Assembly (NCBI GenBank): GCA_004356615.1
Contig: SMWT01000159.1
Location: forward strand, 1-42,625
DNA from: Deltaproteobacteria bacterium
GTDB lineage: Bacteria > Bdellovibrionota > Bacteriovoracia > Bacteriovoracales > Bacteriovoracaceae
Direction: 5' to 3'
DNA length: 42,625 bases
Part shown: piece after piece, positions 1 to 42,625 of the stretch
How the letters are laid out: every line of letters starts with the position of its first letter
Position numbering within the stretch: the first letter of the stretch is position 1
Translations under genes and position numbers: made by a program
The notes under the pieces: generated by a model
Database searches by the model: none
The model's input: only the letters and a program-made list of their open reading frames with translations
What the model was told of the DNA's origin: nothing

Positions 1-1
1 A

Positions 2-205
2 ATTTTAGAAGAGGAAGATCATCTAAAGGCGATAGAGATTAAATCTTCCAAGATTATTGGAAAAAAAGATCTTCGTAATTTAAAAGATTTTATAAAGGGT
101 CATAAAAATCCGGTAAAAGGATATCTATTTTATCTAGGTGGCGAGTATCAGGAAATTGATTCCATTAAGTGCTTGCCTATCGCATCTATTTTTAGAGGTA
201 TTTAG
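2..205 (+). CDS. AAA+ ATPase, DUF4143-type C-terminal fragment (5' end lies outside the window)
   Basis: The frame is open from the window edge to TAG at 203-205. It translates ILEEEDHLKAIEIKSSKIIGKKDLRNLKDFIKGHKNPVKGYLFYLGGEYQEIDSIKCLPIASIFRGI. The IE(I/V)KSS...L..L..F...LP pattern is recalled from DUF4143 C-termini. No search was run. Confidence 0.5.
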   Translation: MLEEEDHLKAIEIKSSKIIGKKDLRNLKDFIKGHKNPVKGYLFYLGGEYQEIDSIKCLPIASIFRGI

Positions 206-504
206 GCCACTTCCTCGACTGAAAGCACCGTTTTTAGTCCGAAAGGTTTTAAGAACTTATCGAGGGTTTCTCTCTTTGGTTTTCGCACGCCCTTTAGGAA
301 TTTATCAATGGATTGTTTTCGCTCTCCTACGAGGTTGGCAAAGTCTGTGGTTCCAATTGATTTTATGGTGAAAATAAGGGTCTCCTCTATTGTCATGGGG
401 TCTTCATCTGGAAAATTCATTTGTAATAAGAAAAATCCCCTGGCAAACTCGGGATCTCTCATATTCCTGCTTAAATCTTCATCAAAGTTACTAGTTCGAA
501 ACAT
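202..504 (-). CDS. HTH antitoxin, HigA-like 'addiction module antidote protein'
   Basis: 100-aa ORF overlapping the upstream toxin ORF by 14 nt. The C-terminal HTH-like segment is TDFANLVGERKQSIDKFLKGVRKPKRETLDKFLKPFGLK. The toxin-first order is typical of HigBA modules. Confidence 0.7.
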   Translation of the reverse strand: MFRTSNFDEDLSRNMRDPEFARGFFLLQMNFPDEDPMTIEETLIFTIKSIGTTDFANLVGERKQSIDKFLKGVRKPKRETLDKFLKPFGLKTVLSVEEVA

Positions 505-823
505 AATTCCTCCAATATTTTTTTGCTAAAGAGATATCTCTTTTTTGACTCCCTTTGTCGCCTCCCAAGAGAAGTAGTATTATATTTCTTCCTTGATTAC
601 CGAAATAGATTCTAAAACCTGGGCCATATTGTATTTTTATTTCAAATATCCCATCACCAAGATTTTTTATATTTCTTTTGGCCCCACCAGATCTGACCCG
701 GACAACATAGGTCATTATTATGTCCTGTTCTCTAATATTTAGTTTCTTGACCCATTCCCTAAATGGTTCCTTCCCATTTTCTAGAGCGTAATAAATAACT
801 CTTCTTGCTTTATCGTAACACAT
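491..823 (-). CDS. RelE/ParE-superfamily toxin, HigB-like 'addiction module killer protein' (Gp49/DUF891-like)
   Basis: Contains ...YYALENGKEPFREWVKKL...GDGIFEIKIQYGPGFRIYF...ILLLLGGDKGSQKRDI. The GxG(I/L)xExR..xGPGYR(I/V)YF and LLxGGdKxsQ patterns are characteristic of the family. I start it at ATG 823, which has AAGG 7 nt upstream; the ORF track extends to 868. Confidence 0.75.
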   Translation of the reverse strand: MCYDKARRVIYYALENGKEPFREWVKKLNIREQDIIMTYVVRVRSGGAKRNIKNLGDGIFEIKIQYGPGFRIYFGNQGRNIILLLLGGDKGSQKRDISLAKKYWRNYVSN

Positions 824-943
824 AAATATTACCTTGTAAAGTGTTAGTAGTTGGGGATAGATCTGCAAAAAAGAGGTTGAGAATAAATATTTAAGTTAAT
901 GAAATTATTAAATGAATTTAAGGGGTGGTGAAAAAATTGATTT

Positions 944-1408
944 CTAGCTTGAAAAATTTAACTGTCTTAGCGCCTCGTAGGCCACGGCGGTGGCGGCGTT
1001 GGAGAGATTTAGCGATCTTATATGCTCACTGTACATGGGGAGCGAGTAGGTTTGGGATTGGTATTTTTCCATGATGGGTTTGGGGAGACCCTTTGTTTCT
1101 GAGCCGAAGATGAGGTGGCAGCCCTTTGTGTAGTTTGCCTGGAAGTAGTTTTGGTCTACCGTTTTGGAGAAGAAGAAGAGGTCTTGGGGGTTTTCTTCTT
1201 GGATATATTGGTCGAAGTTCTCAAAGACTTTAAGGTTTACATATTTCCAGTAATCAAGTCCGGCGCGTCTTAGGGATTTTTCATCGAGGGAGAAGCCGAG
1301 GGGTTTTATGAGGATCAGTCTTATGTTGAGGGCGACACAGGTTCGCCCGATACTCCCCGTGTTGCCGGGAATATCAGGATGTACGAGAACTATACTAAAT
1401 TTTGCCAT
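944..1408 (-). CDS. trmL: tRNA (cytidine/uridine-2'-O-)-methyltransferase TrmL (SpoU/TrmH family)
   Basis: N-terminus MAKFSIVLVHPDIPGNTGSIGRTC, plus LIFGSETKGLP and SLNLSNAATAVAYEAL motifs. ATG at 1408 is preferred over the TTG at 1423. Confidence 0.85.
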   Translation of the reverse strand: MAKFSIVLVHPDIPGNTGSIGRTCVALNIRLILIKPLGFSLDEKSLRRAGLDYWKYVNLKVFENFDQYIQEENPQDLFFFSKTVDQNYFQANYTKGCHLIFGSETKGLPKPIMEKYQSQTYSLPMYSEHIRSLNLSNAATAVAYEALRQLNFSS

Positions 1409-2897
1409 TAGCGATGAAATCAACCAGCGATCTAATCATACAACCCGATGGCCCTTTGGGGGGACAGTAGGCGAGATGACTTTGGGAATCTCCACAACCT
1501 GCAATATCAAGATGGGCCCAAGGGATTTTGGGATCCACAAAGTTTTCCAGGAACGCGGCAGCTTTAGCGGAACCACCAAAGCGCGAACCACCAATGTTTT
1601 TAAGATCGGCAATTTTAGATTTCATATCCTCTCTAAAGGGAGCGATTATGGGCAGTTGCCAGGCGTGCTCATCAGCGTTTTTAGTGGACTTTAAGATGTT
1701 ATCAATTAGTTTTTGATTGTTACCCATCACGCCGCAGATTTCATGTCCAAGCGCCACGAGGACGGCACCGGTAAGCGTGGCAGCGTCGATAATGCAATCT
1801 GGTTTAAGATCGGAGGCAAAAGAGAGTACATCTCCCAGTACCAGTCTTCCCTCAGCATCGGTATTTAAAATCTCTACCGTTTTACCATTACGTGCGGTGA
1901 CGATTGAATCTGGCACGGTAGCGAATTCGTTGATAGCATTATCAGTCATACCTAATAGGCAGGTTATTTTGGCGTTTACTCCAAGGAGTGCCGCTGCTCT
2001 GAAGGCGCCATAGACAGTGGCCGATCCGGCCATATCGTATTTCATATTCATCATGGACCCGCCAGGCTTAAGCGAGTATCCACCAGTATCAAAAGTTAAA
2101 CCTTTTCCCACAAAACAGATGTGCTTTGGTTTCTTGGTAGCTTTTGGAGGCGTATAGGTCAGTTGCACCATGCGAGGTTGGTGCGCGGAGCCGGCGTTGA
2201 CGGATAAAAACATGCCCATCTTTTCTTTTTTAAGCTCAGGTTTGCCAAAAATTTTAACTTTAACACCTTTAATTTTCTTGGCGTCTTTTTCAATCAACTT
2301 GGCATAAGATTCTGAGTGCAGCACATTGGGTGGCTCATTTACATAATCACGAGCGATATTTACGGACTCAATAACATTGGTGGAATCTTGAAGTGCTTTA
2401 GCAGCTTTTCTATCTTTAGATTTTGGCAGTTTAGAGTCGAGAGTTATCGTCTTTAGTATCGATTCATCTTTTTTAGAAAGATATTTATCAAAGGTGTAGG
2501 CAGTTAGCAGTAACGCCTCGTTAATAGTGTAGACCGTCTTTTCCAGATTTGACTTGAGCATGAAGCTATCAAGGTTGATGGACATATCTGTGTAGCTGTT
2601 TTTAGAAGCTTTATAGATGTTGGCCATGGCGGTTCTAAGGTTCTCCCATGTGGCCTTGGATTTCTCTCCCATGCCAAGAGCGGCCACGGTAGTTCCATCA
2701 GCAAGTGAAAAATAAAAGATTTGGCCCATTTTGGCCTTGAAATTCTTTGAATTTTTAAGCAAAGTAAAGGCCGCTTGGAAATCAGCAGGCCAACCAGTAA
2801 GAGAGGCCTCATCTTTGTCCTTTATTTTGAAGGCGGAAATTAACACTAATTGAGAACTAGAGTAACTCTTAGCGTTGAATTTAAGCTGAACTTTCAT
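1395..2897 (-). CDS. pepA: Leucyl aminopeptidase PepA (M17 family)
   Basis: 500 aa with VGKGLTFDTGGYSLKP, NTDAEGRLVLGD and AATLTGA motifs. AAGGAG lies 7 nt upstream of the ATG. It is divergent from lptF, as in E. coli. Confidence 0.95.
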   Translation of the reverse strand: MKVQLKFNAKSYSSSQLVLISAFKIKDKDEASLTGWPADFQAAFTLLKNSKNFKAKMGQIFYFSLADGTTVAALGMGEKSKATWENLRTAMANIYKASKNSYTDMSINLDSFMLKSNLEKTVYTINEALLLTAYTFDKYLSKKDESILKTITLDSKLPKSKDRKAAKALQDSTNVIESVNIARDYVNEPPNVLHSESYAKLIEKDAKKIKGVKVKIFGKPELKKEKMGMFLSVNAGSAHQPRMVQLTYTPPKATKKPKHICFVGKGLTFDTGGYSLKPGGSMMNMKYDMAGSATVYGAFRAAALLGVNAKITCLLGMTDNAINEFATVPDSIVTARNGKTVEILNTDAEGRLVLGDVLSFASDLKPDCIIDAATLTGAVLVALGHEICGVMGNNQKLIDNILKSTKNADEHAWQLPIIAPFREDMKSKIADLKNIGGSRFGGSAKAAAFLENFVDPKIPWAHLDIAGCGDSQSHLAYCPPKGPSGCMIRSLVDFIANGKI

Positions 2898-2945
2898 ATA
2901 GGGGCTCCTTATAATAGATTATTTTGAGAGGTAGTATCATAGAAT

Positions 2946-4091
2946 ATGTTTAAAATATACCAAAGATATCTGGCAGCAACATTCATCCCGCCCTTCGTAA
3001 TGGCGAGTGCTTTCTTTGTCTTCTTTTTGATGACCTTCCAATTCTTTAGATTTACCCCCTATATTGTGGCCAAAGGAGTTGACTGGAATTCCCTGCTGCA
3101 TTTACTCGCCTACATGGGACTGATGTTTCTACCCTTTGCCATGCCGCTTGCAGTACTTTTGGCCACCATCTATACCTTAAATAAATTAAGTGAGGATTCA
3201 GAAATTGTGGCCATGCGGGCATTTGGCGCCTCAAAAGAAAGGCTCTTCATGCCCTTTCTAGTACTAGGGCTACTGATCGCGGGAACTTTATTTAGCTTAA
3301 ACCGCCAAGTGATTCCTTTTGCTAAAAGAGAAGTGCGAAACTCTTTAATTAAATTTGCCTCCAGTGCCATGCTCAATAGAATTAGGCCGGCAGAGTTCTT
3401 TGCCGATATTCCAGGCCTTACCATCTATGCCAGCTCTGTTTCAGAAGATGGGCGTGATATGAGTAATCTCTTTTTATTTATGAAAGATAAAAAGACGGGA
3501 GAAGAAAAAATCATTTTTTCCAAAGGTGGCGCGCTAGTTGGCGGAAAAAATAATATTGCAGATCTTAAAATTGAGCTTACCAAAGGCTCTATTGTAAGAC
3601 TGGGTGAAAAAACTGGGGATCTTGAAAAGATCAGCTTTGATAAATACACTTTTCCCGCCTTTAAAAAGGTTCCTGGTTTTGGCAGTTATAATAAGGCCTC
3701 GGTAAAATCCAATAAGGATCTAAGAAAAGAGATTAAAAGGACTGAGGTTATTTATAAAGAGAGGCTTAAAACCGGAAAAGATATTGAGGGCAAGAGAAAA
3801 GATTATCACGTGAACCTTTTAGAGTACTGGTCGAGATTTAATACTCCCTTGGTGATCCTTGGATGCATTTTTCTTGGTTTTGGTGTGGGCATTAAAAATG
3901 GTAGGGGAAAGGATAAAAACTCGGCCCTTTTAGCGATGATGGTTTTGATTCCCTACTATGCATTATTTTTTTGGGGTATCTCTTTGGCCAAAAATGGCCC
4001 TTTATGGCCAAGTGTTGCGGTGTTTGTTCCCACCCTCTTTTTCTTTGTGGCGGGTTACTGGTTTTATCGCCGCATGGACTGGGTTAATTAG
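2946..4091 (+). CDS. lptF: LptF/LptG-family LPS export permease (YjgP/YjgQ)
   Basis: 381 aa beginning MFKIYQRYL...F. It has three N-terminal transmembrane (TM) helices, a large periplasmic insert and C-terminal TM helices. It is divergent from pepA. Confidence 0.8.
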   Translation: MFKIYQRYLAATFIPPFVMASAFFVFFLMTFQFFRFTPYIVAKGVDWNSLLHLLAYMGLMFLPFAMPLAVLLATIYTLNKLSEDSEIVAMRAFGASKERLFMPFLVLGLLIAGTLFSLNRQVIPFAKREVRNSLIKFASSAMLNRIRPAEFFADIPGLTIYASSVSEDGRDMSNLFLFMKDKKTGEEKIIFSKGGALVGGKNNIADLKIELTKGSIVRLGEKTGDLEKISFDKYTFPAFKKVPGFGSYNKASVKSNKDLRKEIKRTEVIYKERLKTGKDIEGKRKDYHVNLLEYWSRFNTPLVILGCIFLGFGVGIKNGRGKDKNSALLAMMVLIPYYALFFWGISLAKNGPLWPSVAVFVPTLFFFVAGYWFYRRMDWVN

Positions 4092-5064
4092 CGCTTAAGA
4101 ATTCTTCACTGGTGATAACTGAGCCGTCATCTTTAAAAACAAAAAGTGGTAGATGGTAATTGCCTTTTTCCTCTTGAGGAAAGACCAGAGATTTAACCCC
4201 GGTTCTAGAATCTATGCTGAGGGGACGGTTGTTTAAAAACATCTCAGTGGACTTAACATTGCCCAGAAAAATTCTAACTGCCTTACCTCTGATTAAAATT
4301 GAGCGGCCTTTTTTAAGCACAAACTTTCTAATGGGACCATCACCTGCTTTATAGGTGAGCCAGGTGTCGCCGTAGACCGCATTAACAAAAACGTTTTGAT
4401 TACCTGCCTTGACCGAGTTTTGATACTTGATGGGCAGATAGTTATCGATGGTCTCTTGGGCGCCATCTTTTCTATAGGAATAGAGCGTTTTGGTAATTGT
4501 ATAGAAGGTCAGTTTTTCTTCTACTTCAGTCTTTGGTTCTGCTACTACTTGTGGTGGCGGTTCTGGTTCAGGCCCCGGCGTGGCGACGATCTCTTTGGGG
4601 GGAGCGATCTCCTGAGCATCTGCTTGCAGCGGGGTTTCTGCCGTCACTTCCTGGGGAGTGATGGATTTTAACTCGGTAAGTTTATCTTGGGTTTTGTTGT
4701 AAAAAAAGAAAATGGCCCAGACGGAGATGGCCAGGACTAGGGTTCCACTGATGGCGATTTTGGTGATGGATCCGGATTTAACTTGTTCCCCTACCGGGAA
4801 GTATTTTAAGTTCTCTTTGGTGGGAGAATTATAGGTTGCTTCCAGGAGCTCTAAAAGTATCTCTTGGTCAACGCCTAAAATCTTGGCGTAGGATTTTAGA
4901 TAACCTATGATATAGGGTTTGCTGGGTAAAAGATCAAAGCGGTCTTGTTCCAGGTTTGCCAGTTGAGTGGTGGATATTTTTGTTTTATGAGAGACCGTCT
5001 GTAAAGATATTTTTTTAGCGGTTCTACTCTTTTTTAAATATGTACCAACAGTTGTTTCACTCAT
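4084..5064 (-). CDS. rodZ: RodZ-like cytoskeleton protein (N-terminal HTH, TM segment, P/E-rich linker, DUF4115-like C-terminus)
   Basis: Starts GTYLKKSRTAKKISLQTVSHKTKISTTQLANLEQDRFDLLPSKPYIIGYLKSYAKILGVD. A single TM segment and a PEPEPPPQ linker follow. It lies downstream of a PilW-like TPR gene, as in many proteobacteria. Confidence 0.8.
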   Translation of the reverse strand: MSETTVGTYLKKSRTAKKISLQTVSHKTKISTTQLANLEQDRFDLLPSKPYIIGYLKSYAKILGVDQEILLELLEATYNSPTKENLKYFPVGEQVKSGSITKIAISGTLVLAISVWAIFFFYNKTQDKLTELKSITPQEVTAETPLQADAQEIAPPKEIVATPGPEPEPPPQVVAEPKTEVEEKLTFYTITKTLYSYRKDGAQETIDNYLPIKYQNSVKAGNQNVFVNAVYGDTWLTYKAGDGPIRKFVLKKGRSILIRGKAVRIFLGNVKSTEMFLNNRPLSIDSRTGVKSLVFPQEEKGNYHLPLFVFKDDGSVITSEEFLSAN

Positions 5065-5066
5065 AA

Positions 5067-5927
5067 TTAAAATTTTGAGGCCTTATAGGCCTTTTCAAAT
5101 TCACTTTCTCTTTCTAGCTCCCTTAAGAGTTTTTTCTGGGAGGGAAGAAGATTGGCCCAACTCTTTTTATCGGGACGGGATTTATGGGCGATTTCCAGCA
5201 TCCGGTCCCCGGCAAGTTTGGAGTAAGGAGAGGTATAAAACTTAATCTTTAACTGTTCAAGGGTATCGTTGGCCTTTTCGTATTCTTCCAGCTCAATTAA
5301 GGTGAGCGCTTTTAGGTAATGGGACTGGGGAATATTATAACAAGTGCCCTTAAGGGCATCTTCAAAATGCTTCAACGCCTTTTCAAAATTTTTACTGTTT
5401 TTTTCCAACTGGCCTAAGAGAATATGCCCGGGGCAGTAATCATTTTTTATCTTGACGGCCTGTAGCAGGTGCTTATGGGCCGCTCCGCGATCTTTAAATT
5501 TAAGCTTAAGTAGCGCTAGGTTATAGTGAATACGGTATTGGTGCTTGTAGATAAGGTTGCGTAAGATACCGAGATACACCTTCTCCGCTTGTTTGAACTT
5601 TTTTAGATGATAATAAAGGGAGGCAAGATTATTGCGCGCATCAGAATTCTTGGGATCGATATCAATTGCCTGCTGTAAATGATGCTCCGCTTGAGCGTAT
5701 TGCTTTTTAAAATAATAGGTCATTCCCAGGTTATTGTTGATCTTAGAATCACCCGGTTTGAGATCGTTTGCCTGTAAGAGATTATCCAGGGCCAGGGTAT
5801 ATTCCTTATCCAGCAGTTTTGAGGTTCCATGGGAATAATAAAGCTCTGCTTTTTTTTCTCTGGTTGTGAGCCCATTGCTGCCACAGGACAGAAGGAAAAC
5901 TAAAAATAGTAAGGTAAATGATTTCAC
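5067..5927 (-). CDS. TPR-repeat lipoprotein, PilW/PilF-like
   Basis: The GTG start at 5927 has GAGGAGGAG 4 nt upstream. It gives the signal peptide (M)KSFTLLFLVFLLSCGS with lipobox LLSC. Multiple TPR-like repeats follow (A..yy..g.y..A...l..Al..dP). The ORF track extends to 5951. Confidence 0.7.
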   Translation of the reverse strand: MKSFTLLFLVFLLSCGSNGLTTREKKAELYYSHGTSKLLDKEYTLALDNLLQANDLKPGDSKINNNLGMTYYFKKQYAQAEHHLQQAIDIDPKNSDARNNLASLYYHLKKFKQAEKVYLGILRNLIYKHQYRIHYNLALLKLKFKDRGAAHKHLLQAVKIKNDYCPGHILLGQLEKNSKNFEKALKHFEDALKGTCYNIPQSHYLKALTLIELEEYEKANDTLEQLKIKFYTSPYSKLAGDRMLEIAHKSRPDKKSWANLLPSQKKLLRELERESEFEKAYKASKF

Positions 5928-6020
5928 GATTCTCCTCCTCAATATGACCATAATTGTATAGGTTGGGTGGGCAAAAAGCTACCAGTGAATGAAAACCCGT
6001 ATGGGATTATTATATAAGCT

Positions 6021-7745
6021 ATGACCAATATTTTAAATAAATTTCCCTTCCTACTTGAGCTGTTTTTCAATGGGACGTTTATTTTATTTTACTCGCTAAA
6101 TATGGCCAACAATATACCCGTCAGTTGGGATATGGATATGGTCCATATTGTCCTGGATGTAGGTACCTGGCTGATACCCATCGTTATCTTTATTTGTCTG
6201 ATCTTTAATTACCTGCAATCAGAAAAGTTTGAAGTATTTTTTAGAAAGCACATTATCTCACTAGTAGTCTTTGTTCCCCTGGTAATTACCTGGGGAGATC
6301 AGGAATTTGCCTTTTGGCTCTCCTGTGTTCACTTACTGGCCAGTATTCTGTCCTTGTATGACGAAGATGCTAAGGAAAGCTCTGATAAGAAGTTTCGCAA
6401 TACCCTGTTAAAATTATTTGCGCTTAGACCGGCCCAATTGGTGTTTCTATCCTTTTCCGGGGTTATTCTAATTGGCACCTTTTTACTGGCGCTACCTTTG
6501 GCAAGTACAGGCCCTAAGGCCTTAAGCTTTATCGACGCCTTATTTACCGCCACCTCCGCAACTTGTGTAACCGGTTTATCAACTATCTCTACTGCTAGTG
6601 ACCTCAGTTGGTTTGGGCAGGGAGTGGTACTAATTTTGATTCAAATCGGTGGCCTCTCCATTATGACCCTGTATTCTTCCATGGCGATTCTGCTTGGTAA
6701 GGCCATGGGGATGAAAGAGAGAGTGGTGATGCAAGATCTTTTAGATGTGGCCTCGCTTGATGAGCTCTTTTTAATGATTGTTAACATCATAAAGTATACT
6801 TTTTTCATCGAGCTATGGGGCGCTATTATTTTAACCTTTGCCTTTAGCTACGAAGGCTTTGAATTTGGTGAGTCCCTCTATTATGGCCTTTTCCATTCTA
6901 TTAGTGCCTTTTGTAATGCTGGGTTTTCACTCTTTGACACCAGTCTTGAATCTTTTGCCACGAGCCCTCTGATCACTGGAACCATTTGTGTCTTGATTAC
7001 TCTTGGGGGTGTGGGCTTTATTGTACTGCGGGAGTGCAGAGACGCTATTATAAATAAAAGAGCTCTGGTCAGACTTACCCTGCATACTAAAATAGTTTTA
7101 CTCACTACTTTGTTTTTAACCGTAGGTGGCGCCCTTTTTATCTTCTTTGGGGAATTTGTTAATGGACTTGAGGCCTACACCTTATGGGAAAAGATTCAGG
7201 TCTCTATTTTTCAAAGTATAACCCTTCGAACAGCCGGGTTTAATACCATCCCCATGACCAATCTCCATGGTTACACTTTATATGGCATGACGCTTTTTAT
7301 GTTTATCGGGGGCTCTCCCGGTTCAACCGCCGGTGGGGTGAAGACCACAACGCTAAGTATACTGGTCCAGTCAATCATTACCACGCTGAAAGGAAAGCAA
7401 CGAGTCACGATCTTTGATCGAAATATTCCAGGCCCTATGGTTGTGCGAGCTACTGCTCTTACCTTTATCTATATTTTGACCATTTCCTTTTTTATCTTGG
7501 TCCTGATGAAGCTAGAGCCCAAACAGACCTTTTTACCACTGTTTTTTGAAGCGGTTTCTGCTGGTGCCACAGTAGGCCTTACCCTGGGAGTTACCCCTTC
7601 ACTTTCCGTCTTAGGAAAGATATTTATCTCCCTGCTAATGTTGATAGGAAGAATTGGGCCTTTGACATTAGTATTGGCCGTTGGTGGAAGAATAAAAGAG
7701 GAAGGAAAATTCGACTACCCAGATGGTCGGGTTTTACTTGGATAG
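6021..7745 (+). CDS. TrkH/KtrB-family K+ transporter membrane subunit with about 130-aa N-terminal membrane extension
   Basis: 574-aa polytopic protein. It contains repeated selectivity-filter-like segments (TATCVTGLS, FCNAGFS, RTAGFNT, GSPGSTAGGVKT). A TrkA/KtrA gene follows it. Confidence 0.9.
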   Translation: MTNILNKFPFLLELFFNGTFILFYSLNMANNIPVSWDMDMVHIVLDVGTWLIPIVIFICLIFNYLQSEKFEVFFRKHIISLVVFVPLVITWGDQEFAFWLSCVHLLASILSLYDEDAKESSDKKFRNTLLKLFALRPAQLVFLSFSGVILIGTFLLALPLASTGPKALSFIDALFTATSATCVTGLSTISTASDLSWFGQGVVLILIQIGGLSIMTLYSSMAILLGKAMGMKERVVMQDLLDVASLDELFLMIVNIIKYTFFIELWGAIILTFAFSYEGFEFGESLYYGLFHSISAFCNAGFSLFDTSLESFATSPLITGTICVLITLGGVGFIVLRECRDAIINKRALVRLTLHTKIVLLTTLFLTVGGALFIFFGEFVNGLEAYTLWEKIQVSIFQSITLRTAGFNTIPMTNLHGYTLYGMTLFMFIGGSPGSTAGGVKTTTLSILVQSIITTLKGKQRVTIFDRNIPGPMVVRATALTFIYILTISFFILVLMKLEPKQTFLPLFFEAVSAGATVGLTLGVTPSLSVLGKIFISLLMLIGRIGPLTLVLAVGGRIKEEGKFDYPDGRVLLG

Positions 7746-7817
7746 GAGAAAACGGCCCCCATGTATCCTTTAATCCACTTTGATATAATATGTCCTATTG
7801 AGAGGAGAGCGTAAGTT

Positions 7818-8513
7818 ATGATTGTAGCAGTCATAGGTCTTGGTACATTTGGTGCAAAAACAGCTATCGCCCTTTATAGCAAAGGCGCAGAGGTTGTGGC
7901 CATTGATAAAAATGATGCTTTGGTGGACAACCTAAAAGATAGGGTTACCCACGCTGTCGCTCTAGATGTTACCAACGAGAGATCTCTTAGATCGGTTAAT
8001 ATATCTGATGTTGATGTGGCGGTTGTGGCCATTGGAGATAACATCGCAAACTCCATTATGGCAGTTGCTATGCTGAGAAAGATGGGGGTAGGCCGGGTTA
8101 TCGCCCGTGCCACCAGTACCGTTCATGAACATGTTTTAGAGGAAATAGGTGCTTCGGAGATTATTCGCGTGGAAGAGGAGATGGGAGAGATCGTCGCCTC
8201 TAATATTGTCGCTCCCCACGTACTTGAAAGATACGACTTTGCCGCCGGTTATTCCGTTATGGAAGTTAAGCTAGGTAGAAAATTTGCTGGCAAGACGCTG
8301 GTGGAGTCTAAAATCCGTCAAAATTATTCACTTAATATCGTCGCTCTACAAAAGAAAATTCCCTATATTACCGAAGATGGTAAAGCGGCCTTCAAATTTG
8401 AAATCAACGATTGCCCTATGCCAATGGATATAATCGAAGAAGATGATGTTGTGGTGGTCGTTGGCAGTGAGAAGAACTTTAACCGCCTGTTTAGTGATTT
8501 GGGAGAGCTATAG
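7818..8513 (+). CDS. TrkA/KtrA-family K+ uptake regulatory subunit (RCK: TrkA-N plus TrkA-C)
   Basis: Starts MIVAVIGLGTFGAKTA, a GxGxxG Rossmann motif. The C-terminal TrkA-C-like segment includes DDVVVVVGSEKNFNRL. Confidence 0.9.
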   Translation: MIVAVIGLGTFGAKTAIALYSKGAEVVAIDKNDALVDNLKDRVTHAVALDVTNERSLRSVNISDVDVAVVAIGDNIANSIMAVAMLRKMGVGRVIARATSTVHEHVLEEIGASEIIRVEEEMGEIVASNIVAPHVLERYDFAAGYSVMEVKLGRKFAGKTLVESKIRQNYSLNIVALQKKIPYITEDGKAAFKFEINDCPMPMDIIEEDDVVVVVGSEKNFNRLFSDLGEL

Positions 8514-9725
8514 TTGAACCTTTCGCTTAGAAATAGAGTTGCAGCTAGCTTTATTGTGGCCACATTAGTGGTCCTTATTCTATCGTTTACGGTTTTTCAC
8601 TTTTTAAACACCCTCAATAAAGAAATCGAAGAGATAACATTTAAATCCAATCAATTAACGCTTCTAACTGATGAAATCAGAATTTCTGCGGTAATGGTTT
8701 TAAAATATCAAAGAAGAATTTTGGCACAAAATCGCACCCCGGATGTGGTTGAGAAACTACTTAGTTTGTGTGACTCCTTTACCTGGCAGCTGCAAAAACT
8801 GGAATCCTACTATCGTGATTCAGATATCAAGGGGGTGATCGTCAAGATGCTCTCCTATGTGGACTCCCTTAAAACGGTCCTGTCCAATGCTTCACTCTTT
8901 CACCGAGATACGGCCGGAATAAGTACTGTTGGAGAACTCTCGGATAAAATCTTGGATACCTATCTGGAGTTTCAAGATTTTCAATTGCTACAGTCAAGTG
9001 AGCGGGATAACAAAATCAAATCGATTATTAGAGAGTCCAAAAGGAATATGATGATTACGCTCATCATCGCCTTTTTAGGTTCCATCATCCTGGGACTAGT
9101 GATTCCCGGTAAGATTGCGCTGCCTTTTAAAAAGATTAAAGATGCCATCCGCGAGTTGCAAGAGAATAACTTTGACGTCTCCATCTATTACACCCAAAAG
9201 GATGAAATTGGTGAGATCGCGCAAGAGATGAACAAGATGATTGCCTCCTTCAAGAAATTCGATGAGCTGAGAACTGAGCGCATTGAAGTTGAAAATAGAA
9301 AGTTTGATGTTTTGGCCAACATTGTTAAAAAACCCATTCTGGTGGCCGATGCTGAAGGTAAAGTTGTCTATATGAACAACCGGCTCTATGCCTTAATGGA
9401 GGTCTCGAGTGAGGATGTTATTGGCAAAGAGCTTAAAGAAACTCCCTGCCCGAAATCAATCGTCTCCTCCTTTGAGCTGGCGCTTAAGCGAAAATCTAAA
9501 ATTGAAAACATAGAAGTGGTTATTCCCAAAAAAGATAAACGTGATAAAGAGGAAAATGGATCTAAAATCGAAATCGAAGAAGATGGGGAAGTTGTAGAGA
9601 AAAAACCTAAAGTAAAAGAGGAAGATCTCCTATTTAAGGGATTTGCCACTATTATCCCTATTCGGGGAAAAAAGAAATCCATGGATTATTATCTGATGGT
9701 GCTCTCTAAAGAGATGATGACTTAG
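8514..9725 (+). CDS. Membrane HAMP-PAS signalling protein without a recognisable output domain
   Basis: The TTG start directly abuts the upstream TAG, with GGGAGAG 6 nt upstream. It has two TM segments and a HAMP domain (LPFKKIKDAIRELQENNFDV...KDEIGEIAQEMNKMIASF). A PAS-like segment follows (ILVADAEGKVVYMNNRLYALMEVSSEDVIGKEL), then a K/E/D-rich insert. No kinase, GGDEF or MCP motifs were seen. Confidence 0.7.
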   Translation: MNLSLRNRVAASFIVATLVVLILSFTVFHFLNTLNKEIEEITFKSNQLTLLTDEIRISAVMVLKYQRRILAQNRTPDVVEKLLSLCDSFTWQLQKLESYYRDSDIKGVIVKMLSYVDSLKTVLSNASLFHRDTAGISTVGELSDKILDTYLEFQDFQLLQSSERDNKIKSIIRESKRNMMITLIIAFLGSIILGLVIPGKIALPFKKIKDAIRELQENNFDVSIYYTQKDEIGEIAQEMNKMIASFKKFDELRTERIEVENRKFDVLANIVKKPILVADAEGKVVYMNNRLYALMEVSSEDVIGKELKETPCPKSIVSSFELALKRKSKIENIEVVIPKKDKRDKEENGSKIEIEEDGEVVEKKPKVKEEDLLFKGFATIIPIRGKKKSMDYYLMVLSKEMMT

Positions 9726-9797
9726 TGCTTCATTCTGTCCAAGTTCATTCATAAATGATATTTTAAAAGCAACTTATATTTGGTAGAAAATCAACCT

Positions 9798-11597
9798 ATG
9801 CATAATAAATATATTAGAAACTTCTCCATCATTGCTCATATCGACCACGGTAAATCTACCCTGGCAGATAGACTCTTAGAGTTTACCGGTACCGTCTCCG
9901 CTAGAGAGTCTAGAGATCGTCTTTTAGATAATATGGATATTGAGAGGGAGCGGGGAATCACCATAAAGGCGCAAACGGTTCGTCTTATTTATAAGGCAAA
10001 AGACGGCCAAGACTATGAGTTCAATTTAATCGACACCCCGGGACATGTGGATTTTAGCTACGAGGTGAGTAGATCCCTCGCTAGTTGTGATGGAGCACTT
10101 TTAGTGGTTGATGCCAGCCAAGGGGTTGAAGCGCAGACACTATCAAATGTTTATATGGCGCTGGAAAATGATTTAGAGATTATACCAGTGCTCAACAAGA
10201 TCGATCTGCCACATGCAGATGCCCCAAGAGTTAAAAACGAAATTGAAGAAATCATTGGCATCGAAGCGCAGGATGCTTGTGAGGTTTCTGCCAAATCAGG
10301 CCTAGGCATAGAAGATTTGTTGGAAACCATTGTTTTAAAAATTCCCCCACCAACTGGTGAGCGAGGTAACAAGCTGCAGGCGCTTATTTTTGATTCATGG
10401 TTTGATACCTATCAAGGGGTGGTGGTTTTAGTTCGAATTTTTGAAGGAACAATTAAACTTAAAGAAAAGATTCATTTTAAATATTCAGGTGAAAGCTATG
10501 AAGTTTTAAAACTGGGGGTGAACGCCCCCTTTTTTACGGAAGTAAAAGAGCTCGGTGCGGGTCAAGTTGGCATGATCATCTGTGGGGTTAAGACCATTCG
10601 CGATGTTAAAGTTGGCGATACCATTATTAGTGCTAAATATACTGATACTCCTACGCTGGAGGGGTTTAAGGAAAGTAAGCCCATGGTTTTTTGTGGCATC
10701 TTTCCGGTGGATAGTGTGGACCATTCTATTTTAAAAGAATCGCTGGAAAAACTAGCGCTCAATGATGCCTCTTTTACCTACGAGCCGGAAAACTCCAACG
10801 CTCTTGGACTGGGATTTAGATGTGGTTTTCTTGGGCTCCTGCATATGAATATTATTCAGGAGCGGCTTGAGCGGGAATTTGATTTAAATCTTATCAGCAC
10901 CGCCCCCTCTTGTAATTATATGGTGAAGACCACCAGAGGCGAAGAGATGATGGTGGATAATCCCGCGGATCTTCCCGATCAGACCTTAATAGAATCCATT
11001 AGTGAGCCTATTGTGCAAATTAATATCCATGTCCCCAACGAGTTCGTGGGCAATGTTATAAAACTTTGCAGTGAACGAAGGGGAGTGCAAAAGGATATGA
11101 AATATATCACCACTGAGCGGGTCCAGCTAATTTATGATCTACCGCTAGTGGAAATGGTTTTTGATTTTTATGATAAATTAAAGGGCATGACAAAAGGTTA
11201 TGCCAGTATGGATTATGAAGTGGTGGGTTATGAGGAATCTGATTTGGTAAAACTTGATATTTTATTAAATAACGATCCGGTAGATGCGCTCTCGCTAATT
11301 TGTCATAGATCAAGCGCTCAAGTTAAGGGACGGGAACTGGTTGGAAGGCTGAGAAAGCTGATCAATCGGCAACAATTTGATATTGCCATTCAAGCGGCGG
11401 TTGGGGCCAAGATCCTGGCCCGTGAAACAGTTAAAGCACTTCGCAAAAATGTTTTGGCCAAGTGTTACGGTGGCGATATTAGCCGTAAAAGAAAACTGCT
11501 GGAAAAACAAAAGAGGGGTAAAAAGCGAATGAAGATGGTTGGATCTGTGGAAGTTCCCCAATCTGCCTTCCTCGCAGTCTTAAAAACGGATAATTAA
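9798..11597 (+). CDS. lepA: Translation elongation factor 4 (LepA)
   Basis: Contains [28 protein letters not shown] and NKIDL GTPase motifs, plus the LepA C-terminal segment [25 protein letters not shown]. The ORF track begins at TTG 9780; ATG 9798 fits the usual N-terminus. Confidence 0.97.
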
Positions 11598-12193
11598 TGG
11601 AAACTAAAATTAGGGAAAATTTTGATAAGGCCATTTTAAATTACTCTAAGGATAAATTTAAAGGAGTTTATTTAAAGGCCAAGGATGAGTTTTTTGACCT
11701 CACTGGTTCGATTCATGCAGACCATGAAAACTTTGAACAGCGGATGAACTCTTTTTATGAGTGGTACTTTTTCAACTACAGTGAATCTAAAATTTTAAAA
11801 GACTACACTGCAAAGGATTCTTTTTTTAAAGATTTTAAATACTCCATCTTTGAATTTTCGGGAAAAAACTTAAGAGGCCGGTGTGTCTTTAAGGATTTTA
11901 TCGGCAAAGATAAAGTGCTGCTACCAAAAGGCGTTATGCCCCCGGGATTAACCAAAGATGATATAATCGTTGGCAGATTTATTGCCCTGGAGGAAGGACA
12001 CTACCTCTTACCAGGATTTTTTATCCTGCCAGGTAAAGTGAAATCCATTTTAAAACGTGAGGCCAGACGTATCGCTAAAATTAATGATGTGGATAAAAAA
12101 GAAGAATTTTTACTTAAAATCGAAACGCTCTATAATCGGTGGCGAAGCTACAACCACCTAGATCCGGCAAAAATATTTGTCTATGGGCCCTAG
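11597..12193 (+). CDS. Hypothetical protein, start overlaps the lepA stop codon
   Basis: 198-aa ORF whose ATG overlaps the lepA stop (TAATG). I recognised no domain. Confidence 0.5.
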   Translation: METKIRENFDKAILNYSKDKFKGVYLKAKDEFFDLTGSIHADHENFEQRMNSFYEWYFFNYSESKILKDYTAKDSFFKDFKYSIFEFSGKNLRGRCVFKDFIGKDKVLLPKGVMPPGLTKDDIIVGRFIALEEGHYLLPGFFILPGKVKSILKREARRIAKINDVDKKEEFLLKIETLYNRWRSYNHLDPAKIFVYGP

Positions 12194-13968
12194 TCCCAGA
12201 TTCTTTTATAAGACTTAATCATCTGATACATGTTGCTGTCCAGGGGACTGTTATTATATTTCTCGGCATAAAAGAGTACGTTATTTCCCTGATTATCTTT
12301 TATCTCCAGAGCAGGCCCAACGCTTATGAGTTCTTTGACAATTTTAAGCAGTCGGTTGTTGGCCTTGCCCCGCGATTTTAGCGCCACCATGAGCGGAGTT
12401 CGTCCCTTGGCATCTTGGGCCTCAATGGAAAACTCGGCGCCATTTGCTAAGAGTAGCTTGACCATCCTATCATCACGTCTGCCGGCAGCGATTGAGAGCG
12501 CATTTCTCTTATCTTTGGTTACAACATTGATCCTGGCACCAGCGTCGATCATTTTTTTTGCCGCTCCAAAGTTACCTTGTTCCACTATTTTTAAGAACTT
12601 CAAATCAGCTTTAATGGGATTAGGCCATTTGCCCTTGTAATAGACTAACTTAAATGGATTAGGGCCTTTCTTAAAGGTCATCTTTTTCCATTTTCTCAAA
12701 AGAGTGATATTTGGCCAAACGTAATTTTTTTTGGGGGGAGCTCTTTTGGCCCACTTTTTATAGCGGGCGATAGCAGGCCACTTGGGTTTTTCACCATCAA
12801 TATAGGGGCGGTTGTTAATGCCTGGGCCACTTTGCCTGGTGGATGCGGTATAGATTTTTTTAAGGGGGGCAAAAGGGCCTTTCCATTTTCGGGAATCTCG
12901 CAGCCAGGCATAATCTGGCCGCTCGTAAGAGCTCCAGGTGCCGCCGATAATATTATCGTCTTTATCCAGCTCAAGCAGATATTCATAATCTTTTATCCCA
13001 AAGCCTTTATGGGGTATTTTTGAAAACCAGCTTTGGTGCATTTCTTTGACGTAGTGAACTTTCACATGCACATAGACCACTTTTTCCGTTCCCTTGGCGG
13101 CACGGTCATGAGTTCTTTCTGGCAGCTGTTTCATCCTTTCAATGGAGTAACTATAGACTGGTTGATTCCAAACTTGACTTCCCCGGTCCACATCAATCAT
13201 AAAACCATGATTTAAAAGTCCAATTTGATTGGTTAAAACTACGTGAAAGGCACCCGCATTCACATCACCACATTCACCTCGTTCGCTGACTCCATAAAAC
13301 TCATCTTCGCTTAGCTTGCCAGCTTTAACTTGCGCCCATAGGGCGTCTAAGTCGTCAAAACATCTCTCGCCGATGGTTTTTTCGGGACTCACTTTATCCA
13401 TATCCAGCATAGAGGCGAGCAGTCCTTTTATATCTGAGGCGCCAAAGGGAATTCGATGACCTAGTTTGCCGGTTATCATTACTGGTTTGGGGTTATCAAA
13501 GGTGATGGTGGACTCACTCCAGGCATTACAAATTCCTGCCCAGTCATCAATCTTATATTTTGGATCGTATTGGGGAGAGCTTTTTATCTGGGTGTTGATT
13601 TTCGAGTAGTTCCTTTCACTTTTAACTGTGTCCCAATTTAGATTTCCCAGGTAGAGGTCGTATTTTTCGGCCGGAGATAGGGTGTTTAGATCCACTCCGG
13701 TCATATTTTTCATATCATGGAGGGGGTAGTCCCAATATTTGCTACTATCTTTTACCCCTTTCAGGTTCCAACGATAGGTAATTCCCCCGTCCATATGCGG
13801 CCAATAGTTTCCCGTCCAGGGATAGGTTTTAAGCTCTCCGGATTTGGGAAGCTTACTTAGCCGGTATTCATAGTTTTTATCAATTTGCCAGTGGGGATTA
13901 TTGCGGTAGTTCCAAGACTTGGCGCCTGCTTCAATGGAAAATAATGATAAGAGAATTATCCACTTCAA
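12190..13968 (-). CDS. Secreted GP42-type transglutaminase-elicitor-like domain protein with C-terminal ankyrin repeats
   Basis: The TTG start has AAGGAG 6 nt upstream. The signal peptide is (M)KWIILLSLFSIEAGA. A Cys-containing WAGICNAW motif has its Cys codon at 13528-13530. An exact VWNQPV match to the Pep-13 core sits at 13156-13173. The C-terminal ankyrin repeats (NALSIAAGRRDDRMVKLLLANGAEF, GRTPLMVAL...) span about 12214-12576. Confidence 0.7.
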   Translation of the reverse strand: MKWIILLSLFSIEAGAKSWNYRNNPHWQIDKNYEYRLSKLPKSGELKTYPWTGNYWPHMDGGITYRWNLKGVKDSSKYWDYPLHDMKNMTGVDLNTLSPAEKYDLYLGNLNWDTVKSERNYSKINTQIKSSPQYDPKYKIDDWAGICNAWSESTITFDNPKPVMITGKLGHRIPFGASDIKGLLASMLDMDKVSPEKTIGERCFDDLDALWAQVKAGKLSEDEFYGVSERGECGDVNAGAFHVVLTNQIGLLNHGFMIDVDRGSQVWNQPVYSYSIERMKQLPERTHDRAAKGTEKVVYVHVKVHYVKEMHQSWFSKIPHKGFGIKDYEYLLELDKDDNIIGGTWSSYERPDYAWLRDSRKWKGPFAPLKKIYTASTRQSGPGINNRPYIDGEKPKWPAIARYKKWAKRAPPKKNYVWPNITLLRKWKKMTFKKGPNPFKLVYYKGKWPNPIKADLKFLKIVEQGNFGAAKKMIDAGARINVVTKDKRNALSIAAGRRDDRMVKLLLANGAEFSIEAQDAKGRTPLMVALKSRGKANNRLLKIVKELISVGPALEIKDNQGNNVLFYAEKYNNSPLDSNMYQMIKSYKRIWD

Positions 13969-14009
13969 ACCTAACTCCTTGGTGTGTTTTATTTATTTAA
14001 ACACAAGCG

Positions 14010-14981
14010 TTAGGCCTGTTCAAGCGTGAGCTTTTCCTTCTTGGTGGAAAACAGGTAGGGGAAAACTCCCATAAGGTTAACAGAAACGATTGCCAGAAAA
14101 TAAAGATTAAACATGGAGGCGCCCCCAGAGATACCGTAGTAACCAAATAGGGTGCCAAAAATTGCGTGTCCCACGCCCATGCCAGCGGGGGAGATGGGAA
14201 TTGCGGTGGCAATAAGTCCAAGCGGGACAAAAGTGAAGGCCTTGCCCAGAGAGAGAGGAGCATCGAAAAATGGTTTACTTATTAAATAAATAGCGCAGAC
14301 ATTATTGGCCTGAAAAACCATGGACATAAAAAGACATTTTAAAATTACGATCTTATTTTCACCCATGGCCCAAATTTGTGCCAGGGTCTTTTCTATTTGG
14401 TGTCCGATCAAGGGTATCTTATCGGCGAGTCGGAGAAATCTGTTTTTTTGATTTTTAGGCATAAACAGGGTGATGAAAAATCCCATGGAGCCCAAAAGAA
14501 GCAAGAGGTTCATATGAACAAGTCTTTTCATCAGCGGGGAGATGGTAATGAGATCACTGTAGTTAATTATGGTGAAAATCCCCAGCAGAAATAAAAGGCC
14601 TATTAAACCAATAATCCGGTCCACCAAGGTCGACATTAAAAGATAGGTTTTAGTGAGGCGATCATCTAGTTTTTTGGCCATGACCGCTTTAACTAAATCT
14701 CCGGTAACGGCGCCGGGAAGGATGGAGCTAAAAAGTAGTCCGATCCAATTTAGCTTTAGTACTTCAAAAAAGGGAAGAGGTTTGGATTTTATCTCTAAAA
14801 GTAGTTTCCACCGATAAGCGGTACCTGCGGCGGAAAAGACGATCATCAAAATGGTTAGAAGAACCAGTCCCGAGTGCTGGGTGAGGGCATATCCGGCGGT
14901 GGCAAACTCCAGGTCTCCTTTCTTGATGAGCCAATAAAGAAGTCCTCCGGCAAAGATAAATTTAAGTGCAAGCTTGATCAC
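14010..14981 (-). CDS. Flippase-like / lysylphosphatidylglycerol-synthase TM-domain family membrane protein (UPF0104)
   Basis: 323-aa polytopic protein with a GTG start. It contains RWKLLL and ILPGAVTGDLVKA motifs recalled from TIGR00374-type proteins. Confidence 0.6.
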   Translation of the reverse strand: MIKLALKFIFAGGLLYWLIKKGDLEFATAGYALTQHSGLVLLTILMIVFSAAGTAYRWKLLLEIKSKPLPFFEVLKLNWIGLLFSSILPGAVTGDLVKAVMAKKLDDRLTKTYLLMSTLVDRIIGLIGLLFLLGIFTIINYSDLITISPLMKRLVHMNLLLLLGSMGFFITLFMPKNQKNRFLRLADKIPLIGHQIEKTLAQIWAMGENKIVILKCLFMSMVFQANNVCAIYLISKPFFDAPLSLGKAFTFVPLGLIATAIPISPAGMGVGHAIFGTLFGYYGISGGASMFNLYFLAIVSVNLMGVFPYLFSTKKEKLTLEQA

Positions 14982-15020
14982 AAAAGCTTTCCGTTTTAGA
15001 GTGTGATTCTAGGAGTTATC

Positions 15021-15797
15021 ATGAAAATAGGCGTCATTCAAATGTGTTCTGTACTGGATTATAAGCTTAATTTAGCAACATTAGCACCATTTTTGCGCGA
15101 AGCGAAAGAGGCAAAGGTAGAAGCGGTTTTTCTCCCGGAAACCTTCTACTCCCTAAGTGATGGAAAAACCGCCACTCCCTATTTAGTAGAAGGGGAAAAT
15201 GAGCACTTTAAAAATATAAGTAATCTGGCCAAGGATCACGCTCTCTATATCCTCGGCGGCTCCGCTGCCACAAAACTTGGGGATAGCATTGTTAATCGAA
15301 ATTACAATTTTGATCCAGAGGGGAAGCTGATCGACTTTTACGATAAAAGACATCTCTTTAGCTGCGACCTAGGAACTAAAGTCGTTGATGAGAGAGATCT
15401 CTTCAGCGCCGGTAGTGAAGAAAAATTAATTGAGGTAGGCGCTTTTAAAATCGGCCTTTCCATTTGCTTTGATCTGAGATTTCCCGAGCTCTATTCATCT
15501 TACAAAAGAGCGGGAGCTAATATGCTCTCCATCTCTAGCGCCTTTACCATTCCCACGGGGATAGCGCACTGGCACACTTTGCTGCGAGCAAGAGCGATTG
15601 AAAATCAATGTTTTGTGGTGGCCGCGGCCCAATGGGGAAAAAATAATGAGCGAGTGGAAACCTATGGCCACTCTTTAATAATTGATCCCTGGGGGGAAGT
15701 GTTAGCGGATGCCCACGAGGGGGAAAAATTAATCGTCGCTGAGATAGATTTAGCGCGCGTGGAAAAAGCGCGCAGGGCGATTCATCTCTACATATAG
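15021..15797 (+). CDS. Carbon-nitrogen hydrolase (nitrilase superfamily, Nit/omega-amidase-like)
   Basis: AGGAG lies 5 nt upstream of ATG 15021. Contains FLPE (catalytic Glu), YDKRHLF (Lys) and GLSICFDLRFPE (Cys). The ORF track extends to GTG 15003. Confidence 0.85.
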   Translation: MKIGVIQMCSVLDYKLNLATLAPFLREAKEAKVEAVFLPETFYSLSDGKTATPYLVEGENEHFKNISNLAKDHALYILGGSAATKLGDSIVNRNYNFDPEGKLIDFYDKRHLFSCDLGTKVVDERDLFSAGSEEKLIEVGAFKIGLSICFDLRFPELYSSYKRAGANMLSISSAFTIPTGIAHWHTLLRARAIENQCFVVAAAQWGKNNERVETYGHSLIIDPWGEVLADAHEGEKLIVAEIDLARVEKARRAIHLYI

Positions 15798-16042
15798 GGA
15801 TTGGAACCAGTAGCGTGATCGGTGATGTCGACTACTTCTGTGATCTCTGGAAAATGTTTGTGTACCAGGGTTTCTATTCCCTGTTTTACCGTTTCGATGG
15901 AAGCGCTACAGCCGTGGCATCCGCCCGTCATCTTAATAAAAAGCTGATTGTTGTCCACATCGATAATCTCCACGTTTCCGCCGTGGGATTTAAGGGCAGG
16001 TCTCACCTGTTCGTCTAAGAGTTTTTCAAGTTTTCTAATCAT
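15788..16042 (-). CDS. NifU-like Fe-S cluster assembly domain protein
   Basis: 84 aa with VRPALKSHGGNVEIIDV and GGCHGCSAS motifs, as in Nfu-type C-terminal domains. Confidence 0.85.
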   Translation of the reverse strand: MIRKLEKLLDEQVRPALKSHGGNVEIIDVDNNQLFIKMTGGCHGCSASIETVKQGIETLVHKHFPEITEVVDITDHATGSNPYM

Positions 16043-16917
16043 TTTATAGGCCTAAAGTTTTTATATTCACCAATTCGATAACCGGTTAATGATTCCACAA
16101 AATCAGAAAACATTAAACCGAAATCTTTAAAGGAGAAGGTATATTTTAGGGATAATAGATCCACATCGTTTCTATTTTCCACAATCCATTTTTTCATCAC
16201 CTTGGGATGGGTGTTTTTAAAGGGTTTAAGGCCCCACATATTTTGATAGGTGTGACCAATCTCTTCGTGATCCTGCCCATGATAAAGCTTGGAGAAGCTT
16301 TTTACTTTTTGATCCATCACCTGTTCTTTTCTGGCCCAGCCATAGTGAAAGATTCGTGCTTCAATTTGTTTGCAATGTAGCTTTTTTCCATCAAGGGTTC
16401 TAAATCCTTGAGCGTCCTTCCAAGATTTAACATTTTTATTTCTAACCAGTCTGACTTCCCTGCGGTAGGTATTTCTGGTGTATTTGATGATATCTACGTT
16501 GCCGTAAAAATGCAGGTATCTGAAAATCAGGCCATCAATATGGGGATTTTTTTTCATCTCCTGGATGCCATCATAGATAATATCGAGATCTTTTTCATGA
16601 ACCGCTTCATCGCCTTGAATGTATTGGATAAATTTTCCCCGCGCTTTTTTAAGACTTAAGTTTGTTTGCTCGCTAAGGATTTCCCCATCATCAGTTTTGC
16701 TTGGATCCCACCAGGATTTAAAGAAGATGTATTTGTCACCTGGGAAAGCATTTTTTAAATAGACGTAAGTGCCATCATCCTGCTCGCATTTGGGATCGTC
16801 AAAGCCCACGTTGATGATGACCTCATCGCAAAGTGGAGAGATACTCTCAATCGCCTCCTTAATGGGATATTCAAGAGTGAGAGCATTTTTTATAAAGGTG
16901 ATTCCTGATACTTCCAT
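16039..16917 (-). CDS. Glycosyltransferase-like protein (GT-A fold, family 2-like), tentative
   Basis: 292-aa ORF lying 3 nt downstream of rsmE and overlapping nifU-like by 4 nt. An N-terminal GT-A-like beta strand and a QGDE (DxD-like) motif are the only support, and they are weak. Confidence 0.4.
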   Translation of the reverse strand: MEVSGITFIKNALTLEYPIKEAIESISPLCDEVIINVGFDDPKCEQDDGTYVYLKNAFPGDKYIFFKSWWDPSKTDDGEILSEQTNLSLKKARGKFIQYIQGDEAVHEKDLDIIYDGIQEMKKNPHIDGLIFRYLHFYGNVDIIKYTRNTYRREVRLVRNKNVKSWKDAQGFRTLDGKKLHCKQIEARIFHYGWARKEQVMDQKVKSFSKLYHGQDHEEIGHTYQNMWGLKPFKNTHPKVMKKWIVENRNDVDLLSLKYTFSFKDFGLMFSDFVESLTGYRIGEYKNFRPIK

Positions 16918-16920
16918 AAA

Positions 16921-17634
16921 TTATTTGGTCCTTAAAAGCTCTAATTGGCCCAGACTGGAAAAGGTGGCAGTCTCTACTCTTAAAATGGCAGAGGAGATGC
17001 CAATTGCTATAAATCCCATCTGCTTAAACGTTTCAACTTCTGTCGTTGTCCAACCTCTCTCTGGGCCTATGGCCAGAGTTATCCTTTTGGAGAAGTCTAG
17101 CTGCACATCTAAAAAGGTCCGCGTGGATCCCGGCGAGAGAATAAACTTTTGCTCGCGATTTTTCCAATCATTTAAGATCTTTTGATGCAGCTCTACTTTT
17201 GGCAATTGATGGTAGATGGCCGCTTGGGAGATCCCACAGCAGAGATATTTTTCCAGCTTTTCCTGCTCAAAAATTTTGGAATCGAGATAGGATTTCTCAC
17301 TTAAGTCGGCCTTGAAAAAATCAAAGCTTCCCACTCCAAGCGTAGTGGCATGCTCGAGAATTTTTTTAATAGTCGGGGGACGGGAGAGACCGATGATTAA
17401 ATCATATGGGGCCTGATTTTTGGCCTCGATGCTTTCCACGAGCAGGGTGAGAGAGTCACCAGAGAGATCTTTGATATAGGCCTTACCGATTCCCTGGCCT
17501 ACTAGGGCCACTTTCAACATATCCCCAACCCCCAGTTTTAAAATAGTTTTAAGGTGCTCTAGTCTGGAGGGGTCTTTGACCTCATAAATATTGGGGCATA
17601 ATTTTTCATTTTCGAAAATGAGAAAGCGGTTCAT
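16921..17634 (-). CDS. rsmE: 16S rRNA (uracil1498-N3)-methyltransferase RsmE
   Basis: 237 aa with HLKTILKLGVGDML (PUA-like N-terminus) and LAIGPERGWTTTEV...ILRVETA C-terminal SPOUT motifs. Confidence 0.85.
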   Translation of the reverse strand: MNRFLIFENEKLCPNIYEVKDPSRLEHLKTILKLGVGDMLKVALVGQGIGKAYIKDLSGDSLTLLVESIEAKNQAPYDLIIGLSRPPTIKKILEHATTLGVGSFDFFKADLSEKSYLDSKIFEQEKLEKYLCCGISQAAIYHQLPKVELHQKILNDWKNREQKFILSPGSTRTFLDVQLDFSKRITLAIGPERGWTTTEVETFKQMGFIAIGISSAILRVETATFSSLGQLELLRTK

Positions 17635-17639
17635 CTAAA

Positions 17640-18758
17640 GTGAGTATAAAAAATAGGTGGTTTTGCCTAGAAAAATTTCAATATGGGAAAAAATACCTAA
17701 GGGATTTCAAGTACTTAAAGAGATCCTTTCTATCCTTGGCTTTCATAGAGAGAGTCATGGACGTCTCTTTTATAAATACCCTGTTATCGCCGGGAAATTT
17801 CTTGTTGATGCTGGCCCCGCCGGGTTGGGGCAAGACCCGGATACTCAGATCGCTATACAGCGAGTTTGATCGCAAAATTATTTTTATCTCCCCCCTTAAG
17901 GCCTTGGCCATGGAGTTCGCTGAAGCTTCTGAAGAGCTTGGAAACATTTTATATATTTCTAAAAGAAGTGAGCGGGGTAAATTGCATCAGTTCATTAAAA
18001 AGAGAAAAGCGCTTTTAGTGTTAACTCCTGAGATGATGGATGAGAATTATTTTTTAGAGCTCTCTTCTCTGGGCGAAAAATACCTTTTGGTTTTGGATGA
18101 GTTTCATCTTTTTTATTTTTGGGGGTGGGATTTTAGGCCGCTTTTGTGGGAGAGCGCCATGGGGCTGGCAGAGACGGGGATTGCCATTTTAGGTTTAAGT
18201 GCCACCTTTGGAGATGAGTGGATAGAGCAGTGGCAAAAGGATTTTAAAAATAGTCAGGAAAATTTAATTCTAATAAATCTGGGAAATCAGGTTTTAAAAA
18301 ATCATCCGATACATATTTATAAGCTACCCTTTAAAAATATGTTTATGAGAAGGTTTTTCTTTGAAATGCAAGGCGAGGGAGTGATCCTTTATTTTTGCAA
18401 ATATAGATCTGAAGTGGATTTTTATGTGGAGTATTTTACCCTAAGAGGTGTTGATGTTTTGGGTTGCAAAGGAGGCGAGGTGGCCCATTTTGTAAAAAAT
18501 TTGAAAAAGATGCCAAATCCACAGTGTATTTTTGCTACCAGCGCATTAAGTCATGGTGTCAACCTACCCTCCATAAAAAAGATCTTCATTGGTTTTAAAG
18601 TATTGGATTTAAACTTTTGGATTCAAATGGTAGGAAGAGGAGGACGCCGGGGAGAACCCTTTGAACTCTTTCATCAGGATAAGTTTGCGGGGCAATTTAA
18701 GCTAAGAGTCTTCCTCTTTGATTTTTATTTGCGTCTGATAAACTTGTTGAAATTATGA
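17640..18758 (+). CDS. Minimal RecQ-like superfamily-2 helicase core (no Zn-binding, winged-helix or HRDC domains)
   Basis: Helicase motifs: I APPGWGKT, Ia ISPLKALAMEF, II LDEFHLFYFWGWDFRP (RecQ-type DExH..WGxDFRP), III LSATF, V ATSALSHGVNLP, VI QMVGRGGRRG. The start is uncertain: GTG 17640 lies only 5 nt from the divergent rsmE start, and ATG 17757 is the alternative. The stop overlaps the recO start (ATGA). Confidence 0.75.
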   Translation: MSIKNRWFCLEKFQYGKKYLRDFKYLKRSFLSLAFIERVMDVSFINTLLSPGNFLLMLAPPGWGKTRILRSLYSEFDRKIIFISPLKALAMEFAEASEELGNILYISKRSERGKLHQFIKKRKALLVLTPEMMDENYFLELSSLGEKYLLVLDEFHLFYFWGWDFRPLLWESAMGLAETGIAILGLSATFGDEWIEQWQKDFKNSQENLILINLGNQVLKNHPIHIYKLPFKNMFMRRFFFEMQGEGVILYFCKYRSEVDFYVEYFTLRGVDVLGCKGGEVAHFVKNLKKMPNPQCIFATSALSHGVNLPSIKKIFIGFKVLDLNFWIQMVGRGGRRGEPFELFHQDKFAGQFKLRVFLFDFYLRLINLLKL

Positions 18759-19537
18759 GAGTAAAAGTAGAAGGCCTGCTCATTTCTAAAATTCCTTTTG
18801 GTGATAAACATTTTATCGCCAAACTTTTACTTAGAAATGGCAAAAAAATATCTGTTGTTTTTTACGGTGCCCGGGGAGCGGGGAAAAAACGAACATCTTC
18901 TTTGGCCGATCTCGGGCATATGCTCGCGGTAGAACTAGGAAGAGCTAAATACGGTGAACACCTCTATCCCGCTAAAGAATGGTCCCTTATCTGGGCACCT
19001 AAAAAAATAAGAGAAGATTACAAAGCGTTCTCCCTAATGAGCCTCTATTTTGAAATTGTTGCCAAGTTTTGCCTGGAAGATCATCTTGAAACAGAAAGTG
19101 ATGAGCACGACGGCCCTTTTAGAGTGCTCTCCAACGCTGTTTTTTTTCTAGAGGACAGTTTAAAAAAGGGAGACTTTAACCCCTATGAACAGTTGCTGCT
19201 TTTTCTGGGAAAAGTTTTTCAGGATCAAGGTATTTTTCCTAAAATGGGGGACTGTATATTTTGTGATAGAAAGTTAGAGCATGTTTCCCAGATGAGTCTG
19301 GTTTTTGAACAGGGAGGATTTTCCTGTTCCCTATGCCTGGGCCCACAATCTGAAGGAGTGGGCCGGGATGCCTGGCAATTTTTAAATATGGTGAGATCTA
19401 GCAGCTATCAAGATTTCTCCTTTAAAACCCTTGAATTTCAAAGTATTAAGTCTCTCTGCCAACTGCTATTAGGGCATTTTTGTTATCAATTTCATCTTGA
19501 GGAAAGGCAGTTTAGAGCGTTGCCTATGGTGCTCTGA
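18755..19537 (+). CDS. recO: DNA repair protein RecO
   Basis: Starts MRVKVEGLLISKIPFGDKHFIAKLLLRNGKKISVVFYGARG, an OB-fold N-terminus. A Cys4 zinc motif is present (CIFCDRKL...CSLC). The last 39 codons are duplicated at 20791-20910. Confidence 0.85.
   Translation: MRVKVEGLLISKIPFGDKHFIAKLLLRNGKKISVVFYGARGAGKKRTSSLADLGHMLAVELGRAKYGEHLYPAKEWSLIWAPKKIREDYKAFSLMSLYFEIVAKFCLEDHLETESDEHDGPFRVLSNAVFFLEDSLKKGDFNPYEQLLLFLGKVFQDQGIFPKMGDCIFCDRKLEHVSQMSLVFEQGGFSCSLCLGPQSEGVGRDAWQFLNMVRSSSYQDFSFKTLEFQSIKSLCQLLLGHFCYQFHLEERQFRALPMVL
19418..19533 (+). repeat. Direct repeat, left copy (in-frame 3' end of recO)
   Basis: 116 nt identical base for base to 20791-20906 (offset 1373 nt), checked by eye across the full length. 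Confidence 0.95.
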
Positions 19538-19552
19538 TATCTTCCTAAGATA
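19538..19552. promoter_or_regulatory. Palindrome TATCTT-cct-AAGATA at the left junction (candidate operator or small hairpin)
   Basis: It shares the half-site TAAGA(T)/(A)TCTTA with the palindrome at 19643-19655. TAAGATACT (19546-19554) is the exact reverse complement of AGTATCTTA (19647-19655). Confidence 0.3.
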
Positions 19553-19625
19553 CTGAAAATACAAACTTAAGGTGTTTTATATCTAAATATTATGGTTTTT
19601 TCATGCAAAAATTCTTTAAGAAATA

Positions 19626-19634
19626 TGCTAAAAT
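19626..19634 (+). promoter_or_regulatory. Extended -10 promoter candidate TGcTAAAAT for the Xre/RES operon
   Basis: TG-n-TAAAAT lies 34 nt upstream of ATG 19668. AGGAGGA RBS at 19659-19665. There is no clear -35. Confidence 0.35.
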
Positions 19635-19642
19635 ACGATATA

Positions 19643-19655
19643 TAAGAGTATCTTA
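19643..19655. promoter_or_regulatory. Palindrome TAAGA-gta-TCTTA between the -10 and the RBS (candidate antitoxin operator)
   Basis: Perfect 5+5 inverted repeat placed over the expected transcription start. The same half-site occurs at 19538-19554. Confidence 0.3.
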
Positions 19656-19667
19656 CACAGGAGGATT

Positions 19668-20045
19668 ATGACGACACTCACCCTAAGCAATGCCCCCATT
19701 TATGATGATAATGGGGCCTTAAACTTACCTTATTTAGTAGATAGCTATGGCCTGACCAGAAAGGAATTTGCTGAAATTTCTGGAGTAAGTGTAAGCACCC
19801 TTAGTAGATCAGGCCCCCCTTCCCCTCATACTAAATCGAGAGTGGTAGAGCTTGTGGGGATCTATGTCCTGCTTTGGAAAATAAGCAAAGGAAATGAAGA
19901 GCAAATCAAGTCATGGCTTGATGAGCCAAAAGCAGAGTATTGGGGTCTTTCCCCTATTCAATTTATGAAAATTGATAACGAGAATATTTCTACTGTTTTC
20001 AAAAATATCCGTGAAATGGAATACGGAGAGGCCATGGGAACATGA
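19668..20045 (+). CDS. Xre-family antitoxin with DUF2384 (MbcA/ParS-like toxin-binding) domain
   Basis: HTH segment LTRKEFAEISGVSVSTLSR. The C-terminal WLDEPKAEYWGLSPIQFM is typical of DUF2384. The stop overlaps the toxin start (ATGA). Confidence 0.8.
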   Translation: MTTLTLSNAPIYDDNGALNLPYLVDSYGLTRKEFAEISGVSVSTLSRSGPPSPHTKSRVVELVGIYVLLWKISKGNEEQIKSWLDEPKAEYWGLSPIQFMKIDNENISTVFKNIREMEYGEAMGT

Positions 20046-20746
20046 AAGAAGAATCTATTCACCATTATCTATCAAAGATTATTCAGGATTTTTCTGTCGG
20101 ATTAAGTCTTGAAGAAAATAAAGTTCATCAGAAAATAAGGTGGATTAAGGAACATAAACTTGAAATCTTAAATTATTTTGAGTCTTTGGCCAAGAGGCCC
20201 CATAACTCCCTTTCCTCAACTTCTACTAAAAAAATAACGGGAGACAATTGGTTCAGGGCCGTTACCTATGATTATTCAAAAATACCTTTAAGCTTTGAAG
20301 GTTCTTTAAAAAGTTTTGCAAGGTTTCATCGGGTAGGTCAACCTACCATTTATCTTGCTGAGAGCTATAAAACCGCAATGGAGGAAGTTCGATTTTCTAA
20401 AAACTTAGTTGCCATGACTACCTTTGGAATAAAAATTAACCTGCAAAGGATTCTCGATCTATCAGGTTCTGGAAATCTCTACAAAAATTTTAGGATTTCT
20501 AAAAATTACTTTAAAGGTCCCTGGGAACAATTCTCAAATATTGGGCTGGAATACTATACCCATTATTTAAGTGACCATTTAAGAAAACTTCCAATTGAAG
20601 GTTTTTTATATGAGTCTAACGCCAATCCAAAAAATATTTGCCTTTGCCTCTTTCCTGAAAAAATGATTAAAGGCTCAACTCTTCAGGTAATCGGTGATTA
20701 TATTGAAATAAATTCAAATGATCTTTATTTTGAAGGGATGGCATAA
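20042..20746 (+). CDS. RES-domain toxin (MbcT/Res-type, NAD+-degrading family)
   Basis: RES signature positions: ARFHRVGQPTIYLAES (Arg), AMEEV (Glu), GFLYESNANP...CLCLFPEK (Ser). It is paired with a DUF2384 antitoxin. It has an N-terminal extension of about 70 aa. Confidence 0.75.
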   Translation: MKEESIHHYLSKIIQDFSVGLSLEENKVHQKIRWIKEHKLEILNYFESLAKRPHNSLSSTSTKKITGDNWFRAVTYDYSKIPLSFEGSLKSFARFHRVGQPTIYLAESYKTAMEEVRFSKNLVAMTTFGIKINLQRILDLSGSGNLYKNFRISKNYFKGPWEQFSNIGLEYYTHYLSDHLRKLPIEGFLYESNANPKNICLCLFPEKMIKGSTLQVIGDYIEINSNDLYFEGMA

Positions 20747-20790
20747 TTTGTTAATCAGGGTCGGCCATAATGGCAACTGATAATCTTTTT

Positions 20791-20906
20791 TCCTTTAAAA
20801 CCCTTGAATTTCAAAGTATTAAGTCTCTCTGCCAACTGCTATTAGGGCATTTTTGTTATCAATTTCATCTTGAGGAAAGGCAGTTTAGAGCGTTGCCTAT
20901 GGTGCT
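20791..20906 (+). repeat. Direct repeat, right copy (orphaned recO 3' end)
   Basis: Identical to 19418-19533. It continues GTAA rather than CTGA, so the same ...LPMVL terminus ends CTG TAA instead of CTC TGA. Confidence 0.95.
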
Positions 20907-20910
20907 GTAA
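20791..20910 (+). pseudogene. recO 3'-terminal remnant (last 39 codons plus TAA)
   Basis: Encodes SFKTLEFQSIKSLCQLLLGHFCYQFHLEERQFRALPMVL*, with no upstream recO body. It lies 19 nt upstream of the ABC exporter ATG. Confidence 0.8.
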
Positions 20911-20929
20911 TTAATGTAGAGTCCCACGG

Positions 20930-22642
20930 ATGCATACACACTTAGTCAAAATCCTTTGGCCTTACGTAAAACCACATTGGAAAAAAGCGCTTGGCGCACT
21001 TTTTTTTGCGATAATCTTAGCGGCGGTTAAATGGGCCCAGGCGGCACTAGTTAAACCCGTTTTCGACAAGGGATTAAGTAAAAGTGGGACCATGGAAGAG
21101 ACCCTGATGCTGGCAGGTCTGTTAATGCTTCTGATGATCATTAATTTTCCCGCCAGGTTTTTTCACTTCTATTGGATCCGCTACATTGTGGATAAGGCCA
21201 CCTGCCAGCTACGATCTAATATCTATGAAAAAATACAAAGACTGCCCATCGCTTATTTTAATCAAAACAAGCTGGGGGTTTTAACTTCTAATATTATTAA
21301 CGACACTCAGACTTTTTCCGGGGGCTTTAGGGCCTCCATGGACCTCATTCGCGAGCCCCTTTATGCCATCGCTTTACTGGGACTGGCATTTTATAGAGAT
21401 TGGGCCTTGACCATGGTCATTTTTGTCGTCGCTCCACTTTTTCTTATAATTTTTAGCAAGAGTGGAAAAAGTGTGAAGAAAAACCAGGCAGATGTGCAGG
21501 AAGAACTTGGTAACCTTACTCACAACATTGGTGAAGGACTCAGCGGTCAAAAAATTACCAAGGCCTTCAACCTGCAAGACTATATTCTAAAACGCTTTGA
21601 AGGCACCCAGAATAAATTTTTTAAATCCCTAATGAAAACCACCTGGGTCGAAGAAATGGCCCACCCTTTGGTGGAGTTGGTGGGAGGCCTGGCCTTTGCA
21701 GGAATTATTGTCTTTGCTCACTATAGAATTCAGTCAGGGGCCACGAGCCCAGGGGATTTCGTGAGCTTTGTCACCGCCATGGCACTTTTTATGGATCCCA
21801 TCAGAAAGCTATCCCAGGCCAATATTAAGTTGAGTCAGGCCGATGCAGCGGAAAAGAGAATCTCCAAACTTTTAGATCTTCCCGAAGAAGTGGACAACGG
21901 GGATATGGAGCAAATTGCTTTTAAAGATAAGATTACGGTTAAAAACCTCTCGTTCTCTTATGGCAATCACCAAGTGTTAAAAAATCTAAACCTGGAAATT
22001 AAAAAAGGTCAAAAGGTCGCCTTGGTAGGGCTTTCCGGCTCTGGTAAATCCACTTTGATCAATCTCTTATTGGGACTTTATAGGCCCGAATTAGGTGAGA
22101 TAAAAATTGATGGGATACCTGTTGATAGAATTAAGTTAAAGGGACTGAGAGAGCTCTTTGGACTAGTCAGCCAAGATATATTTCTCTTTCATGACTCTAT
22201 CCTGGAAAATTTAACCTTGGGGAGAGACTACTCAATGGAACAAATTGAAAAGGCCATCGACGTGGCCTACGCCAGGCCTTTTATTGATCGGCTGCCAGCA
22301 AAATATGACACCATGATCGGGGACCGGGGAGTTAAACTCTCAGGCGGTCAGCAACAAAGACTCACCATCGCCCGTGCCTTTTTACAAAATACCGATATCC
22401 TCCTTTTCGACGAGGCCACATCGGCGCTGGATAATGAGTCCGAACGGATGGTGCAAAAAGCACTGGATGAAATTTCGAAAGACAAAACGGTTATCGCCGT
22501 GGCCCATCGGTTGTCCACCATCCAAGACTTCGACCATATTTATGTCTTAAGTGAAGGGGAGTTGATGGAACACGGAACCCACGATGAACTAATGGATCGA
22601 GGTGGGGAATATTTCAAGCTTTATAACTTGGGTCAAAAATAA
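20930..22642 (+). CDS. msbA: ABC exporter, fused permease/ATPase (MsbA-like lipid A/lipid flippase family)
   Basis: 570 aa with six N-terminal TM helices. Motifs: Walker A GLSGSGKST, signature LSGGQQQR, Walker B ILLFDEATSALD. The msbA assignment rests on architecture only. Confidence 0.8.
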   Translation: MHTHLVKILWPYVKPHWKKALGALFFAIILAAVKWAQAALVKPVFDKGLSKSGTMEETLMLAGLLMLLMIINFPARFFHFYWIRYIVDKATCQLRSNIYEKIQRLPIAYFNQNKLGVLTSNIINDTQTFSGGFRASMDLIREPLYAIALLGLAFYRDWALTMVIFVVAPLFLIIFSKSGKSVKKNQADVQEELGNLTHNIGEGLSGQKITKAFNLQDYILKRFEGTQNKFFKSLMKTTWVEEMAHPLVELVGGLAFAGIIVFAHYRIQSGATSPGDFVSFVTAMALFMDPIRKLSQANIKLSQADAAEKRISKLLDLPEEVDNGDMEQIAFKDKITVKNLSFSYGNHQVLKNLNLEIKKGQKVALVGLSGSGKSTLINLLLGLYRPELGEIKIDGIPVDRIKLKGLRELFGLVSQDIFLFHDSILENLTLGRDYSMEQIEKAIDVAYARPFIDRLPAKYDTMIGDRGVKLSGGQQQRLTIARAFLQNTDILLFDEATSALDNESERMVQKALDEISKDKTVIAVAHRLSTIQDFDHIYVLSEGELMEHGTHDELMDRGGEYFKLYNLGQK

Positions 22643-22718
22643 GCACTGCAACTACCTTTTTTTTCTTATCAAATAAACCCCTGTGATGTAGGATTTGGCC
22701 TTTTTGAGGGAGATTATT

Positions 22719-24041
22719 GTGGCATCAGAATCCAATTTAAAATCCATGGCGGAACTAACCGCTCTTTGTAAAAGAAGAGGTTTTATTTTTCAAAGTTCCG
22801 AAATCTATGGCGGAATTGGCGGATGCTGGGATTATGGCCCTTACGGAGTTGAACTCAAAAATAATATCAAGCAGAGCTGGTGGAATGATATGACCCTCAG
22901 GGAAGATGTAGTGGGGCTGGACTCATCTATTCTAATGCATCCAACAGTATGGAAGGCCTCAGGTCATATTGATGGTTTTTCCGATCCGCTAGTAGATTGC
23001 AAAAACTGTAAGGAGCGATACCGGGCCGATAATATTGATCTGGGTAAACCCTGTCCAAAGTGTGGCTCCAAAGATTCGTTCACTGACATCAGACAATTCA
23101 ATTTAATGTTTAAGACAGAGCTTGGTGCTGTGGAGGATAGCTCCAGTACCATCTATCTTCGGCCGGAAACCGCTCAGGGAATTTTTGTCAACTTTTTAAA
23201 TGTTCAATCCACCATGAGAAAAAAACTGCCTTTTGGCATCGCCCAAATTGGTAAGGCCTTTAGAAATGAGATCACTCCTGGCCATTTTATTTTTAGAACC
23301 AGAGAGTTCGAACAGATGGAGATGCAGTTTTTTGTAAAACCAGGTTCGCAAAAAGAGGTGATGGCACAGTGGAAGGAAATTCGTTGGAACTGGCATCTTA
23401 AAAATGGCCTCCGGGAAGAAAAACTGAGATGGGCACCCCACGGCCCTGATTCTCTGGCCCACTACGCAGACGATGCCACCGATATTGAATATGAATTTCC
23501 TATTGGTTGGGGAGAGATTGAGGGGATTCACTCGAGAACTGATTTTGACCTCAGTGCTCATGAGAAGTTTTCGGGAAAAAGTCTTTCCTATATCGACCAG
23601 GCGGATGGAAATAAAAAATACATCCCCTATGTTATTGAAACTTCAGTGGGGTGTGACCGAACCCTTTTAGCGGTTTTATCTGATGCCTACCGATTGGAGA
23701 ATGCCGGGGATAAGGAAAAAGAGCGAACGGTGATGAAGATTGATGCCAAACTTGCACCGGTTAAAGTCGCCGTTATGCCGCTTTCCAAAAAGTCTCAACT
23801 AGAAGAAATTGCTAGAAAAATTTTCAAAAATGTAGGATCAGCTTACAAAGCAGAGTATGATGTATCCGGTTCAATCGGGAAGCGATATCGCAGACAAGAT
23901 GAAGTGGGAACACCCTTTTGTGTGACGGTGGATTTTGACACCTTAGAAGACCAAGCGGTGACAATTAGAGATCGAGATTCAATGGCCCAAGAGAGGGTAA
24001 ATATAGATCAGATGGAAAATTATCTTAAGGATAAGCTTTAA
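22719..24041 (+). CDS. glyQS: Glycine--tRNA ligase (homodimeric class II, GlyQS)
   Basis: Contains [39 protein letters not shown] and [10 protein letters not shown] motifs. The GTG 22719 start has GAGGGAG 6 nt upstream. The ORF track begins at TTG 22695. Confidence 0.95.
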
Positions 24042-24057
24042 ACATTAGGAGAAGTCC

Positions 24058-26718
24058 ATGAAGTGGGTTTACAGTTTTAATGCCGAAAATACCGAAGGAA
24101 ACCGTGAGATGAAAAATCTCCTAGGCGGTAAAGGGGCCAATCTAGCAGAGATGTCATCCCTGGGACTTTCCGTTCCTCCGGGGTTTACCGTTACCACCGA
24201 GGCCTGTCTGGACTTTGGTAATTCGGGGGATACCATAAAAGATGAAATCAAAAATCAAGTAATAGAGACGCTGAAAAAAGTTGAGACCCTCACTGGGAAA
24301 AAATTTGGTGATCATACCAACCCTCTGCTTTTATCGGTTAGATCGGGAGCTAGAGTTTCCATGCCGGGGATGATGGACACCGTCTTAAACCTAGGTCTTT
24401 GTGATAAAACAGTAGCTGGACTTGTCCAGCAGACGGGTGACGCCAGATTTGCCTGGGATTCCTATCGAAGATTTATTCAAATGTATGCCAACGTGGTTAT
24501 GGGACTCAACGTTGCCGTTTTAGAATCTACTCTGGAAGATTTAAAAGAGGCGAGAAACGTAACCGAAGATACCGAGTTCACCGCCGAAGATTTACAAGAT
24601 CTAGTGGCCGCTTATAAAAGAATAATTCTGGAAGACTCTGGAAAAAGCTTTCCCACGGATCCTATGGAACAGTTATGGCAGGCCATTGGTGCGGTCTTTC
24701 AGTCCTGGCAAAATCCTCGAGCTAAAAAATATAGAGAAATTCACCACTACCCGCACGATTGGGGAACGGCAGTTAACGTTCAGGCCATGGTGTTTGGAAA
24801 TATGGGAGATGATTGCTCCACGGGTGTTTGTTTTACTAGAGATCCCTCCACAGGAGAGAAAAGGTTTTTTGGCGAATTTTTAGTTAACGCCCAGGGGGAA
24901 GATGTAGTGGCGGGAATTAGAACTCCAATGCCCATCAATGATTTCTCCAAAAATGATTCGAATAGAGATTTCAGAACCCTGGAAGAGCTGATGCCAAATT
25001 CTTACGGGGAACTTTGTGATGTTTATAAAATTTTAGAACAACATTATAAAGATATGCAGGATATTGAATTTACTGTGGAAAAAGGCAAGCTCTATATCCT
25101 ACAGACCAGAAACGGTAAGAGAACCTCTGCCGCGGCAGTAAAAATTGCTGTGGACATGGTTGATGAAGGGCTAAAAACCAAAGAAGAGGCGATTCTTTCC
25201 ATCAACCCGGAAGACATCAATCAATTACTTCACCCAAGACTTGATCCTAATGCGGTTAAAACTATTTTGGCCAAGGGACTTCCCGCCTCTCCAGGCGCGG
25301 CTTCGGGGAGAATAGTTTTTGACTCGGAAGAGGCAAATTTATGGAAAGAAAAAGGGGAGAAGGTAATTCTTGTAAGACGTGAAACTTCTCCAGAAGATAT
25401 TACGGGAATGGTTGCATCCGAGGGTGTTTTAACTGCTAGAGGTGGAATGACCTCTCACGCTGCAGTTGTCGCTCGTGGCATGGGAAAACCTTGTGTGGCA
25501 GGCTGTACCTCGCTTTTAATTTCTTCCACTGAAAAGAAAGTCACCATTAAGGGAAAAGAATTAAGGGAAGGTGATGCTATCACCATCGATGGTGCCACGG
25601 GAGAAATATTTGATGGAATACTGCCGACTATTGAAGCAACCATAAGTAGCGAGTTTTCAAAATATATGGAGTGGGCCGATGAAATTCGAACTCTAGGAGT
25701 TAGAACCAATGCTGATAATCCGGCCGATAGCGCCGTGGCCTTAAAGTTTGGTGCTGAAGGAATTGGCCTTTGTAGAACTGAACATATGTTTTTTGCGCCA
25801 GAGCGAATTTTGGCCATCAGAGAGATGATCTTTGCTCAGACGATGAAAGAAAGAGAGAGAGCGCTGGATAAGCTTTTACCTTTCCAGAAAGAGGACTTTC
25901 TTGGAATTTTTGAAGTGATGAATGGTAAACCGGTCAATATTAGACTACTAGATCCTCCACTGCACGAGTTCTTACCTCATACGGAGGGAGAAAAGCAGGA
26001 ACTGGCCAATTCCTTAGAGCTAACACTTGGTGATATCGAGGCCAGGGAAAAGGATCTCTTTGAGTTTAATCCCATGCTGGGACATAGAGGTTGTAGACTT
26101 GGTGTCTCCTATCCAGAAATTTACAATATGCAGGTTAAGGCAATTATTCTCGCTGCCATTGAGGCGCAAGATAAAGGCATTGTGGTTATTCCTGAAATTA
26201 TGATTCCCTTGGTAGCGCTAAAAGGTGAGTTGGTTCTGCTAAGGAAAAACGCCGAAGCGGTCATCCAAGAGATTTTTGAGCAGACGGGAAAAAGCGTTGA
26301 TTATAAAATCGGCACCATGATTGAAATTCCCCGAGCTGCTATCACCGCCGGTGAAATAGCGGTGGAAGCTGATTTTTTCTCCTTTGGAACCAATGATCTA
26401 ACTCAGACCACCTACGGACTATCCCGAGATGATTCTGGTAAATTTTTAACTCACTATCAAAACGCCGGTATTTTCAAAGAAGATCCCTTTGTCACCCTGG
26501 ACCAAGAGGGAGTGGGATTTTTAGTAGATTATGCCAATAAGGCGGGAAGGGCCGCCAATCCTTCGCTTTCTGTGGGAATTTGCGGCGAGCATGGAGGAGA
26601 ACCCAAATCAATTGAGTTCTGCCACCGGGTAGGCCTTGATTATGTGAGTTGTTCTCCTTACCGGGTGCCTATTGCCAGGTTAGCTGCTGCTCAGGCAACC
26701 TTAATGAATGCCCATTGA
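24058..26718 (+). CDS. ppdK: Pyruvate, phosphate dikinase
   Basis: 886 aa. Contains LLGGKGANLAEM and GGMTSHAAVVARGMGKPCV (phospho-His loop), plus the C-terminal PEP-utilising motif FFSFGTNDLTQ. Confidence 0.97.
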   Translation: MKWVYSFNAENTEGNREMKNLLGGKGANLAEMSSLGLSVPPGFTVTTEACLDFGNSGDTIKDEIKNQVIETLKKVETLTGKKFGDHTNPLLLSVRSGARVSMPGMMDTVLNLGLCDKTVAGLVQQTGDARFAWDSYRRFIQMYANVVMGLNVAVLESTLEDLKEARNVTEDTEFTAEDLQDLVAAYKRIILEDSGKSFPTDPMEQLWQAIGAVFQSWQNPRAKKYREIHHYPHDWGTAVNVQAMVFGNMGDDCSTGVCFTRDPSTGEKRFFGEFLVNAQGEDVVAGIRTPMPINDFSKNDSNRDFRTLEELMPNSYGELCDVYKILEQHYKDMQDIEFTVEKGKLYILQTRNGKRTSAAAVKIAVDMVDEGLKTKEEAILSINPEDINQLLHPRLDPNAVKTILAKGLPASPGAASGRIVFDSEEANLWKEKGEKVILVRRETSPEDITGMVASEGVLTARGGMTSHAAVVARGMGKPCVAGCTSLLISSTEKKVTIKGKELREGDAITIDGATGEIFDGILPTIEATISSEFSKYMEWADEIRTLGVRTNADNPADSAVALKFGAEGIGLCRTEHMFFAPERILAIREMIFAQTMKERERALDKLLPFQKEDFLGIFEVMNGKPVNIRLLDPPLHEFLPHTEGEKQELANSLELTLGDIEAREKDLFEFNPMLGHRGCRLGVSYPEIYNMQVKAIILAAIEAQDKGIVVIPEIMIPLVALKGELVLLRKNAEAVIQEIFEQTGKSVDYKIGTMIEIPRAAITAGEIAVEADFFSFGTNDLTQTTYGLSRDDSGKFLTHYQNAGIFKEDPFVTLDQEGVGFLVDYANKAGRAANPSLSVGICGEHGGEPKSIEFCHRVGLDYVSCSPYRVPIARLAAAQATLMNAH

Positions 26719-27565
26719 AAAATACCTAAAGGCGCAAAACTTCGACTGCCTGGCAGTCGGAGTGCTTGATTTTAAAACTTCTACCTATAAAACGAGGGAA
26801 GTGACGCCAGATCTATTTTTTGATCTCGCCTCACTCACCAAACCCCTCACACTTTCCAGCGTAAAATTCGGCCATCCCAAGCTGTGGGAGAAAGACTTCG
26901 ATCTTTTGTTGAATCATCAGGCCGGTCTTCCTGACTGGGGCCGTTTGTCTAAAAATAATTGGCGTGAGGAGCTGCTTAGCTTTCCCCTAAAAAAATCGCC
27001 TACCCTTTATTCTGACTTTGGCGCATTAAGATTGATGCTGGAGCTGGAAAAAAAATCGGGCAAGTCGCTCCAAGAGCTCGCTTCCTTTTATTGGGATAAG
27101 GATTTGCTTTTTTGGAAGGACTTGGTAAAAACCGCCCCGGTAACAGGTATGAGAAAAGGATTGCCCATTACCGGCCAGGTCCATGATGATAATGCCTATA
27201 TCATTGATAGCTTTTGCTCCCACGCCGGCCTTTTTGGAACCATTGGGGGAGTCTGTAAAAGTCTTATAAGTCTAAATGATAAAACCTCTTTTGTGGGGGA
27301 GGTCACCCAAGCGCTTAAAAAAGGTAAGGGAGATCGCTTTGTGGAAGGGATGGATACACCGGGAGAGAAATCTCTCGCCGGTAAGGGACATGGACTGTTA
27401 ACTTTTGGCCATTTAGGATTTACCGGAACCTCCTTTTGGATCGATGGGGAAAAAGAAAGAGGCCATGTGATTTTAACCAACGCCACCAAAAACTATTGGT
27501 ATGATCGCAGGGGTTTAAATGAACTTCGCCGCCAGTTAGGAGAAGAGTTATGGAAATGGATCTGA
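26708..27565 (+). CDS. Serine hydrolase, beta-lactamase/transpeptidase-like fold
   Basis: Contains an SxxK motif (ASLTKPL), a YSD (YxN-like) motif and GHLGFTGTSFWID. It overlaps ppdK by 11 nt and mpl by 16 nt. Confidence 0.7.
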   Translation: MPIEKYLKAQNFDCLAVGVLDFKTSTYKTREVTPDLFFDLASLTKPLTLSSVKFGHPKLWEKDFDLLLNHQAGLPDWGRLSKNNWREELLSFPLKKSPTLYSDFGALRLMLELEKKSGKSLQELASFYWDKDLLFWKDLVKTAPVTGMRKGLPITGQVHDDNAYIIDSFCSHAGLFGTIGGVCKSLISLNDKTSFVGEVTQALKKGKGDRFVEGMDTPGEKSLAGKGHGLLTFGHLGFTGTSFWIDGEKERGHVILTNATKNYWYDRRGLNELRRQLGEELWKWI

Positions 27566-28929
27566 GTGGATATAGAGATAAATCAAGTCTTAGTGGAAAT
27601 ATTAAAAAAATATTATTCTACCGCATTTGTGGCACCGGCATGGGAGCGGCCGCTTTTTTGCTAAAAGAAAAAGGTTATGAGGTAGAGGGATATGATCAAA
27701 ACTTTTACCCCCCCATGGGAGATTATCTTAAAAGTAGCGGTATCAAACTCTACAGCAAACAAGACTTTAAATTAAGTGATTTTGATCTCATTATTGTGGG
27801 GAATGTAGTGGGGAGAAATTCCGAAGATGCCCGCAGGATTGAAAAATCGGGGACTGCTTTTACCTCTTTTCCAACCGCCCTGGGTGCTTTTATCCTAAAG
27901 GATCAAAACGTTGTTGGCGTGGCGGGAACTCATGGAAAAACCACCACCACTTATTTCTTAGTGCAAATTTTTAAGCAGCTGGGCCTTGATCCGGGATACT
28001 TAATCGGTGGCGTTTTAAATGAGGGGCGATCGAGCAAACTAGGAGATGGAAGCTACTTTTTTATTGAAGCAGATGAATACGATAGTAGCTATTTTGAAAA
28101 ATTTTCCAAGTTTAGGTCCTATGAGATTGATCACTTTATTTTAACTTCGCTGGAATTTGATCACGCTGATATTTTTAACAACCTAGAAGAGATCAAAGAT
28201 CAGTTCAAAGTGCTCCTACCAAGTATCAACTCCCCCATCATCGCCAATATGAGCTATCCGGCGATAAACGAGCTGAAATTAGAGAAATGGATAGACTTAA
28301 ATCAAACAAAGATTAAGGCCATGGATCACCAGGGGACTGAGTTTGAACTAAGAGGCACCACTTATAAAACCAACTTGGTGGGAAACCATAATATTTTAAA
28401 TCTCACGGCAGCGATACTCTTTGCTCTAGAGCAGAAAGTAGAAGTCGATAAAGTAAAAGCGGCAGTTTTAAATCTCAACTTGGTTAAAAGAAGACAAGAG
28501 GTGCGAGGTTATTATAAAGGCTCACTAGTCATTGATGATTTTGCCCACCACCCAAGAGCGGTGGCCATGACCTACGAGGCGATCGCCATCCAGTATCCGG
28601 AAAAAGATATCCTAGTGGTTTTAGAGCTGGCCTCGGCCACCGCCAGATCCCATATTTTTCAAGATGAATTTGCCCAGGCCATAAGGAAAATCCCCCAAAT
28701 CTTGCTGGCAAAACCTGGGGACACCACGGTCCCAAACGGAGAAAATCTGGACCTTGCCAAGCTGGCCGGAACTCATCAAAATGCCACGGTGGTAGTGGGT
28801 CTAACCTCCCTGCGAGAGACGCTGGATAGCTTGATCACAGACAATAGTCTGCTTCTTATCTTAAGCAACAGCACCTGTTTGGGACTGTGGGAATCTGATT
28901 TTGTTAAGCATTTAAAATCAGGCGTGTAA
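27550..28929 (+). CDS. mpl: UDP-N-acetylmuramate:L-alanyl-gamma-D-glutamyl-meso-diaminopimelate ligase (Mpl)
   Basis: N-terminus ICGTGMGAAAFLLKEKGYEVEGYD, Mur-ligase P-loop GTHGKTTTT and DDFAHHP. Confidence 0.88.
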   Translation: MEMDLSGYRDKSSLSGNIKKILFYRICGTGMGAAAFLLKEKGYEVEGYDQNFYPPMGDYLKSSGIKLYSKQDFKLSDFDLIIVGNVVGRNSEDARRIEKSGTAFTSFPTALGAFILKDQNVVGVAGTHGKTTTTYFLVQIFKQLGLDPGYLIGGVLNEGRSSKLGDGSYFFIEADEYDSSYFEKFSKFRSYEIDHFILTSLEFDHADIFNNLEEIKDQFKVLLPSINSPIIANMSYPAINELKLEKWIDLNQTKIKAMDHQGTEFELRGTTYKTNLVGNHNILNLTAAILFALEQKVEVDKVKAAVLNLNLVKRRQEVRGYYKGSLVIDDFAHHPRAVAMTYEAIAIQYPEKDILVVLELASATARSHIFQDEFAQAIRKIPQILLAKPGDTTVPNGENLDLAKLAGTHQNATVVVGLTSLRETLDSLITDNSLLLILSNSTCLGLWESDFVKHLKSGV

Positions 28930-29006
28930 TCTTTAAATAAGGCATTGAAGGACTAAGCCTGCCAAGGTACAGTTCGGGGATATTAAATTTAAGATGGAGA
29001 GCTCTA

Positions 29007-30173
29007 ATGCTTAAGGATTATATATTTACTTCAGAATCAGTCACTGAGGGCCATCCTGATAAAATGGCCGATGGAATATCGGATGCTATTTTAGATGCGC
29101 TGCTTGCGAAGGATCCCAATGCAAGGGTCGCTATTGAGACCATGATTACTACCGGGATGACAGTGGTTGCGGGAGAGATTACCGCTAAACATAGAATTGA
29201 TAAAAGAGATATTGTTCGGCAAAAGATTATAGATATTGGATACGACAGCAGTGAAAAAGGTTTTGATGGCCATACTTGTGCCATCTTACTTTCACTAGAT
29301 AGACAATCGCCAGATATTGCCCAAGGGGTAAATGAAGGTGAAGGGGCCTTTGCTGAACAAGGTGCCGGTGACCAGGGACTTATGTTTGGTTACGCTATTG
29401 ATGAAACAGAAAGCTTTATGCCTCTTACCATCGATATGGCCCATCGTTTGGCCGAGAGATTAACTTATGTGCGCAAGCAGGGAATCCTTCCTTTTCTCAG
29501 GCCTGATGGAAAAACCCAAGTTTCTGCCAAATACGTTGATGGCAAAGTGACCGCGATTGACGCAATCGTAGTTTCCTCGCAACACGAAGATGGCATTACC
29601 CATAAAGAAATTGAAGAGGGAATTAGAGAAGAAGTCATCAAAAGAATTGTCCCGCAGAATCTTTGGACTTCGGAGACAAAACTCTATATCAATCCAACTG
29701 GTAAATTTGTTATCGGAGGGCCTATGGGAGACTGTGGGGTTACCGGTAGAAAAATTATCGTTGATACTTATGGCGGACATGGAGCTCACGGAGGGGGAGC
29801 ATTCTCGGGAAAAGATCCTTCTAAAGTTGATAGATCTGCAACCTACGCCGCTAGACATGTGGCCAAGCACGTAGTTGCCGCAGGACTGGCGACTAAATGT
29901 CTGGTTCAAGTTGCCTACGCTATTGGGGTGGCAGAACCCATGTCATTTTTAGTTGATACCTTTGGCACGAATAAGGTTGATACGGCCAAAATCAATGCAG
30001 CGGTTAATGAAATATTTGATATGAGACCCAAGGCGATTATTGAAAGATTAGATCTTCTTCGACCTATTTACGGTGAAACTTCTGCCTACGGACACTTTGG
30101 TAGAACATCAGAAAACGGTTTCACTTGGGAAAAACTCGATAAGCTTGATGAGCTTAGAGCAAGATTCTTTTAA
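29007..30173 (+). CDS. metK: S-adenosylmethionine synthetase
   Basis: Contains [30 protein letters not shown] and [16 protein letters not shown] motifs. Confidence 0.97.
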
Positions 30174-30176
30174 GTT

Positions 30177-30404
30177 ATGGGCATTGAACCGATTCTATTT
30201 CTGCTTAGGCACACACCTTTTTGGTCAGTGCCTACTTTTATTATTGCCGGCCAATTTTCTTATATCTACTGGCTTAAAGGTTATCGCAAAATAGCGGCAA
30301 TTCTCGGCCTTTTAGTCTTAATTTCCTTTATTGTCACTTTATTTTATATTTGGGCCGGTGGGCCGGATAATGCGCCTCACGTTTTTTTAAAATTCATAAG
30401 ATAA
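30177..30404 (+). CDS. Small membrane protein (2 predicted TM segments), hypothetical
   Basis: 75-aa ORF starting 3 nt after the metK stop, with two hydrophobic stretches. No family recognised. Confidence 0.45.
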   Translation: MGIEPILFLLRHTPFWSVPTFIIAGQFSYIYWLKGYRKIAAILGLLVLISFIVTLFYIWAGGPDNAPHVFLKFIR

Positions 30405-30405
30405 T

Positions 30406-30435
30406 TTGACACCGAAAAAATAATTCAGCTACCAT
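30406..30435 (+). promoter_or_regulatory. Sigma-70-like promoter candidate TTGACA-N18-TACCAT
   Basis: Perfect -35 at 30406-30411 and TAnnnT at 30430-35. The ATG at 30443 would make the transcript nearly leaderless, which lowers my confidence. Confidence 0.3.
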
Positions 30436-30442
30436 TTTATAT

Positions 30443-31729
30443 ATGCTGGAAGATTACAATTTTCTACACCAAGGCCTTGAAGATCAAGCGAGTTCCATTT
30501 ACGTTGTTCTAAATGATTTCCACGCCAGTGGCATGATAAAAGAATCTTTGGAGCAGGCGTTTGCTTTAAATGTTTTTAAATTTGAAGACTCAAGCGTTTT
30601 TTGGCAAAACTTTAAAGCACCGAGAGGTCTTTTTCTACTTATTACCGAAGATAGCTTTGCCGGGATGGAGTTGATTGAAAAACTTAAAAGAAAGAATTTA
30701 TCTTTTAAAACGATTCTCGCTTCCGCTTCGCCAAGGGCGGGAGATCACCTATCGCTGCAAAAACCTATTTCCCACAATAGCTTAAAGGGTGTTGTGGGAA
30801 ATATTTTTGGGCTGACTGACAGGGCGGATATTAAAGAAAATTTTCTCGGTTTAGTGGGTGGCCCAGGACCGATGCAGGAGGTTTTCAATCTTATTAAAAA
30901 TAATTGCAGCGGCCCAAAACCTATTTTGATCACCGGCCCAAGAGGCTCTGGCAAAAGCTCCGTGGCCCAGGCAATCTTAAAAAACTTTGATCTATCCTCC
31001 TGGGAATACATTAACTGCAGCACTGCCACCCAAGAGGTGTTGGAAAATGAATTATTCGGCCCAGAGGATGGAAAGCTTGCCCGGGATGGAATGATCTTTT
31101 TAAAAGATATTGAAAAACTGCCCCTACTGCTTCAGGCAAAACTTTCAAAATTTTTAAAAAATGAACAGGGCCTGGTAAAACTTCTCGCCTCCACCAGTCG
31201 GGACCTAATTGATCTTGTAAGCTCAGGAGATTTCAGAAAAGACCTACTAGGTTTTTTTGGCCAAAAGATCGGCCTGCCTCCTCTCTTTGAACGAAAGGAG
31301 GACTTGCCTCTTTTAATTAAACATTTTGGTGAAAAGTATTCCCGAGTTCATGGGTGTGAAAGTGTGGAATTTGATGAGAGCAGTCTGGAAATTCTGGCAA
31401 ATTACGACTGGCCGGAAAATGTCTATGAGCTGGAAATCTTAATTGAAAAGCTGGTTCTTTTACACACGGGAAGTTTAATCACTCCCAGTCATTTAACCGA
31501 GAATTTTTTTAAAGGAGAGGTTTTCGGTAGCGTACCCTATTCACTGCCGGAAAAAGGTATCGATTTAAGAGGCCTGCTTCGAGATATTGAAGATTCTCTA
31601 ATCAAGCAGGCGCTGGAAAAGACCGGTGGAAATAAAAACCGTGCATCTAAGTTATTGCAAATAAACAGAACTACTCTGGTAGAAAAACTTAAGAAAAGAA
31701 AACGGGAATCAAATAATCAAGTAACCTAA
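30443..31729 (+). CDS. Fis-family EBP-like regulator: atypical receiver, degenerate sigma-54-type AAA+ module, Fis HTH
   Basis: Walker A GPRGSGKS. ELFGPEDGKLARDGMIFLKDIEKL has only 12 residues between ELFG and the Walker B position, against about 25 in PspF/NtrC, and no GAFTGA. Walker B is FLKD rather than FLDE. LPPLFERKEDL and WPENVYELE are retained. HTH: GGNKNRASKLLQINRTTL. Confidence 0.8.
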   Translation: MLEDYNFLHQGLEDQASSIYVVLNDFHASGMIKESLEQAFALNVFKFEDSSVFWQNFKAPRGLFLLITEDSFAGMELIEKLKRKNLSFKTILASASPRAGDHLSLQKPISHNSLKGVVGNIFGLTDRADIKENFLGLVGGPGPMQEVFNLIKNNCSGPKPILITGPRGSGKSSVAQAILKNFDLSSWEYINCSTATQEVLENELFGPEDGKLARDGMIFLKDIEKLPLLLQAKLSKFLKNEQGLVKLLASTSRDLIDLVSSGDFRKDLLGFFGQKIGLPPLFERKEDLPLLIKHFGEKYSRVHGCESVEFDESSLEILANYDWPENVYELEILIEKLVLLHTGSLITPSHLTENFFKGEVFGSVPYSLPEKGIDLRGLLRDIEDSLIKQALEKTGGNKNRASKLLQINRTTLVEKLKKRKRESNNQVT

Positions 31730-31892
31730 GGCCTTGTAAATATTTATCCTGTCAAAATCCCAACTGATAAAATTTTCCCCGTGAAAAATTTTCCTTTTAA
31801 AAAAATCAAAAGGTAGTAAAATTTAGACACATGGCAGCGATTTTAATAGGATGGCCATTAAACAGGTAATTTGAAACAGGAAGTTTCAACTC

Positions 31893-34535
31893 ATGTCACA
31901 AAAATGTAAGTTATTTTTGACATTTACCCTGGTTTTTTTTTCCCTTCAGGAAAATTTTGCGCTAGCTGAGCAGGTGCTGGTGCAAAAAAAGATGAAACGG
32001 AATTTAAGGTGGGATATTAATGTACCTAAAGATTCAATTGTTATTGAAAAGAAGAGGAATTTAGTAATTCTAAGGAGTATATCTCCTGTTATCTTTAATA
32101 AATTGAGGCAAGAAATTATTAAATTGCCTTTAAATAAGGAATACATCACCGGCATTAACATCAATGCCCCTATCCATAAGAACCAGACCCCAAGCATTGA
32201 AGTGAAGCTAAAGGGAAGCTTTATTGAAATTTTTAGCTTTTATAGGGAAAGGCAAAAGAAATTTATTTTGGATTTTTGGATTAATGAAGACAAGCTTTCG
32301 CTTACCAGTAAACCGGTAAAGGTTATTACCAAAAATTATAAGAAACCCCTAGCGAGAAAGATTGCCGCCATTGCCTCTCCTAAAAAGGTTAAAAAGGTGG
32401 CAAAAAAATCAAATGAAAAGTTTCGTGATTTCCGCTACGGTGCTTCTTTCATCTGGGATTATCCGGCCATCACTCTATCACCTCCAAAGGCGCTGAATTT
32501 AAAAAGGAAAACGCCAGATTTTTTCTATCCTATTAATGATCTTCCTTCCATAAAAGATGAAAAAGACGCTCATTTGCAGCTTTCCATCAATCTATATCGT
32601 AAAAAGAAATATGGATTGATGAAAAAATCAATTGATTTGTACCGTAAAAAATATGGGCCGGACTCGGAAGTCGATTTTAACGAATATCTTGAGGCCAATG
32701 CCTTTTTAAAACTTAACTTGCAAAAAGCAGAACCTGAATCCACCAAATACGCGTTAACTATTTTAAGAAGTATTTATAAGAGAACTAAGAAATATCCCCT
32801 TAAAAGAGCTATCTTAAAATATCTAACCGCCCTTTATCTCAGTGAAAAAAATTATATTAAGGCGGTGGAAACCGCCAAGCAACTCTACTTTTACAGTAAA
32901 CAATACTCCGATGTGGAGGTGAGCAGTTATGCCGCCAAGGCGCTTTTATATTTGGCCGGTGAGTTTTGGCAAAAAGAAAAAATAAAAAGTATTACCGATA
33001 ATTCAGAGTTCAACCAATTTTTTTCCGCCCAGGAACTTTTAGCAGTTAAGTTAGCGCTTTTGTTAAAGGATAACGATGCCTATGAGACGATAAAACTTTT
33101 TGAAAAAAATAAGAGATCTTTAATTGATCCTGTTCATGAGGTCATTTTATTTAATGTGGGGGAGGCCTACTTTCGGGAAGGTAAGTTTAAAAAATCTATC
33201 CGTATCTTTAAAAAGTTTATAAAGTTTTATTCTTTTCACAAAATGGCATCTCGGGCCCGTTTGCGAATAGCGCTTGGGAGTGATTTGCTGGGCAGGGATC
33301 CGGAAAAAACAATTGCCCTTTACAAGGATACCATCGATCACTCCGCGGATTTTAAGACTAGCTTAGAGGCGAGAATCAGATATGTAGGACTTCGCACCGT
33401 TAGAAAAAGAGACCTAGGTGGCGAGGATATTGAGACCAGGGCCTTTTTAAAAGTGAGAGGCGTTGATAATACTAATCTAACTCGTGATTTAAAAAGCATA
33501 TTATGGCTCACCAGGCTTCGAACATTTATTGTAGATAAGCATTACAACAAGGCATTGACCTATCTTGAGGCGATTCCCCTGCAATCCCTGCCACTAGGTA
33601 AAAGAAGAGTCTTTATGGCGGACGGGGCAGAAGTGATAAATGGCCTGATTAGAAAATATTTTAAGGAAGAAAAGTATAGAAAACTGCTTATGCTCTATGA
33701 AAAGCACAAAGAGGATTATGAGAAAAATACCTCTCCTGATCCGCTCATGAGCTATTTTGTGGGCAAGGCGCTGGTAAATCTTGGGCTTTATAAGATATTT
33801 GATCAGGTATATCAGGACTTTAAGGCCTTTGAAAATAAACCCAAAAGGACCTTTCCTTCATGGATTGAAAGATCTAAAGATTTTTACCCAGAGAAATTCC
33901 TCCTAGACCTTAGGATCACTAAAAACATCAAACTGGGAAATATTCAGGCAGTAAAAAAACTTATTGCCGAATATGAAAAAAAATATCCAGGAGATAACAA
34001 GGTCTATTTTTTTAAAGGGGTGATGGATTACGCTGAAAAGAAATATTCAAACGCCATAAAATATTTGGAGCAATACCTGGCGGGAGAAAATGATGAAAGG
34101 GGGCATTCCAGCGAGGATATCGCCACGCTTTTAAAATCCTATACGGATTCCCTCTATCAAAAAGGATTCTATAAAAAATTTAAAAGGGTTTCCAAGGCCT
34201 TGCTGGCGGATACCAAAAATAATGGGAAAAAAGATAAAAATATTTTGCAGGTCAAGGAATGGATCCAATACATAAATATTGAACTATTAGCGGGAGAGAA
34301 AAATCTTGGAGATCTAGAGTCCGCGGTGGCCTCTTTTTTTCTGGAATTTAAAGAATCCTCTTATCAGGAGAGGATCAAGTATGTTTTAGGCGTGGCCTAT
34401 GTAGATGAAAATCTAATGCAAAAGGGAAAAGATATATTTAACGAGTTAGTAGAAGGAGAGAACATTTCGAGCTACATAAAAGAGTTAGCAAGATCTGAGA
34501 TATCCTTAATAAATATAAAGAGTAAAACACTTTAG
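31893..34535 (+). CDS. Secreted 880-aa TPR-like repeat protein
   Basis: Signal peptide MSQKCKLFLTFTLVFFSLQENFALA. A beta-rich N-terminal module ends KFILDFW and is followed by a K-rich linker. The rest is a long helical, TPR-like region (e.g. GEAYFREGKFKKSIRIFKKF, GVMDYAEKKYSNAIKYLEQY). Confidence 0.65.
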   Translation: MSQKCKLFLTFTLVFFSLQENFALAEQVLVQKKMKRNLRWDINVPKDSIVIEKKRNLVILRSISPVIFNKLRQEIIKLPLNKEYITGININAPIHKNQTPSIEVKLKGSFIEIFSFYRERQKKFILDFWINEDKLSLTSKPVKVITKNYKKPLARKIAAIASPKKVKKVAKKSNEKFRDFRYGASFIWDYPAITLSPPKALNLKRKTPDFFYPINDLPSIKDEKDAHLQLSINLYRKKKYGLMKKSIDLYRKKYGPDSEVDFNEYLEANAFLKLNLQKAEPESTKYALTILRSIYKRTKKYPLKRAILKYLTALYLSEKNYIKAVETAKQLYFYSKQYSDVEVSSYAAKALLYLAGEFWQKEKIKSITDNSEFNQFFSAQELLAVKLALLLKDNDAYETIKLFEKNKRSLIDPVHEVILFNVGEAYFREGKFKKSIRIFKKFIKFYSFHKMASRARLRIALGSDLLGRDPEKTIALYKDTIDHSADFKTSLEARIRYVGLRTVRKRDLGGEDIETRAFLKVRGVDNTNLTRDLKSILWLTRLRTFIVDKHYNKALTYLEAIPLQSLPLGKRRVFMADGAEVINGLIRKYFKEEKYRKLLMLYEKHKEDYEKNTSPDPLMSYFVGKALVNLGLYKIFDQVYQDFKAFENKPKRTFPSWIERSKDFYPEKFLLDLRITKNIKLGNIQAVKKLIAEYEKKYPGDNKVYFFKGVMDYAEKKYSNAIKYLEQYLAGENDERGHSSEDIATLLKSYTDSLYQKGFYKKFKRVSKALLADTKNNGKKDKNILQVKEWIQYINIELLAGEKNLGDLESAVASFFLEFKESSYQERIKYVLGVAYVDENLMQKGKDIFNELVEGENISSYIKELARSEISLINIKSKTL

Positions 34536-34575
34536 TTTCTTGTTCTAGGATGGAACAGGAAAGACAGGAGGTCTA

Positions 34576-35514
34576 ATGGAAACTATTAATGTGGAATTGT
34601 TTGGTCGCGATCCTAAAATTGAAAAAACAATTTCAATGGCCAAAAATGTGGCCGTTACCAAGGCCACTATACTTATTGTTGGTGAAATTGGTGTCGGTAA
34701 AAGGTCATTGGGTAATCTCATTCATATGAATTCCAACCGCACTAATAATCCTTTGATTGTGGTGGATTGTGCAAAAGGTTCTAAAGAGGTTGAAAACGCC
34801 ATTTTAGGTTTTAGAGATGAAGAGACCGGACGCTTTACCAAGGGAGCACTGGAAGCGGCCAATGGTGGCACTGTAATCTTTGCTAGTATTGATGGGCTAG
34901 AGGATGAGTTTCAAAAGAGAATTCATAAAATTCTAGTGGATCTAGAAGATTATGACCTCGATGTCAGGATCATTGCTACCACCACTAAAAATCTTTCAAA
35001 ACTAGTGGGAGCAGGACGATTTTATCGTGGACTCTACACCCATATTTCGGGAACTGCTTTTTTTATGCCACCCCTTAGAGAGAGACCAGAAGACCTGGAA
35101 ATGCTAACCAAGTATTTTATCGGCAAGTACTGCGTAAATGAAACAGGAACCATGGAGATTAGTCCTCCGGCGATGGAGAAAATTTTAGGCCATTACTGGA
35201 CTCACAACCTAGCAGAGCTACAAACGGTAATTGAAAACTCCGTTAAAAACTCAGATCAGGCCACACTCTCTGAAAAAGATTTAGAAATTGGTGAGAAGAA
35301 GGCGGTTAGTCTGGTTAATGATGATGATAATATGGGTATTCGTCTCATGTCGTTAAAGGAAGCAGAAAAGCTCTTGATTCAAAAAGCGCTAATTCACACC
35401 AGCGAAAACCGAACCCAGGCGGCAAAGATATTAGGTGTTTCTATCAGAACTCTAAGAAATAAAATCAATGAGTATAGAAACAAGGGTTCGGCCTTTTTCA
35501 TCAACTTGAGGTAG
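34576..35514 (+). CDS. Fis-family EBP-like regulator without receiver domain, degenerate AAA+ module, Fis HTH
   Basis: Walker A GEIGVGKRS. The GAFTGA position reads GRFTKGA. Walker B reads FASID rather than FLDE. The pre-sensor-I segment is shortened (KILVDLEDYDLDVRIIATT). PPLRERPEDL is retained. HTH: NRTQAAKILGVSIRTLRNKI. The stop lies 2 nt before flgB. Confidence 0.8.
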   Translation: METINVELFGRDPKIEKTISMAKNVAVTKATILIVGEIGVGKRSLGNLIHMNSNRTNNPLIVVDCAKGSKEVENAILGFRDEETGRFTKGALEAANGGTVIFASIDGLEDEFQKRIHKILVDLEDYDLDVRIIATTTKNLSKLVGAGRFYRGLYTHISGTAFFMPPLRERPEDLEMLTKYFIGKYCVNETGTMEISPPAMEKILGHYWTHNLAELQTVIENSVKNSDQATLSEKDLEIGEKKAVSLVNDDDNMGIRLMSLKEAEKLLIQKALIHTSENRTQAAKILGVSIRTLRNKINEYRNKGSAFFINLR

Positions 35515-35516
35515 CG

Positions 35517-35924
35517 ATGAATATTGAAGATTCAACTTTAAAAGCATTGTCGACTTCTTTAAATCTCAGACAGATGAGACAAGAGATTATATCTGGCAAT
35601 ATAGCTAATGCAGAAACCCCCGGTTACAAGGCCAAACGGATTGATTTTGAAGAAGCACTCGCTCGCGCCCTCAATCTCGATGAACTTCAAAACCTAGATG
35701 TTGATGATCCGAGACACTTTGGCGTTGGAGGCGGAGGATTTAATAATCTGCAGGCCGAAGTTTACCAAGATCCCAACGGTGTGGTGAGTGAAGATGGAAA
35801 CACCGTAAATCGGGACGATGAAATGGTAAGGATGGCCGAGAACAAAATTTTATACGATGCCTCGGTCCAGTTGCTCAATAAAAAGTTAGGGCTTATGAAA
35901 TATGCCGTAGGCTCAGAGAGGTAA
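35517..35924 (+). CDS. flgB: Flagellar basal-body rod protein FlgB
   Basis: Contains NIANAETPGYKAKRIDFEEAL and the C-terminal DDEMVRMAENKILYDA motif. Confidence 0.92.
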   Translation: MNIEDSTLKALSTSLNLRQMRQEIISGNIANAETPGYKAKRIDFEEALARALNLDELQNLDVDDPRHFGVGGGGFNNLQAEVYQDPNGVVSEDGNTVNRDDEMVRMAENKILYDASVQLLNKKLGLMKYAVGSER

Positions 35925-35927
35925 TAG

Positions 35928-36365
35928 ATGGATTTGTTATCAAGTATGAAAATTAGTGCTTCAGGACTGGCCGCCAATCGGAAAAGAATGGCCACCATCT
36001 CCTCTAATATCGCCAATGCCCAGACCACCCGGACTGCCGAAGGTGGGCCTTATCGTAGAAAAGAAGTGGTCTACGGCGCAGAACCGGCGAGAAAATCCTT
36101 CAGTGAAATCTTAGAAGGGGAAATTGGGGAAAATGCTAAAAAGGTTCATGCAACTGAGGTTATCTCAACTGATCGACCGCCTATTTTTAAATATGAGCCC
36201 GGGCACCCTGATGCCAATGAGCAAGGTTATGTGGCCTATCCTAATATTAATGTAATGGAAGAGATGGCCAATATGATTTCCACCACAAGAAGTTATGAAG
36301 CAAATATCGCGGCCTTAAATACCGCAAAAGGAATGGCCCTAAAGGCCTTAGAGATCGGAAGATAA
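35928..36365 (+). CDS. flgC: Flagellar basal-body rod protein FlgC
   Basis: Contains SGLAANRKRMATISSNIANAQTT and YPNINVMEEMANMISTTRSYEANI. Confidence 0.95.
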   Translation: MDLLSSMKISASGLAANRKRMATISSNIANAQTTRTAEGGPYRRKEVVYGAEPARKSFSEILEGEIGENAKKVHATEVISTDRPPIFKYEPGHPDANEQGYVAYPNINVMEEMANMISTTRSYEANIAALNTAKGMALKALEIGR

Positions 36366-36385
36366 ACAAATAAGCGAGGTTTATA

Positions 36386-36730
36386 ATGTCTATTGAAACA
36401 AACTCAGGAATATCAAACATCATAAAAAACATGGATGCAAATGCATGGATTAAGAAGGCCAAGATTGACCCCACTAAAGGGTTTACAGAGCTTACGCTAA
36501 AAGAAGGTGAGCAAACCTTTGGCCAAGTTCTCGGGAGTTATATTGGCAAGGTCAATGCCCTGCAAAACAAGGCCAATACTGCCATTGAAAAGTTGGTGAC
36601 GGGAAAAAGTAAAAATATTCATGAAACCATGCTGGCAGTGGAAAAAGCAGAAATTGCTTTTAAAACCATGAACCAAATTAGACTTAAAGTGATTGATGCA
36701 TATAGAGAGATCATGAAAATGCAAGTGTAA
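36386..36730 (+). CDS. fliE: Flagellar hook-basal body complex protein FliE
   Basis: 114 aa. The C-terminus HETMLAVEKAEIAFKTMNQIRLKVIDAYREIMKMQV matches the FliE signature. Confidence 0.9.
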   Translation: MSIETNSGISNIIKNMDANAWIKKAKIDPTKGFTELTLKEGEQTFGQVLGSYIGKVNALQNKANTAIEKLVTGKSKNIHETMLAVEKAEIAFKTMNQIRLKVIDAYREIMKMQV

Positions 36731-36741
36731 GGGAGTAGGCG

Positions 36742-38427
36742 TTGCAAGAATTTATACAGAGAATAGTTTCCAACTTCACTGACTTTTTCTCCCGTTTGGA
36801 TAATTCACGGAAGGTGGGGGCAATCGTCACCGCCGGTTTTATCCTCGCTGGTATGATTGGGATTATCATCTGGGCCTCGCAAACCCGCTATGCTACACTT
36901 TATACCGATTTAAATTCAGAAGACGCTAAAAAGATCAGTATTTTGCTAGAAGAAAAGAAAGTATCCTATCAACTGGACAATGATGGAAAAACCATAAAAA
37001 TACCTAAAGACATGGTTGATTTGTGGCGGATCCAGATGGCCACTTTGGGAGTGAATTTTTCCGGCACTTTGGGATATGAGATCTTAGATAAACAAAGCTT
37101 TGGAACCACCAGCTTTGTACAAAAAATAAATCGAAAAAGGGCCTTAGAGGGTGAGTTAATTAAGACCATCATGTATATTCGCGGGATCAAACGCGCCCGG
37201 GTTCATTTATCCATCCCCGAATCAAGTCCCTTTGTAGTAGAGAATAAAGCACCTTCAGCATCGGTTGTGCTGGAGCTCGATCGAGGAGTAAGGCTTACTT
37301 CCGAGGAGATAACAGGAATTGGTTCATTGGTATCGGCGGCAGTTGCAGGCATGAGGCCGGAAAATGTAGTGATTTTAAATGATCGGGGCAAGAAGCTTTC
37401 TGAAAATATCGGCGATCGCATGACCGAATATACCGCCAATCGTATGGCCCTTGAGGCCAAGTTATCTCGCCAATACGAGGAAAAAATCGAAGAGATCCTA
37501 TCAAAGATTGTAGGCGAGGGAAAAATTGTCGCCAAAGTTTCCGTGTCGATGGATTTTACTGAATCCATTTCCACCAGAACCGAGTACGATGCAGAAAACC
37601 CCGCAGTGATTTCAGAAGTTAGGAACATACAAACCCTAGATGGAAAAAGGCCTTCGCCGCAAGGAATTCCCGGTGCTAGAAGTAATCTGCCAGGCGAGCT
37701 CCCCCAACCAGGTATTCCGGAAACCAGTAACAAGGTAAAAAAAGAACTTACTACCAGAAATTATCAAATTCCTTCCATCGTCACCAAGGAGAAAAGGCCT
37801 ACCGCCGGACTTTCCAAAATCAGTGTTGCGGTAATGATAGATGGTAGAAGGGTTCCTCAATTAGATCAAAATGGTAAACCAATCATGAAAAATGGCCAAC
37901 AGGTGTTAATCTATGAGGCCTGGTCGAAAAGTGATTTAGATAATTTTAGCGCCATTGTAAGCTCAACTTTAGGGCTGGTTAAAAAAAGAGGAGATGACCT
38001 CACTATTAAAAGTATGGAGTTTGTAAAAGAAGATATAGAAGCGGCCCAGGTAATGCTTAGAGAAAATGCCAATAGAGAACTGGTTAAAAATATTATTAAA
38101 TATTTGGCCATAGGTCTGGCCATCACTTTATTTTTCTTTTTTGTAGTTAAGCCATTTATTCAGTGGGTGACCGATAATACTGTTGAATCTATTGAAGATT
38201 TCCTACCTAAAACACTGGAGGAATTGGAAAAGGTACAAACCAGTCAGAAACTACCAGGACTTGAAGATGTCCTGCCGCAAATAGAAGAGAAGATAAATCC
38301 GCAAAAGATTGAAGGAAACCTCTTGAAAGAAAAGATTGTCTCCGAGATAGAAGCGAACCCGGCCAAAGCAGCACAGGTGATTCATGAGATGATTCATGCG
38401 GCCGAGTCGGATAAATCAATAGCCTAG
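36742..38427 (+). CDS. fliF: Flagellar MS-ring protein FliF
   Basis: 561 aa. The TTG start has GGGAG 6 nt upstream. It has an N-terminal TM helix, YscJ/FliF-type segments (LYTDLNSEDAKKISILLEEKKVSYQL, ARVHLSIPESSPF), a second TM helix and a C-terminal tail. Confidence 0.93.
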   Translation: MQEFIQRIVSNFTDFFSRLDNSRKVGAIVTAGFILAGMIGIIIWASQTRYATLYTDLNSEDAKKISILLEEKKVSYQLDNDGKTIKIPKDMVDLWRIQMATLGVNFSGTLGYEILDKQSFGTTSFVQKINRKRALEGELIKTIMYIRGIKRARVHLSIPESSPFVVENKAPSASVVLELDRGVRLTSEEITGIGSLVSAAVAGMRPENVVILNDRGKKLSENIGDRMTEYTANRMALEAKLSRQYEEKIEEILSKIVGEGKIVAKVSVSMDFTESISTRTEYDAENPAVISEVRNIQTLDGKRPSPQGIPGARSNLPGELPQPGIPETSNKVKKELTTRNYQIPSIVTKEKRPTAGLSKISVAVMIDGRRVPQLDQNGKPIMKNGQQVLIYEAWSKSDLDNFSAIVSSTLGLVKKRGDDLTIKSMEFVKEDIEAAQVMLRENANRELVKNIIKYLAIGLAITLFFFFVVKPFIQWVTDNTVESIEDFLPKTLEELEKVQTSQKLPGLEDVLPQIEEKINPQKIEGNLLKEKIVSEIEANPAKAAQVIHEMIHAAESDKSIA

Positions 38428-38435
38428 GGGCAGGC

Positions 38436-39257
38436 ATGGAAAAAAATCAATTGGAAATTAGAGATTTCGTTTTCAATCCCCTCTCTGGTAAAGGGCAGGG
38501 AGACGTAGAGACTGTGGAATTTTCCCCGCTTGTGCCAAATCATTTGGCACAAAAGGAAAGGCTGGAGGAACTAGATAGGGAAGAGAAAATTGCTAATGCT
38601 AAGGGGTTTAATATTTTAGACTTGGCCAGGGAGCAACAGGAGCGAAAAAATCATAGGGAGCAGGAAAGAAAAGAAAAGATTAAAAGTGAGGTTTTAGGCA
38701 GATTAAAGATCGTGGAAAAAGAGACCTTTGAAAAGGCACATGAAGAAGGACTTAAGGCCGGTAAGGAAGAAATCGCTGCTGAGATCAAAGTTAAGGCCGA
38801 GAAGCAGTTAAATATTTTAACAAACCTTGTTGATGAGCTCCTCACCCACAAGGAAGAATTATTTAAGGAGCAAAAGAATCAGCTTCTATTCATGGTTAAA
38901 AACTTAGTCCAATGGATAATTCTGCGAGAATTAAAAGATGATGGAAATTATCTAGAAACATTACTTGAAAAACTTGTATCCGAGTTACAAACCCAGACCA
39001 ATTTAAATATTCAAGTGAATAAAAATGATTTTGAGAAGATGCCGGAAGTTTTAAACTCCCTGCAGAAAAAAATTGGCGAGCTTAAAAATGTTAGGTTGGT
39101 AATAGACCATGATCTACCGGAAAAGGGAATGTTACTAGACTCGGATAATGGCATGATAAAAAGCTCCACGAGTGAACAATTTCACGCCCTAGATAAGCTG
39201 TTTGAAAAAATAGGTGTTTTTAATAAAGATTTTACAGATGAGGGAAATGAAAACTGA
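38436..39257 (+). CDS. fliH: Flagellar export-apparatus protein FliH
   Basis: 273 aa. It has an E/K-rich coiled-coil middle (REQERKEKIKSEVL...AHEEGLKAGKEE) and a C-terminal VRLVIDHDLPEKGMLLDSDNGMIKSS segment, as in FliH/YscL. It sits directly upstream of fliI. Confidence 0.8.
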   Translation: MEKNQLEIRDFVFNPLSGKGQGDVETVEFSPLVPNHLAQKERLEELDREEKIANAKGFNILDLAREQQERKNHREQERKEKIKSEVLGRLKIVEKETFEKAHEEGLKAGKEEIAAEIKVKAEKQLNILTNLVDELLTHKEELFKEQKNQLLFMVKNLVQWIILRELKDDGNYLETLLEKLVSELQTQTNLNIQVNKNDFEKMPEVLNSLQKKIGELKNVRLVIDHDLPEKGMLLDSDNGMIKSSTSEQFHALDKLFEKIGVFNKDFTDEGNEN

Positions 39258-40602
39258 TTTGGATTTGAACCCACTCAATAAGGCATTTGAAAATACTTTG
39301 CCTTTTCAAAAAATTGGAAAAATTCATTCCAATAAGGGGATGGTATATGAAATCAGCCTGCCCCAGGCGATTATCGGTAGTCGGGTGGAATTTGTTACAG
39401 ATTATGGCCCAAAGTGCTTCGGAGAAGTCATCGCCCTTAGGGGAAAAAAATGTCTGGCCATGCCCTATGAGGAAATATCCGGGCTCAATTCAGAAACAAA
39501 AGTATATTTGCGAGACTTAACTACAGAAATTCAAATCTCTGATTCTATGTTGGGAAGAGTACTGGATTTTCAGGGCCGGCCGCTAGATAACAAAGGGGAA
39601 CTGCTGGGGAGTTTTGAGACCAGGTCTATTTATGGCACCCCCATAAATCCTCTAGATCGTCCTCCTATCAATTCCGCCATAACAACGGGAATACACTCAA
39701 TTGATTTTTTTATGACTGCAGGACAGGGTCAAAGACTGGCCATTATGTCTGGCTCCGGTGTGGGTAAATCCGTACTCTTAGGCATGATGGCAAGATTTAC
39801 CAACGCTGATGTATCAGTGATCGCGCTAGTAGGTGAAAGGGGCCGTGAAGTTTTAGAATTTATTGAAAGGGATTTAGGCCCTGAGGGATTAAAAAGATCG
39901 GTGGTCGTTGTGGCAACTTCTGATTGTTCACCCCTAATTCGGATGAAGGCGGCCTATACTGCTACCACTATCGCCGAGTATTTTCGTGATAAAAACAATC
40001 ATGTTATGTTTATGATGGATTCGATAACTAGATTTGCTATGGCCAATAGAGAAATATCTCTTGCAGCAGGAGAACCTCCAGGCCAAAAGGGATACACCCC
40101 TACAGTATTTTCAAGATTACCTAAACTTCTAGAAAGAGCGGGAACGAAAAGAGGATCAGGAACCATTACTGGAATGTATACGGTACTAGTGGAAGGTGGG
40201 GATATGGATGAGCCTATCGCCGATGCCATTCGGGCGATAGCTGATGGCCATATAATTTTAACTAGAGAGTTGGCGCAAAAAAATTATTTTCCGGCAGTGG
40301 ATATTTTAAGCTCTATATCACGGGTGATGAACCAGGTGGTTAAAGCTGACCACAAGGCCTTGGCCTCAAGGCTGCGTGACCTTTTGGCCGCTTATAAGGA
40401 CAGCATTGATTTAATAAATGTCGGGGCCTACGTCAGAGGTGCCAATCCCAAAGTGGACCTAGCGATTGAGCTCATTGACTCATTTGAAACACTGATGAAG
40501 CAGGATTTAGAAGAGCGAACTTCGGTGAGCATTAGTGAATTGTATGATCAGTTGGAACAAATAATTTTAATCGCCGAGAAAAAACTGACGAGTAGTGAAT
40601 AG
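39238..40602 (+). CDS. fliI: Flagellum-specific ATPase FliI
   Basis: Walker A SGSGVGKS, Walker B VMFMMDSITRFA and the YFPAVDILSSISR motif. The start is ambiguous between ATG 39238, ATG 39247 and GTG 39214. Confidence 0.95.
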   Translation: MREMKTDLDLNPLNKAFENTLPFQKIGKIHSNKGMVYEISLPQAIIGSRVEFVTDYGPKCFGEVIALRGKKCLAMPYEEISGLNSETKVYLRDLTTEIQISDSMLGRVLDFQGRPLDNKGELLGSFETRSIYGTPINPLDRPPINSAITTGIHSIDFFMTAGQGQRLAIMSGSGVGKSVLLGMMARFTNADVSVIALVGERGREVLEFIERDLGPEGLKRSVVVVATSDCSPLIRMKAAYTATTIAEYFRDKNNHVMFMMDSITRFAMANREISLAAGEPPGQKGYTPTVFSRLPKLLERAGTKRGSGTITGMYTVLVEGGDMDEPIADAIRAIADGHIILTRELAQKNYFPAVDILSSISRVMNQVVKADHKALASRLRDLLAAYKDSIDLINVGAYVRGANPKVDLAIELIDSFETLMKQDLEERTSVSISELYDQLEQIILIAEKKLTSSE

Positions 40603-41049
40603 ATGAAAAAGTTTAAGTTTCGACTAGATACGGTTTTAAAATTAAGAGAATTTGAAGAGAAAAAGGCGAAGATTAATTTAGGGAAAGTGATAACAAAGAT
40701 GGAGTATATTAAAAGAGAAATTGAGAAACTTAATAAAGAGATAGGTATGGGATATAGCGAAATGCAGGAGCTTTTAAAAGAGACGGTGGATGGAAGAACC
40801 CTTCAGTTTTTCCCTGCTTACTTCGCCGGCAAGGAGGCGATGATTAAATCCAAAAAAACTGAGCTTTCAAACTTAAATGAAGAATTGAATTTTAGAAGGT
40901 TGGAGCTTAGAAAAGCGGAAGGTGAATTTAAAAGCATCGATAAATTAAAAGAAAAAAGTTTTGAGAAATTTAAAGATGAGATCTTTAAAAAAGAACAAAA
41001 TGATTTAGATGATTACACCATTATGAAATATGGGAGAAGTCATGAGTAA
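40603..41049 (+). CDS. fliJ: Flagellar export chaperone FliJ
   Basis: 148-aa coiled coil starting MKKFKFRLDTVLKLREFEEKKAK. It begins immediately after the fliI stop. Confidence 0.8.
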   Translation: MKKFKFRLDTVLKLREFEEKKAKINLGKVITKMEYIKREIEKLNKEIGMGYSEMQELLKETVDGRTLQFFPAYFAGKEAMIKSKKTELSNLNEELNFRRLELRKAEGEFKSIDKLKEKSFEKFKDEIFKKEQNDLDDYTIMKYGRSHE

Positions 41050-41572
41050 GTGGATGATAATTTTTGGCATTGTTAGTTTGAGCTTAACCGCTCAGGAAAA
41101 ACCCAAGACCTATACAGAAGAACAGTTTAGGGCCGCCTTGCGAAAAGAGATGAGAAAGGAAATGGAAAACCTGGGTTCTAAAAAACTTGTTAAGTACTTT
41201 AAGGGACTATTAGATAAAGAGGAAATGATTGAGGCGAAAAAGAACAAGCTAGCACAAAGAGAAAAAATACTTTCCATGTCGATTAAGCAGTTTGAAAAGA
41301 GAATTAAGCTTTTAACCGGAAAGCAAAATAAAATTATTGGCTGTATCGATGAAATCAAAAAAGGTGAGGAAAATCGCATAAAAAATATGGTGGAAATCAT
41401 TTCCAACATGAAGGCCGACAAAGCGGCCGCAGTTCTTACTGTTCAGGATCCAGACATCACCATAAAAATTTTAAGGGGCCTTGACCCACTTAAGGTCTCA
41501 AAATTATTCAATCAGATGGACAAGGAAATATCTGCCCGACTACAAAAACAGTTTTTGACTATGAAAAGATAG
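41042..41572 (+). CDS. YlxF/FlbB-like flagellar protein with MgtE_N-like (MotE-type) segment
   Basis: ATG 41042 has GGGAGAAG upstream. It has a signal/anchor MSKWMIIFGIVSLSLTA and a coiled coil. The segment KADKAAAVLTVQDPDITIKILRGLDPLKVSKLFNQM resembles MgtE_N. It sits between fliJ and fliK, as ylxF does in Bacillus. Confidence 0.6.
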   Translation: MSKWMIIFGIVSLSLTAQEKPKTYTEEQFRAALRKEMRKEMENLGSKKLVKYFKGLLDKEEMIEAKKNKLAQREKILSMSIKQFEKRIKLLTGKQNKIIGCIDEIKKGEENRIKNMVEIISNMKADKAAAVLTVQDPDITIKILRGLDPLKVSKLFNQMDKEISARLQKQFLTMKR

Positions 41573-41599
41573 ACAGACAACTGGAAATGGGCAGAAAAA

Positions 41600-42577
41600 A
41601 TGATTGCAAGTGGAATTTCAAATATTAACCCTGCAGAGATTAAACCAAATGGGGAGACCGTATCCCCGGTAGAAGAGGGTGGAGCTGACTTTGGCTCCTT
41701 TTTAGAGGAAATGCAAAAAAGAGGGATTGCCCAAATTCAATTAACCTTACTTCCTGGAGGAAAAGTAGTGGAGTCCACGGAAGAGGTTAAGGAACTTAAT
41801 CTTGATTTTAAAGAAGCACCCAAAGAACCACCCAAAGAACCCTTGAAAACAGAAGATGAAAATTTAAAAGCATTTAAAAATAAACCCTTAGAAGAGTTAA
41901 AGGGGGATAAAAAAACAGCAAAACTTGAATCTAGCGATTTATTTTTATCCCAAAGAGAAATCTCTAAAACTGCAGAAAAAAATGAGGGATTAAATTCTTT
42001 CAGTAAGATTTTTAATGTTAAAAAGGAAAAATTTGAAAAAGCGGAAGAGGGTAGTGTTCTTTCGCTACTCGATGCTAAAAGCGAACTGGGCGAAACGAAG
42101 GCACCAAAAACCGCCGAGAAGCTACAATTTAACAACACCAAACAGTTATTTAATTGGATATCTAAACTGATTGCCAAAAATACCATCACCAATGGCCAAC
42201 AGCTCAGCTTAACCTTAAGGGATGGGACTTTGGGGCAGTTTAGTATTATGGCCAAATCCTTAGGGCAAAATGGTGAGTTAAATATGGAGATCCTCGCTCA
42301 ATCAGAAGCGGGCCGAGATTTTTTTAAAGGCAATGAAGTTGCCTTAATGAAGGCGCTTGAATCTGCCGGTATTAAGGTTTCAGATTTTAAAGTAGGACTA
42401 GCAGGCAGTAATAATTCTTTGGCCAATGATATGGCCAGCTTAATGAGTGATAGTAAAGAGGCTGCAGCAGAGCGGTTTGAAGAAAATATGTTTCAGCGAG
42501 AGGAACTTGACCAGGACTCTCGCCGCCGAAAAAGAATTTGGGATGAAATGCTTGAAAATCGAAGAAGGGGGGCCTGA
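41600..42577 (+). CDS. fliK: Flagellar hook-length control protein FliK
   Basis: The N-terminal half is K/E/P-rich and looks disordered. The C-terminal Flg_hook-like domain reads QLSLTLRDGTLGQFSIMAKSLGQNGELNMEILAQSEAGRDFFKGNEVALMKALESAGIKV. Confidence 0.75.
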   Translation: MIASGISNINPAEIKPNGETVSPVEEGGADFGSFLEEMQKRGIAQIQLTLLPGGKVVESTEEVKELNLDFKEAPKEPPKEPLKTEDENLKAFKNKPLEELKGDKKTAKLESSDLFLSQREISKTAEKNEGLNSFSKIFNVKKEKFEKAEEGSVLSLLDAKSELGETKAPKTAEKLQFNNTKQLFNWISKLIAKNTITNGQQLSLTLRDGTLGQFSIMAKSLGQNGELNMEILAQSEAGRDFFKGNEVALMKALESAGIKVSDFKVGLAGSNNSLANDMASLMSDSKEAAAERFEENMFQREELDQDSRRRKRIWDEMLENRRRGA

Positions 42578-42625
42578 TGACTAGAATGGGTAGGCCTGAG
42601 CTTAATAATAACTTCTCTAATAAAG
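42577..42625 (+). CDS. Partial ORF (5' end only), possibly flgD by synteny
   Basis: The ATG overlaps the fliK stop (TGATG). It translates MTRMGRPELNNNFSNK and runs off the window. The assignment rests only on the usual fliK-flgD order. Confidence 0.3.
   Translation, partial: MTRMGRPELNNNFSNK

What the first reader, a model, noticed from the sequence alone, without database searches (positions are those of the whole stretch)
12190..13968. Secreted oomycete-type (GP42/Pep-13) transglutaminase-elicitor domain fused to ankyrin repeats
The 592-aa protein has several distinctive parts:
- a signal peptide;
- a Cys motif WAGICNAW (Cys147, codon 13528-13530), followed by AGAFHVV and IDVD, which are candidate His/Asp partners;
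- the hexapeptide VWNQPV (aa 266-271, nt 13156-13173).

VWNQPV is the exact core of Pep-13 (VWNQPVRGFKVYE). Pep-13 is the plant-immunity elicitor epitope of the Phytophthora sojae GP42 Ca2+-dependent transglutaminase. That family is known mainly from oomycetes and a few marine bacteria such as Vibrio.

Here the domain is followed by a K/W/P-rich linker and about three ankyrin repeats (about nt 12214-12576). Ankyrin repeats are typical of proteins that act on another cell's proteins. I do not know of a TGase-elicitor/ankyrin fusion. In a possibly predatory or host-associated bacterium it would be a candidate protein-crosslinking effector.
Basis: partly seen in the sequence, partly recalled or inferred. 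Interest (0 to 1): 0.75.

Follow-up and report, generated by a model that had tools for sequence, protein, structure and literature searches.

The report
Exported GP42-like transglutaminase–ankyrin protein, altered site
A predatory-lineage bacterium (Bacteriovoracales) encodes an exported protein joining a Phytophthora GP42-type transglutaminase-like domain to ankyrin repeats. This design is common but unstudied in these bacteria, and this copy lacks the histidine that a published structural survey names as GP42's catalytic His.

Summary
ORF 12190-13968(-) encodes 592 aa with a signal-peptide-like N-terminus, a TGase_elicitor domain (PF16683, E 1.3e-36; Foldseek top hit 3TW5/GP42, TM 0.71), a basic K/W/P linker and about four ankyrin repeats. 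Every motif sits at the stated coordinates.

- VWNQPV is a family-conserved motif: it is exact in 65 of the 120 closest homologs. It is neither a coincidence nor specific to Pep-13.
- The ankyrin fusion is not unique. It occurs in 31 of the 120 closest homologs, mostly unnamed metagenomic proteins; the named ones are Bacteriovoracales-type.
- The family is large: 2153 clusters at 50% identity, and at least 551 genomic loci, mostly Bdellovibrionota with several paralogs per genome. The reviews I read still say "oomycetes and Vibrio only".
- Cys147 aligns with GP42 Cys290. GP42's catalytic His, as named in a published structural survey, is the residue next to the Cys (the "CH" motif). Here it is Asn (WAGICNAW). 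The active-site helix is specifically remodelled in this small orthologous clade.

His-less variants recur across the family and nearly all keep the Cys, as well as His242, Asp259 and Asn268. I therefore favour an altered but still thiol-dependent enzyme over a dead one. Cross-linking activity is unproven.

The parts
13975..13980 (-). Shine-Dalgarno AAGGAG, 6 nt upstream of the TTG start
   Evidence: Read directly from the sequence. The same SD and TTG are present in orthologous loci L001 and L005.
12190..13968 (-). Whole CDS: 592 aa, TTG start, TAG stop at 12190-12192
   Evidence: the ORF listing. An identical protein occurs on two JGI metagenome contigs. Between orthologs pN is 0.08-0.2 while pS is saturated near 0.7, which indicates strong purifying selection.
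13921..13968 (-). Sec-type signal peptide, aa 1-16, with predicted cleavage at AGA|KS
   Evidence: Heuristic only: a hydrophobic core with mean Kyte-Doolittle 2.5 and an A-x-A site. Homologs have similar N-termini ending just before the conserved W-[ND]-x-x-N-x-P.
12799..13914 (-). GP42-type (TGase_elicitor, papain-like) domain, aa 19-390; Pfam match aa 31-360
   Evidence: PF16683 E 1.3e-36. 3tw5_A sequence E 2.9e-17. AF2 pLDDT is mostly above 85. Foldseek versus 3tw5_A gives E 1.2e-18 and TMt 0.71.
13510..13542 (-). Active-site helix motif WAGICNAWSES (aa 143-153). Cys147 is at 13528-13530. Asn148 at 13525-13527 replaces the family's His.
   Evidence: The family consensus is W-E-G-[LI]-C-H-A-W-A-P-A: 115 of the 120 closest homologs have CH, as does GP42. 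Five of nine conserved columns here are changed, against 6 of 77 elsewhere; Fisher p = 0.0013. The helix starts at residue 147 in the model.
13243..13245 (-). His242 (in AGAFHVV), an invariant family residue equivalent to GP42 His368
   Evidence: His in 125 of 127 representatives. It lies in helix 238-251 of the model.
13192..13194 (-). Asp259 (first D of IDVD), an invariant family residue equivalent to GP42 Asp385, at the end of strand 256-259
   Evidence: 122 D and 3 E among 127 representatives. Secondary structure.
13156..13173 (-). VWNQPV, the Pep-13 core. Trp267 and Asn268 are near-invariant, and Asn268 opens the long strand 268-281.
   Evidence: Identical to GP42 in the aligned block. 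Exact in 65 of the 120 closest homologs. Asn268 is present in 124 of 127 representatives. Pep-13 = VWNQPVRGFKVYE (PMC9879208).
13270..13362 (-). Cys203 (13360-13362) and Cys233 (13270-13272). These are the only other cysteines. They are invariant in the bacterial family and probably form a disulfide.
   Evidence: Invariant columns. GP42 has Phe and Tyr at these positions. The disulfide is an inference, consistent with an extracytoplasmic location.
12622..12798 (-). Basic K/W/P-rich linker, aa 391-449, predicted disordered, with two copies of WPxIxxx[KR]KWxK (aa 396-409 and 417-430)
   Evidence: pLDDT below 50 for aa 393-449. For the wider stretch aa 361-450, pI is 10.7 with 24 K/R against 2 D/E. 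The linker is conserved among orthologs, with pN about 0.1. Other Ank-fused homologs have a different, longer linker.
12193..12621 (-). Ankyrin-repeat domain, aa 450-592, about four helix-pair repeats
   Evidence: Ank_2 E 2.4e-12 with Ank, Ank_4 and Ank_5. AF2 pLDDT about 85-97. DARPin and 4ANK matches with TMt up to 0.88. Collinear with the Ank module of CH-type homolog P0007: 30% identity, E 7e-14.
14010..14981 (-). Upstream co-directional gene for an LPG_synthase_TM-family membrane protein, separated by a 41-nt gap (possibly co-transcribed)
   Evidence: PF03706 E 1.4e-34. The adjacency is kept in orthologous loci L001-L005 but not next to paralogs. No promoter-like or terminator-like site lies in the gap. 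A functional link is not shown.

Best explanation
The gene encodes a Sec-exported, three-part protein of an uncultured Bacteriovoracales bacterium (the Bdellovibrio-and-like-organisms lineage).

Part 1 is an N-terminal papain-fold domain of the GP42/TGase_elicitor family. Part 2 is a strongly basic, Trp/Pro-rich, probably disordered linker. Part 3 is a C-terminal ankyrin-repeat module.

It belongs to a large multi-paralog family of exported proteins in Bdellovibrionota. In that family a conserved enzyme-like head is combined with variable C-terminal binding modules: ankyrin, MVL lectin, CUB or none.

This gene and its few orthologs form a small, isolated clade. In it the nucleophile Cys147 and the invariant core (His242, Asn247, Asp259, Trp267-Asn268) are kept. 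The residue after the Cys, which is His in GP42 and in about 85-90% of the family, is Asn, and the surrounding helix is remodelled.

I infer that the protein is still a thiol-dependent acyl-transfer or amidase-type enzyme with changed reactivity or substrate, not a canonical GP42-like cross-linker. I also infer that the ankyrin repeats and the basic linker tether it to a protein or an anionic envelope target, in the predator's own periplasm or envelope or in the prey's.

Shown: the homology, fold, architecture, residue states, purifying selection, family distribution and lineage. Inferred: export, retained catalysis, the nature of the reaction and the target.
For: Homology and fold: PF16683 E 1.3e-36 and Ank_2 E 2.4e-12; 3TW5 by sequence and by fold, TMt 0.71.

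The gene is functional:
- pN is 0.08-0.2 against saturated pS in all three parts.
- The TTG start and SD are conserved.
- Synteny with lepA, orf198, LPG_synthase_TM and CN_hydrolase is conserved.

Family scale and lineage:
- 705 word-index hits, 2153 clusters at 50% identity and at least 551 genomic loci, mostly Bacteriovoracaceae, Oligoflexia and Silvanigrellaceae, with 3-4 paralogs per genome.
- LepA's named relatives are Bacteriovoracales.

Variable C-terminal modules: Ank in 31 of the 120 closest homologs, MVL lectin and CUB.

Residue after the Cys:
- CH in 115 of the 120 closest homologs; CN only in the window protein and P0002-P0004.
- Helix changes are enriched, Fisher p = 0.0013.

Evidence for retained chemistry:
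- Among 241 family sequences the residue after the Cys is H 218, N 15, D 4, and P, Q, A, E once each.
- In a 127-sequence subset, Cys is kept in 126, His242 in 125, Asp259 in 122 (plus 3 Glu) and Asn268 in 124.
- Most of the His-less representatives outside the window's clade have a His-type sequence as nearest neighbour, which suggests several independent replacements.
- Polar N, D, Q and E replacements with an always-kept Cys look like an auxiliary triad position, not decay.
- PMC10318531 records that Streptomyces transglutaminase has His and Asp swapped. From my own memory, not checked here, the Asp rather than the His is the essential partner in that enzyme.

Ankyrin proteins working in a BALO periplasm have a precedent in Bd3460 (PMC4686830).
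Against: - The only mechanistic statement I could read (PMC10318531, citing Reiss 2011) names the His next to the Cys as GP42's catalytic His. That His is absent here, and in classical papain-fold enzymes loss of the His abolishes activity.
- Beyond His to Asn, this clade has also lost other near-invariant residues (Glu144, Arg121, Thr122, Pro152). That pattern also fits a pseudoenzyme.
- I could not obtain model coordinates, so I do not know whether His242 or Asp259 lies next to Cys147.
- No bacterial member of this family has been assayed.
- Export rests on a heuristic reading of the N-terminus.
- Nothing identifies the target. The conserved neighbours are housekeeping genes.
Confidence: 0.5

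Rival explanations
1. Pseudoenzyme. Loss of the catalytic His (CH to CN), together with remodelling of the active-site helix, has inactivated the GP42-type domain. The protein then works only by binding, as a scaffold, decoy or regulator. The old substrate cleft, the basic linker and the ankyrin repeats would hold envelope or prey proteins, or the substrates or enzymes of its active CH-type paralogs.
For: - His after the Cys is present in 115 of the 120 closest homologs and in GP42, and is named as the catalytic His.
- Five of nine conserved helix columns have changed, and Arg121 and Thr122 are lost.
- The closest genome (QNFX01) also carries CH-type paralogs, L006 and L011, so an intact copy coexists with the CN copy.
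- Inactive transglutaminase-fold proteins are well known: EPB42, FBXO21 and XPC are listed in PMC10318531.
- Strong purifying selection is equally compatible with a binding function.
Against: - Cys147 is kept in all four clade members down to 51% identity. It is also kept in every His-less representative in which the motif is recognisable, across apparently independent losses. Classic pseudo-transglutaminases have lost the Cys.
- The other invariant core residues (His242, Asn247, Asp259, Asn268) are all retained.
- Replacements at position 148 are restricted to polar N, D, Q and E.
Confidence: 0.3
2. This is a fully competent GP42-like Ca2+-dependent transglutaminase that uses a Cys147-His242-Asp259 triad. 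It is secreted and cross-links proteins of another cell (prey or host), with the ankyrin repeats choosing the target.
For: - The fold and the Cys alignment with GP42.
- His242 and Asp259 are invariant across the family and in GP42.
- The Pep-13 core is intact.
- The organism belongs to a predatory lineage.
- The pattern of an exported head plus a variable targeting module is typical of effectors.
Against: - PMC10318531 assigns GP42's catalytic His to the position after the Cys, which is Asn here.
- The active-site helix differs from all canonical paralogs at Glu144, His148, Ala151, Pro152 and Ala153, so identical chemistry and specificity are unlikely.
- No transglutaminase activity has been shown for any bacterial member.
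- The gene sits among housekeeping genes, with no secretion-system or predation-island context.
Confidence: 0.15
3. Effector aimed at a eukaryote. Because ankyrin repeats are typical of bacteria that live in eukaryotic cells, the protein would target a protist or animal host rather than bacterial prey.
For: - Weak NCBIfam similarity to Legionella Dot/Icm Ank effectors (AnkG, AnkY, AnkX), with E values from 1e-11 to 1e-4.
- The GP42 family is otherwise known from eukaryotic pathogens (PMC4915311).
Against: - Those NCBIfam scores are far below the cut-offs (44 against 500 bits). They cover only the generic ankyrin region.
- The protein has a Sec-type N-terminus rather than a T4SS context.
- The lineage preys on bacteria, and a BALO periplasmic ankyrin protein, Bd3460, is known to bind bacterial enzymes.
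Confidence: 0.05

Closest known systems
Phytophthora sojae GP42 Ca2+-dependent transglutaminase (PDB 3TW5; Pfam PF16683 TGase_elicitor; source of the Pep-13/Pep-25 plant MAMPs)
   Same: - Same Pfam family and fold.
- The nucleophile Cys is aligned: Cys147 with Cys290.
- The invariant residues His368, Asp385 and Asn394 correspond to His242, Asp259 and Asn268.
- The VWNQPV Pep-13 core is identical.
- Both are secreted.
   Different: - About 21% identity in the Foldseek alignment.
- GP42's His291, next to the Cys, is Asn here.
- Bacterial-family features absent from GP42: the Cys203 and Cys233 pair, the LSPAEKYD and ERxRT motifs, the C-terminal linker and the ankyrin repeats.
- The organism is a bacterial predator lineage, not an oomycete.
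- The rest of Pep-13 (RGFKVYE) is not conserved; here it reads YSYSIER.
CH-type TGase_elicitor-ankyrin proteins of Bacteriovoracales and Oligoflexia (for example P0005-P0009, P0021, P0035; NCBI 'ankyrin repeat domain-containing protein [Bacteriovoracales bacterium]'). All are uncharacterised.
   Same: - Same order of parts: signal peptide, GP42-type domain, linker, ankyrin module.
- Collinear alignment over 93-97% of the query for several of these (P0007, P0021, P0035).
- The Ank module shares an atypical long third repeat.
   Different: - These homologs keep WEGxCHAWAPA.
- They have a longer K/E/R-rich helical linker and one more ankyrin repeat.
- The window's clade has CN, a remodelled helix and a distinct K/W/P linker.
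- Identity is only 31-44%, and the window's clade is a single isolated 50%-identity cluster.
Streptomyces mobaraensis microbial transglutaminase (Cys-Asp-His, with His and Asp swapped)
   Same: A papain-fold transglutaminase in which the classical His role is not played by a His at the canonical place (PMC10318531). It offers a functional analogy for a Cys plus Asp core that can tolerate loss of a His.
   Different: It belongs to a different family and no sequence similarity was detected here. The idea that Asp259 plays the role of the Streptomyces Asp is an inference, not a tested result.
Bdellovibrio bacteriovorus Bd3460, a periplasmic ankyrin-repeat self-protection protein (PMC4686830)
   Same: A signal-peptide-bearing ankyrin-repeat module acting in the periplasm of a predatory bacterium, where it binds an envelope-acting enzyme.
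   Different: Bd3460 is a stand-alone protein of six repeats that inhibits DD-endopeptidases in trans. Here the repeats are fused to the enzyme-like domain. No partner is known and no homology beyond generic ankyrin similarity has been shown.
Catalytically inactive transglutaminase-fold proteins (erythrocyte protein 4.2/EPB42, FBXO21, XPC)
   Same: They are precedents for transglutaminase-fold domains retained as binding modules after loss of catalytic residues (PMC10318531). Protein 4.2 is part of the erythrocyte ankyrin complex (abstracts).
   Different: They belong to a different family, Transglut_core. From my memory, protein 4.2 lost the nucleophile Cys itself, whereas here the Cys is strictly kept.

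Membership tests
GP42 / TGase_elicitor (Pfam PF16683) | Profile-HMM match above the curated gathering score | tested here: met
   126.6 bits against a cut-off of 25; E 1.3e-36; aa 31-360 cover profile positions 11-335 of 361.
GP42 / TGase_elicitor (Pfam PF16683) | Fold of the GP42 crystal structure (3TW5) | tested here: met
   AF2 model with mean pLDDT 85. Foldseek top hit 3tw5_A: E 1.2e-18, TM 0.71 normalised on the target, 21% identity.
GP42 / TGase_elicitor (Pfam PF16683) | Nucleophile Cys (GP42 Cys290) at the N-terminus of the active-site helix | tested here: met
   Cys147 aligns with residue 290 of the C290S crystal chain, WFGISHAWS. The helix spans 147-156 in the model.
GP42 / TGase_elicitor (Pfam PF16683) | 'CH' motif: the catalytic His immediately after the Cys (GP42 His291), as described in PMC10318531 citing Reiss 2011 | tested here: not met
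   The residue is Asn148 (WAGICNAW). His is present in 115 of the 120 closest homologs and in GP42. However, about 10% of 241 family sequences also lack it.
GP42 / TGase_elicitor (Pfam PF16683) | Other invariant core residues (GP42 His368, Asn373, Asp385, Trp393-Asn394) and the Pep-13 core | tested here: met
   His242, Asn247, Asp259, Trp267 and Asn268 are present, and VWNQPV is exact.
GP42 / TGase_elicitor (Pfam PF16683) | Ca2+-dependent transglutaminase (Gln-Lys cross-linking) activity | not testable with these tools
   This needs a biochemical assay. No bacterial member has been assayed in the literature I searched.
GP42 / TGase_elicitor (Pfam PF16683) | Secreted or extracytoplasmic location | tested here: inconclusive
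   The N-terminus looks like a signal peptide with an A-x-A site, homologs have similar N-termini, and there is a conserved Cys pair. No dedicated predictor and no experiment were available.
Ankyrin repeat proteins (Pfam Ank clan) | HMM matches above cut-off and a stacked helix-pair repeat fold | tested here: met
   Ank_2 47.7 bits (cut-off 27.3), Ank 30.2 (21.1), Ank_4 25.3 (22.7), Ank_5 27.1 (27). Four helix pairs lie between aa 452 and 591 with pLDDT about 85-97. DARPin and 4ANK matches reach TMt 0.88.
Legionella Dot/Icm ankyrin effectors (NCBIfam AnkG/AnkZ, AnkY, AnkX equivalogs) | Whole-protein score above the equivalog cut-off | tested here: not met
   44, 32 and 20 bits against cut-offs of 500, 600 and 1400. 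Only the generic ankyrin region matches.
Pseudo-transglutaminases (inactive transglutaminase-fold binding proteins) | Loss of catalytic residues with retention of the fold | tested here: inconclusive
   The His next to the Cys is lost and the helix is remodelled. The nucleophile Cys and all other invariant core residues are retained, here and in the other His-less lineages.
Anti-phage defence proteins (PADLOC) | Match of the non-ankyrin part to a defence-system model | tested here: not met
   Only the ankyrin region (aa 459-576) hits PDC-M72A and the 'Ankyrin' model. The two neighbouring genes have no hits.

The most novel reading that the evidence does not exclude
The GP42/Pep-13 transglutaminase family may primarily be an arsenal of exported enzymes of predatory Bdellovibrionota, with thousands of members, several paralogs per genome and swappable targeting modules such as ankyrin repeats. 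Its catalytic core would then be Cys plus the invariant Asp and His (Asp259, His242), not the published 'CH' dyad. On that reading the CN-type ankyrin fusion in this window is an active enzyme that modifies the prey or predator envelope and has a new specificity. BALO-like bacteria, rather than Vibrio, would be the reservoir from which oomycetes acquired the Pep-13-bearing enzyme.
Probability: 0.15. Interest if true: 0.75.

Novelty: new variant of a known kind. Interest (0 to 1): 0.45.

Why it matters
GP42 is a classic plant-immunity elicitor. Reviews still describe its family as confined to oomycetes and a few Vibrio (PMC4915311). The searches here show that the family is far larger and is centred on predatory Bdellovibrionota. 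There it occurs as multi-copy, exported proteins with interchangeable C-terminal binding modules. I found no paper on these bacterial members.

For predator biology, this marks out an untested family of candidate envelope- or prey-acting proteins.

For enzymology, the residue after the Cys varies naturally (H, N, D, Q, E) while the Cys, His242 and Asp259 stay invariant. That gives a direct, cheap test of which residues really form the GP42 catalytic centre.

The particular gene in this window is a divergent, conserved member whose active site has been rebuilt. It is a natural experiment on that question, but not in itself a radically new kind of system.

Tried and rejected
- **Primary papers.** I tried to read Reiss et al. 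2011 (PMC3234954 and its DOI), Brunner et al. 2002 (PMC139088) and the P. melonis acyltransferase paper (PMC7841795). None is held. Searches for Cys290, His291 and C290S found nothing relevant. The triad assignment therefore rests on PMC10318531 alone.
- **Relocated catalytic His.** The clade has two clade-specific invariant His residues, His58 (family Thr/Ser) and His287. Other His-less lineages do not have His58, and one CH-type protein does. There is therefore no covariation support, and I could not test it without coordinates.
- **Simple dead-enzyme reading.** This was my working view. I weakened it after the unbiased representative search showed recurrent, apparently independent His to Asn or Asp replacements in which the Cys is always kept.
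- **Paralog in the window.** None found by tblastn.
- **Operon or functional link with neighbours.** LPG_synthase_TM, orf198 and lepA are adjacent only next to orthologs, not paralogs. The promoter and terminator scan gave no more hits than shuffled sequence.
- **Defence-system or T4SS-effector membership.** Only generic ankyrin matches.
- **Model geometry.** The structure tool returns no coordinates or PAE. Cys-His and Cys-Asp distances and any docking of the ankyrin domain onto the head could not be examined.
- **Tree.** The neighbour-joining tree shows the CN clade as monophyletic on a long stem. Its placement is not reliable enough to say whether the ankyrin fusion was inherited or regained.

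Full report
**1. The observation**

The ORF is present as described: 12190..13968 on the minus strand, 592 aa, TTG start. An AAGGAG Shine-Dalgarno sequence lies 6 nt upstream. The same TTG and SD occur in two orthologous loci. The first in-frame Met is residue 59, inside the conserved domain, so the TTG is the only sensible start.

- WAGICNAW, aa 143-150, Cys147 codon at 13528-13530
- AGAFHVV, aa 238-244
- IDVD, aa 258-261
- VWNQPV, aa 266-271, nt 13156-13173

Pfam gives TGase_elicitor (PF16683) at E 1.3e-36 over aa 31-360, and Ank_2, Ank, Ank_4 and Ank_5 over aa 462-559. The only non-ankyrin solved structure that matches is 3TW5, the P. sojae GP42 transglutaminase, at E 2.9e-17 over aa 33-359.

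An AlphaFold2 model built on a 57-sequence alignment has mean pLDDT 85. The head (aa 23-390) and the ankyrin module (aa 450-589) are confident; the linker (aa 393-449) is below 50. Foldseek against the PDB puts 3tw5_A first, with E 1.2e-18 and TM 0.71 on the target. The C-terminus matches DARPins and 4ANK at TM up to 0.88. The model shows four helix pairs, so there are about four repeats rather than three.

The N-terminus, (M)KWIILLSLFSIEAGA|KS, looks like a Sec signal peptide, and most homologs have similar N-termini. This is a heuristic call because no SignalP was available.

The protein has three cysteines. Cys203 and Cys233 are invariant in the bacterial family. That fits a disulfide in an exported protein, which is an inference.

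**2. VWNQPV is homology, not coincidence and not a special link to Pep-13**

Pep-13 is VWNQPVRGFKVYE (PMC9879208). The hexapeptide lies in the aligned block with GP42. It is exact in 65 of the 120 closest homologs and in 107 of 245 family sequences. VWNQPI and VWNHPV are the common variants. Trp267 and Asn268 are essentially invariant. Asn268 opens the long strand 268-281 in the model.

PMC10318531 mentions a catalytically important Asn on strand beta-2 of GP42. I infer, without having tested it, that this is the Pep-13 Asn. That would explain why the motif is conserved across kingdoms. The C-terminal half of Pep-13 is not conserved here (YSYSIER).

**3.

Reviews state that GP42 homologs occur only in oomycetes and some marine Vibrio (PMC4915311). 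The searches here show otherwise:
- The word-index search found 705 relatives.
- The exhaustive HMMER search of 1.84 billion cluster representatives found 2153 clusters at E <= 1e-3 and 1498 at E <= 1e-10.
- The scan of one genome per species found at least 551 loci.

The best 80 loci are almost all Bdellovibrionota: Bacteriovoracaceae, Halobacteriovorax, Bacteriovorax, Oligoflexia, Silvanigrellaceae and Pseudobdellovibrionaceae. Single genomes carry three or four paralogs.

Of the 120 closest proteins, 31 carry PF16683 plus ankyrin domains. JGI already labels one 'Transglutaminase elicitor/Ankyrin repeats', and NCBI labels others 'ankyrin repeat domain-containing protein [Bacteriovoracales bacterium]'. 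Other members carry a C-terminal MVL mannan-binding domain or a CUB domain.

The general design is therefore an exported enzyme-like head with interchangeable binding tails. All 15 papers found with 'TGase_elicitor', 'PF16683' or 'transglutaminase elicitor' concern oomycetes. A search combining transglutaminase, Bdellovibrio and ankyrin found nothing on this family. The architecture is known to databases but not described in the papers I could search.

**4. Organism and context**

The window's LepA is 93% identical to that of a MAG deposited as 'Epsilonproteobacteria bacterium'. Its next named relatives are Bacteriovoracales (82%), Bacteriovoracaceae (79%), and Halobacteriovoraceae and Halobacteriovorax marinus (76%). 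The window therefore comes from an uncultured Bacteriovoracales bacterium, a member of the Bdellovibrio-and-like-organisms lineage. The 'Epsilonproteobacteria' label looks wrong.

The gene sits among housekeeping genes: LptF/G, TrkH/TrkA, lepA, an RNA methyltransferase, a DEAD helicase, an ABC exporter, and, in the syntenic ortholog contig L001, GlyRS and PPDK. The order CN_hydrolase / LPG_synthase_TM, then TGase-Ank, then (convergent) orf198 and lepA is kept in orthologous contigs at 79-83% protein identity. It is not kept next to paralogs. The window contains no paralog.

Between orthologs, synonymous sites are saturated (pS about 0.7) while pN is 0.08-0.2 in the head, the linker and the ankyrin part. 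The whole protein, including the 'disordered' basic linker, is under strong purifying selection.

**5.

PMC10318531, citing Reiss et al. 2011, states that GP42 lacks a His at the canonical papain position. Instead it uses the His immediately after the Cys, the 'CH' motif. That His is said to be salt-bridged to an Asp on a nearby non-core helix and to interact with an Asn on beta-2. The 3TW5 chain is the C290S mutant, and its WFGISHAWS aligns with WAGICNAWS.

GP42 His291, however, corresponds to Asn148.

Among the 120 closest homologs, 115 have W-E-G-[LI]-C-H-x-W. Only the window protein and its three nearest relatives have WAGICNAW: P0002 (83% identity), P0003 (79%) and P0004 (51%).

The clade-specific replacements of otherwise conserved residues cluster on this helix. 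The family's WEGLCHAWAPA becomes WAGICNAWSES. Five of nine conserved columns in 143-153 are changed, against 6 of 77 elsewhere (Fisher p = 0.0013). Arg121-Thr122 also becomes Tyr-Ser.

The clade is one isolated cluster at 50% identity. The score falls from 761 bits to 314 bits at the next representative. It is monophyletic on a long stem in the neighbour-joining tree. The closest genome also has CH-type paralogs.

**6. Why I do not simply call it a dead enzyme**

In the unbiased sample of cluster representatives, the residue after the Cys varies as follows among 241 sequences:

| Residue after Cys | Sequences |
|---|---|
| His | 218 |
| Asn | 15 (11 outside this clade) |
| Asp | 4 |
| Pro, Gln, Ala, Glu | 1 each |

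Most of the His-less representatives outside the window's clade have a His-type sequence as nearest neighbour, so the replacement appears to have happened several times. Most of the other Asn-type lineages keep the rest of the helix close to canonical, and most keep Arg121 and Thr122.

In a 127-sequence subset, the Cys is kept in 126, His242 in 125, Asp259 in 122 (plus 3 Glu) and Asn268 in 124.

A position that accepts H, N, D, Q and E next to an always-kept nucleophile behaves like the auxiliary (third) residue of papain-fold triads, not like an indispensable base. The canonical strand positions are occupied by invariant Asp259 and Asn268. PMC10318531 notes that Streptomyces transglutaminase has His and Asp swapped. 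From memory, unchecked, the Asp is the essential partner in that enzyme.

That is an inference which the tools could not test, because no model coordinates are returned.

A specific 'relocated His' idea gained no covariation support. It involved the clade-specific His58 or His287 (tested).

**7. Most likely mechanism**

Shown:
- A three-part protein with a signal-peptide-like N-terminus, made of a GP42-fold head with the nucleophile and invariant core intact, a remodelled helix, a basic Trp/Pro-rich linker (pI 10.7, with two WPxIxxx[KR]KWxK copies) and about four ankyrin repeats.
- Strong purifying selection over the whole protein.
- Membership of a paralog-rich family of Bdellovibrionota.

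Inferred:
- It is exported to the periplasm or beyond.
- The head still does thiol chemistry (acyl transfer, deamidation or hydrolysis), with altered reactivity or substrate relative to its CH-type paralogs.
- The ankyrin repeats bind a protein partner, as the periplasmic ankyrin protein Bd3460 does in Bdellovibrio (PMC4686830).
- The basic linker binds an anionic envelope component.

**8. Comparison and novelty**

By HMM, fold, nucleophile and Pep-13 core, this protein is a member of the TGase_elicitor family. It fails one feature that PMC10318531 treats as catalytic, the 'CH' His.

It is not a member of the Legionella ankyrin effector families: scores are 44 bits or lower against cut-offs of 500 or higher. 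It is not a member of any PADLOC defence family either; only ankyrin matches were found.

I rate it a new variant of a known kind. The ankyrin-fused architecture is already in databases, though unstudied. The CN-type rebuilt active site and the K/W/P linker are specific to a small clade.

The more interesting result is at family level. There is a very large, unreported expansion of the Pep-13 transglutaminase family in predatory bacteria. Natural variation in that family also questions which residues form its catalytic centre.

Interest: 0.45.

Noticed in passing
window 19668-20746 (+): A RES-domain toxin gene (20042-20746; PF08808, E 1e-13) is preceded by an overlapping 125-aa ORF (19668-20045), which the contig annotation flags faintly as Xre-like HTH. 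The pair is present in the window and in the near-identical contigs L003 and L004. It is absent from the syntenic relative L001, where the 260-aa ORF is followed directly by the ABC exporter. This looks like a small toxin-antitoxin insertion.
   Followed up: partly
window 11597-12193 (+): A 198-aa ORF has no Pfam or PADLOC match. It starts within lepA's stop (TAATG), which suggests translational coupling. It ends convergently against the TGase-Ank gene so that the two stop codons share the palindrome CTAG (12190-12193). It is conserved at 79-83% identity in orthologous loci. Function unknown.
   Followed up: partly
L005, L006, L011 (GenBank QNFX01, 'Epsilonproteobacteria bacterium isolate B11_G4'): The closest genome is deposited as Epsilonproteobacteria. 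Its LepA-type relatives and its TGase_elicitor paralogs group with Bacteriovoracales, Bacteriovoracaceae and Halobacteriovorax, so the taxonomic label is probably wrong.
   Followed up: partly
family-wide (P0056, P0059, P0104; L015): Some TGase_elicitor proteins carry other C-terminal modules in place of ankyrin repeats: an MVL mannan-binding lectin domain (PF12151) or a CUB domain (PF00431). This suggests carbohydrate- or protein-targeted variants of the same head.
   Followed up: partly
family-wide (for example P0163, P0167, P0194, P0217, P0223, P0226, P0239, P0240, P0245; L039, L047, L064, L030): Further lineages replace the His after the Cys with Asn, Asp, Gln, Glu, Ala or Pro while keeping the Cys, His242, Asp259 and Asn268. 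In these lineages the rest of the helix mostly stays close to canonical, unlike in the window's clade.
   Followed up: partly
window 16039-16917 (-) and 18755-19537 (+): Two conserved ORFs (292 aa and 260 aa) have no Pfam match. They flank an RNA methyltransferase and a DEAD-box helicase, and both are syntenic in L001, L003 and L004.
   Followed up: no
window 14010-14981 (-): An LPG_synthase_TM-family (PF03706) membrane protein gene lies 41 nt upstream of, and co-directional with, the TGase-Ank gene. No promoter-like or terminator-like site lies between them, so they may be co-transcribed. Members of this family modify or flip membrane lipids, so a link to the envelope is conceivable but untested.
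   Followed up: partly

Follow-up and report, generated by a model that had tools for sequence, protein, structure and literature searches.

Insertion with long target duplication has been described for restriction-modification (R-M) systems that lack mobility genes (Nobusato et al. 2000, Gene 259:99; PMC2853133; PMC3874152), and the class has also been noted for 'other DNAs' (PMC3457768). Its signature is a pair of long direct repeats of variable length, of which one copy is present at the empty site. The repeats often lie at the start or stop of a gene, and that gene remains intact (PMC2853133; PMC3874152). For R-M insertions, the repeats measure 46-423 bp (Furuta, Abe and Kobayashi 2010; PMC2853133). 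The criteria used in that study were repeats >30 bp, a single-copy empty site, an insert <20 kb, the absence of mobility genes, a non-tRNA repeat, uniqueness of the repeat in the genome, and an R-M cargo. The authors suspected that the DNA breaks had been made by the carried restriction enzymes (PMC2853133).

In the stretch of DNA analysed here (42,625 nt, hereafter the window), a toxin-antitoxin (TA) module of the Xre/RES type has entered the tight housekeeping operon helicase-recO-msbA and has left both of its neighbours undamaged. A first-pass annotation of the locus regarded this topology as unusual, which it is less so given the class of insertions described above. Judged by the sequences compared below, the gain at recO is real and lineage-specific, and it is very probably a true insertion flanked by repeats derived from the recipient. 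Our preferred explanation, which we hold to be somewhat better than an even bet when taken as a whole, is that the target was duplicated in situ by a process independent of any recombinase of the element.

Layout of the recO locus

All features described here lie on the forward strand, and positions are those of the window. The first gene of the helicase-recO-msbA string (17757-18758) encodes a RecQ-like DEAD/Helicase_C helicase, as indicated by Pfam DEAD and Helicase_C and by weak NCBIfam recQ matches. Its longest open reading frame starts at 17640, and the protein is called as 333 aa in L001-L003. The second gene, recO (18755-19537), is intact and encodes 260 aa. Its product (RecF-pathway repair protein in the JGI naming) matches TIGR00613 reco below the cut-off (E 2e-9) and RecO_N and RecO_C weakly. 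The third gene (20930-22642) encodes an MsbA-like ABC exporter of 570 aa with ABC_membrane and ABC_tran matches and a match to TIGR02203 MsbA_lipidA that falls below the equivalog cut-off (E 2e-150). This gene has no obvious Shine-Dalgarno sequence.

A 116-nt sequence occurs twice without any difference, at 19418-19533 and at 20791-20906, with an offset of 1373 nt. When the repeat is widened to 120 nt (19414-19533 and 20787-20906), the two copies differ by one mismatch. Self-BLAST of the whole 42,625-nt window returns this repeat as the only one, which excludes a chance origin. Copy 1 holds the last 39 codons of recO in frame, and the gene finishes ...LPMVL with CTC TGA. Copy 2 encodes the same 39 residues and finishes with CTG TAA (20905-20910), 19 nt ahead of the msbA-like ATG at 20930. 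These relationships had been read from the window by the first-pass annotation and are exact to the base, with four assemblies (the window included) in agreement on the repeats.

The interval between the two copies comprises a 134-nt AT-rich leader, an Xre-like antitoxin gene, a RES toxin gene and a 44-nt spacer, and nothing else. The insert amounts to 1,257 nt, and the net gain of 1,373 nt is the insert plus one copy of the repeat. The insertion point is 4 nt ahead of the recO stop codon. At its left, the insert starts with 62 nt of non-coding DNA (19534-19595) that resemble none of the sequences flanking homologous cassettes. Their first letters, C TGA, complete the codon for the terminal Leu and serve as the stop of recO. 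RecO thus keeps its exact last residue and stops at once, as it would for ∼6% of random insert offsets. This start hints either at selection or at incoming DNA that already carried a gene end.

The right non-coding end (20747-20790) meets the orphaned recO end at a joint with TTT microhomology, and it contains an ATG at 20770 in frame with that end. The predicted 46-aa open reading frame (20770-20910) consists of MATDNLF and the 39 C-terminal residues of RecO, stops at the ancestral TAA, and is present as a gene call in L003 and L017. With its ATG taken from the insert, it may preserve the native translational or regulatory context of msbA. The distance from the recO stop to the MsbA-like start has grown from 19 nt to 1,392 nt, and the exporter has indeed become separated from helicase-recO. 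A promoter/terminator scan revealed no convincing terminator between recO and msbA.

The composition of the insert was compared with that of its surroundings, as had been suggested. Its GC content is 0.348 versus 0.412 for the window, and the GC3 of the RES gene is 0.285 versus 0.37-0.49 in neighbouring genes. Two other candidate features of the insert ends were rejected. An imperfect short direct repeat at the two ends (CTGATATCTT at 19534 and CTGATAATCTT at 20777) had a local-alignment score not above that of random window segments (p about 0.07-0.09), and a degenerate second recO end at the right end of the insert scored no better than such segments (p about 0.87-0.9).

Filled and empty sites in related sequences

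The identical arrangement is present in three further independent metagenome assemblies, namely ERZ27251146 (ENA) and 3300024060 and 3300009139 (JGI), which are 99.94-99.97% identical to the window. Single-nucleotide differences among the four filled assemblies fall in the insert (20131 and 20364) and in the spacer (20913), and neither copy of the repeat varies. Position 20913 is A in the window and in L003 and is G in L001, L002 and the relatives. Since all of these sequences are metagenome assemblies, the duplication might in principle be an artefact or chimera that exists in no real genome. The four assemblies, however, derive from different samples and pipelines, agree on the structure, and each carry private differences. 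In addition, the contig of ERZ27251146 was assembled at k=141, which exceeds the 116-120-nt repeat, so single k-mers span both junction contexts. The joints are clean and the open reading frames are all intact. An assembly artefact is extremely unlikely.

If the cassette was inserted into recO, then an empty site should read recO...CTGTAA, followed by 19 nt and the exporter ATG. This prediction of the first-pass annotation is borne out by five relatives (L006, L007, L008, L009 and L010) whose RecO proteins are 80-98% identical and whose sites read recO CTN TAA/TAG, 19 nt, ABC ATG. RecO in the window has the same length and C-terminus as these orthologues. The ancestral recO end (G TAA) and the 19-nt spacer before msbA (20907-20929) have a layout identical to that of the empty sites, and the sequence downstream of copy 2 matches L006-L010, which identifies copy 2 as the orphaned ancestral 3' end of recO. 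No relative uses TGA as its recO stop, and the TGA therefore belongs to the insert. Both of these assignments had been made beforehand from the window. The recO site has no other occupant in any of the five relatives.

The nearest relative with an empty site (L009, 94.5% nucleotide identity) has six substitutions within the 116-nt block, whereas the two copies in the window are identical to each other. The duplicated DNA is therefore the recipient lineage's own. The identity of the copies could also be explained by gene conversion between them.

This origin of the repeat bears on the mechanism put forward initially, a Campbell-type single crossover. In this scheme, a circular molecule of 1,373 nt carrying the TA operon and a recO 3' segment of about 116 nt integrates in a RecA-dependent manner and can excise and re-integrate through the repeats. 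The proposed topology fits, as the homology segment brackets the whole insert exactly as in insertion-duplication, the incoming copy has its own stop codon, and perfect repeats would permit excision. The circle itself is unproven. Because the recO piece is that of the recipient (6 of 116 positions differ in the nearest relative), the circle would have to stem from the same lineage, which presupposes the structure that is to be explained. Moreover, a homology of 116 nt is short for efficient RecA-mediated integration, and homologous cassettes elsewhere are not accompanied by a recO fragment. Neither a circle nor a same-lineage empty site has been recorded: All three contigs that encode exactly this RecO are filled, and an exact-protein look-up of the MsbA-like protein retrieved no same-lineage empty site. 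A scan of metagenome_contigs with a degenerate junction pattern for filled, empty and circle or tandem forms gave 0 matches and missed the filled site too, which means that this collection does not hold the lineage and that the scan is uninformative. Overall, we judge a Campbell crossover to be unlikely.

The toxin-antitoxin cargo and its homologues

The cargo, a type II toxin-antitoxin pair of the Xre/RES kind, looks intact. It is preceded by an operon leader (19596-19667) that, from about 19596 onwards, is conserved in alignments with L011 and L012 and that contains an AGGAGG ribosome-binding site. We infer a promoter within this leader that includes GCTAAAATACGATA; a consensus scan gave no site past threshold there, and the promoter/terminator scan of the non-coding parts of the insert gave no site above shuffle expectation.

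The antitoxin gene (19668-20045) encodes an Xre-like protein of 125 aa that matches PF20432 at 28.1 bits versus a cut-off of 25.8. The initial description of the region between the repeats, a promoter-like region followed by a DUF2384 Xre antitoxin and a RES toxin, was correct in gene content, but the Pfam family found is PF20432 and not DUF2384. Residues 23-121 of the antitoxin have a sub-threshold match to NF049845 Xre_ParS_antitoxin (E 4e-7; 30 bits versus 90), and a comparison with the PDB yielded a weak match to 8qnl (E 0.32). A C-terminal toxin-binding part of the MbcA/ParS type is indicated by these sub-threshold and weak matches only.

The toxin gene (20042-20746) lies directly downstream, and the two reading frames share 4 nt where the antitoxin stops and the toxin starts. 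The 234-aa product matches PF08808 RES with an E of 1e-13 (52 bits versus a cut-off of 23.2). Residues R94, Y104, E115 and S192 are invariant in eight homologues, and in our reading R94, E115 and S192 would represent the conserved Arg, Glu and Ser of the RES motif. An N-terminal extension of ∼70 aa is modelled as helical at low confidence, and the AlphaFold2 model of the toxin as a whole is unusable (pLDDT 42). Sequence searches of the PDB with the toxin, both single and profile, returned no meaningful match. Characterized relatives of the RES protein are toxins that degrade NAD+ or that ADP-ribosylate. In RES-Xre systems, the antitoxin neutralizes this toxicity, be it depletion of NAD+ or ADP-ribosylation of Prs. 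Degradation of NAD+ by RES toxins (PMC6436930) and stabilization of a plasmid by a RES-Xre locus (PMC10896132) have both been reported.

This RES subfamily is very divergent and small, with eight homologues in 5.8 billion proteins. Close relatives of the toxin are absent from the metagenome, genome, viral, plasmid and phage collections searched, and a profile search with the toxin retrieved a single 43% match, from Bacteriovorax sp. BSW11_IV. This small family of Xre/RES pairs has so far been seen in Bacteriovoracaceae-like bacteria, and the pairing of antitoxin and toxin recurs in L011-L013 and L015. The homologous cassettes (65-71% amino acid identity) reside in unrelated contexts on other low-GC contigs, including one of Bacteriovorax sp. 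BSW11_IV, and the similarity among them is confined to the leader, Xre and RES. A recO fragment lies beside none of the five. The L011 cassette adjoins a resolvase gene, and the region around them is rich in repeats and looks mobile.

The earlier statement that integrase, transposase and tRNA genes are missing between the copies is correct and extends to the whole 42.6-kb window, in which no tyrosine or serine recombinase was found either. The junctions have neither inverted repeats nor a dif-like site; the single weak dif-like match in the window, at 625-647, is at chance level. A search of 18500-21500 against Rfam detected no RNA family. Two kinds of element were rejected on these grounds. 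A transposon or IS is at odds with the missing transposase, the missing junction inverted repeats and a duplication as long as 116 nt, and an Xer-dependent IMEX/pdif module is at odds with junctions that lack dif-like XerC/XerD sites.

Islands that target the 3' ends of genes restore the gene with a terminus of their own and leave direct repeats. The locus could therefore be a CIME-like remnant or satellite, for which the recO 3' end served as attB and the replacement end as attP for a tyrosine or serine recombinase. Internal deletion would then have removed everything between attL and attR except the addictive TA pair; alternatively, a recombinase encoded elsewhere would mobilize the unit. 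The stop codon supplied by the insert, with its chance of about 6%, and the resolvase gene beside the L011 cassette are consistent with this origin. But no recombinase is encoded within 42.6 kb, the insert retains only 62 nt and 44 nt outside the TA unit, and neither an inverted-repeat nor a dif-like core is present at the junctions. All five relatives leave the site unused by other inserts, and an identity of 116 nt to this lineage alone is atypical for the attP of an element that targets a protein gene. A CIME-like origin is thus quite unlikely. The related suggestion of the first-pass annotation, that the unit behaves as an island targeting a gene 3' end, is not upheld, since the recO site is used in one lineage only, the five homologous cassettes have no recO fragment, and none of the five relatives is occupied. 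In the R-M study, the >30 bp limit had been chosen specifically to exclude typical site-specific repeats (PMC2853133).

Origin of the insertion and comparison with known systems

The explanation that we prefer, duplication of the target in situ, proceeds as follows. An Xre/RES operon of 1,257 nt with its own leader would have been acquired horizontally and inserted near the recO stop, and 116-120 nt of sequence native to the recipient would have been duplicated in the process. No recombinase encoded by the element would be involved. Instead, host recombination or repair would have made two illegitimate joints 116 nt apart in an overlapping register. Candidate enzymologies are the fill-in of staggered breaks and break-induced copying of the foreign DNA, followed by a template switch that returns to sequence upstream of the break. 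The insertion probably persists because it is harmless: The C-terminus of RecO is exact, the orientation of the operon is kept and no terminator has been added. In addition, the RES toxin would penalize cells that delete the cassette through recombination between the 116-nt repeats. Against this reading, the same end structure would result from a Campbell crossover, from decay of an integrase element or from a multi-step route.

The multi-step route was given as an alternative by Lim et al. (2012), who discussed a similar repeat-insert-repeat pattern (PMC3457768). Here, it would comprise a simple insertion 4 nt before the recO stop, a tandem duplication of the 116 nt together with the cassette, and replacement of the second cassette, by homologous recombination, with an incoming empty-site allele. 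Each step is a common event, and TA addiction would tolerate the loss of one of two cassettes but not of both. However, three events are needed, the last crossover is confined to 116 nt, and the four filled assemblies include neither a simple insertion nor a tandem cassette. We consider this route very unlikely.

A more far-reaching idea, which we regard as a long shot, is that the 1,373-nt unit is itself a mobile element without a recombinase, which loops out and re-enters recO in related cells by host homologous recombination while the toxin kills the losers, and that insertion with long target duplication is independent of cargo. If so, the captured piece of the conserved repair gene recO would be the homing sequence of the unit. 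Products of long target duplication would then be visible only with addictive cargo, R-M or TA, as the repeats would otherwise delete the insert.

How the locus relates to known systems depends on which of its parts is considered. Its cargo resembles the RES-Xre systems MbcTA, ParST, P. putida Res-Xre, KnaAT and NatRT, in which the antitoxin likewise comes first, the genes overlap, a RES domain is paired with an Xre-like HTH, and the toxin has conserved Arg, Glu and Ser residues. It differs from them in belonging to a very divergent subfamily with no PDB sequence match and an N-terminal extension of ∼70 aa. Xer modules (IMEX and Acinetobacter pdif) are also small and recombinase-less, often carry TA pairs and are moved by host enzymes, whereas the present cassette is flanked by a 116-nt coding duplication and lacks dif-like sites.

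With islands and CIMEs at gene 3' ends, the locus shares direct repeats and a terminus replaced by element DNA, and CIMEs too are without a recombinase of their own. In contrast to these elements, there is no integrase or recognizable recombinase-type core, the repeat far exceeds the typical core length for protein genes, and a small insert of 1.26 kb occupies a site that the relatives do not reuse. Campbell insertion-duplication also brackets an insert with direct copies of a homology segment, restores one gene copy and orphans a fragment. Here, however, a circular donor is not known, the segment is the recipient's own and both joints are illegitimate.

For insertion with long target duplication, the shared features are a small, selfish addiction unit of deviant GC, an intact target gene and repeats at the end of that gene. 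The repeats, empty site, insert size, lack of mobility genes and lack of a tRNA all agree with the description by Furuta et al. (2010), and the repeat is unique within the 42.6-kb window. The cargo does not agree, as it is a type II TA pair and not an R-M system. A further difference is that the repeat ends 4 nt short of the stop, which the insert supplies. In the searchable literature, subscription journals being outside its coverage, this signature was not found with a classical TA cargo. The RES toxin is not a nuclease, and therefore the explanation by restriction breaks cannot apply here. The locus is clear-cut, with empty sites exact to the base and a non-nuclease TA cargo. As such, it points away from a break made by the cargo and suggests a host pathway of repair or replication together with a retention bias, in which addiction guards a repeat-flanked insert that is prone to deletion.

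The duplicated recO end and the genes between its copies

Positions 19418-19533 and 20791-20906 of the window are identical over 116 nucleotides at an offset of 1373, and the direct repeat grows to 120 nucleotides if one mismatch is allowed. Exact sequence comparison therefore bears out the perfect repeats described in the first-pass annotation, and no other repeats were found when all 42,625 nucleotides were compared with themselves. The first copy is the in-frame end of a 260-amino-acid RecO ORF (18755-19537, + strand), which closes with CTC TGA. The second ends with CTG TAA (20905-20910, + strand), 19 nucleotides upstream of the ATG of a 570-amino-acid ABC exporter. The RecO is divergent (TIGR00613, E = 2e-9, with weak matches to RecO_N and RecO_C), and JGI names a close homologue a RecF-pathway repair protein. 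The exporter is MsbA-like (TIGR02203, E = 2e-150, under the equivalog cut-off), and its start lacks a clear Shine-Dalgarno sequence.

ORF and Pfam analysis gave the following content between the copies. An AT-rich leader of 134 nucleotides precedes an Xre-like antitoxin (125 amino acids; PF20432, above cut-off) and a RES-domain toxin (234 amino acids; PF08808, E = 1e-13); the stop of the antitoxin gene and the start of the toxin gene overlap by 4 nucleotides. A 44-nucleotide spacer separates the toxin gene from copy 2. Residues R94, Y104, E115, and S192 of the toxin are invariant, which fits an active RES site. Ahead of the RES domain, the toxin has ∼70 additional N-terminal amino acids (20042-20250, residues 1-70) that its closest homologues share and that are predicted with low confidence to be helical; two RES homologues of 146-151 amino acids (P0024 and P0025) lack this extension. 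The insert also contributes an ATG (20770) that shares the reading frame of the orphan recO end, creating a 46-amino-acid ORF (20770-20910) of seven insert-encoded and 39 C-terminal RecO residues that ends at the ancestral TAA. Gene calling on one JGI contig included this ORF.

Another toxin-antitoxin pair is encoded at the edge of the window (202-868, − strand), adjoining a SpoU methylase gene. Its RelE/ParE-family toxin (491-868, − strand; Gp49/upstrm_HI1419 type; TIGR02683, E = 1e-25) is followed downstream by a 100-amino-acid partner (202-504, − strand), and no flanking repeat for the pair is present within the window.

Empty and filled sites

Homologues of this RecO are rare (17 among 5.8 billion proteins), and genomic contexts were retrieved for the five closest: L009 (98% amino acid identity, 94.5% nucleotide identity), L008 and L010 (86% each), and L006 and L007 (80% each). 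L006 is a 57.8-kb contig with full synteny from lepA to ppdK. In alignments, all five read recO ...CTN TAA or TAG, 19 nucleotides (e.g. TTGATGTAGAGTCCCACGG), and then the exporter ATG. This is the empty site that had been predicted, with either stop codon, and it excludes an arrangement common to all relatives with diverged repeats. Therefore, copy 2 and the downstream sequence are ancestral. By alignment, the novel sequence runs from 19534 (C TGA TATCTT...) through 20790, with 116 nucleotides duplicated. The repeat and the insertion at the recO end are solid observations.

L006 also carries a 646-amino-acid phospholipase-D-domain gene between msbA and glyS (10515-12480) that is missing from the window (22642-22657); this indel, two genes away, has no flanking repeats. 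A 592-amino-acid protein of the window (12190-13968, − strand) that joins a "transglutaminase elicitor" domain (PF16683, E = 1e-36) to ankyrin repeats is kept in L006. This pairing is unusual on a bacterial chromosome, and the protein is possibly an effector.

The same filled arrangement was recovered by exact-protein look-ups in three further contigs (ENA ERZ27251146, JGI 3300024060, and JGI 3300009139) from differing samples and pipelines, each with few SNPs and 99.94-99.97% identity to the window. The ERZ27251146 contig was assembled at k = 141, which exceeds the repeat length, so single k-mers covered each junction context. Because four assemblies agree, misassembly of the duplication is very unlikely. 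SNPs among these haplotypes include 20131 and 20364 in the RES gene and 20913 in the 19-nucleotide spacer, and none fall in either repeat copy. At 20913, the window and L003, a JGI contig, have a derived A, and the other two filled contigs and all relatives have G. SNP density looks higher in the insert or spacer region (3 in 1.26 kb) than in the flank (∼6 in ∼9-10 kb), although the numbers are small.

These comparisons place the insertion after the L009 lineage branched off (5.5% nucleotide divergence) and before the divergence of the four haplotypes, which already differ at three sites of the insert or spacer region. The absence of differences in 2 × 116 nucleotides suggests that insertion occurred in about the later half of that branch, or that the copies are homogenising.

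Origin of the repeat and of the cassette

In the 116-nucleotide block, 6 positions distinguish L009, the nearest empty-site lineage, from the window, whereas the two window copies differ at none. For this reason, both copies appear to descend from the recO of the recipient lineage, and the repeat is a target duplication rather than a foreign surrogate gene end, unless gene conversion has homogenised them. The Campbell-type integration of a circle proposed in the first-pass annotation fits the topology, but it is unproven: its recO piece would have to derive from the recipient's own lineage, and neither a donor nor a circle is known. The accompanying claim that incoming DNA gives recO its stop codon fares better. 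None of the five empty-site relatives has a TGA stop in recO, which assigns the four bases C TGA to the insert. Leucine followed immediately by a stop arises at ∼6% of random offsets in the insert, a mild hint that intact RecO was selected for or that the incoming DNA carried a gene end.

An integrase element, decayed or mobilised in trans, would account for a stop codon supplied by the insert. However, in nearly all sizeable ORFs of the window Pfam scans detected no integrase, transposase, or resolvase, and ARAGORN detected no tRNA, extending to 42.6 kb what had been claimed only between the copies. The gene content is that of a housekeeping chromosome (pepA, lptF/G, trkAH, lepA, rsmE, a RecQ-like helicase, recO, msbA, glyS, ppdK, metK, and flagellar genes). 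The junctions have no att-type core, dif-like site, or inverted repeat, the locus has no Rfam match, and the insert holds very little non-TA DNA. The idea of an island targeting gene 3' ends is likewise unsupported, since none of the five relatives reuses the site and homologous cassettes have no recO fragment beside them.

Only eight homologues of the RES toxin were found in the protein database. Among 185,579 species-representative genomes, a profile scan found one (Bacteriovorax sp. BSW11_IV, 43% identity), and viral contigs, plasmids, and phages gave none. Homologous cassettes at L011/L012 and L013 share 65-71% amino acid identity, with nucleotide similarity limited to the leader, Xre, and RES segment (from ∼19596 through the toxin gene end); the 62- and 44-nucleotide ends of the insert have no matches. 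The GC content is 0.348 in the insert (RES GC3 0.285) versus 0.412 in the window, and homologue-bearing contigs have 28-37% GC. Together, these data fit acquisition of the cassette from a donor of lower GC content within the same broad clade.

In L011 (NCBI MAG GCA_973467905.1), too, long direct repeats flank a member of this TA family. The cassette there (67% identical), together with a 186-amino-acid gene, lies between two ∼392-nucleotide units that are 87.5% identical, and a third copy lies upstream (region segments 1334-2067, 5280-6426, and 8494-8892). The two better-preserved units each encode a 55-amino-acid membrane peptide and a 77-80-amino-acid HTH protein; two of the units have as neighbours a resolvase gene and a duplicated fragment of it. 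The arrangement resembles mobile DNA that has grown by accretion of modules.

Formation and the long-target-duplication class

Most likely, we infer, two illegitimate joints formed 116 nucleotides apart in overlapping register. Staggered breaks could have been filled in, or a foreign fragment could have been copied by break-induced synthesis before a template switch returned synthesis to a site upstream of the break. At the right joint there is microhomology of TTT (19414-19417 TTTC versus 20787-20790 TTTT). A three-step route of duplication and replacement is possible but unparsimonious, and none of its intermediates was seen. The product of two illegitimate joints is viable because RecO is unchanged, the cassette has the orientation of the operon, and a promoter/terminator scan found no convincing terminator between cassette and msbA. 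Speculatively, the 46-amino-acid ORF might keep translational coupling to msbA. Deletion between 116-nucleotide direct repeats 1.4 kb apart should occur readily, and a stable toxin would penalise cells that delete the cassette. Such a penalty would explain why this topology is found with addiction modules (R-M, now TA), whatever the generating mechanism.

The recO insert most closely resembles the "insertion with long target duplication" named by Nobusato et al. (2000) and Furuta et al. (2010) (PMC2853133). It is short, lacks mobility genes, and is flanked by direct repeats of ∼100 bp, of which the empty site has a single copy; the repeat is placed at the end of a gene in such a way that the gene is left intact. 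Those authors described the class in restriction-modification systems of types I-IV, often those of naturally competent species; the repeats measured 46-423 bp and frequently extended across a start or stop codon (PMC2853133). According to Lim et al., the class is recognised in R-M systems "and other DNAs"; they also describe a multi-step alternative pathway (PMC3457768). The cargo differs here, and our search of the literature found no report of classical toxin-antitoxin cargo in such an insertion. Characterised RES toxins degrade NAD+ (PMC6436930), so the DNA breakage by restriction enzyme that the class authors suspect in R-M cases is inapplicable; characterised RES relatives can stabilise plasmids (PMC10896132). 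We assign the recO insert, with its toxin-antitoxin cargo, to this known class.

Follow-up and report, generated by a model that had tools for sequence, protein, structure and literature searches.

Two EBP-like genes, here EBP1 and EBP2, encode DNA-binding proteins and lie beside flagellar rod genes in a member of the Bacteriovoracaceae; public annotations call these proteins 'sigma-54-dependent regulator', 'FlrC' or 'FlrA'. Do their sequences still support such a role, and if not, what has become of the sigma-54 activator scaffold at this locus? The analysis covers the whole 42,625-nt stretch of DNA (the window), which is an entire contig, and related loci. The open reading frames given for both EBPs in a preliminary description are correct, and EBP2 does end 2 nt before flgB, the first of a run of flagellar genes from which fliG is absent (Table 1). 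A TPR gene always lies between EBP1 and EBP2, and the EBP1 and EBP2 genes are adjacent in ~45 genomes. The same description made EBP2 the first gene of the flagellar operon, which is not upheld: since the conserved promoter-like region precedes TPR and the 40-nt TPR-EBP2 spacer has no terminator, the operon probably begins with TPR, EBP2 being its second gene. The TPR protein is laid out as a signal-peptide-like N-terminus, a beta-rich N-domain, a Lys-rich linker and then TPRs, the TPR-domain matches being weak, and a PDB sequence search with it returned matches to designed consensus TPRs only. It resembles the architecture described for PflA (PMC12222027) and may, by analogy, be a PflA-like flagellar motor scaffold. 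No transcript evidence was found, the sequence occurring in DNA metagenomes only.

Table 1. Features of the EBP1-TPR-EBP2 locus, numbered from the first nucleotide of the window.
Feature	Position	Strand	Description
Sigma-70-like promoter of EBP1	30406-30435	+	TTGACA-18-TACCAT; 10/12 matches in scan
EBP1	30443-31729	+	428 aa; reduced ortholog of a REC-AAA+-HTH NtrC-family response regulator
EBP1 segment ELFGPEDGKLARDGMIFLKDIEKL	31049-31120	+	L1/GAFTGA hairpin deleted (13 aa); Walker B DE changed to KD
Promoter/operator region upstream of TPR	31751-31822	+	Conserved; 33-locus alignment
GTCAAAA	31751-31757	+	Within TPR upstream region
Site 1, GATAAAATTTTCCC	31766-31779	+	Within TPR upstream region
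Near-palindrome GAAAAATTTTCC	31783-31794	+	Within TPR upstream region
-10-like TAAAAT	31817-31822	+	Within TPR upstream region
TPR leader hairpin	31831-31858	+	ATGGC/GCCAT, GGA in loop
TPR Shine-Dalgarno hairpin	31873-31887	+	GAAAC-AGGAA-GTTTC
TPR gene	31893-34535	+	880 aa; secreted TPR protein
EBP2 leader element	34539-34578	+	Hairpin plus invariant GACAGGAGGTC before the ATG at 34576
EBP2 leader stem	34539-34545 and 34553-34559	+	CTTGTTC/GAACAGG; loop TAGGATG 34546-34552
Invariant GACAGGAGGTC	34563-34573	+	Precedes the EBP2 ATG
EBP2	34576-35514	+	312 aa; AAA+ plus Fis HTH, without sensory domain
EBP2 segment ILGFRDEETGRFTKGALEAANGGTVIFASIDGL	34801-34899	+	Remodelled L1 hairpin with acidic tip; Walker B DE changed to AS
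flgB	35517-35924	+	
flgB, flgC, fliE, fliF, fliH, fliI, fliJ	35517-41049	+	Flagellar genes downstream of EBP2

Both EBPs match Sigma54_activat, AAA_lid_14 and HTH_8 in Pfam, with weak Sigma54_activat-type scores of 63.5 and 81.5 bits for the two proteins versus 240 bits for canonical orthologs. AlphaFold models and Foldseek comparison place both in the bEBP AAA+ fold, with target-normalised TM-scores of ~0.8 against the AAA+ domains of PspF, NtrC1 and FleQ. Motif losses were read from phmmer alignments with ZraR, FleQ and NtrC-family structures, and from MAFFT alignments in which ZraR and a protein of the NtrC family from Aquifex served as references. The phmmer and MAFFT alignments agree on the losses, three independent alignments in all, and the hand alignment of the preliminary description survives this check, with no intact GAFTGA or Walker B DE in either protein. 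Walker A and the Fis HTH, reported as kept, are retained in both EBPs, as is the lid.

In EBP1, residues ~15-125 form a degenerate receiver, which is followed by a dead AAA+ domain at ~135-350; the Fis HTH at ~375-420 is intact. As first described, EBP1 lacks the whole GAFTGA (L1) loop, with ELFGPEDG followed in the alignments by a 13-residue gap and then KLARDGMIFLKDIEKLP, and its Walker B DE is KD, FLDEI being aligned to FLKDI. The segment FRxDLYYRL has become FRKDLLGFF and LRER has become LFER, while the shortening of the pre-sensor-I loop, put earlier at 8-11 residues, amounts to deletions of 11 residues in EBP1 and 8 in EBP2. The receiver-like domain, previously noted with an unclear phospho-acceptor, is a receiver remnant with Glu at that position (ITEDSF, versus ITDISF with Asp in the orthologs); it has also lost the conserved Thr and carries 5- and 9-residue deletions, with Lys-Pro kept. 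Pfam Response_reg finds no match in EBP1, versus 40-51 bits in its orthologs, and the AlphaFold model of the N-terminus has five strands and four helices, alpha4 being missing. The inter-domain linker is lost, as in the small clade to which this EBP1 belongs.

EBP2 lacks the same elements. Its L1 region aligns as GFRDEETGRFT, a 6-residue gap and KGALEAANGGTVIFASIDGLE, so that the loop, in which 3 inserted residues (RDE) are followed by a deletion of 6, is net ~3 residues shorter. The earlier proposal that GRFTKGA stands in place of GAFTGA holds for the loss of the hexapeptide; the exact correspondence of GRFT depends on the aligner, the counterpart of GAFT being GRFT by MAFFT and EETG by HMMER. 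With the MAFFT pairing, the conserved Phe of EBP2 may lie near the old contact position; the Thr position of L1 varies across the family. FASID does replace FLDEI (IFAS in the alignments), the Walker B DE being AS in the window copy and AN in most of the family, and strand 99-103 (TVIFA) of the AlphaFold model is the Walker B strand. The arginine-finger segment FRxDLyyRL, from which the second arginine had been reported lost in both proteins, is replaced by GRFYRGLYTHI; that arginine is indeed gone, but in EBP2 the displacement affects the first arginine as well. EBP2 retains the Walker A lysine, the sensor II arginines and an HTH that is almost invariant. Mg-ATP binding by EBP2 is uncertain, the Walker B Asp being Ala.

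These replacements are shared across the EBP2 family, which spans Bacteriovoracaceae (~50 genomes) and Peredibacter and carries the conserved motifs G[FHY]RDEE[ST]GRF, VVFANID, DYDxDxR and GRFYRGLY. Across 48 aligned clusters, positions K42, R80, F87, D125, Y126, D129, R131, F149-G152, R168 and R170 are invariant, and residues 254-301, with the Fis HTH inside, are mostly so. At 50% clustering, family members score 339-264 bits, followed by generic EBPs at 200 bits or less. EBP2 is also the most constrained gene of the locus, with a dN/dS of ~0.03, compared with 0.17 for EBP1 (against L001, one of the related loci) and 0.05-0.14 for neighbouring genes. The EBP2 changes are ancestral and conserved, L1/L2, the Walker B pair and the arginine fingers having been replaced long ago.

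The history of EBP1 is different. In most relatives, the syntenic gene encodes a canonical REC-AAA+-HTH response regulator with Response_reg, Sigma54_activat at 240 bits, G[AS]FTGA and FLDEIGDMP. Among the proteins searched, only four clusters (P0121-P0124) have the reduced form; their identity to the window copy is 62-75%, and they share the L1 deletion, the KD change in the form KDI(E/D)KLP, and a near-identical HTH. Asp has become Glu in three of these four, and P0124, from L001, retains Asp. The reduction goes further elsewhere: L019 has a 329-aa form without REC, and in L034, L043 and L045 what is left of the gene is an ORF of 82-140 aa with the N-terminal motif and the HTH, yet neither EBP2 nor the operon has changed in any of the four loci despite the shrunken EBP1. 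In the window, EBP1 is the fastest-evolving gene of the locus (63% identity to L001) and retains the conserved N-terminal DL-x-FLH motif and the HTH; its retained function would therefore be DNA binding. The EBP1 of this lineage is a recently reduced ortholog of an activator that is otherwise canonical and dependent on phosphorylation. By the same comparison, the two EBPs are not a matched pair, the EBP2 losses being old and widespread and those of EBP1 confined to a small clade, and they appear to have reached the ATPase-dead state by different routes. A heteromeric EBP1-EBP2 pair had been suggested; an obligate one is unlikely, because EBP1 shrinks to an HTH-only ORF while EBP2 stays unchanged, and the two HTHs are different and each strongly conserved.

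The absence of a -24/-12 promoter upstream of these genes, noted from the start, extends to the rest of the window: allowing up to one mismatch, TGGCAC-N5-TTGCW has no site in the 42.6-kb window or in L001, and the best -24/-12 score upstream of EBP2 is at background level. A six-frame search for the RpoN-box pattern in the window and 53 loci also found nothing. In the family as a whole sigma-54 presumably still operates, because most relatives keep a canonical EBP1 and sigma-54 is reported for Peredibacter and Bdellovibrio HD100 (PMC13147790). The sigma-70-like promoter of EBP1 has a recurrent counterpart, TTGACAC-N15-16-GCTAnnATTTT, upstream of EBP1 orthologs in many loci; since its -10 ends 7 nt before the ATG, the EBP1 mRNA may be leaderless. 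The region upstream of TPR is conserved in 33 loci whatever the state of EBP1, with an 80% consensus of AAAA....CC.....G.AAAATTTTCCTTT...GTA.AAT. It contains a conserved TAnAAT -10 and palindromic sites at ~-41 and ~-59, the former value being the putative palindrome centre relative to the TPR -10, and no GG-N10-GC. The remaining GAAAAATTTTCC-like sites of the window fall inside genes, at a frequency expected by chance.

Both the TPR and EBP2 leaders carry structured elements with invariant ACAGGA(A/G)G Shine-Dalgarno sequences. The EBP2 leader model (R1) gives 36.6 bits, and its stem covaries: pairing stands at 91.6%, all six pairs show double changes, and there are 64 compensatory cells versus 19 +/- 4 in shuffles. 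GGA occupies the hairpin loop in 33 of the 37 EBP2 leader sequences, and a second GGA lies over the Shine-Dalgarno ~19 nt downstream, which is the pattern used here to define a CsrA target (a loop GGA and a Shine-Dalgarno GGA, 10-60 nt apart). Among TPR leaders, a GGA pentaloop hairpin occurs in 23/33, versus 5.6 +/- 2.2 in shuffles; the hairpin of the window has a larger loop and falls outside the strict pentaloop definition. By their sequence pattern, the two elements look like CsrA targets. CsrA, a protein that recognises GGA in hairpin loops, occurs and functions in Bdellovibrionota (PMC13443453), and would by analogy bind these leaders. The flagellin leaders hag/flaA, which are CsrA targets, likewise combine a loop GGA with a Shine-Dalgarno GGA in a flagellar context, the candidate targets here being instead a regulator and a TPR protein. 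A six-frame csrA pattern search of the window and 53 loci found nothing, and no Rfam family matched anywhere in the window. Six loci contain additional copies of GACAGGAGGTC with one mismatch, which in three cases lie ~10.5-10.9 kb downstream of EBP2; these copies are unrelated and due to chance.

The proposal that these proteins no longer carry out ATP-driven sigma-54 remodelling stands at the level of sequence and fold, L1, L2, the Walker B DE and the arginine finger being gone, and we infer independence of sigma-54 in vivo. We consider it fairly probable that both are derivatives of sigma-54 activators now serving as ordinary sequence-specific DNA-binding regulators, with neither ATP hydrolysis nor sigma-54. 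EBP2 would bind nucleotide without turnover, its AAA+ body serving oligomerisation or ligand sensing, and would act at sigma-70-type flagellar promoters like VpsR, TyrR, NtrX and the NtrC proteins of Rhodobacter and Caulobacter. The locus is probably transcribed from the conserved sigma-70-like promoter upstream of TPR, whose weak -35 would be overlapped by the 13-nt palindrome at ~-41, a second site lying ~18 bp upstream. One of the two HTH proteins may bind these palindromes, although another transcription factor could do so, and translation of TPR and EBP2 would also be gated by the GGA-loop hairpins and ACAGGA(A/G)G Shine-Dalgarno elements of CsrA-target type.

A scaffold that lacks the sigma-54 contact motif and keeps a DNA-binding domain is found in both EBPs, which as judged from their motifs join a known class of sigma-54-independent bEBP derivatives, as new members by a known route of re-use. 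TyrR and DhaR of E. coli are EBP-family regulators of sigma-70 promoters that act via palindromic boxes near or overlapping the promoter. They have other sensory domains (ACT/PAS and GAF/PAS) and metabolic regulons, whereas EBP2 has no sensory domain; its best NCBIfam match is the DhaR model (167 bits, far under the cutoff), and it reaches the threshold of neither the TyrR nor the DhaR model. VpsR of Vibrio cholerae, a bEBP in which the residues required to contact sigma-54 and hydrolyse ATP are absent, is an activator at a sigma-70 promoter (PMC6158489). It shares the bEBP fold and HTH with the EBPs and is a structural match, but it keeps a receiver, needs c-di-GMP and controls biofilm genes, whereas EBP2 lacks an N-terminal domain and has L1/L2 replaced by conserved acidic motifs. 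The NtrC proteins of Rhodobacter capsulatus and Caulobacter, and NtrX, have natural L1 deletions without GAFTGA and work at sigma-70 promoters (10.1101/2023.06.06.543975). For EBP1, the highest-ranking structural match is NtrX. In these proteins phosphorylation control is retained, as Walker B mostly is, and Caulobacter NtrC continues to depend on binding and hydrolysing ATP; in EBP1, by contrast, the receiver switch has gone, along with Walker B and the arginine finger. PexR was rejected as a GAFTGA-less precedent, being a sigma-54-dependent activator. The flagellar regulators FleQ/FlrA, FlrC/FleR and FlbD resemble the EBPs in their flagellar context and in combining AAA+ with a Fis HTH, but they retain GAFTGA and an active ATPase and work on sigma-54 promoters; the score with the FlbD model is 166 bits, and the flagellar-EBP NCBIfam cutoffs (750 bits) are missed widely, although the JGI annotation of EBP2 is FlrC and the Peredibacter paper uses the name FlrA (PMC13147790).

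A more far-reaching reading, doubtful as a whole, would make the EBP2 family a previously unrecognised flagellar master or checkpoint regulator of predatory Bacteriovoracia. Its conserved acidic tips (RDEE-S/T-G, DYDxD), rebuilt from the two loops that once contacted sigma-54, would engage a different partner, for instance the sigma-70 or sigma-28 holoenzyme or an assembly factor, and a CsrA (FliW) switch on the leader would couple EBP2 synthesis to flagellar assembly. If true, the repeated erosion of the neighbouring activator, from full length through a dead AAA+ to HTH-only, would record a rewiring of flagellar control from sigma-54 to sigma-70.

EBP2, and here also EBP1, could instead be a non-catalytic subunit within a sigma-54 pathway, forming mixed rings that tune or poison a canonical EBP. 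The model would be a FleQ/FleT-like heteromer or a dominant-negative paralog, with feedback on flagellar class II expression. In Rhodobacter sphaeroides, FleQ and FleT are two EBP paralogs that cooperate in flagellar control and are sigma-54-active, FleT having no DNA-binding domain; here both EBPs have HTHs, both are dead, and EBP2 persists without the EBP1 AAA+. The adjacency of the two genes, the kept AAA+ core and lid, and the live GAFTGA activator that EBP1 represents in most relatives would suit mixed rings, but EBP2 is unchanged where the EBP1 AAA+ is wholly lost, both partners are dead in the window, and EBP2 has its own invariant HTH, unlike that of EBP1. We consider this arrangement unlikely. 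A possible sigma-54 site in its favour, TGGCAC-N5-TTGCT ~175-190 nt upstream of EBP2 in L021, L024 and L026, was rejected as a promoter: it lies where the TPR gene encodes the conserved peptide MALSLL, and it belongs to one closely related clade. As this single evolutionary event is close to the ~0.6 perfect -24/-12 matches that we estimate to arise by chance in 1.85 Mb, the site is kept as a mere possibility.

It is distinctly improbable that the EBP2 AAA+ domain senses a small ligand, for example the c-di-GMP of FleQ and VpsR, with this ligand rather than ATP switching the DNA-bound conformation. The Walker A pocket is conserved with catalysis lost, and VpsR and FleQ are among the structural matches, but the post-Walker-A positions, which we take to be those of the c-di-GMP-binding Arg/Asn of FleQ, are variable in the EBP2 family (consensus GKRTLxxxIH), and a FleQ-type c-di-GMP site was rejected. 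VpsR itself is a GAFTGA-less, ATPase-dead bEBP that needs c-di-GMP (PMC6158489). Very improbably, both proteins are still sigma-54 activators with non-canonical loops whose promoters were missed: the L1 hairpin of EBP2 keeps a conserved G-R/K-F and a consensus scan can miss divergent -24/-12 elements, yet no way of achieving hydrolysis is known for a protein deprived of the Walker B Asp/Glu and the arginine finger, EBP1 has no L1, the GAFTGA Thr is not conserved in EBP2, and the conserved upstream region shows TAnAAT as its -10, with GG-N10-GC absent. That one or both genes are functionless decaying relics, EBP1 especially heading to loss, is scarcely credible: EBP1 is the fastest gene in the locus (63% identity and dN/dS 0.17 versus L001) and its domain losses are deeper in other lineages, but its ORF is intact in four clade members (62-75% identity) with the same motifs and a near-identical HTH, dN/dS is far under 1 with EBP2 the most constrained, and even the smallest remnants keep the N-terminal motif and HTH in frame.

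On the reading of both EBPs as sigma-54-independent DNA-binding regulators, models for Bdellovibrio-like predators that place flagellar genes under a Vibrio/Pseudomonas-type sigma-54 cascade would need revision, because the sequence contradicts the annotations. The locus offers a natural series, from canonical activator through dead AAA+ and REC-less forms to HTH-only, beside a stable dead paralog, which suits the study of how an AAA+ activator turns into a plain transcription factor. The palindromic operators and GGA-hairpin leaders offer concrete sites for study in culturable relatives, among them Halobacteriovorax, Bacteriovorax and Peredibacter. Separately, a distant EBP2 relative (36% identity) has the same HTH and leader and lies away from flagellar genes; since it is not beside them, the role of the EBP2 family may exceed flagella.

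The ORF layout of the preliminary description, including the 2-nt gap between EBP2 and flgB, was reproduced exactly by an ORF check. The order mpl...metK-small ORF-EBP1-TPR-EBP2-flgB-flgC-fliE-fliF is kept in about 45 Bacteriovoracaceae loci. All close relatives of the window proteins come from this family of the phylum Bdellovibrionota (the source being an uncultured bacterium), and the sequence itself, with the 42.6-kb window forming an entire contig, is confined to DNA metagenomes from the subsurface and from marine sediments. The genome record closest to it, L001 (QNFX01000026.1; 91% identity in EBP2), is labeled 'Epsilonproteobacteria bacterium'; it resembles Bacteriovoracaceae in gene order and protein similarity, and the label is probably a binning or taxonomic error.

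Features of the EBP1-flgB region, in window coordinates
Feature	Position	Description
EBP1	30443-31729	428 aa
Promoter/operator block, conserved	31751-31822	two GGAAAA-N-TTTTCC-type palindromes ~18 bp apart
TPR leader	31831-31887	GGA-loop hairpin and invariant Shine-Dalgarno hairpin GAAAC-AGGAA-GTTTC
TPR protein, secreted	31893-34535	880 aa
EBP2 leader element	34539-34578	covarying GGA-loop hairpin and invariant GACAGGAGGTC Shine-Dalgarno region; equivalent spacer in L001-L053
EBP2	34576-35514	312 aa
flgB	starts 2 nt past the EBP2 stop	followed by flgC, fliE, fliF, fliH, fliI, fliJ

EBP1 and EBP2 match the Pfam families Sigma54_activat, AAA_lid_14 and HTH_8 at low scores (63.5 and 81.5 bits, compared with 240 bits in intact orthologs). 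Alignments by phmmer against the solved structures of ZraR, FleQ and NtrC-family proteins, and by MAFFT with two reference sequences (ZraR and an NtrC-family protein of Aquifex) both agree with the earlier hand alignment and, together with structural superposition, confirm that the two proteins are degenerate versions of enhancer-binding proteins. In EBP1, the 13-residue L1 (GAFTGA) hairpin is wholly absent in both alignments, the Walker B sequence FLDEI is changed to FLKDI, the pre-sensor-I (L2) loop carries an 11-residue deletion, and FRxDLYYRL reads FRKDLLGFF. In EBP2, GHEKGAFTGAxxxxxG has become GFRDEETGRFT-KG, FLDEIG has become IFASID, and L2 is eight residues shorter. The aligners disagree on the pairing here (GRFT with GAFT in MAFFT, EETG with AFTG in HMMER); the GAFTGA hexapeptide is gone under either alignment, and the Thr position varies across the EBP2 family. 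The reported loss of the second arginine of the FRxDLyyRL segment stands, with the correction that in EBP2 both arginines are displaced (GRFYRGLYTHI). Neither protein carries the GAFTGA, Walker B or arginine-finger signature of a canonical sigma-54 activator. The AAA+ cores are modeled by AlphaFold with pLDDT values of 80-92, and the models superpose on PspF, NtrC1, FlrC, FleQ, NtrX and VpsR at TM-scores near 0.8 when normalized to the target. Residues T99-A103 form the Walker B strand in the EBP2 model.

EBP2 is 52-92% identical (mostly 55-70%) across the roughly 45 loci, and its 'degenerate' motifs are kept as such throughout the family (ILG[HFY]RDEE[ST]GRFx-KGxLExANxGTVVFANIDGLE, LxDYDxDxR and GRFYRGLY). 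Also invariant are the lysine of Walker A, the arginines of PLRER and the greater part of residues 254-301, a stretch that includes the Fis HTH. Clustering at 50% leaves 4-5 representatives scoring 339-264 bits, clearly apart from generic EBPs, none of which exceeds 200 bits; Peredibacter starrii WP_321394656.1 belongs to the family. Relative to L001, the dN/dS of EBP2 is the lowest in the locus at about 0.03, an approximate value with dS near saturation. Judged from this ratio and from the motif conservation, EBP2 is a working protein whose family is old, and not a product of decay.

At the EBP1 position, nearly all other genomes encode a canonical NtrC-type response regulator of 500-550 aa, with Response_reg scores of 40-51 bits and intact GPSGTGKE, G[AS]FTGA, FLDEIGDMP and FREDLYYRLNV motifs. 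The reduced form (427-434 aa) was found in only four clusters in a search of 5.8 billion sequences; these share 62-75% identity with the window copy, KDI(E/D)KLP occurs in every one, and the HTH is nearly the same throughout. The receiver of window EBP1 is a remnant, in which the phospho-acceptor Asp is replaced by Glu and helix alpha4 is removed by five- and nine-residue deletions, the inter-domain linker being lost as well. Its dN/dS of 0.17 is relaxed compared to the neighboring genes and still indicates purifying selection. In some of the compared loci the reduction is more advanced: L019 (3620-4609) has a REC-less, degenerate AAA+-HTH copy of 329 aa, and in L034 (6440-6796), L043 (6567-6989) and L045 (4018-4266) the gene is an ORF of only 82-140 aa, in which the conserved N-terminal DL-x-FLH motif is fused to the Fis HTH. 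EBP2 and the operon are unaltered in all four. These remnants beside an unaltered EBP2 indicate that the lasting selection on EBP1 would fall on DNA binding.

Sigma-54 has been reported in Peredibacter and Bdellovibrio HD100, and a live EBP1 is retained in most relatives; sigma-54 is therefore still in use within the family. Both observations are compatible with EBP2 acting as a modulator of a live EBP, which we nevertheless consider unlikely. The proposal of the preliminary description, a heteromeric EBP1-EBP2 pair, is argued against as an obligatory AAA+ assembly by the same four loci, of which L034, L043 and L045 have lost the AAA+ domain of EBP1.

By sequence, EBP1 and EBP2 fit the class of sigma-54-independent derivatives of bacterial enhancer-binding proteins (bEBPs). 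Derivatives without GAFTGA are already established at sigma-70 promoters. In VpsR, the residues needed to bind sigma-54 and those needed to hydrolyze ATP are both missing; L1 is deleted in the NtrC proteins of Rhodobacter and Caulobacter, and the motif of NtrX is shortened. TyrR and DhaR are further examples. New features of the present case are a family without any sensory domain in which L1 and L2 are both rebuilt as conserved acidic motifs, its location where the flgB cluster begins throughout a whole predatory family, the graded erosion series of a canonical activator adjoining it, and a conserved operator pair together with CsrA-type leaders. Public annotations of EBP2 as 'sigma-54-dependent', 'FlrC' or 'FlrA' are misleading.

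A consensus scan found no TGGCAC-N5-TTGCW with at most one mismatch in the window or L001, in keeping with the absence of -24/-12 promoters noted earlier, and within 450 nt upstream of EBP2 no -24/-12 score rises above background. In L021 (5189-5204), L024 (9809-9824) and L026 (9809-9824), which form a single clade from freshwater or groundwater, a perfect TGGCAC-N5-TTGCT is present inside the 3' end of TPR, some 175-190 nt upstream of EBP2; by our estimate, roughly 0.6 perfect matches are expected by chance in the scanned sequence. These sites may represent a sigma-54 promoter within the gene, or may result from the coding of the conserved TPR peptide MALSLL. As codons of that peptide and a single evolutionary event, they were dropped as evidence for sigma-54.

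The EBP1-TPR intergenic region is strikingly conserved in 33 loci, regardless of the state of EBP1. From 5' to 3', it comprises GTCAAAA, an imperfect palindrome, the near-perfect palindrome (G)GAAAAATTTTCC with TTT after it and, some 20 nt further on, GTAnAAT. Reckoned from this -10-like element, the proximal palindrome is centered near -41 and the second site lies about 18 bp further upstream. Such a geometry would match a sigma-70 promoter that has a weak -35 and either requires, or is blocked by, a dimeric factor. We infer that the operon starts at this block, with TPR as its first gene and EBP2 as its second; the candidate operator binder is one of the two conserved HTH proteins, EBP1 or EBP2. 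The preliminary interpretation is partly supported: the motif losses and the lack of a -24/-12 promoter in the window hold, a heteromer is unlikely to be obligatory, and EBP2 is probably not the first gene of the operon. EBP1 has its own conserved promoter, TTGACAC-N16-GCTAnnATTTT. In the window (30406-30445 region) and L001, the -10 of this sigma-70-like promoter ends 7 nt before the ATG, a spacing that suggests a leaderless EBP1 mRNA; orthologs elsewhere have leaders of 25-45 nt.

The 40-nt spacer between TPR and EBP2 contains GACAGGAGGTC(A/T)AATG, of which the 11-mer GACAGGAGGTC is unchanged in about 47 of 51 Bacteriovoracaceae loci and off by one base or an insertion in the remainder. About 10 nt upstream lies a hairpin whose stem sequence varies among genomes and whose loop retains AGGA(N). 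A covariance model of this hairpin (R1) was built and 37 loci were then realigned; in this alignment, which being model-fitted favors the structure somewhat, 91.6% of cells are paired and 6/6 pairs are changed on both sides. Its 64 compensatory cells compare with 19 ± 4 in shuffles (reached in 0 of 500), slid controls gave 41-60% pairing, and the loop GGA is present in 33 of the 37 sequences. With the same design, the TPR leader shows a GGA pentaloop hairpin in 23 of 33 loci, versus 5.6 ± 2.2 in shuffles. An EBP2 relative of 36% identity, outside any flagellar cluster, retains GACAAGGAGGTCTAATG (L054, 5988-6003); the leader element therefore accompanies the gene and not the flagellar context. 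No Rfam family matches the EBP2 element, and no csrA gene was found in the sequence of the window or the compared loci. The EBP2 leader shares the classic layout of CsrA targets, with GGA in a hairpin loop and in the Shine-Dalgarno region about 19 nt apart. CsrA, which Bdellovibrionota possess in functional form (PMC13443453), is a putative binder of both leaders.

In the TPR protein, an N-terminus resembling a signal peptide is followed by a beta-rich N-domain, a linker rich in Lys and an extended TPR region. This predicted layout resembles the published description of PflA, the Campylobacter motor spoke protein, whose presence in Bdellovibrio has been a matter of speculation. A 75-aa ORF between metK and EBP1 (30177-30404), without a Pfam family, is conserved in most loci, with two hydrophobic segments and the motif RHTPFW...GGP. 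Unusually for a fliE-fliJ cluster, fliF is directly followed by fliH (36742-39257), with no fliG between them or elsewhere within the window. Downstream of fliJ, a 180-aa ORF (41030-41572) has a weak match to MgtE_N, a FliG-related family, and beyond it lies a weakly FliK-like ORF (41600-42577).
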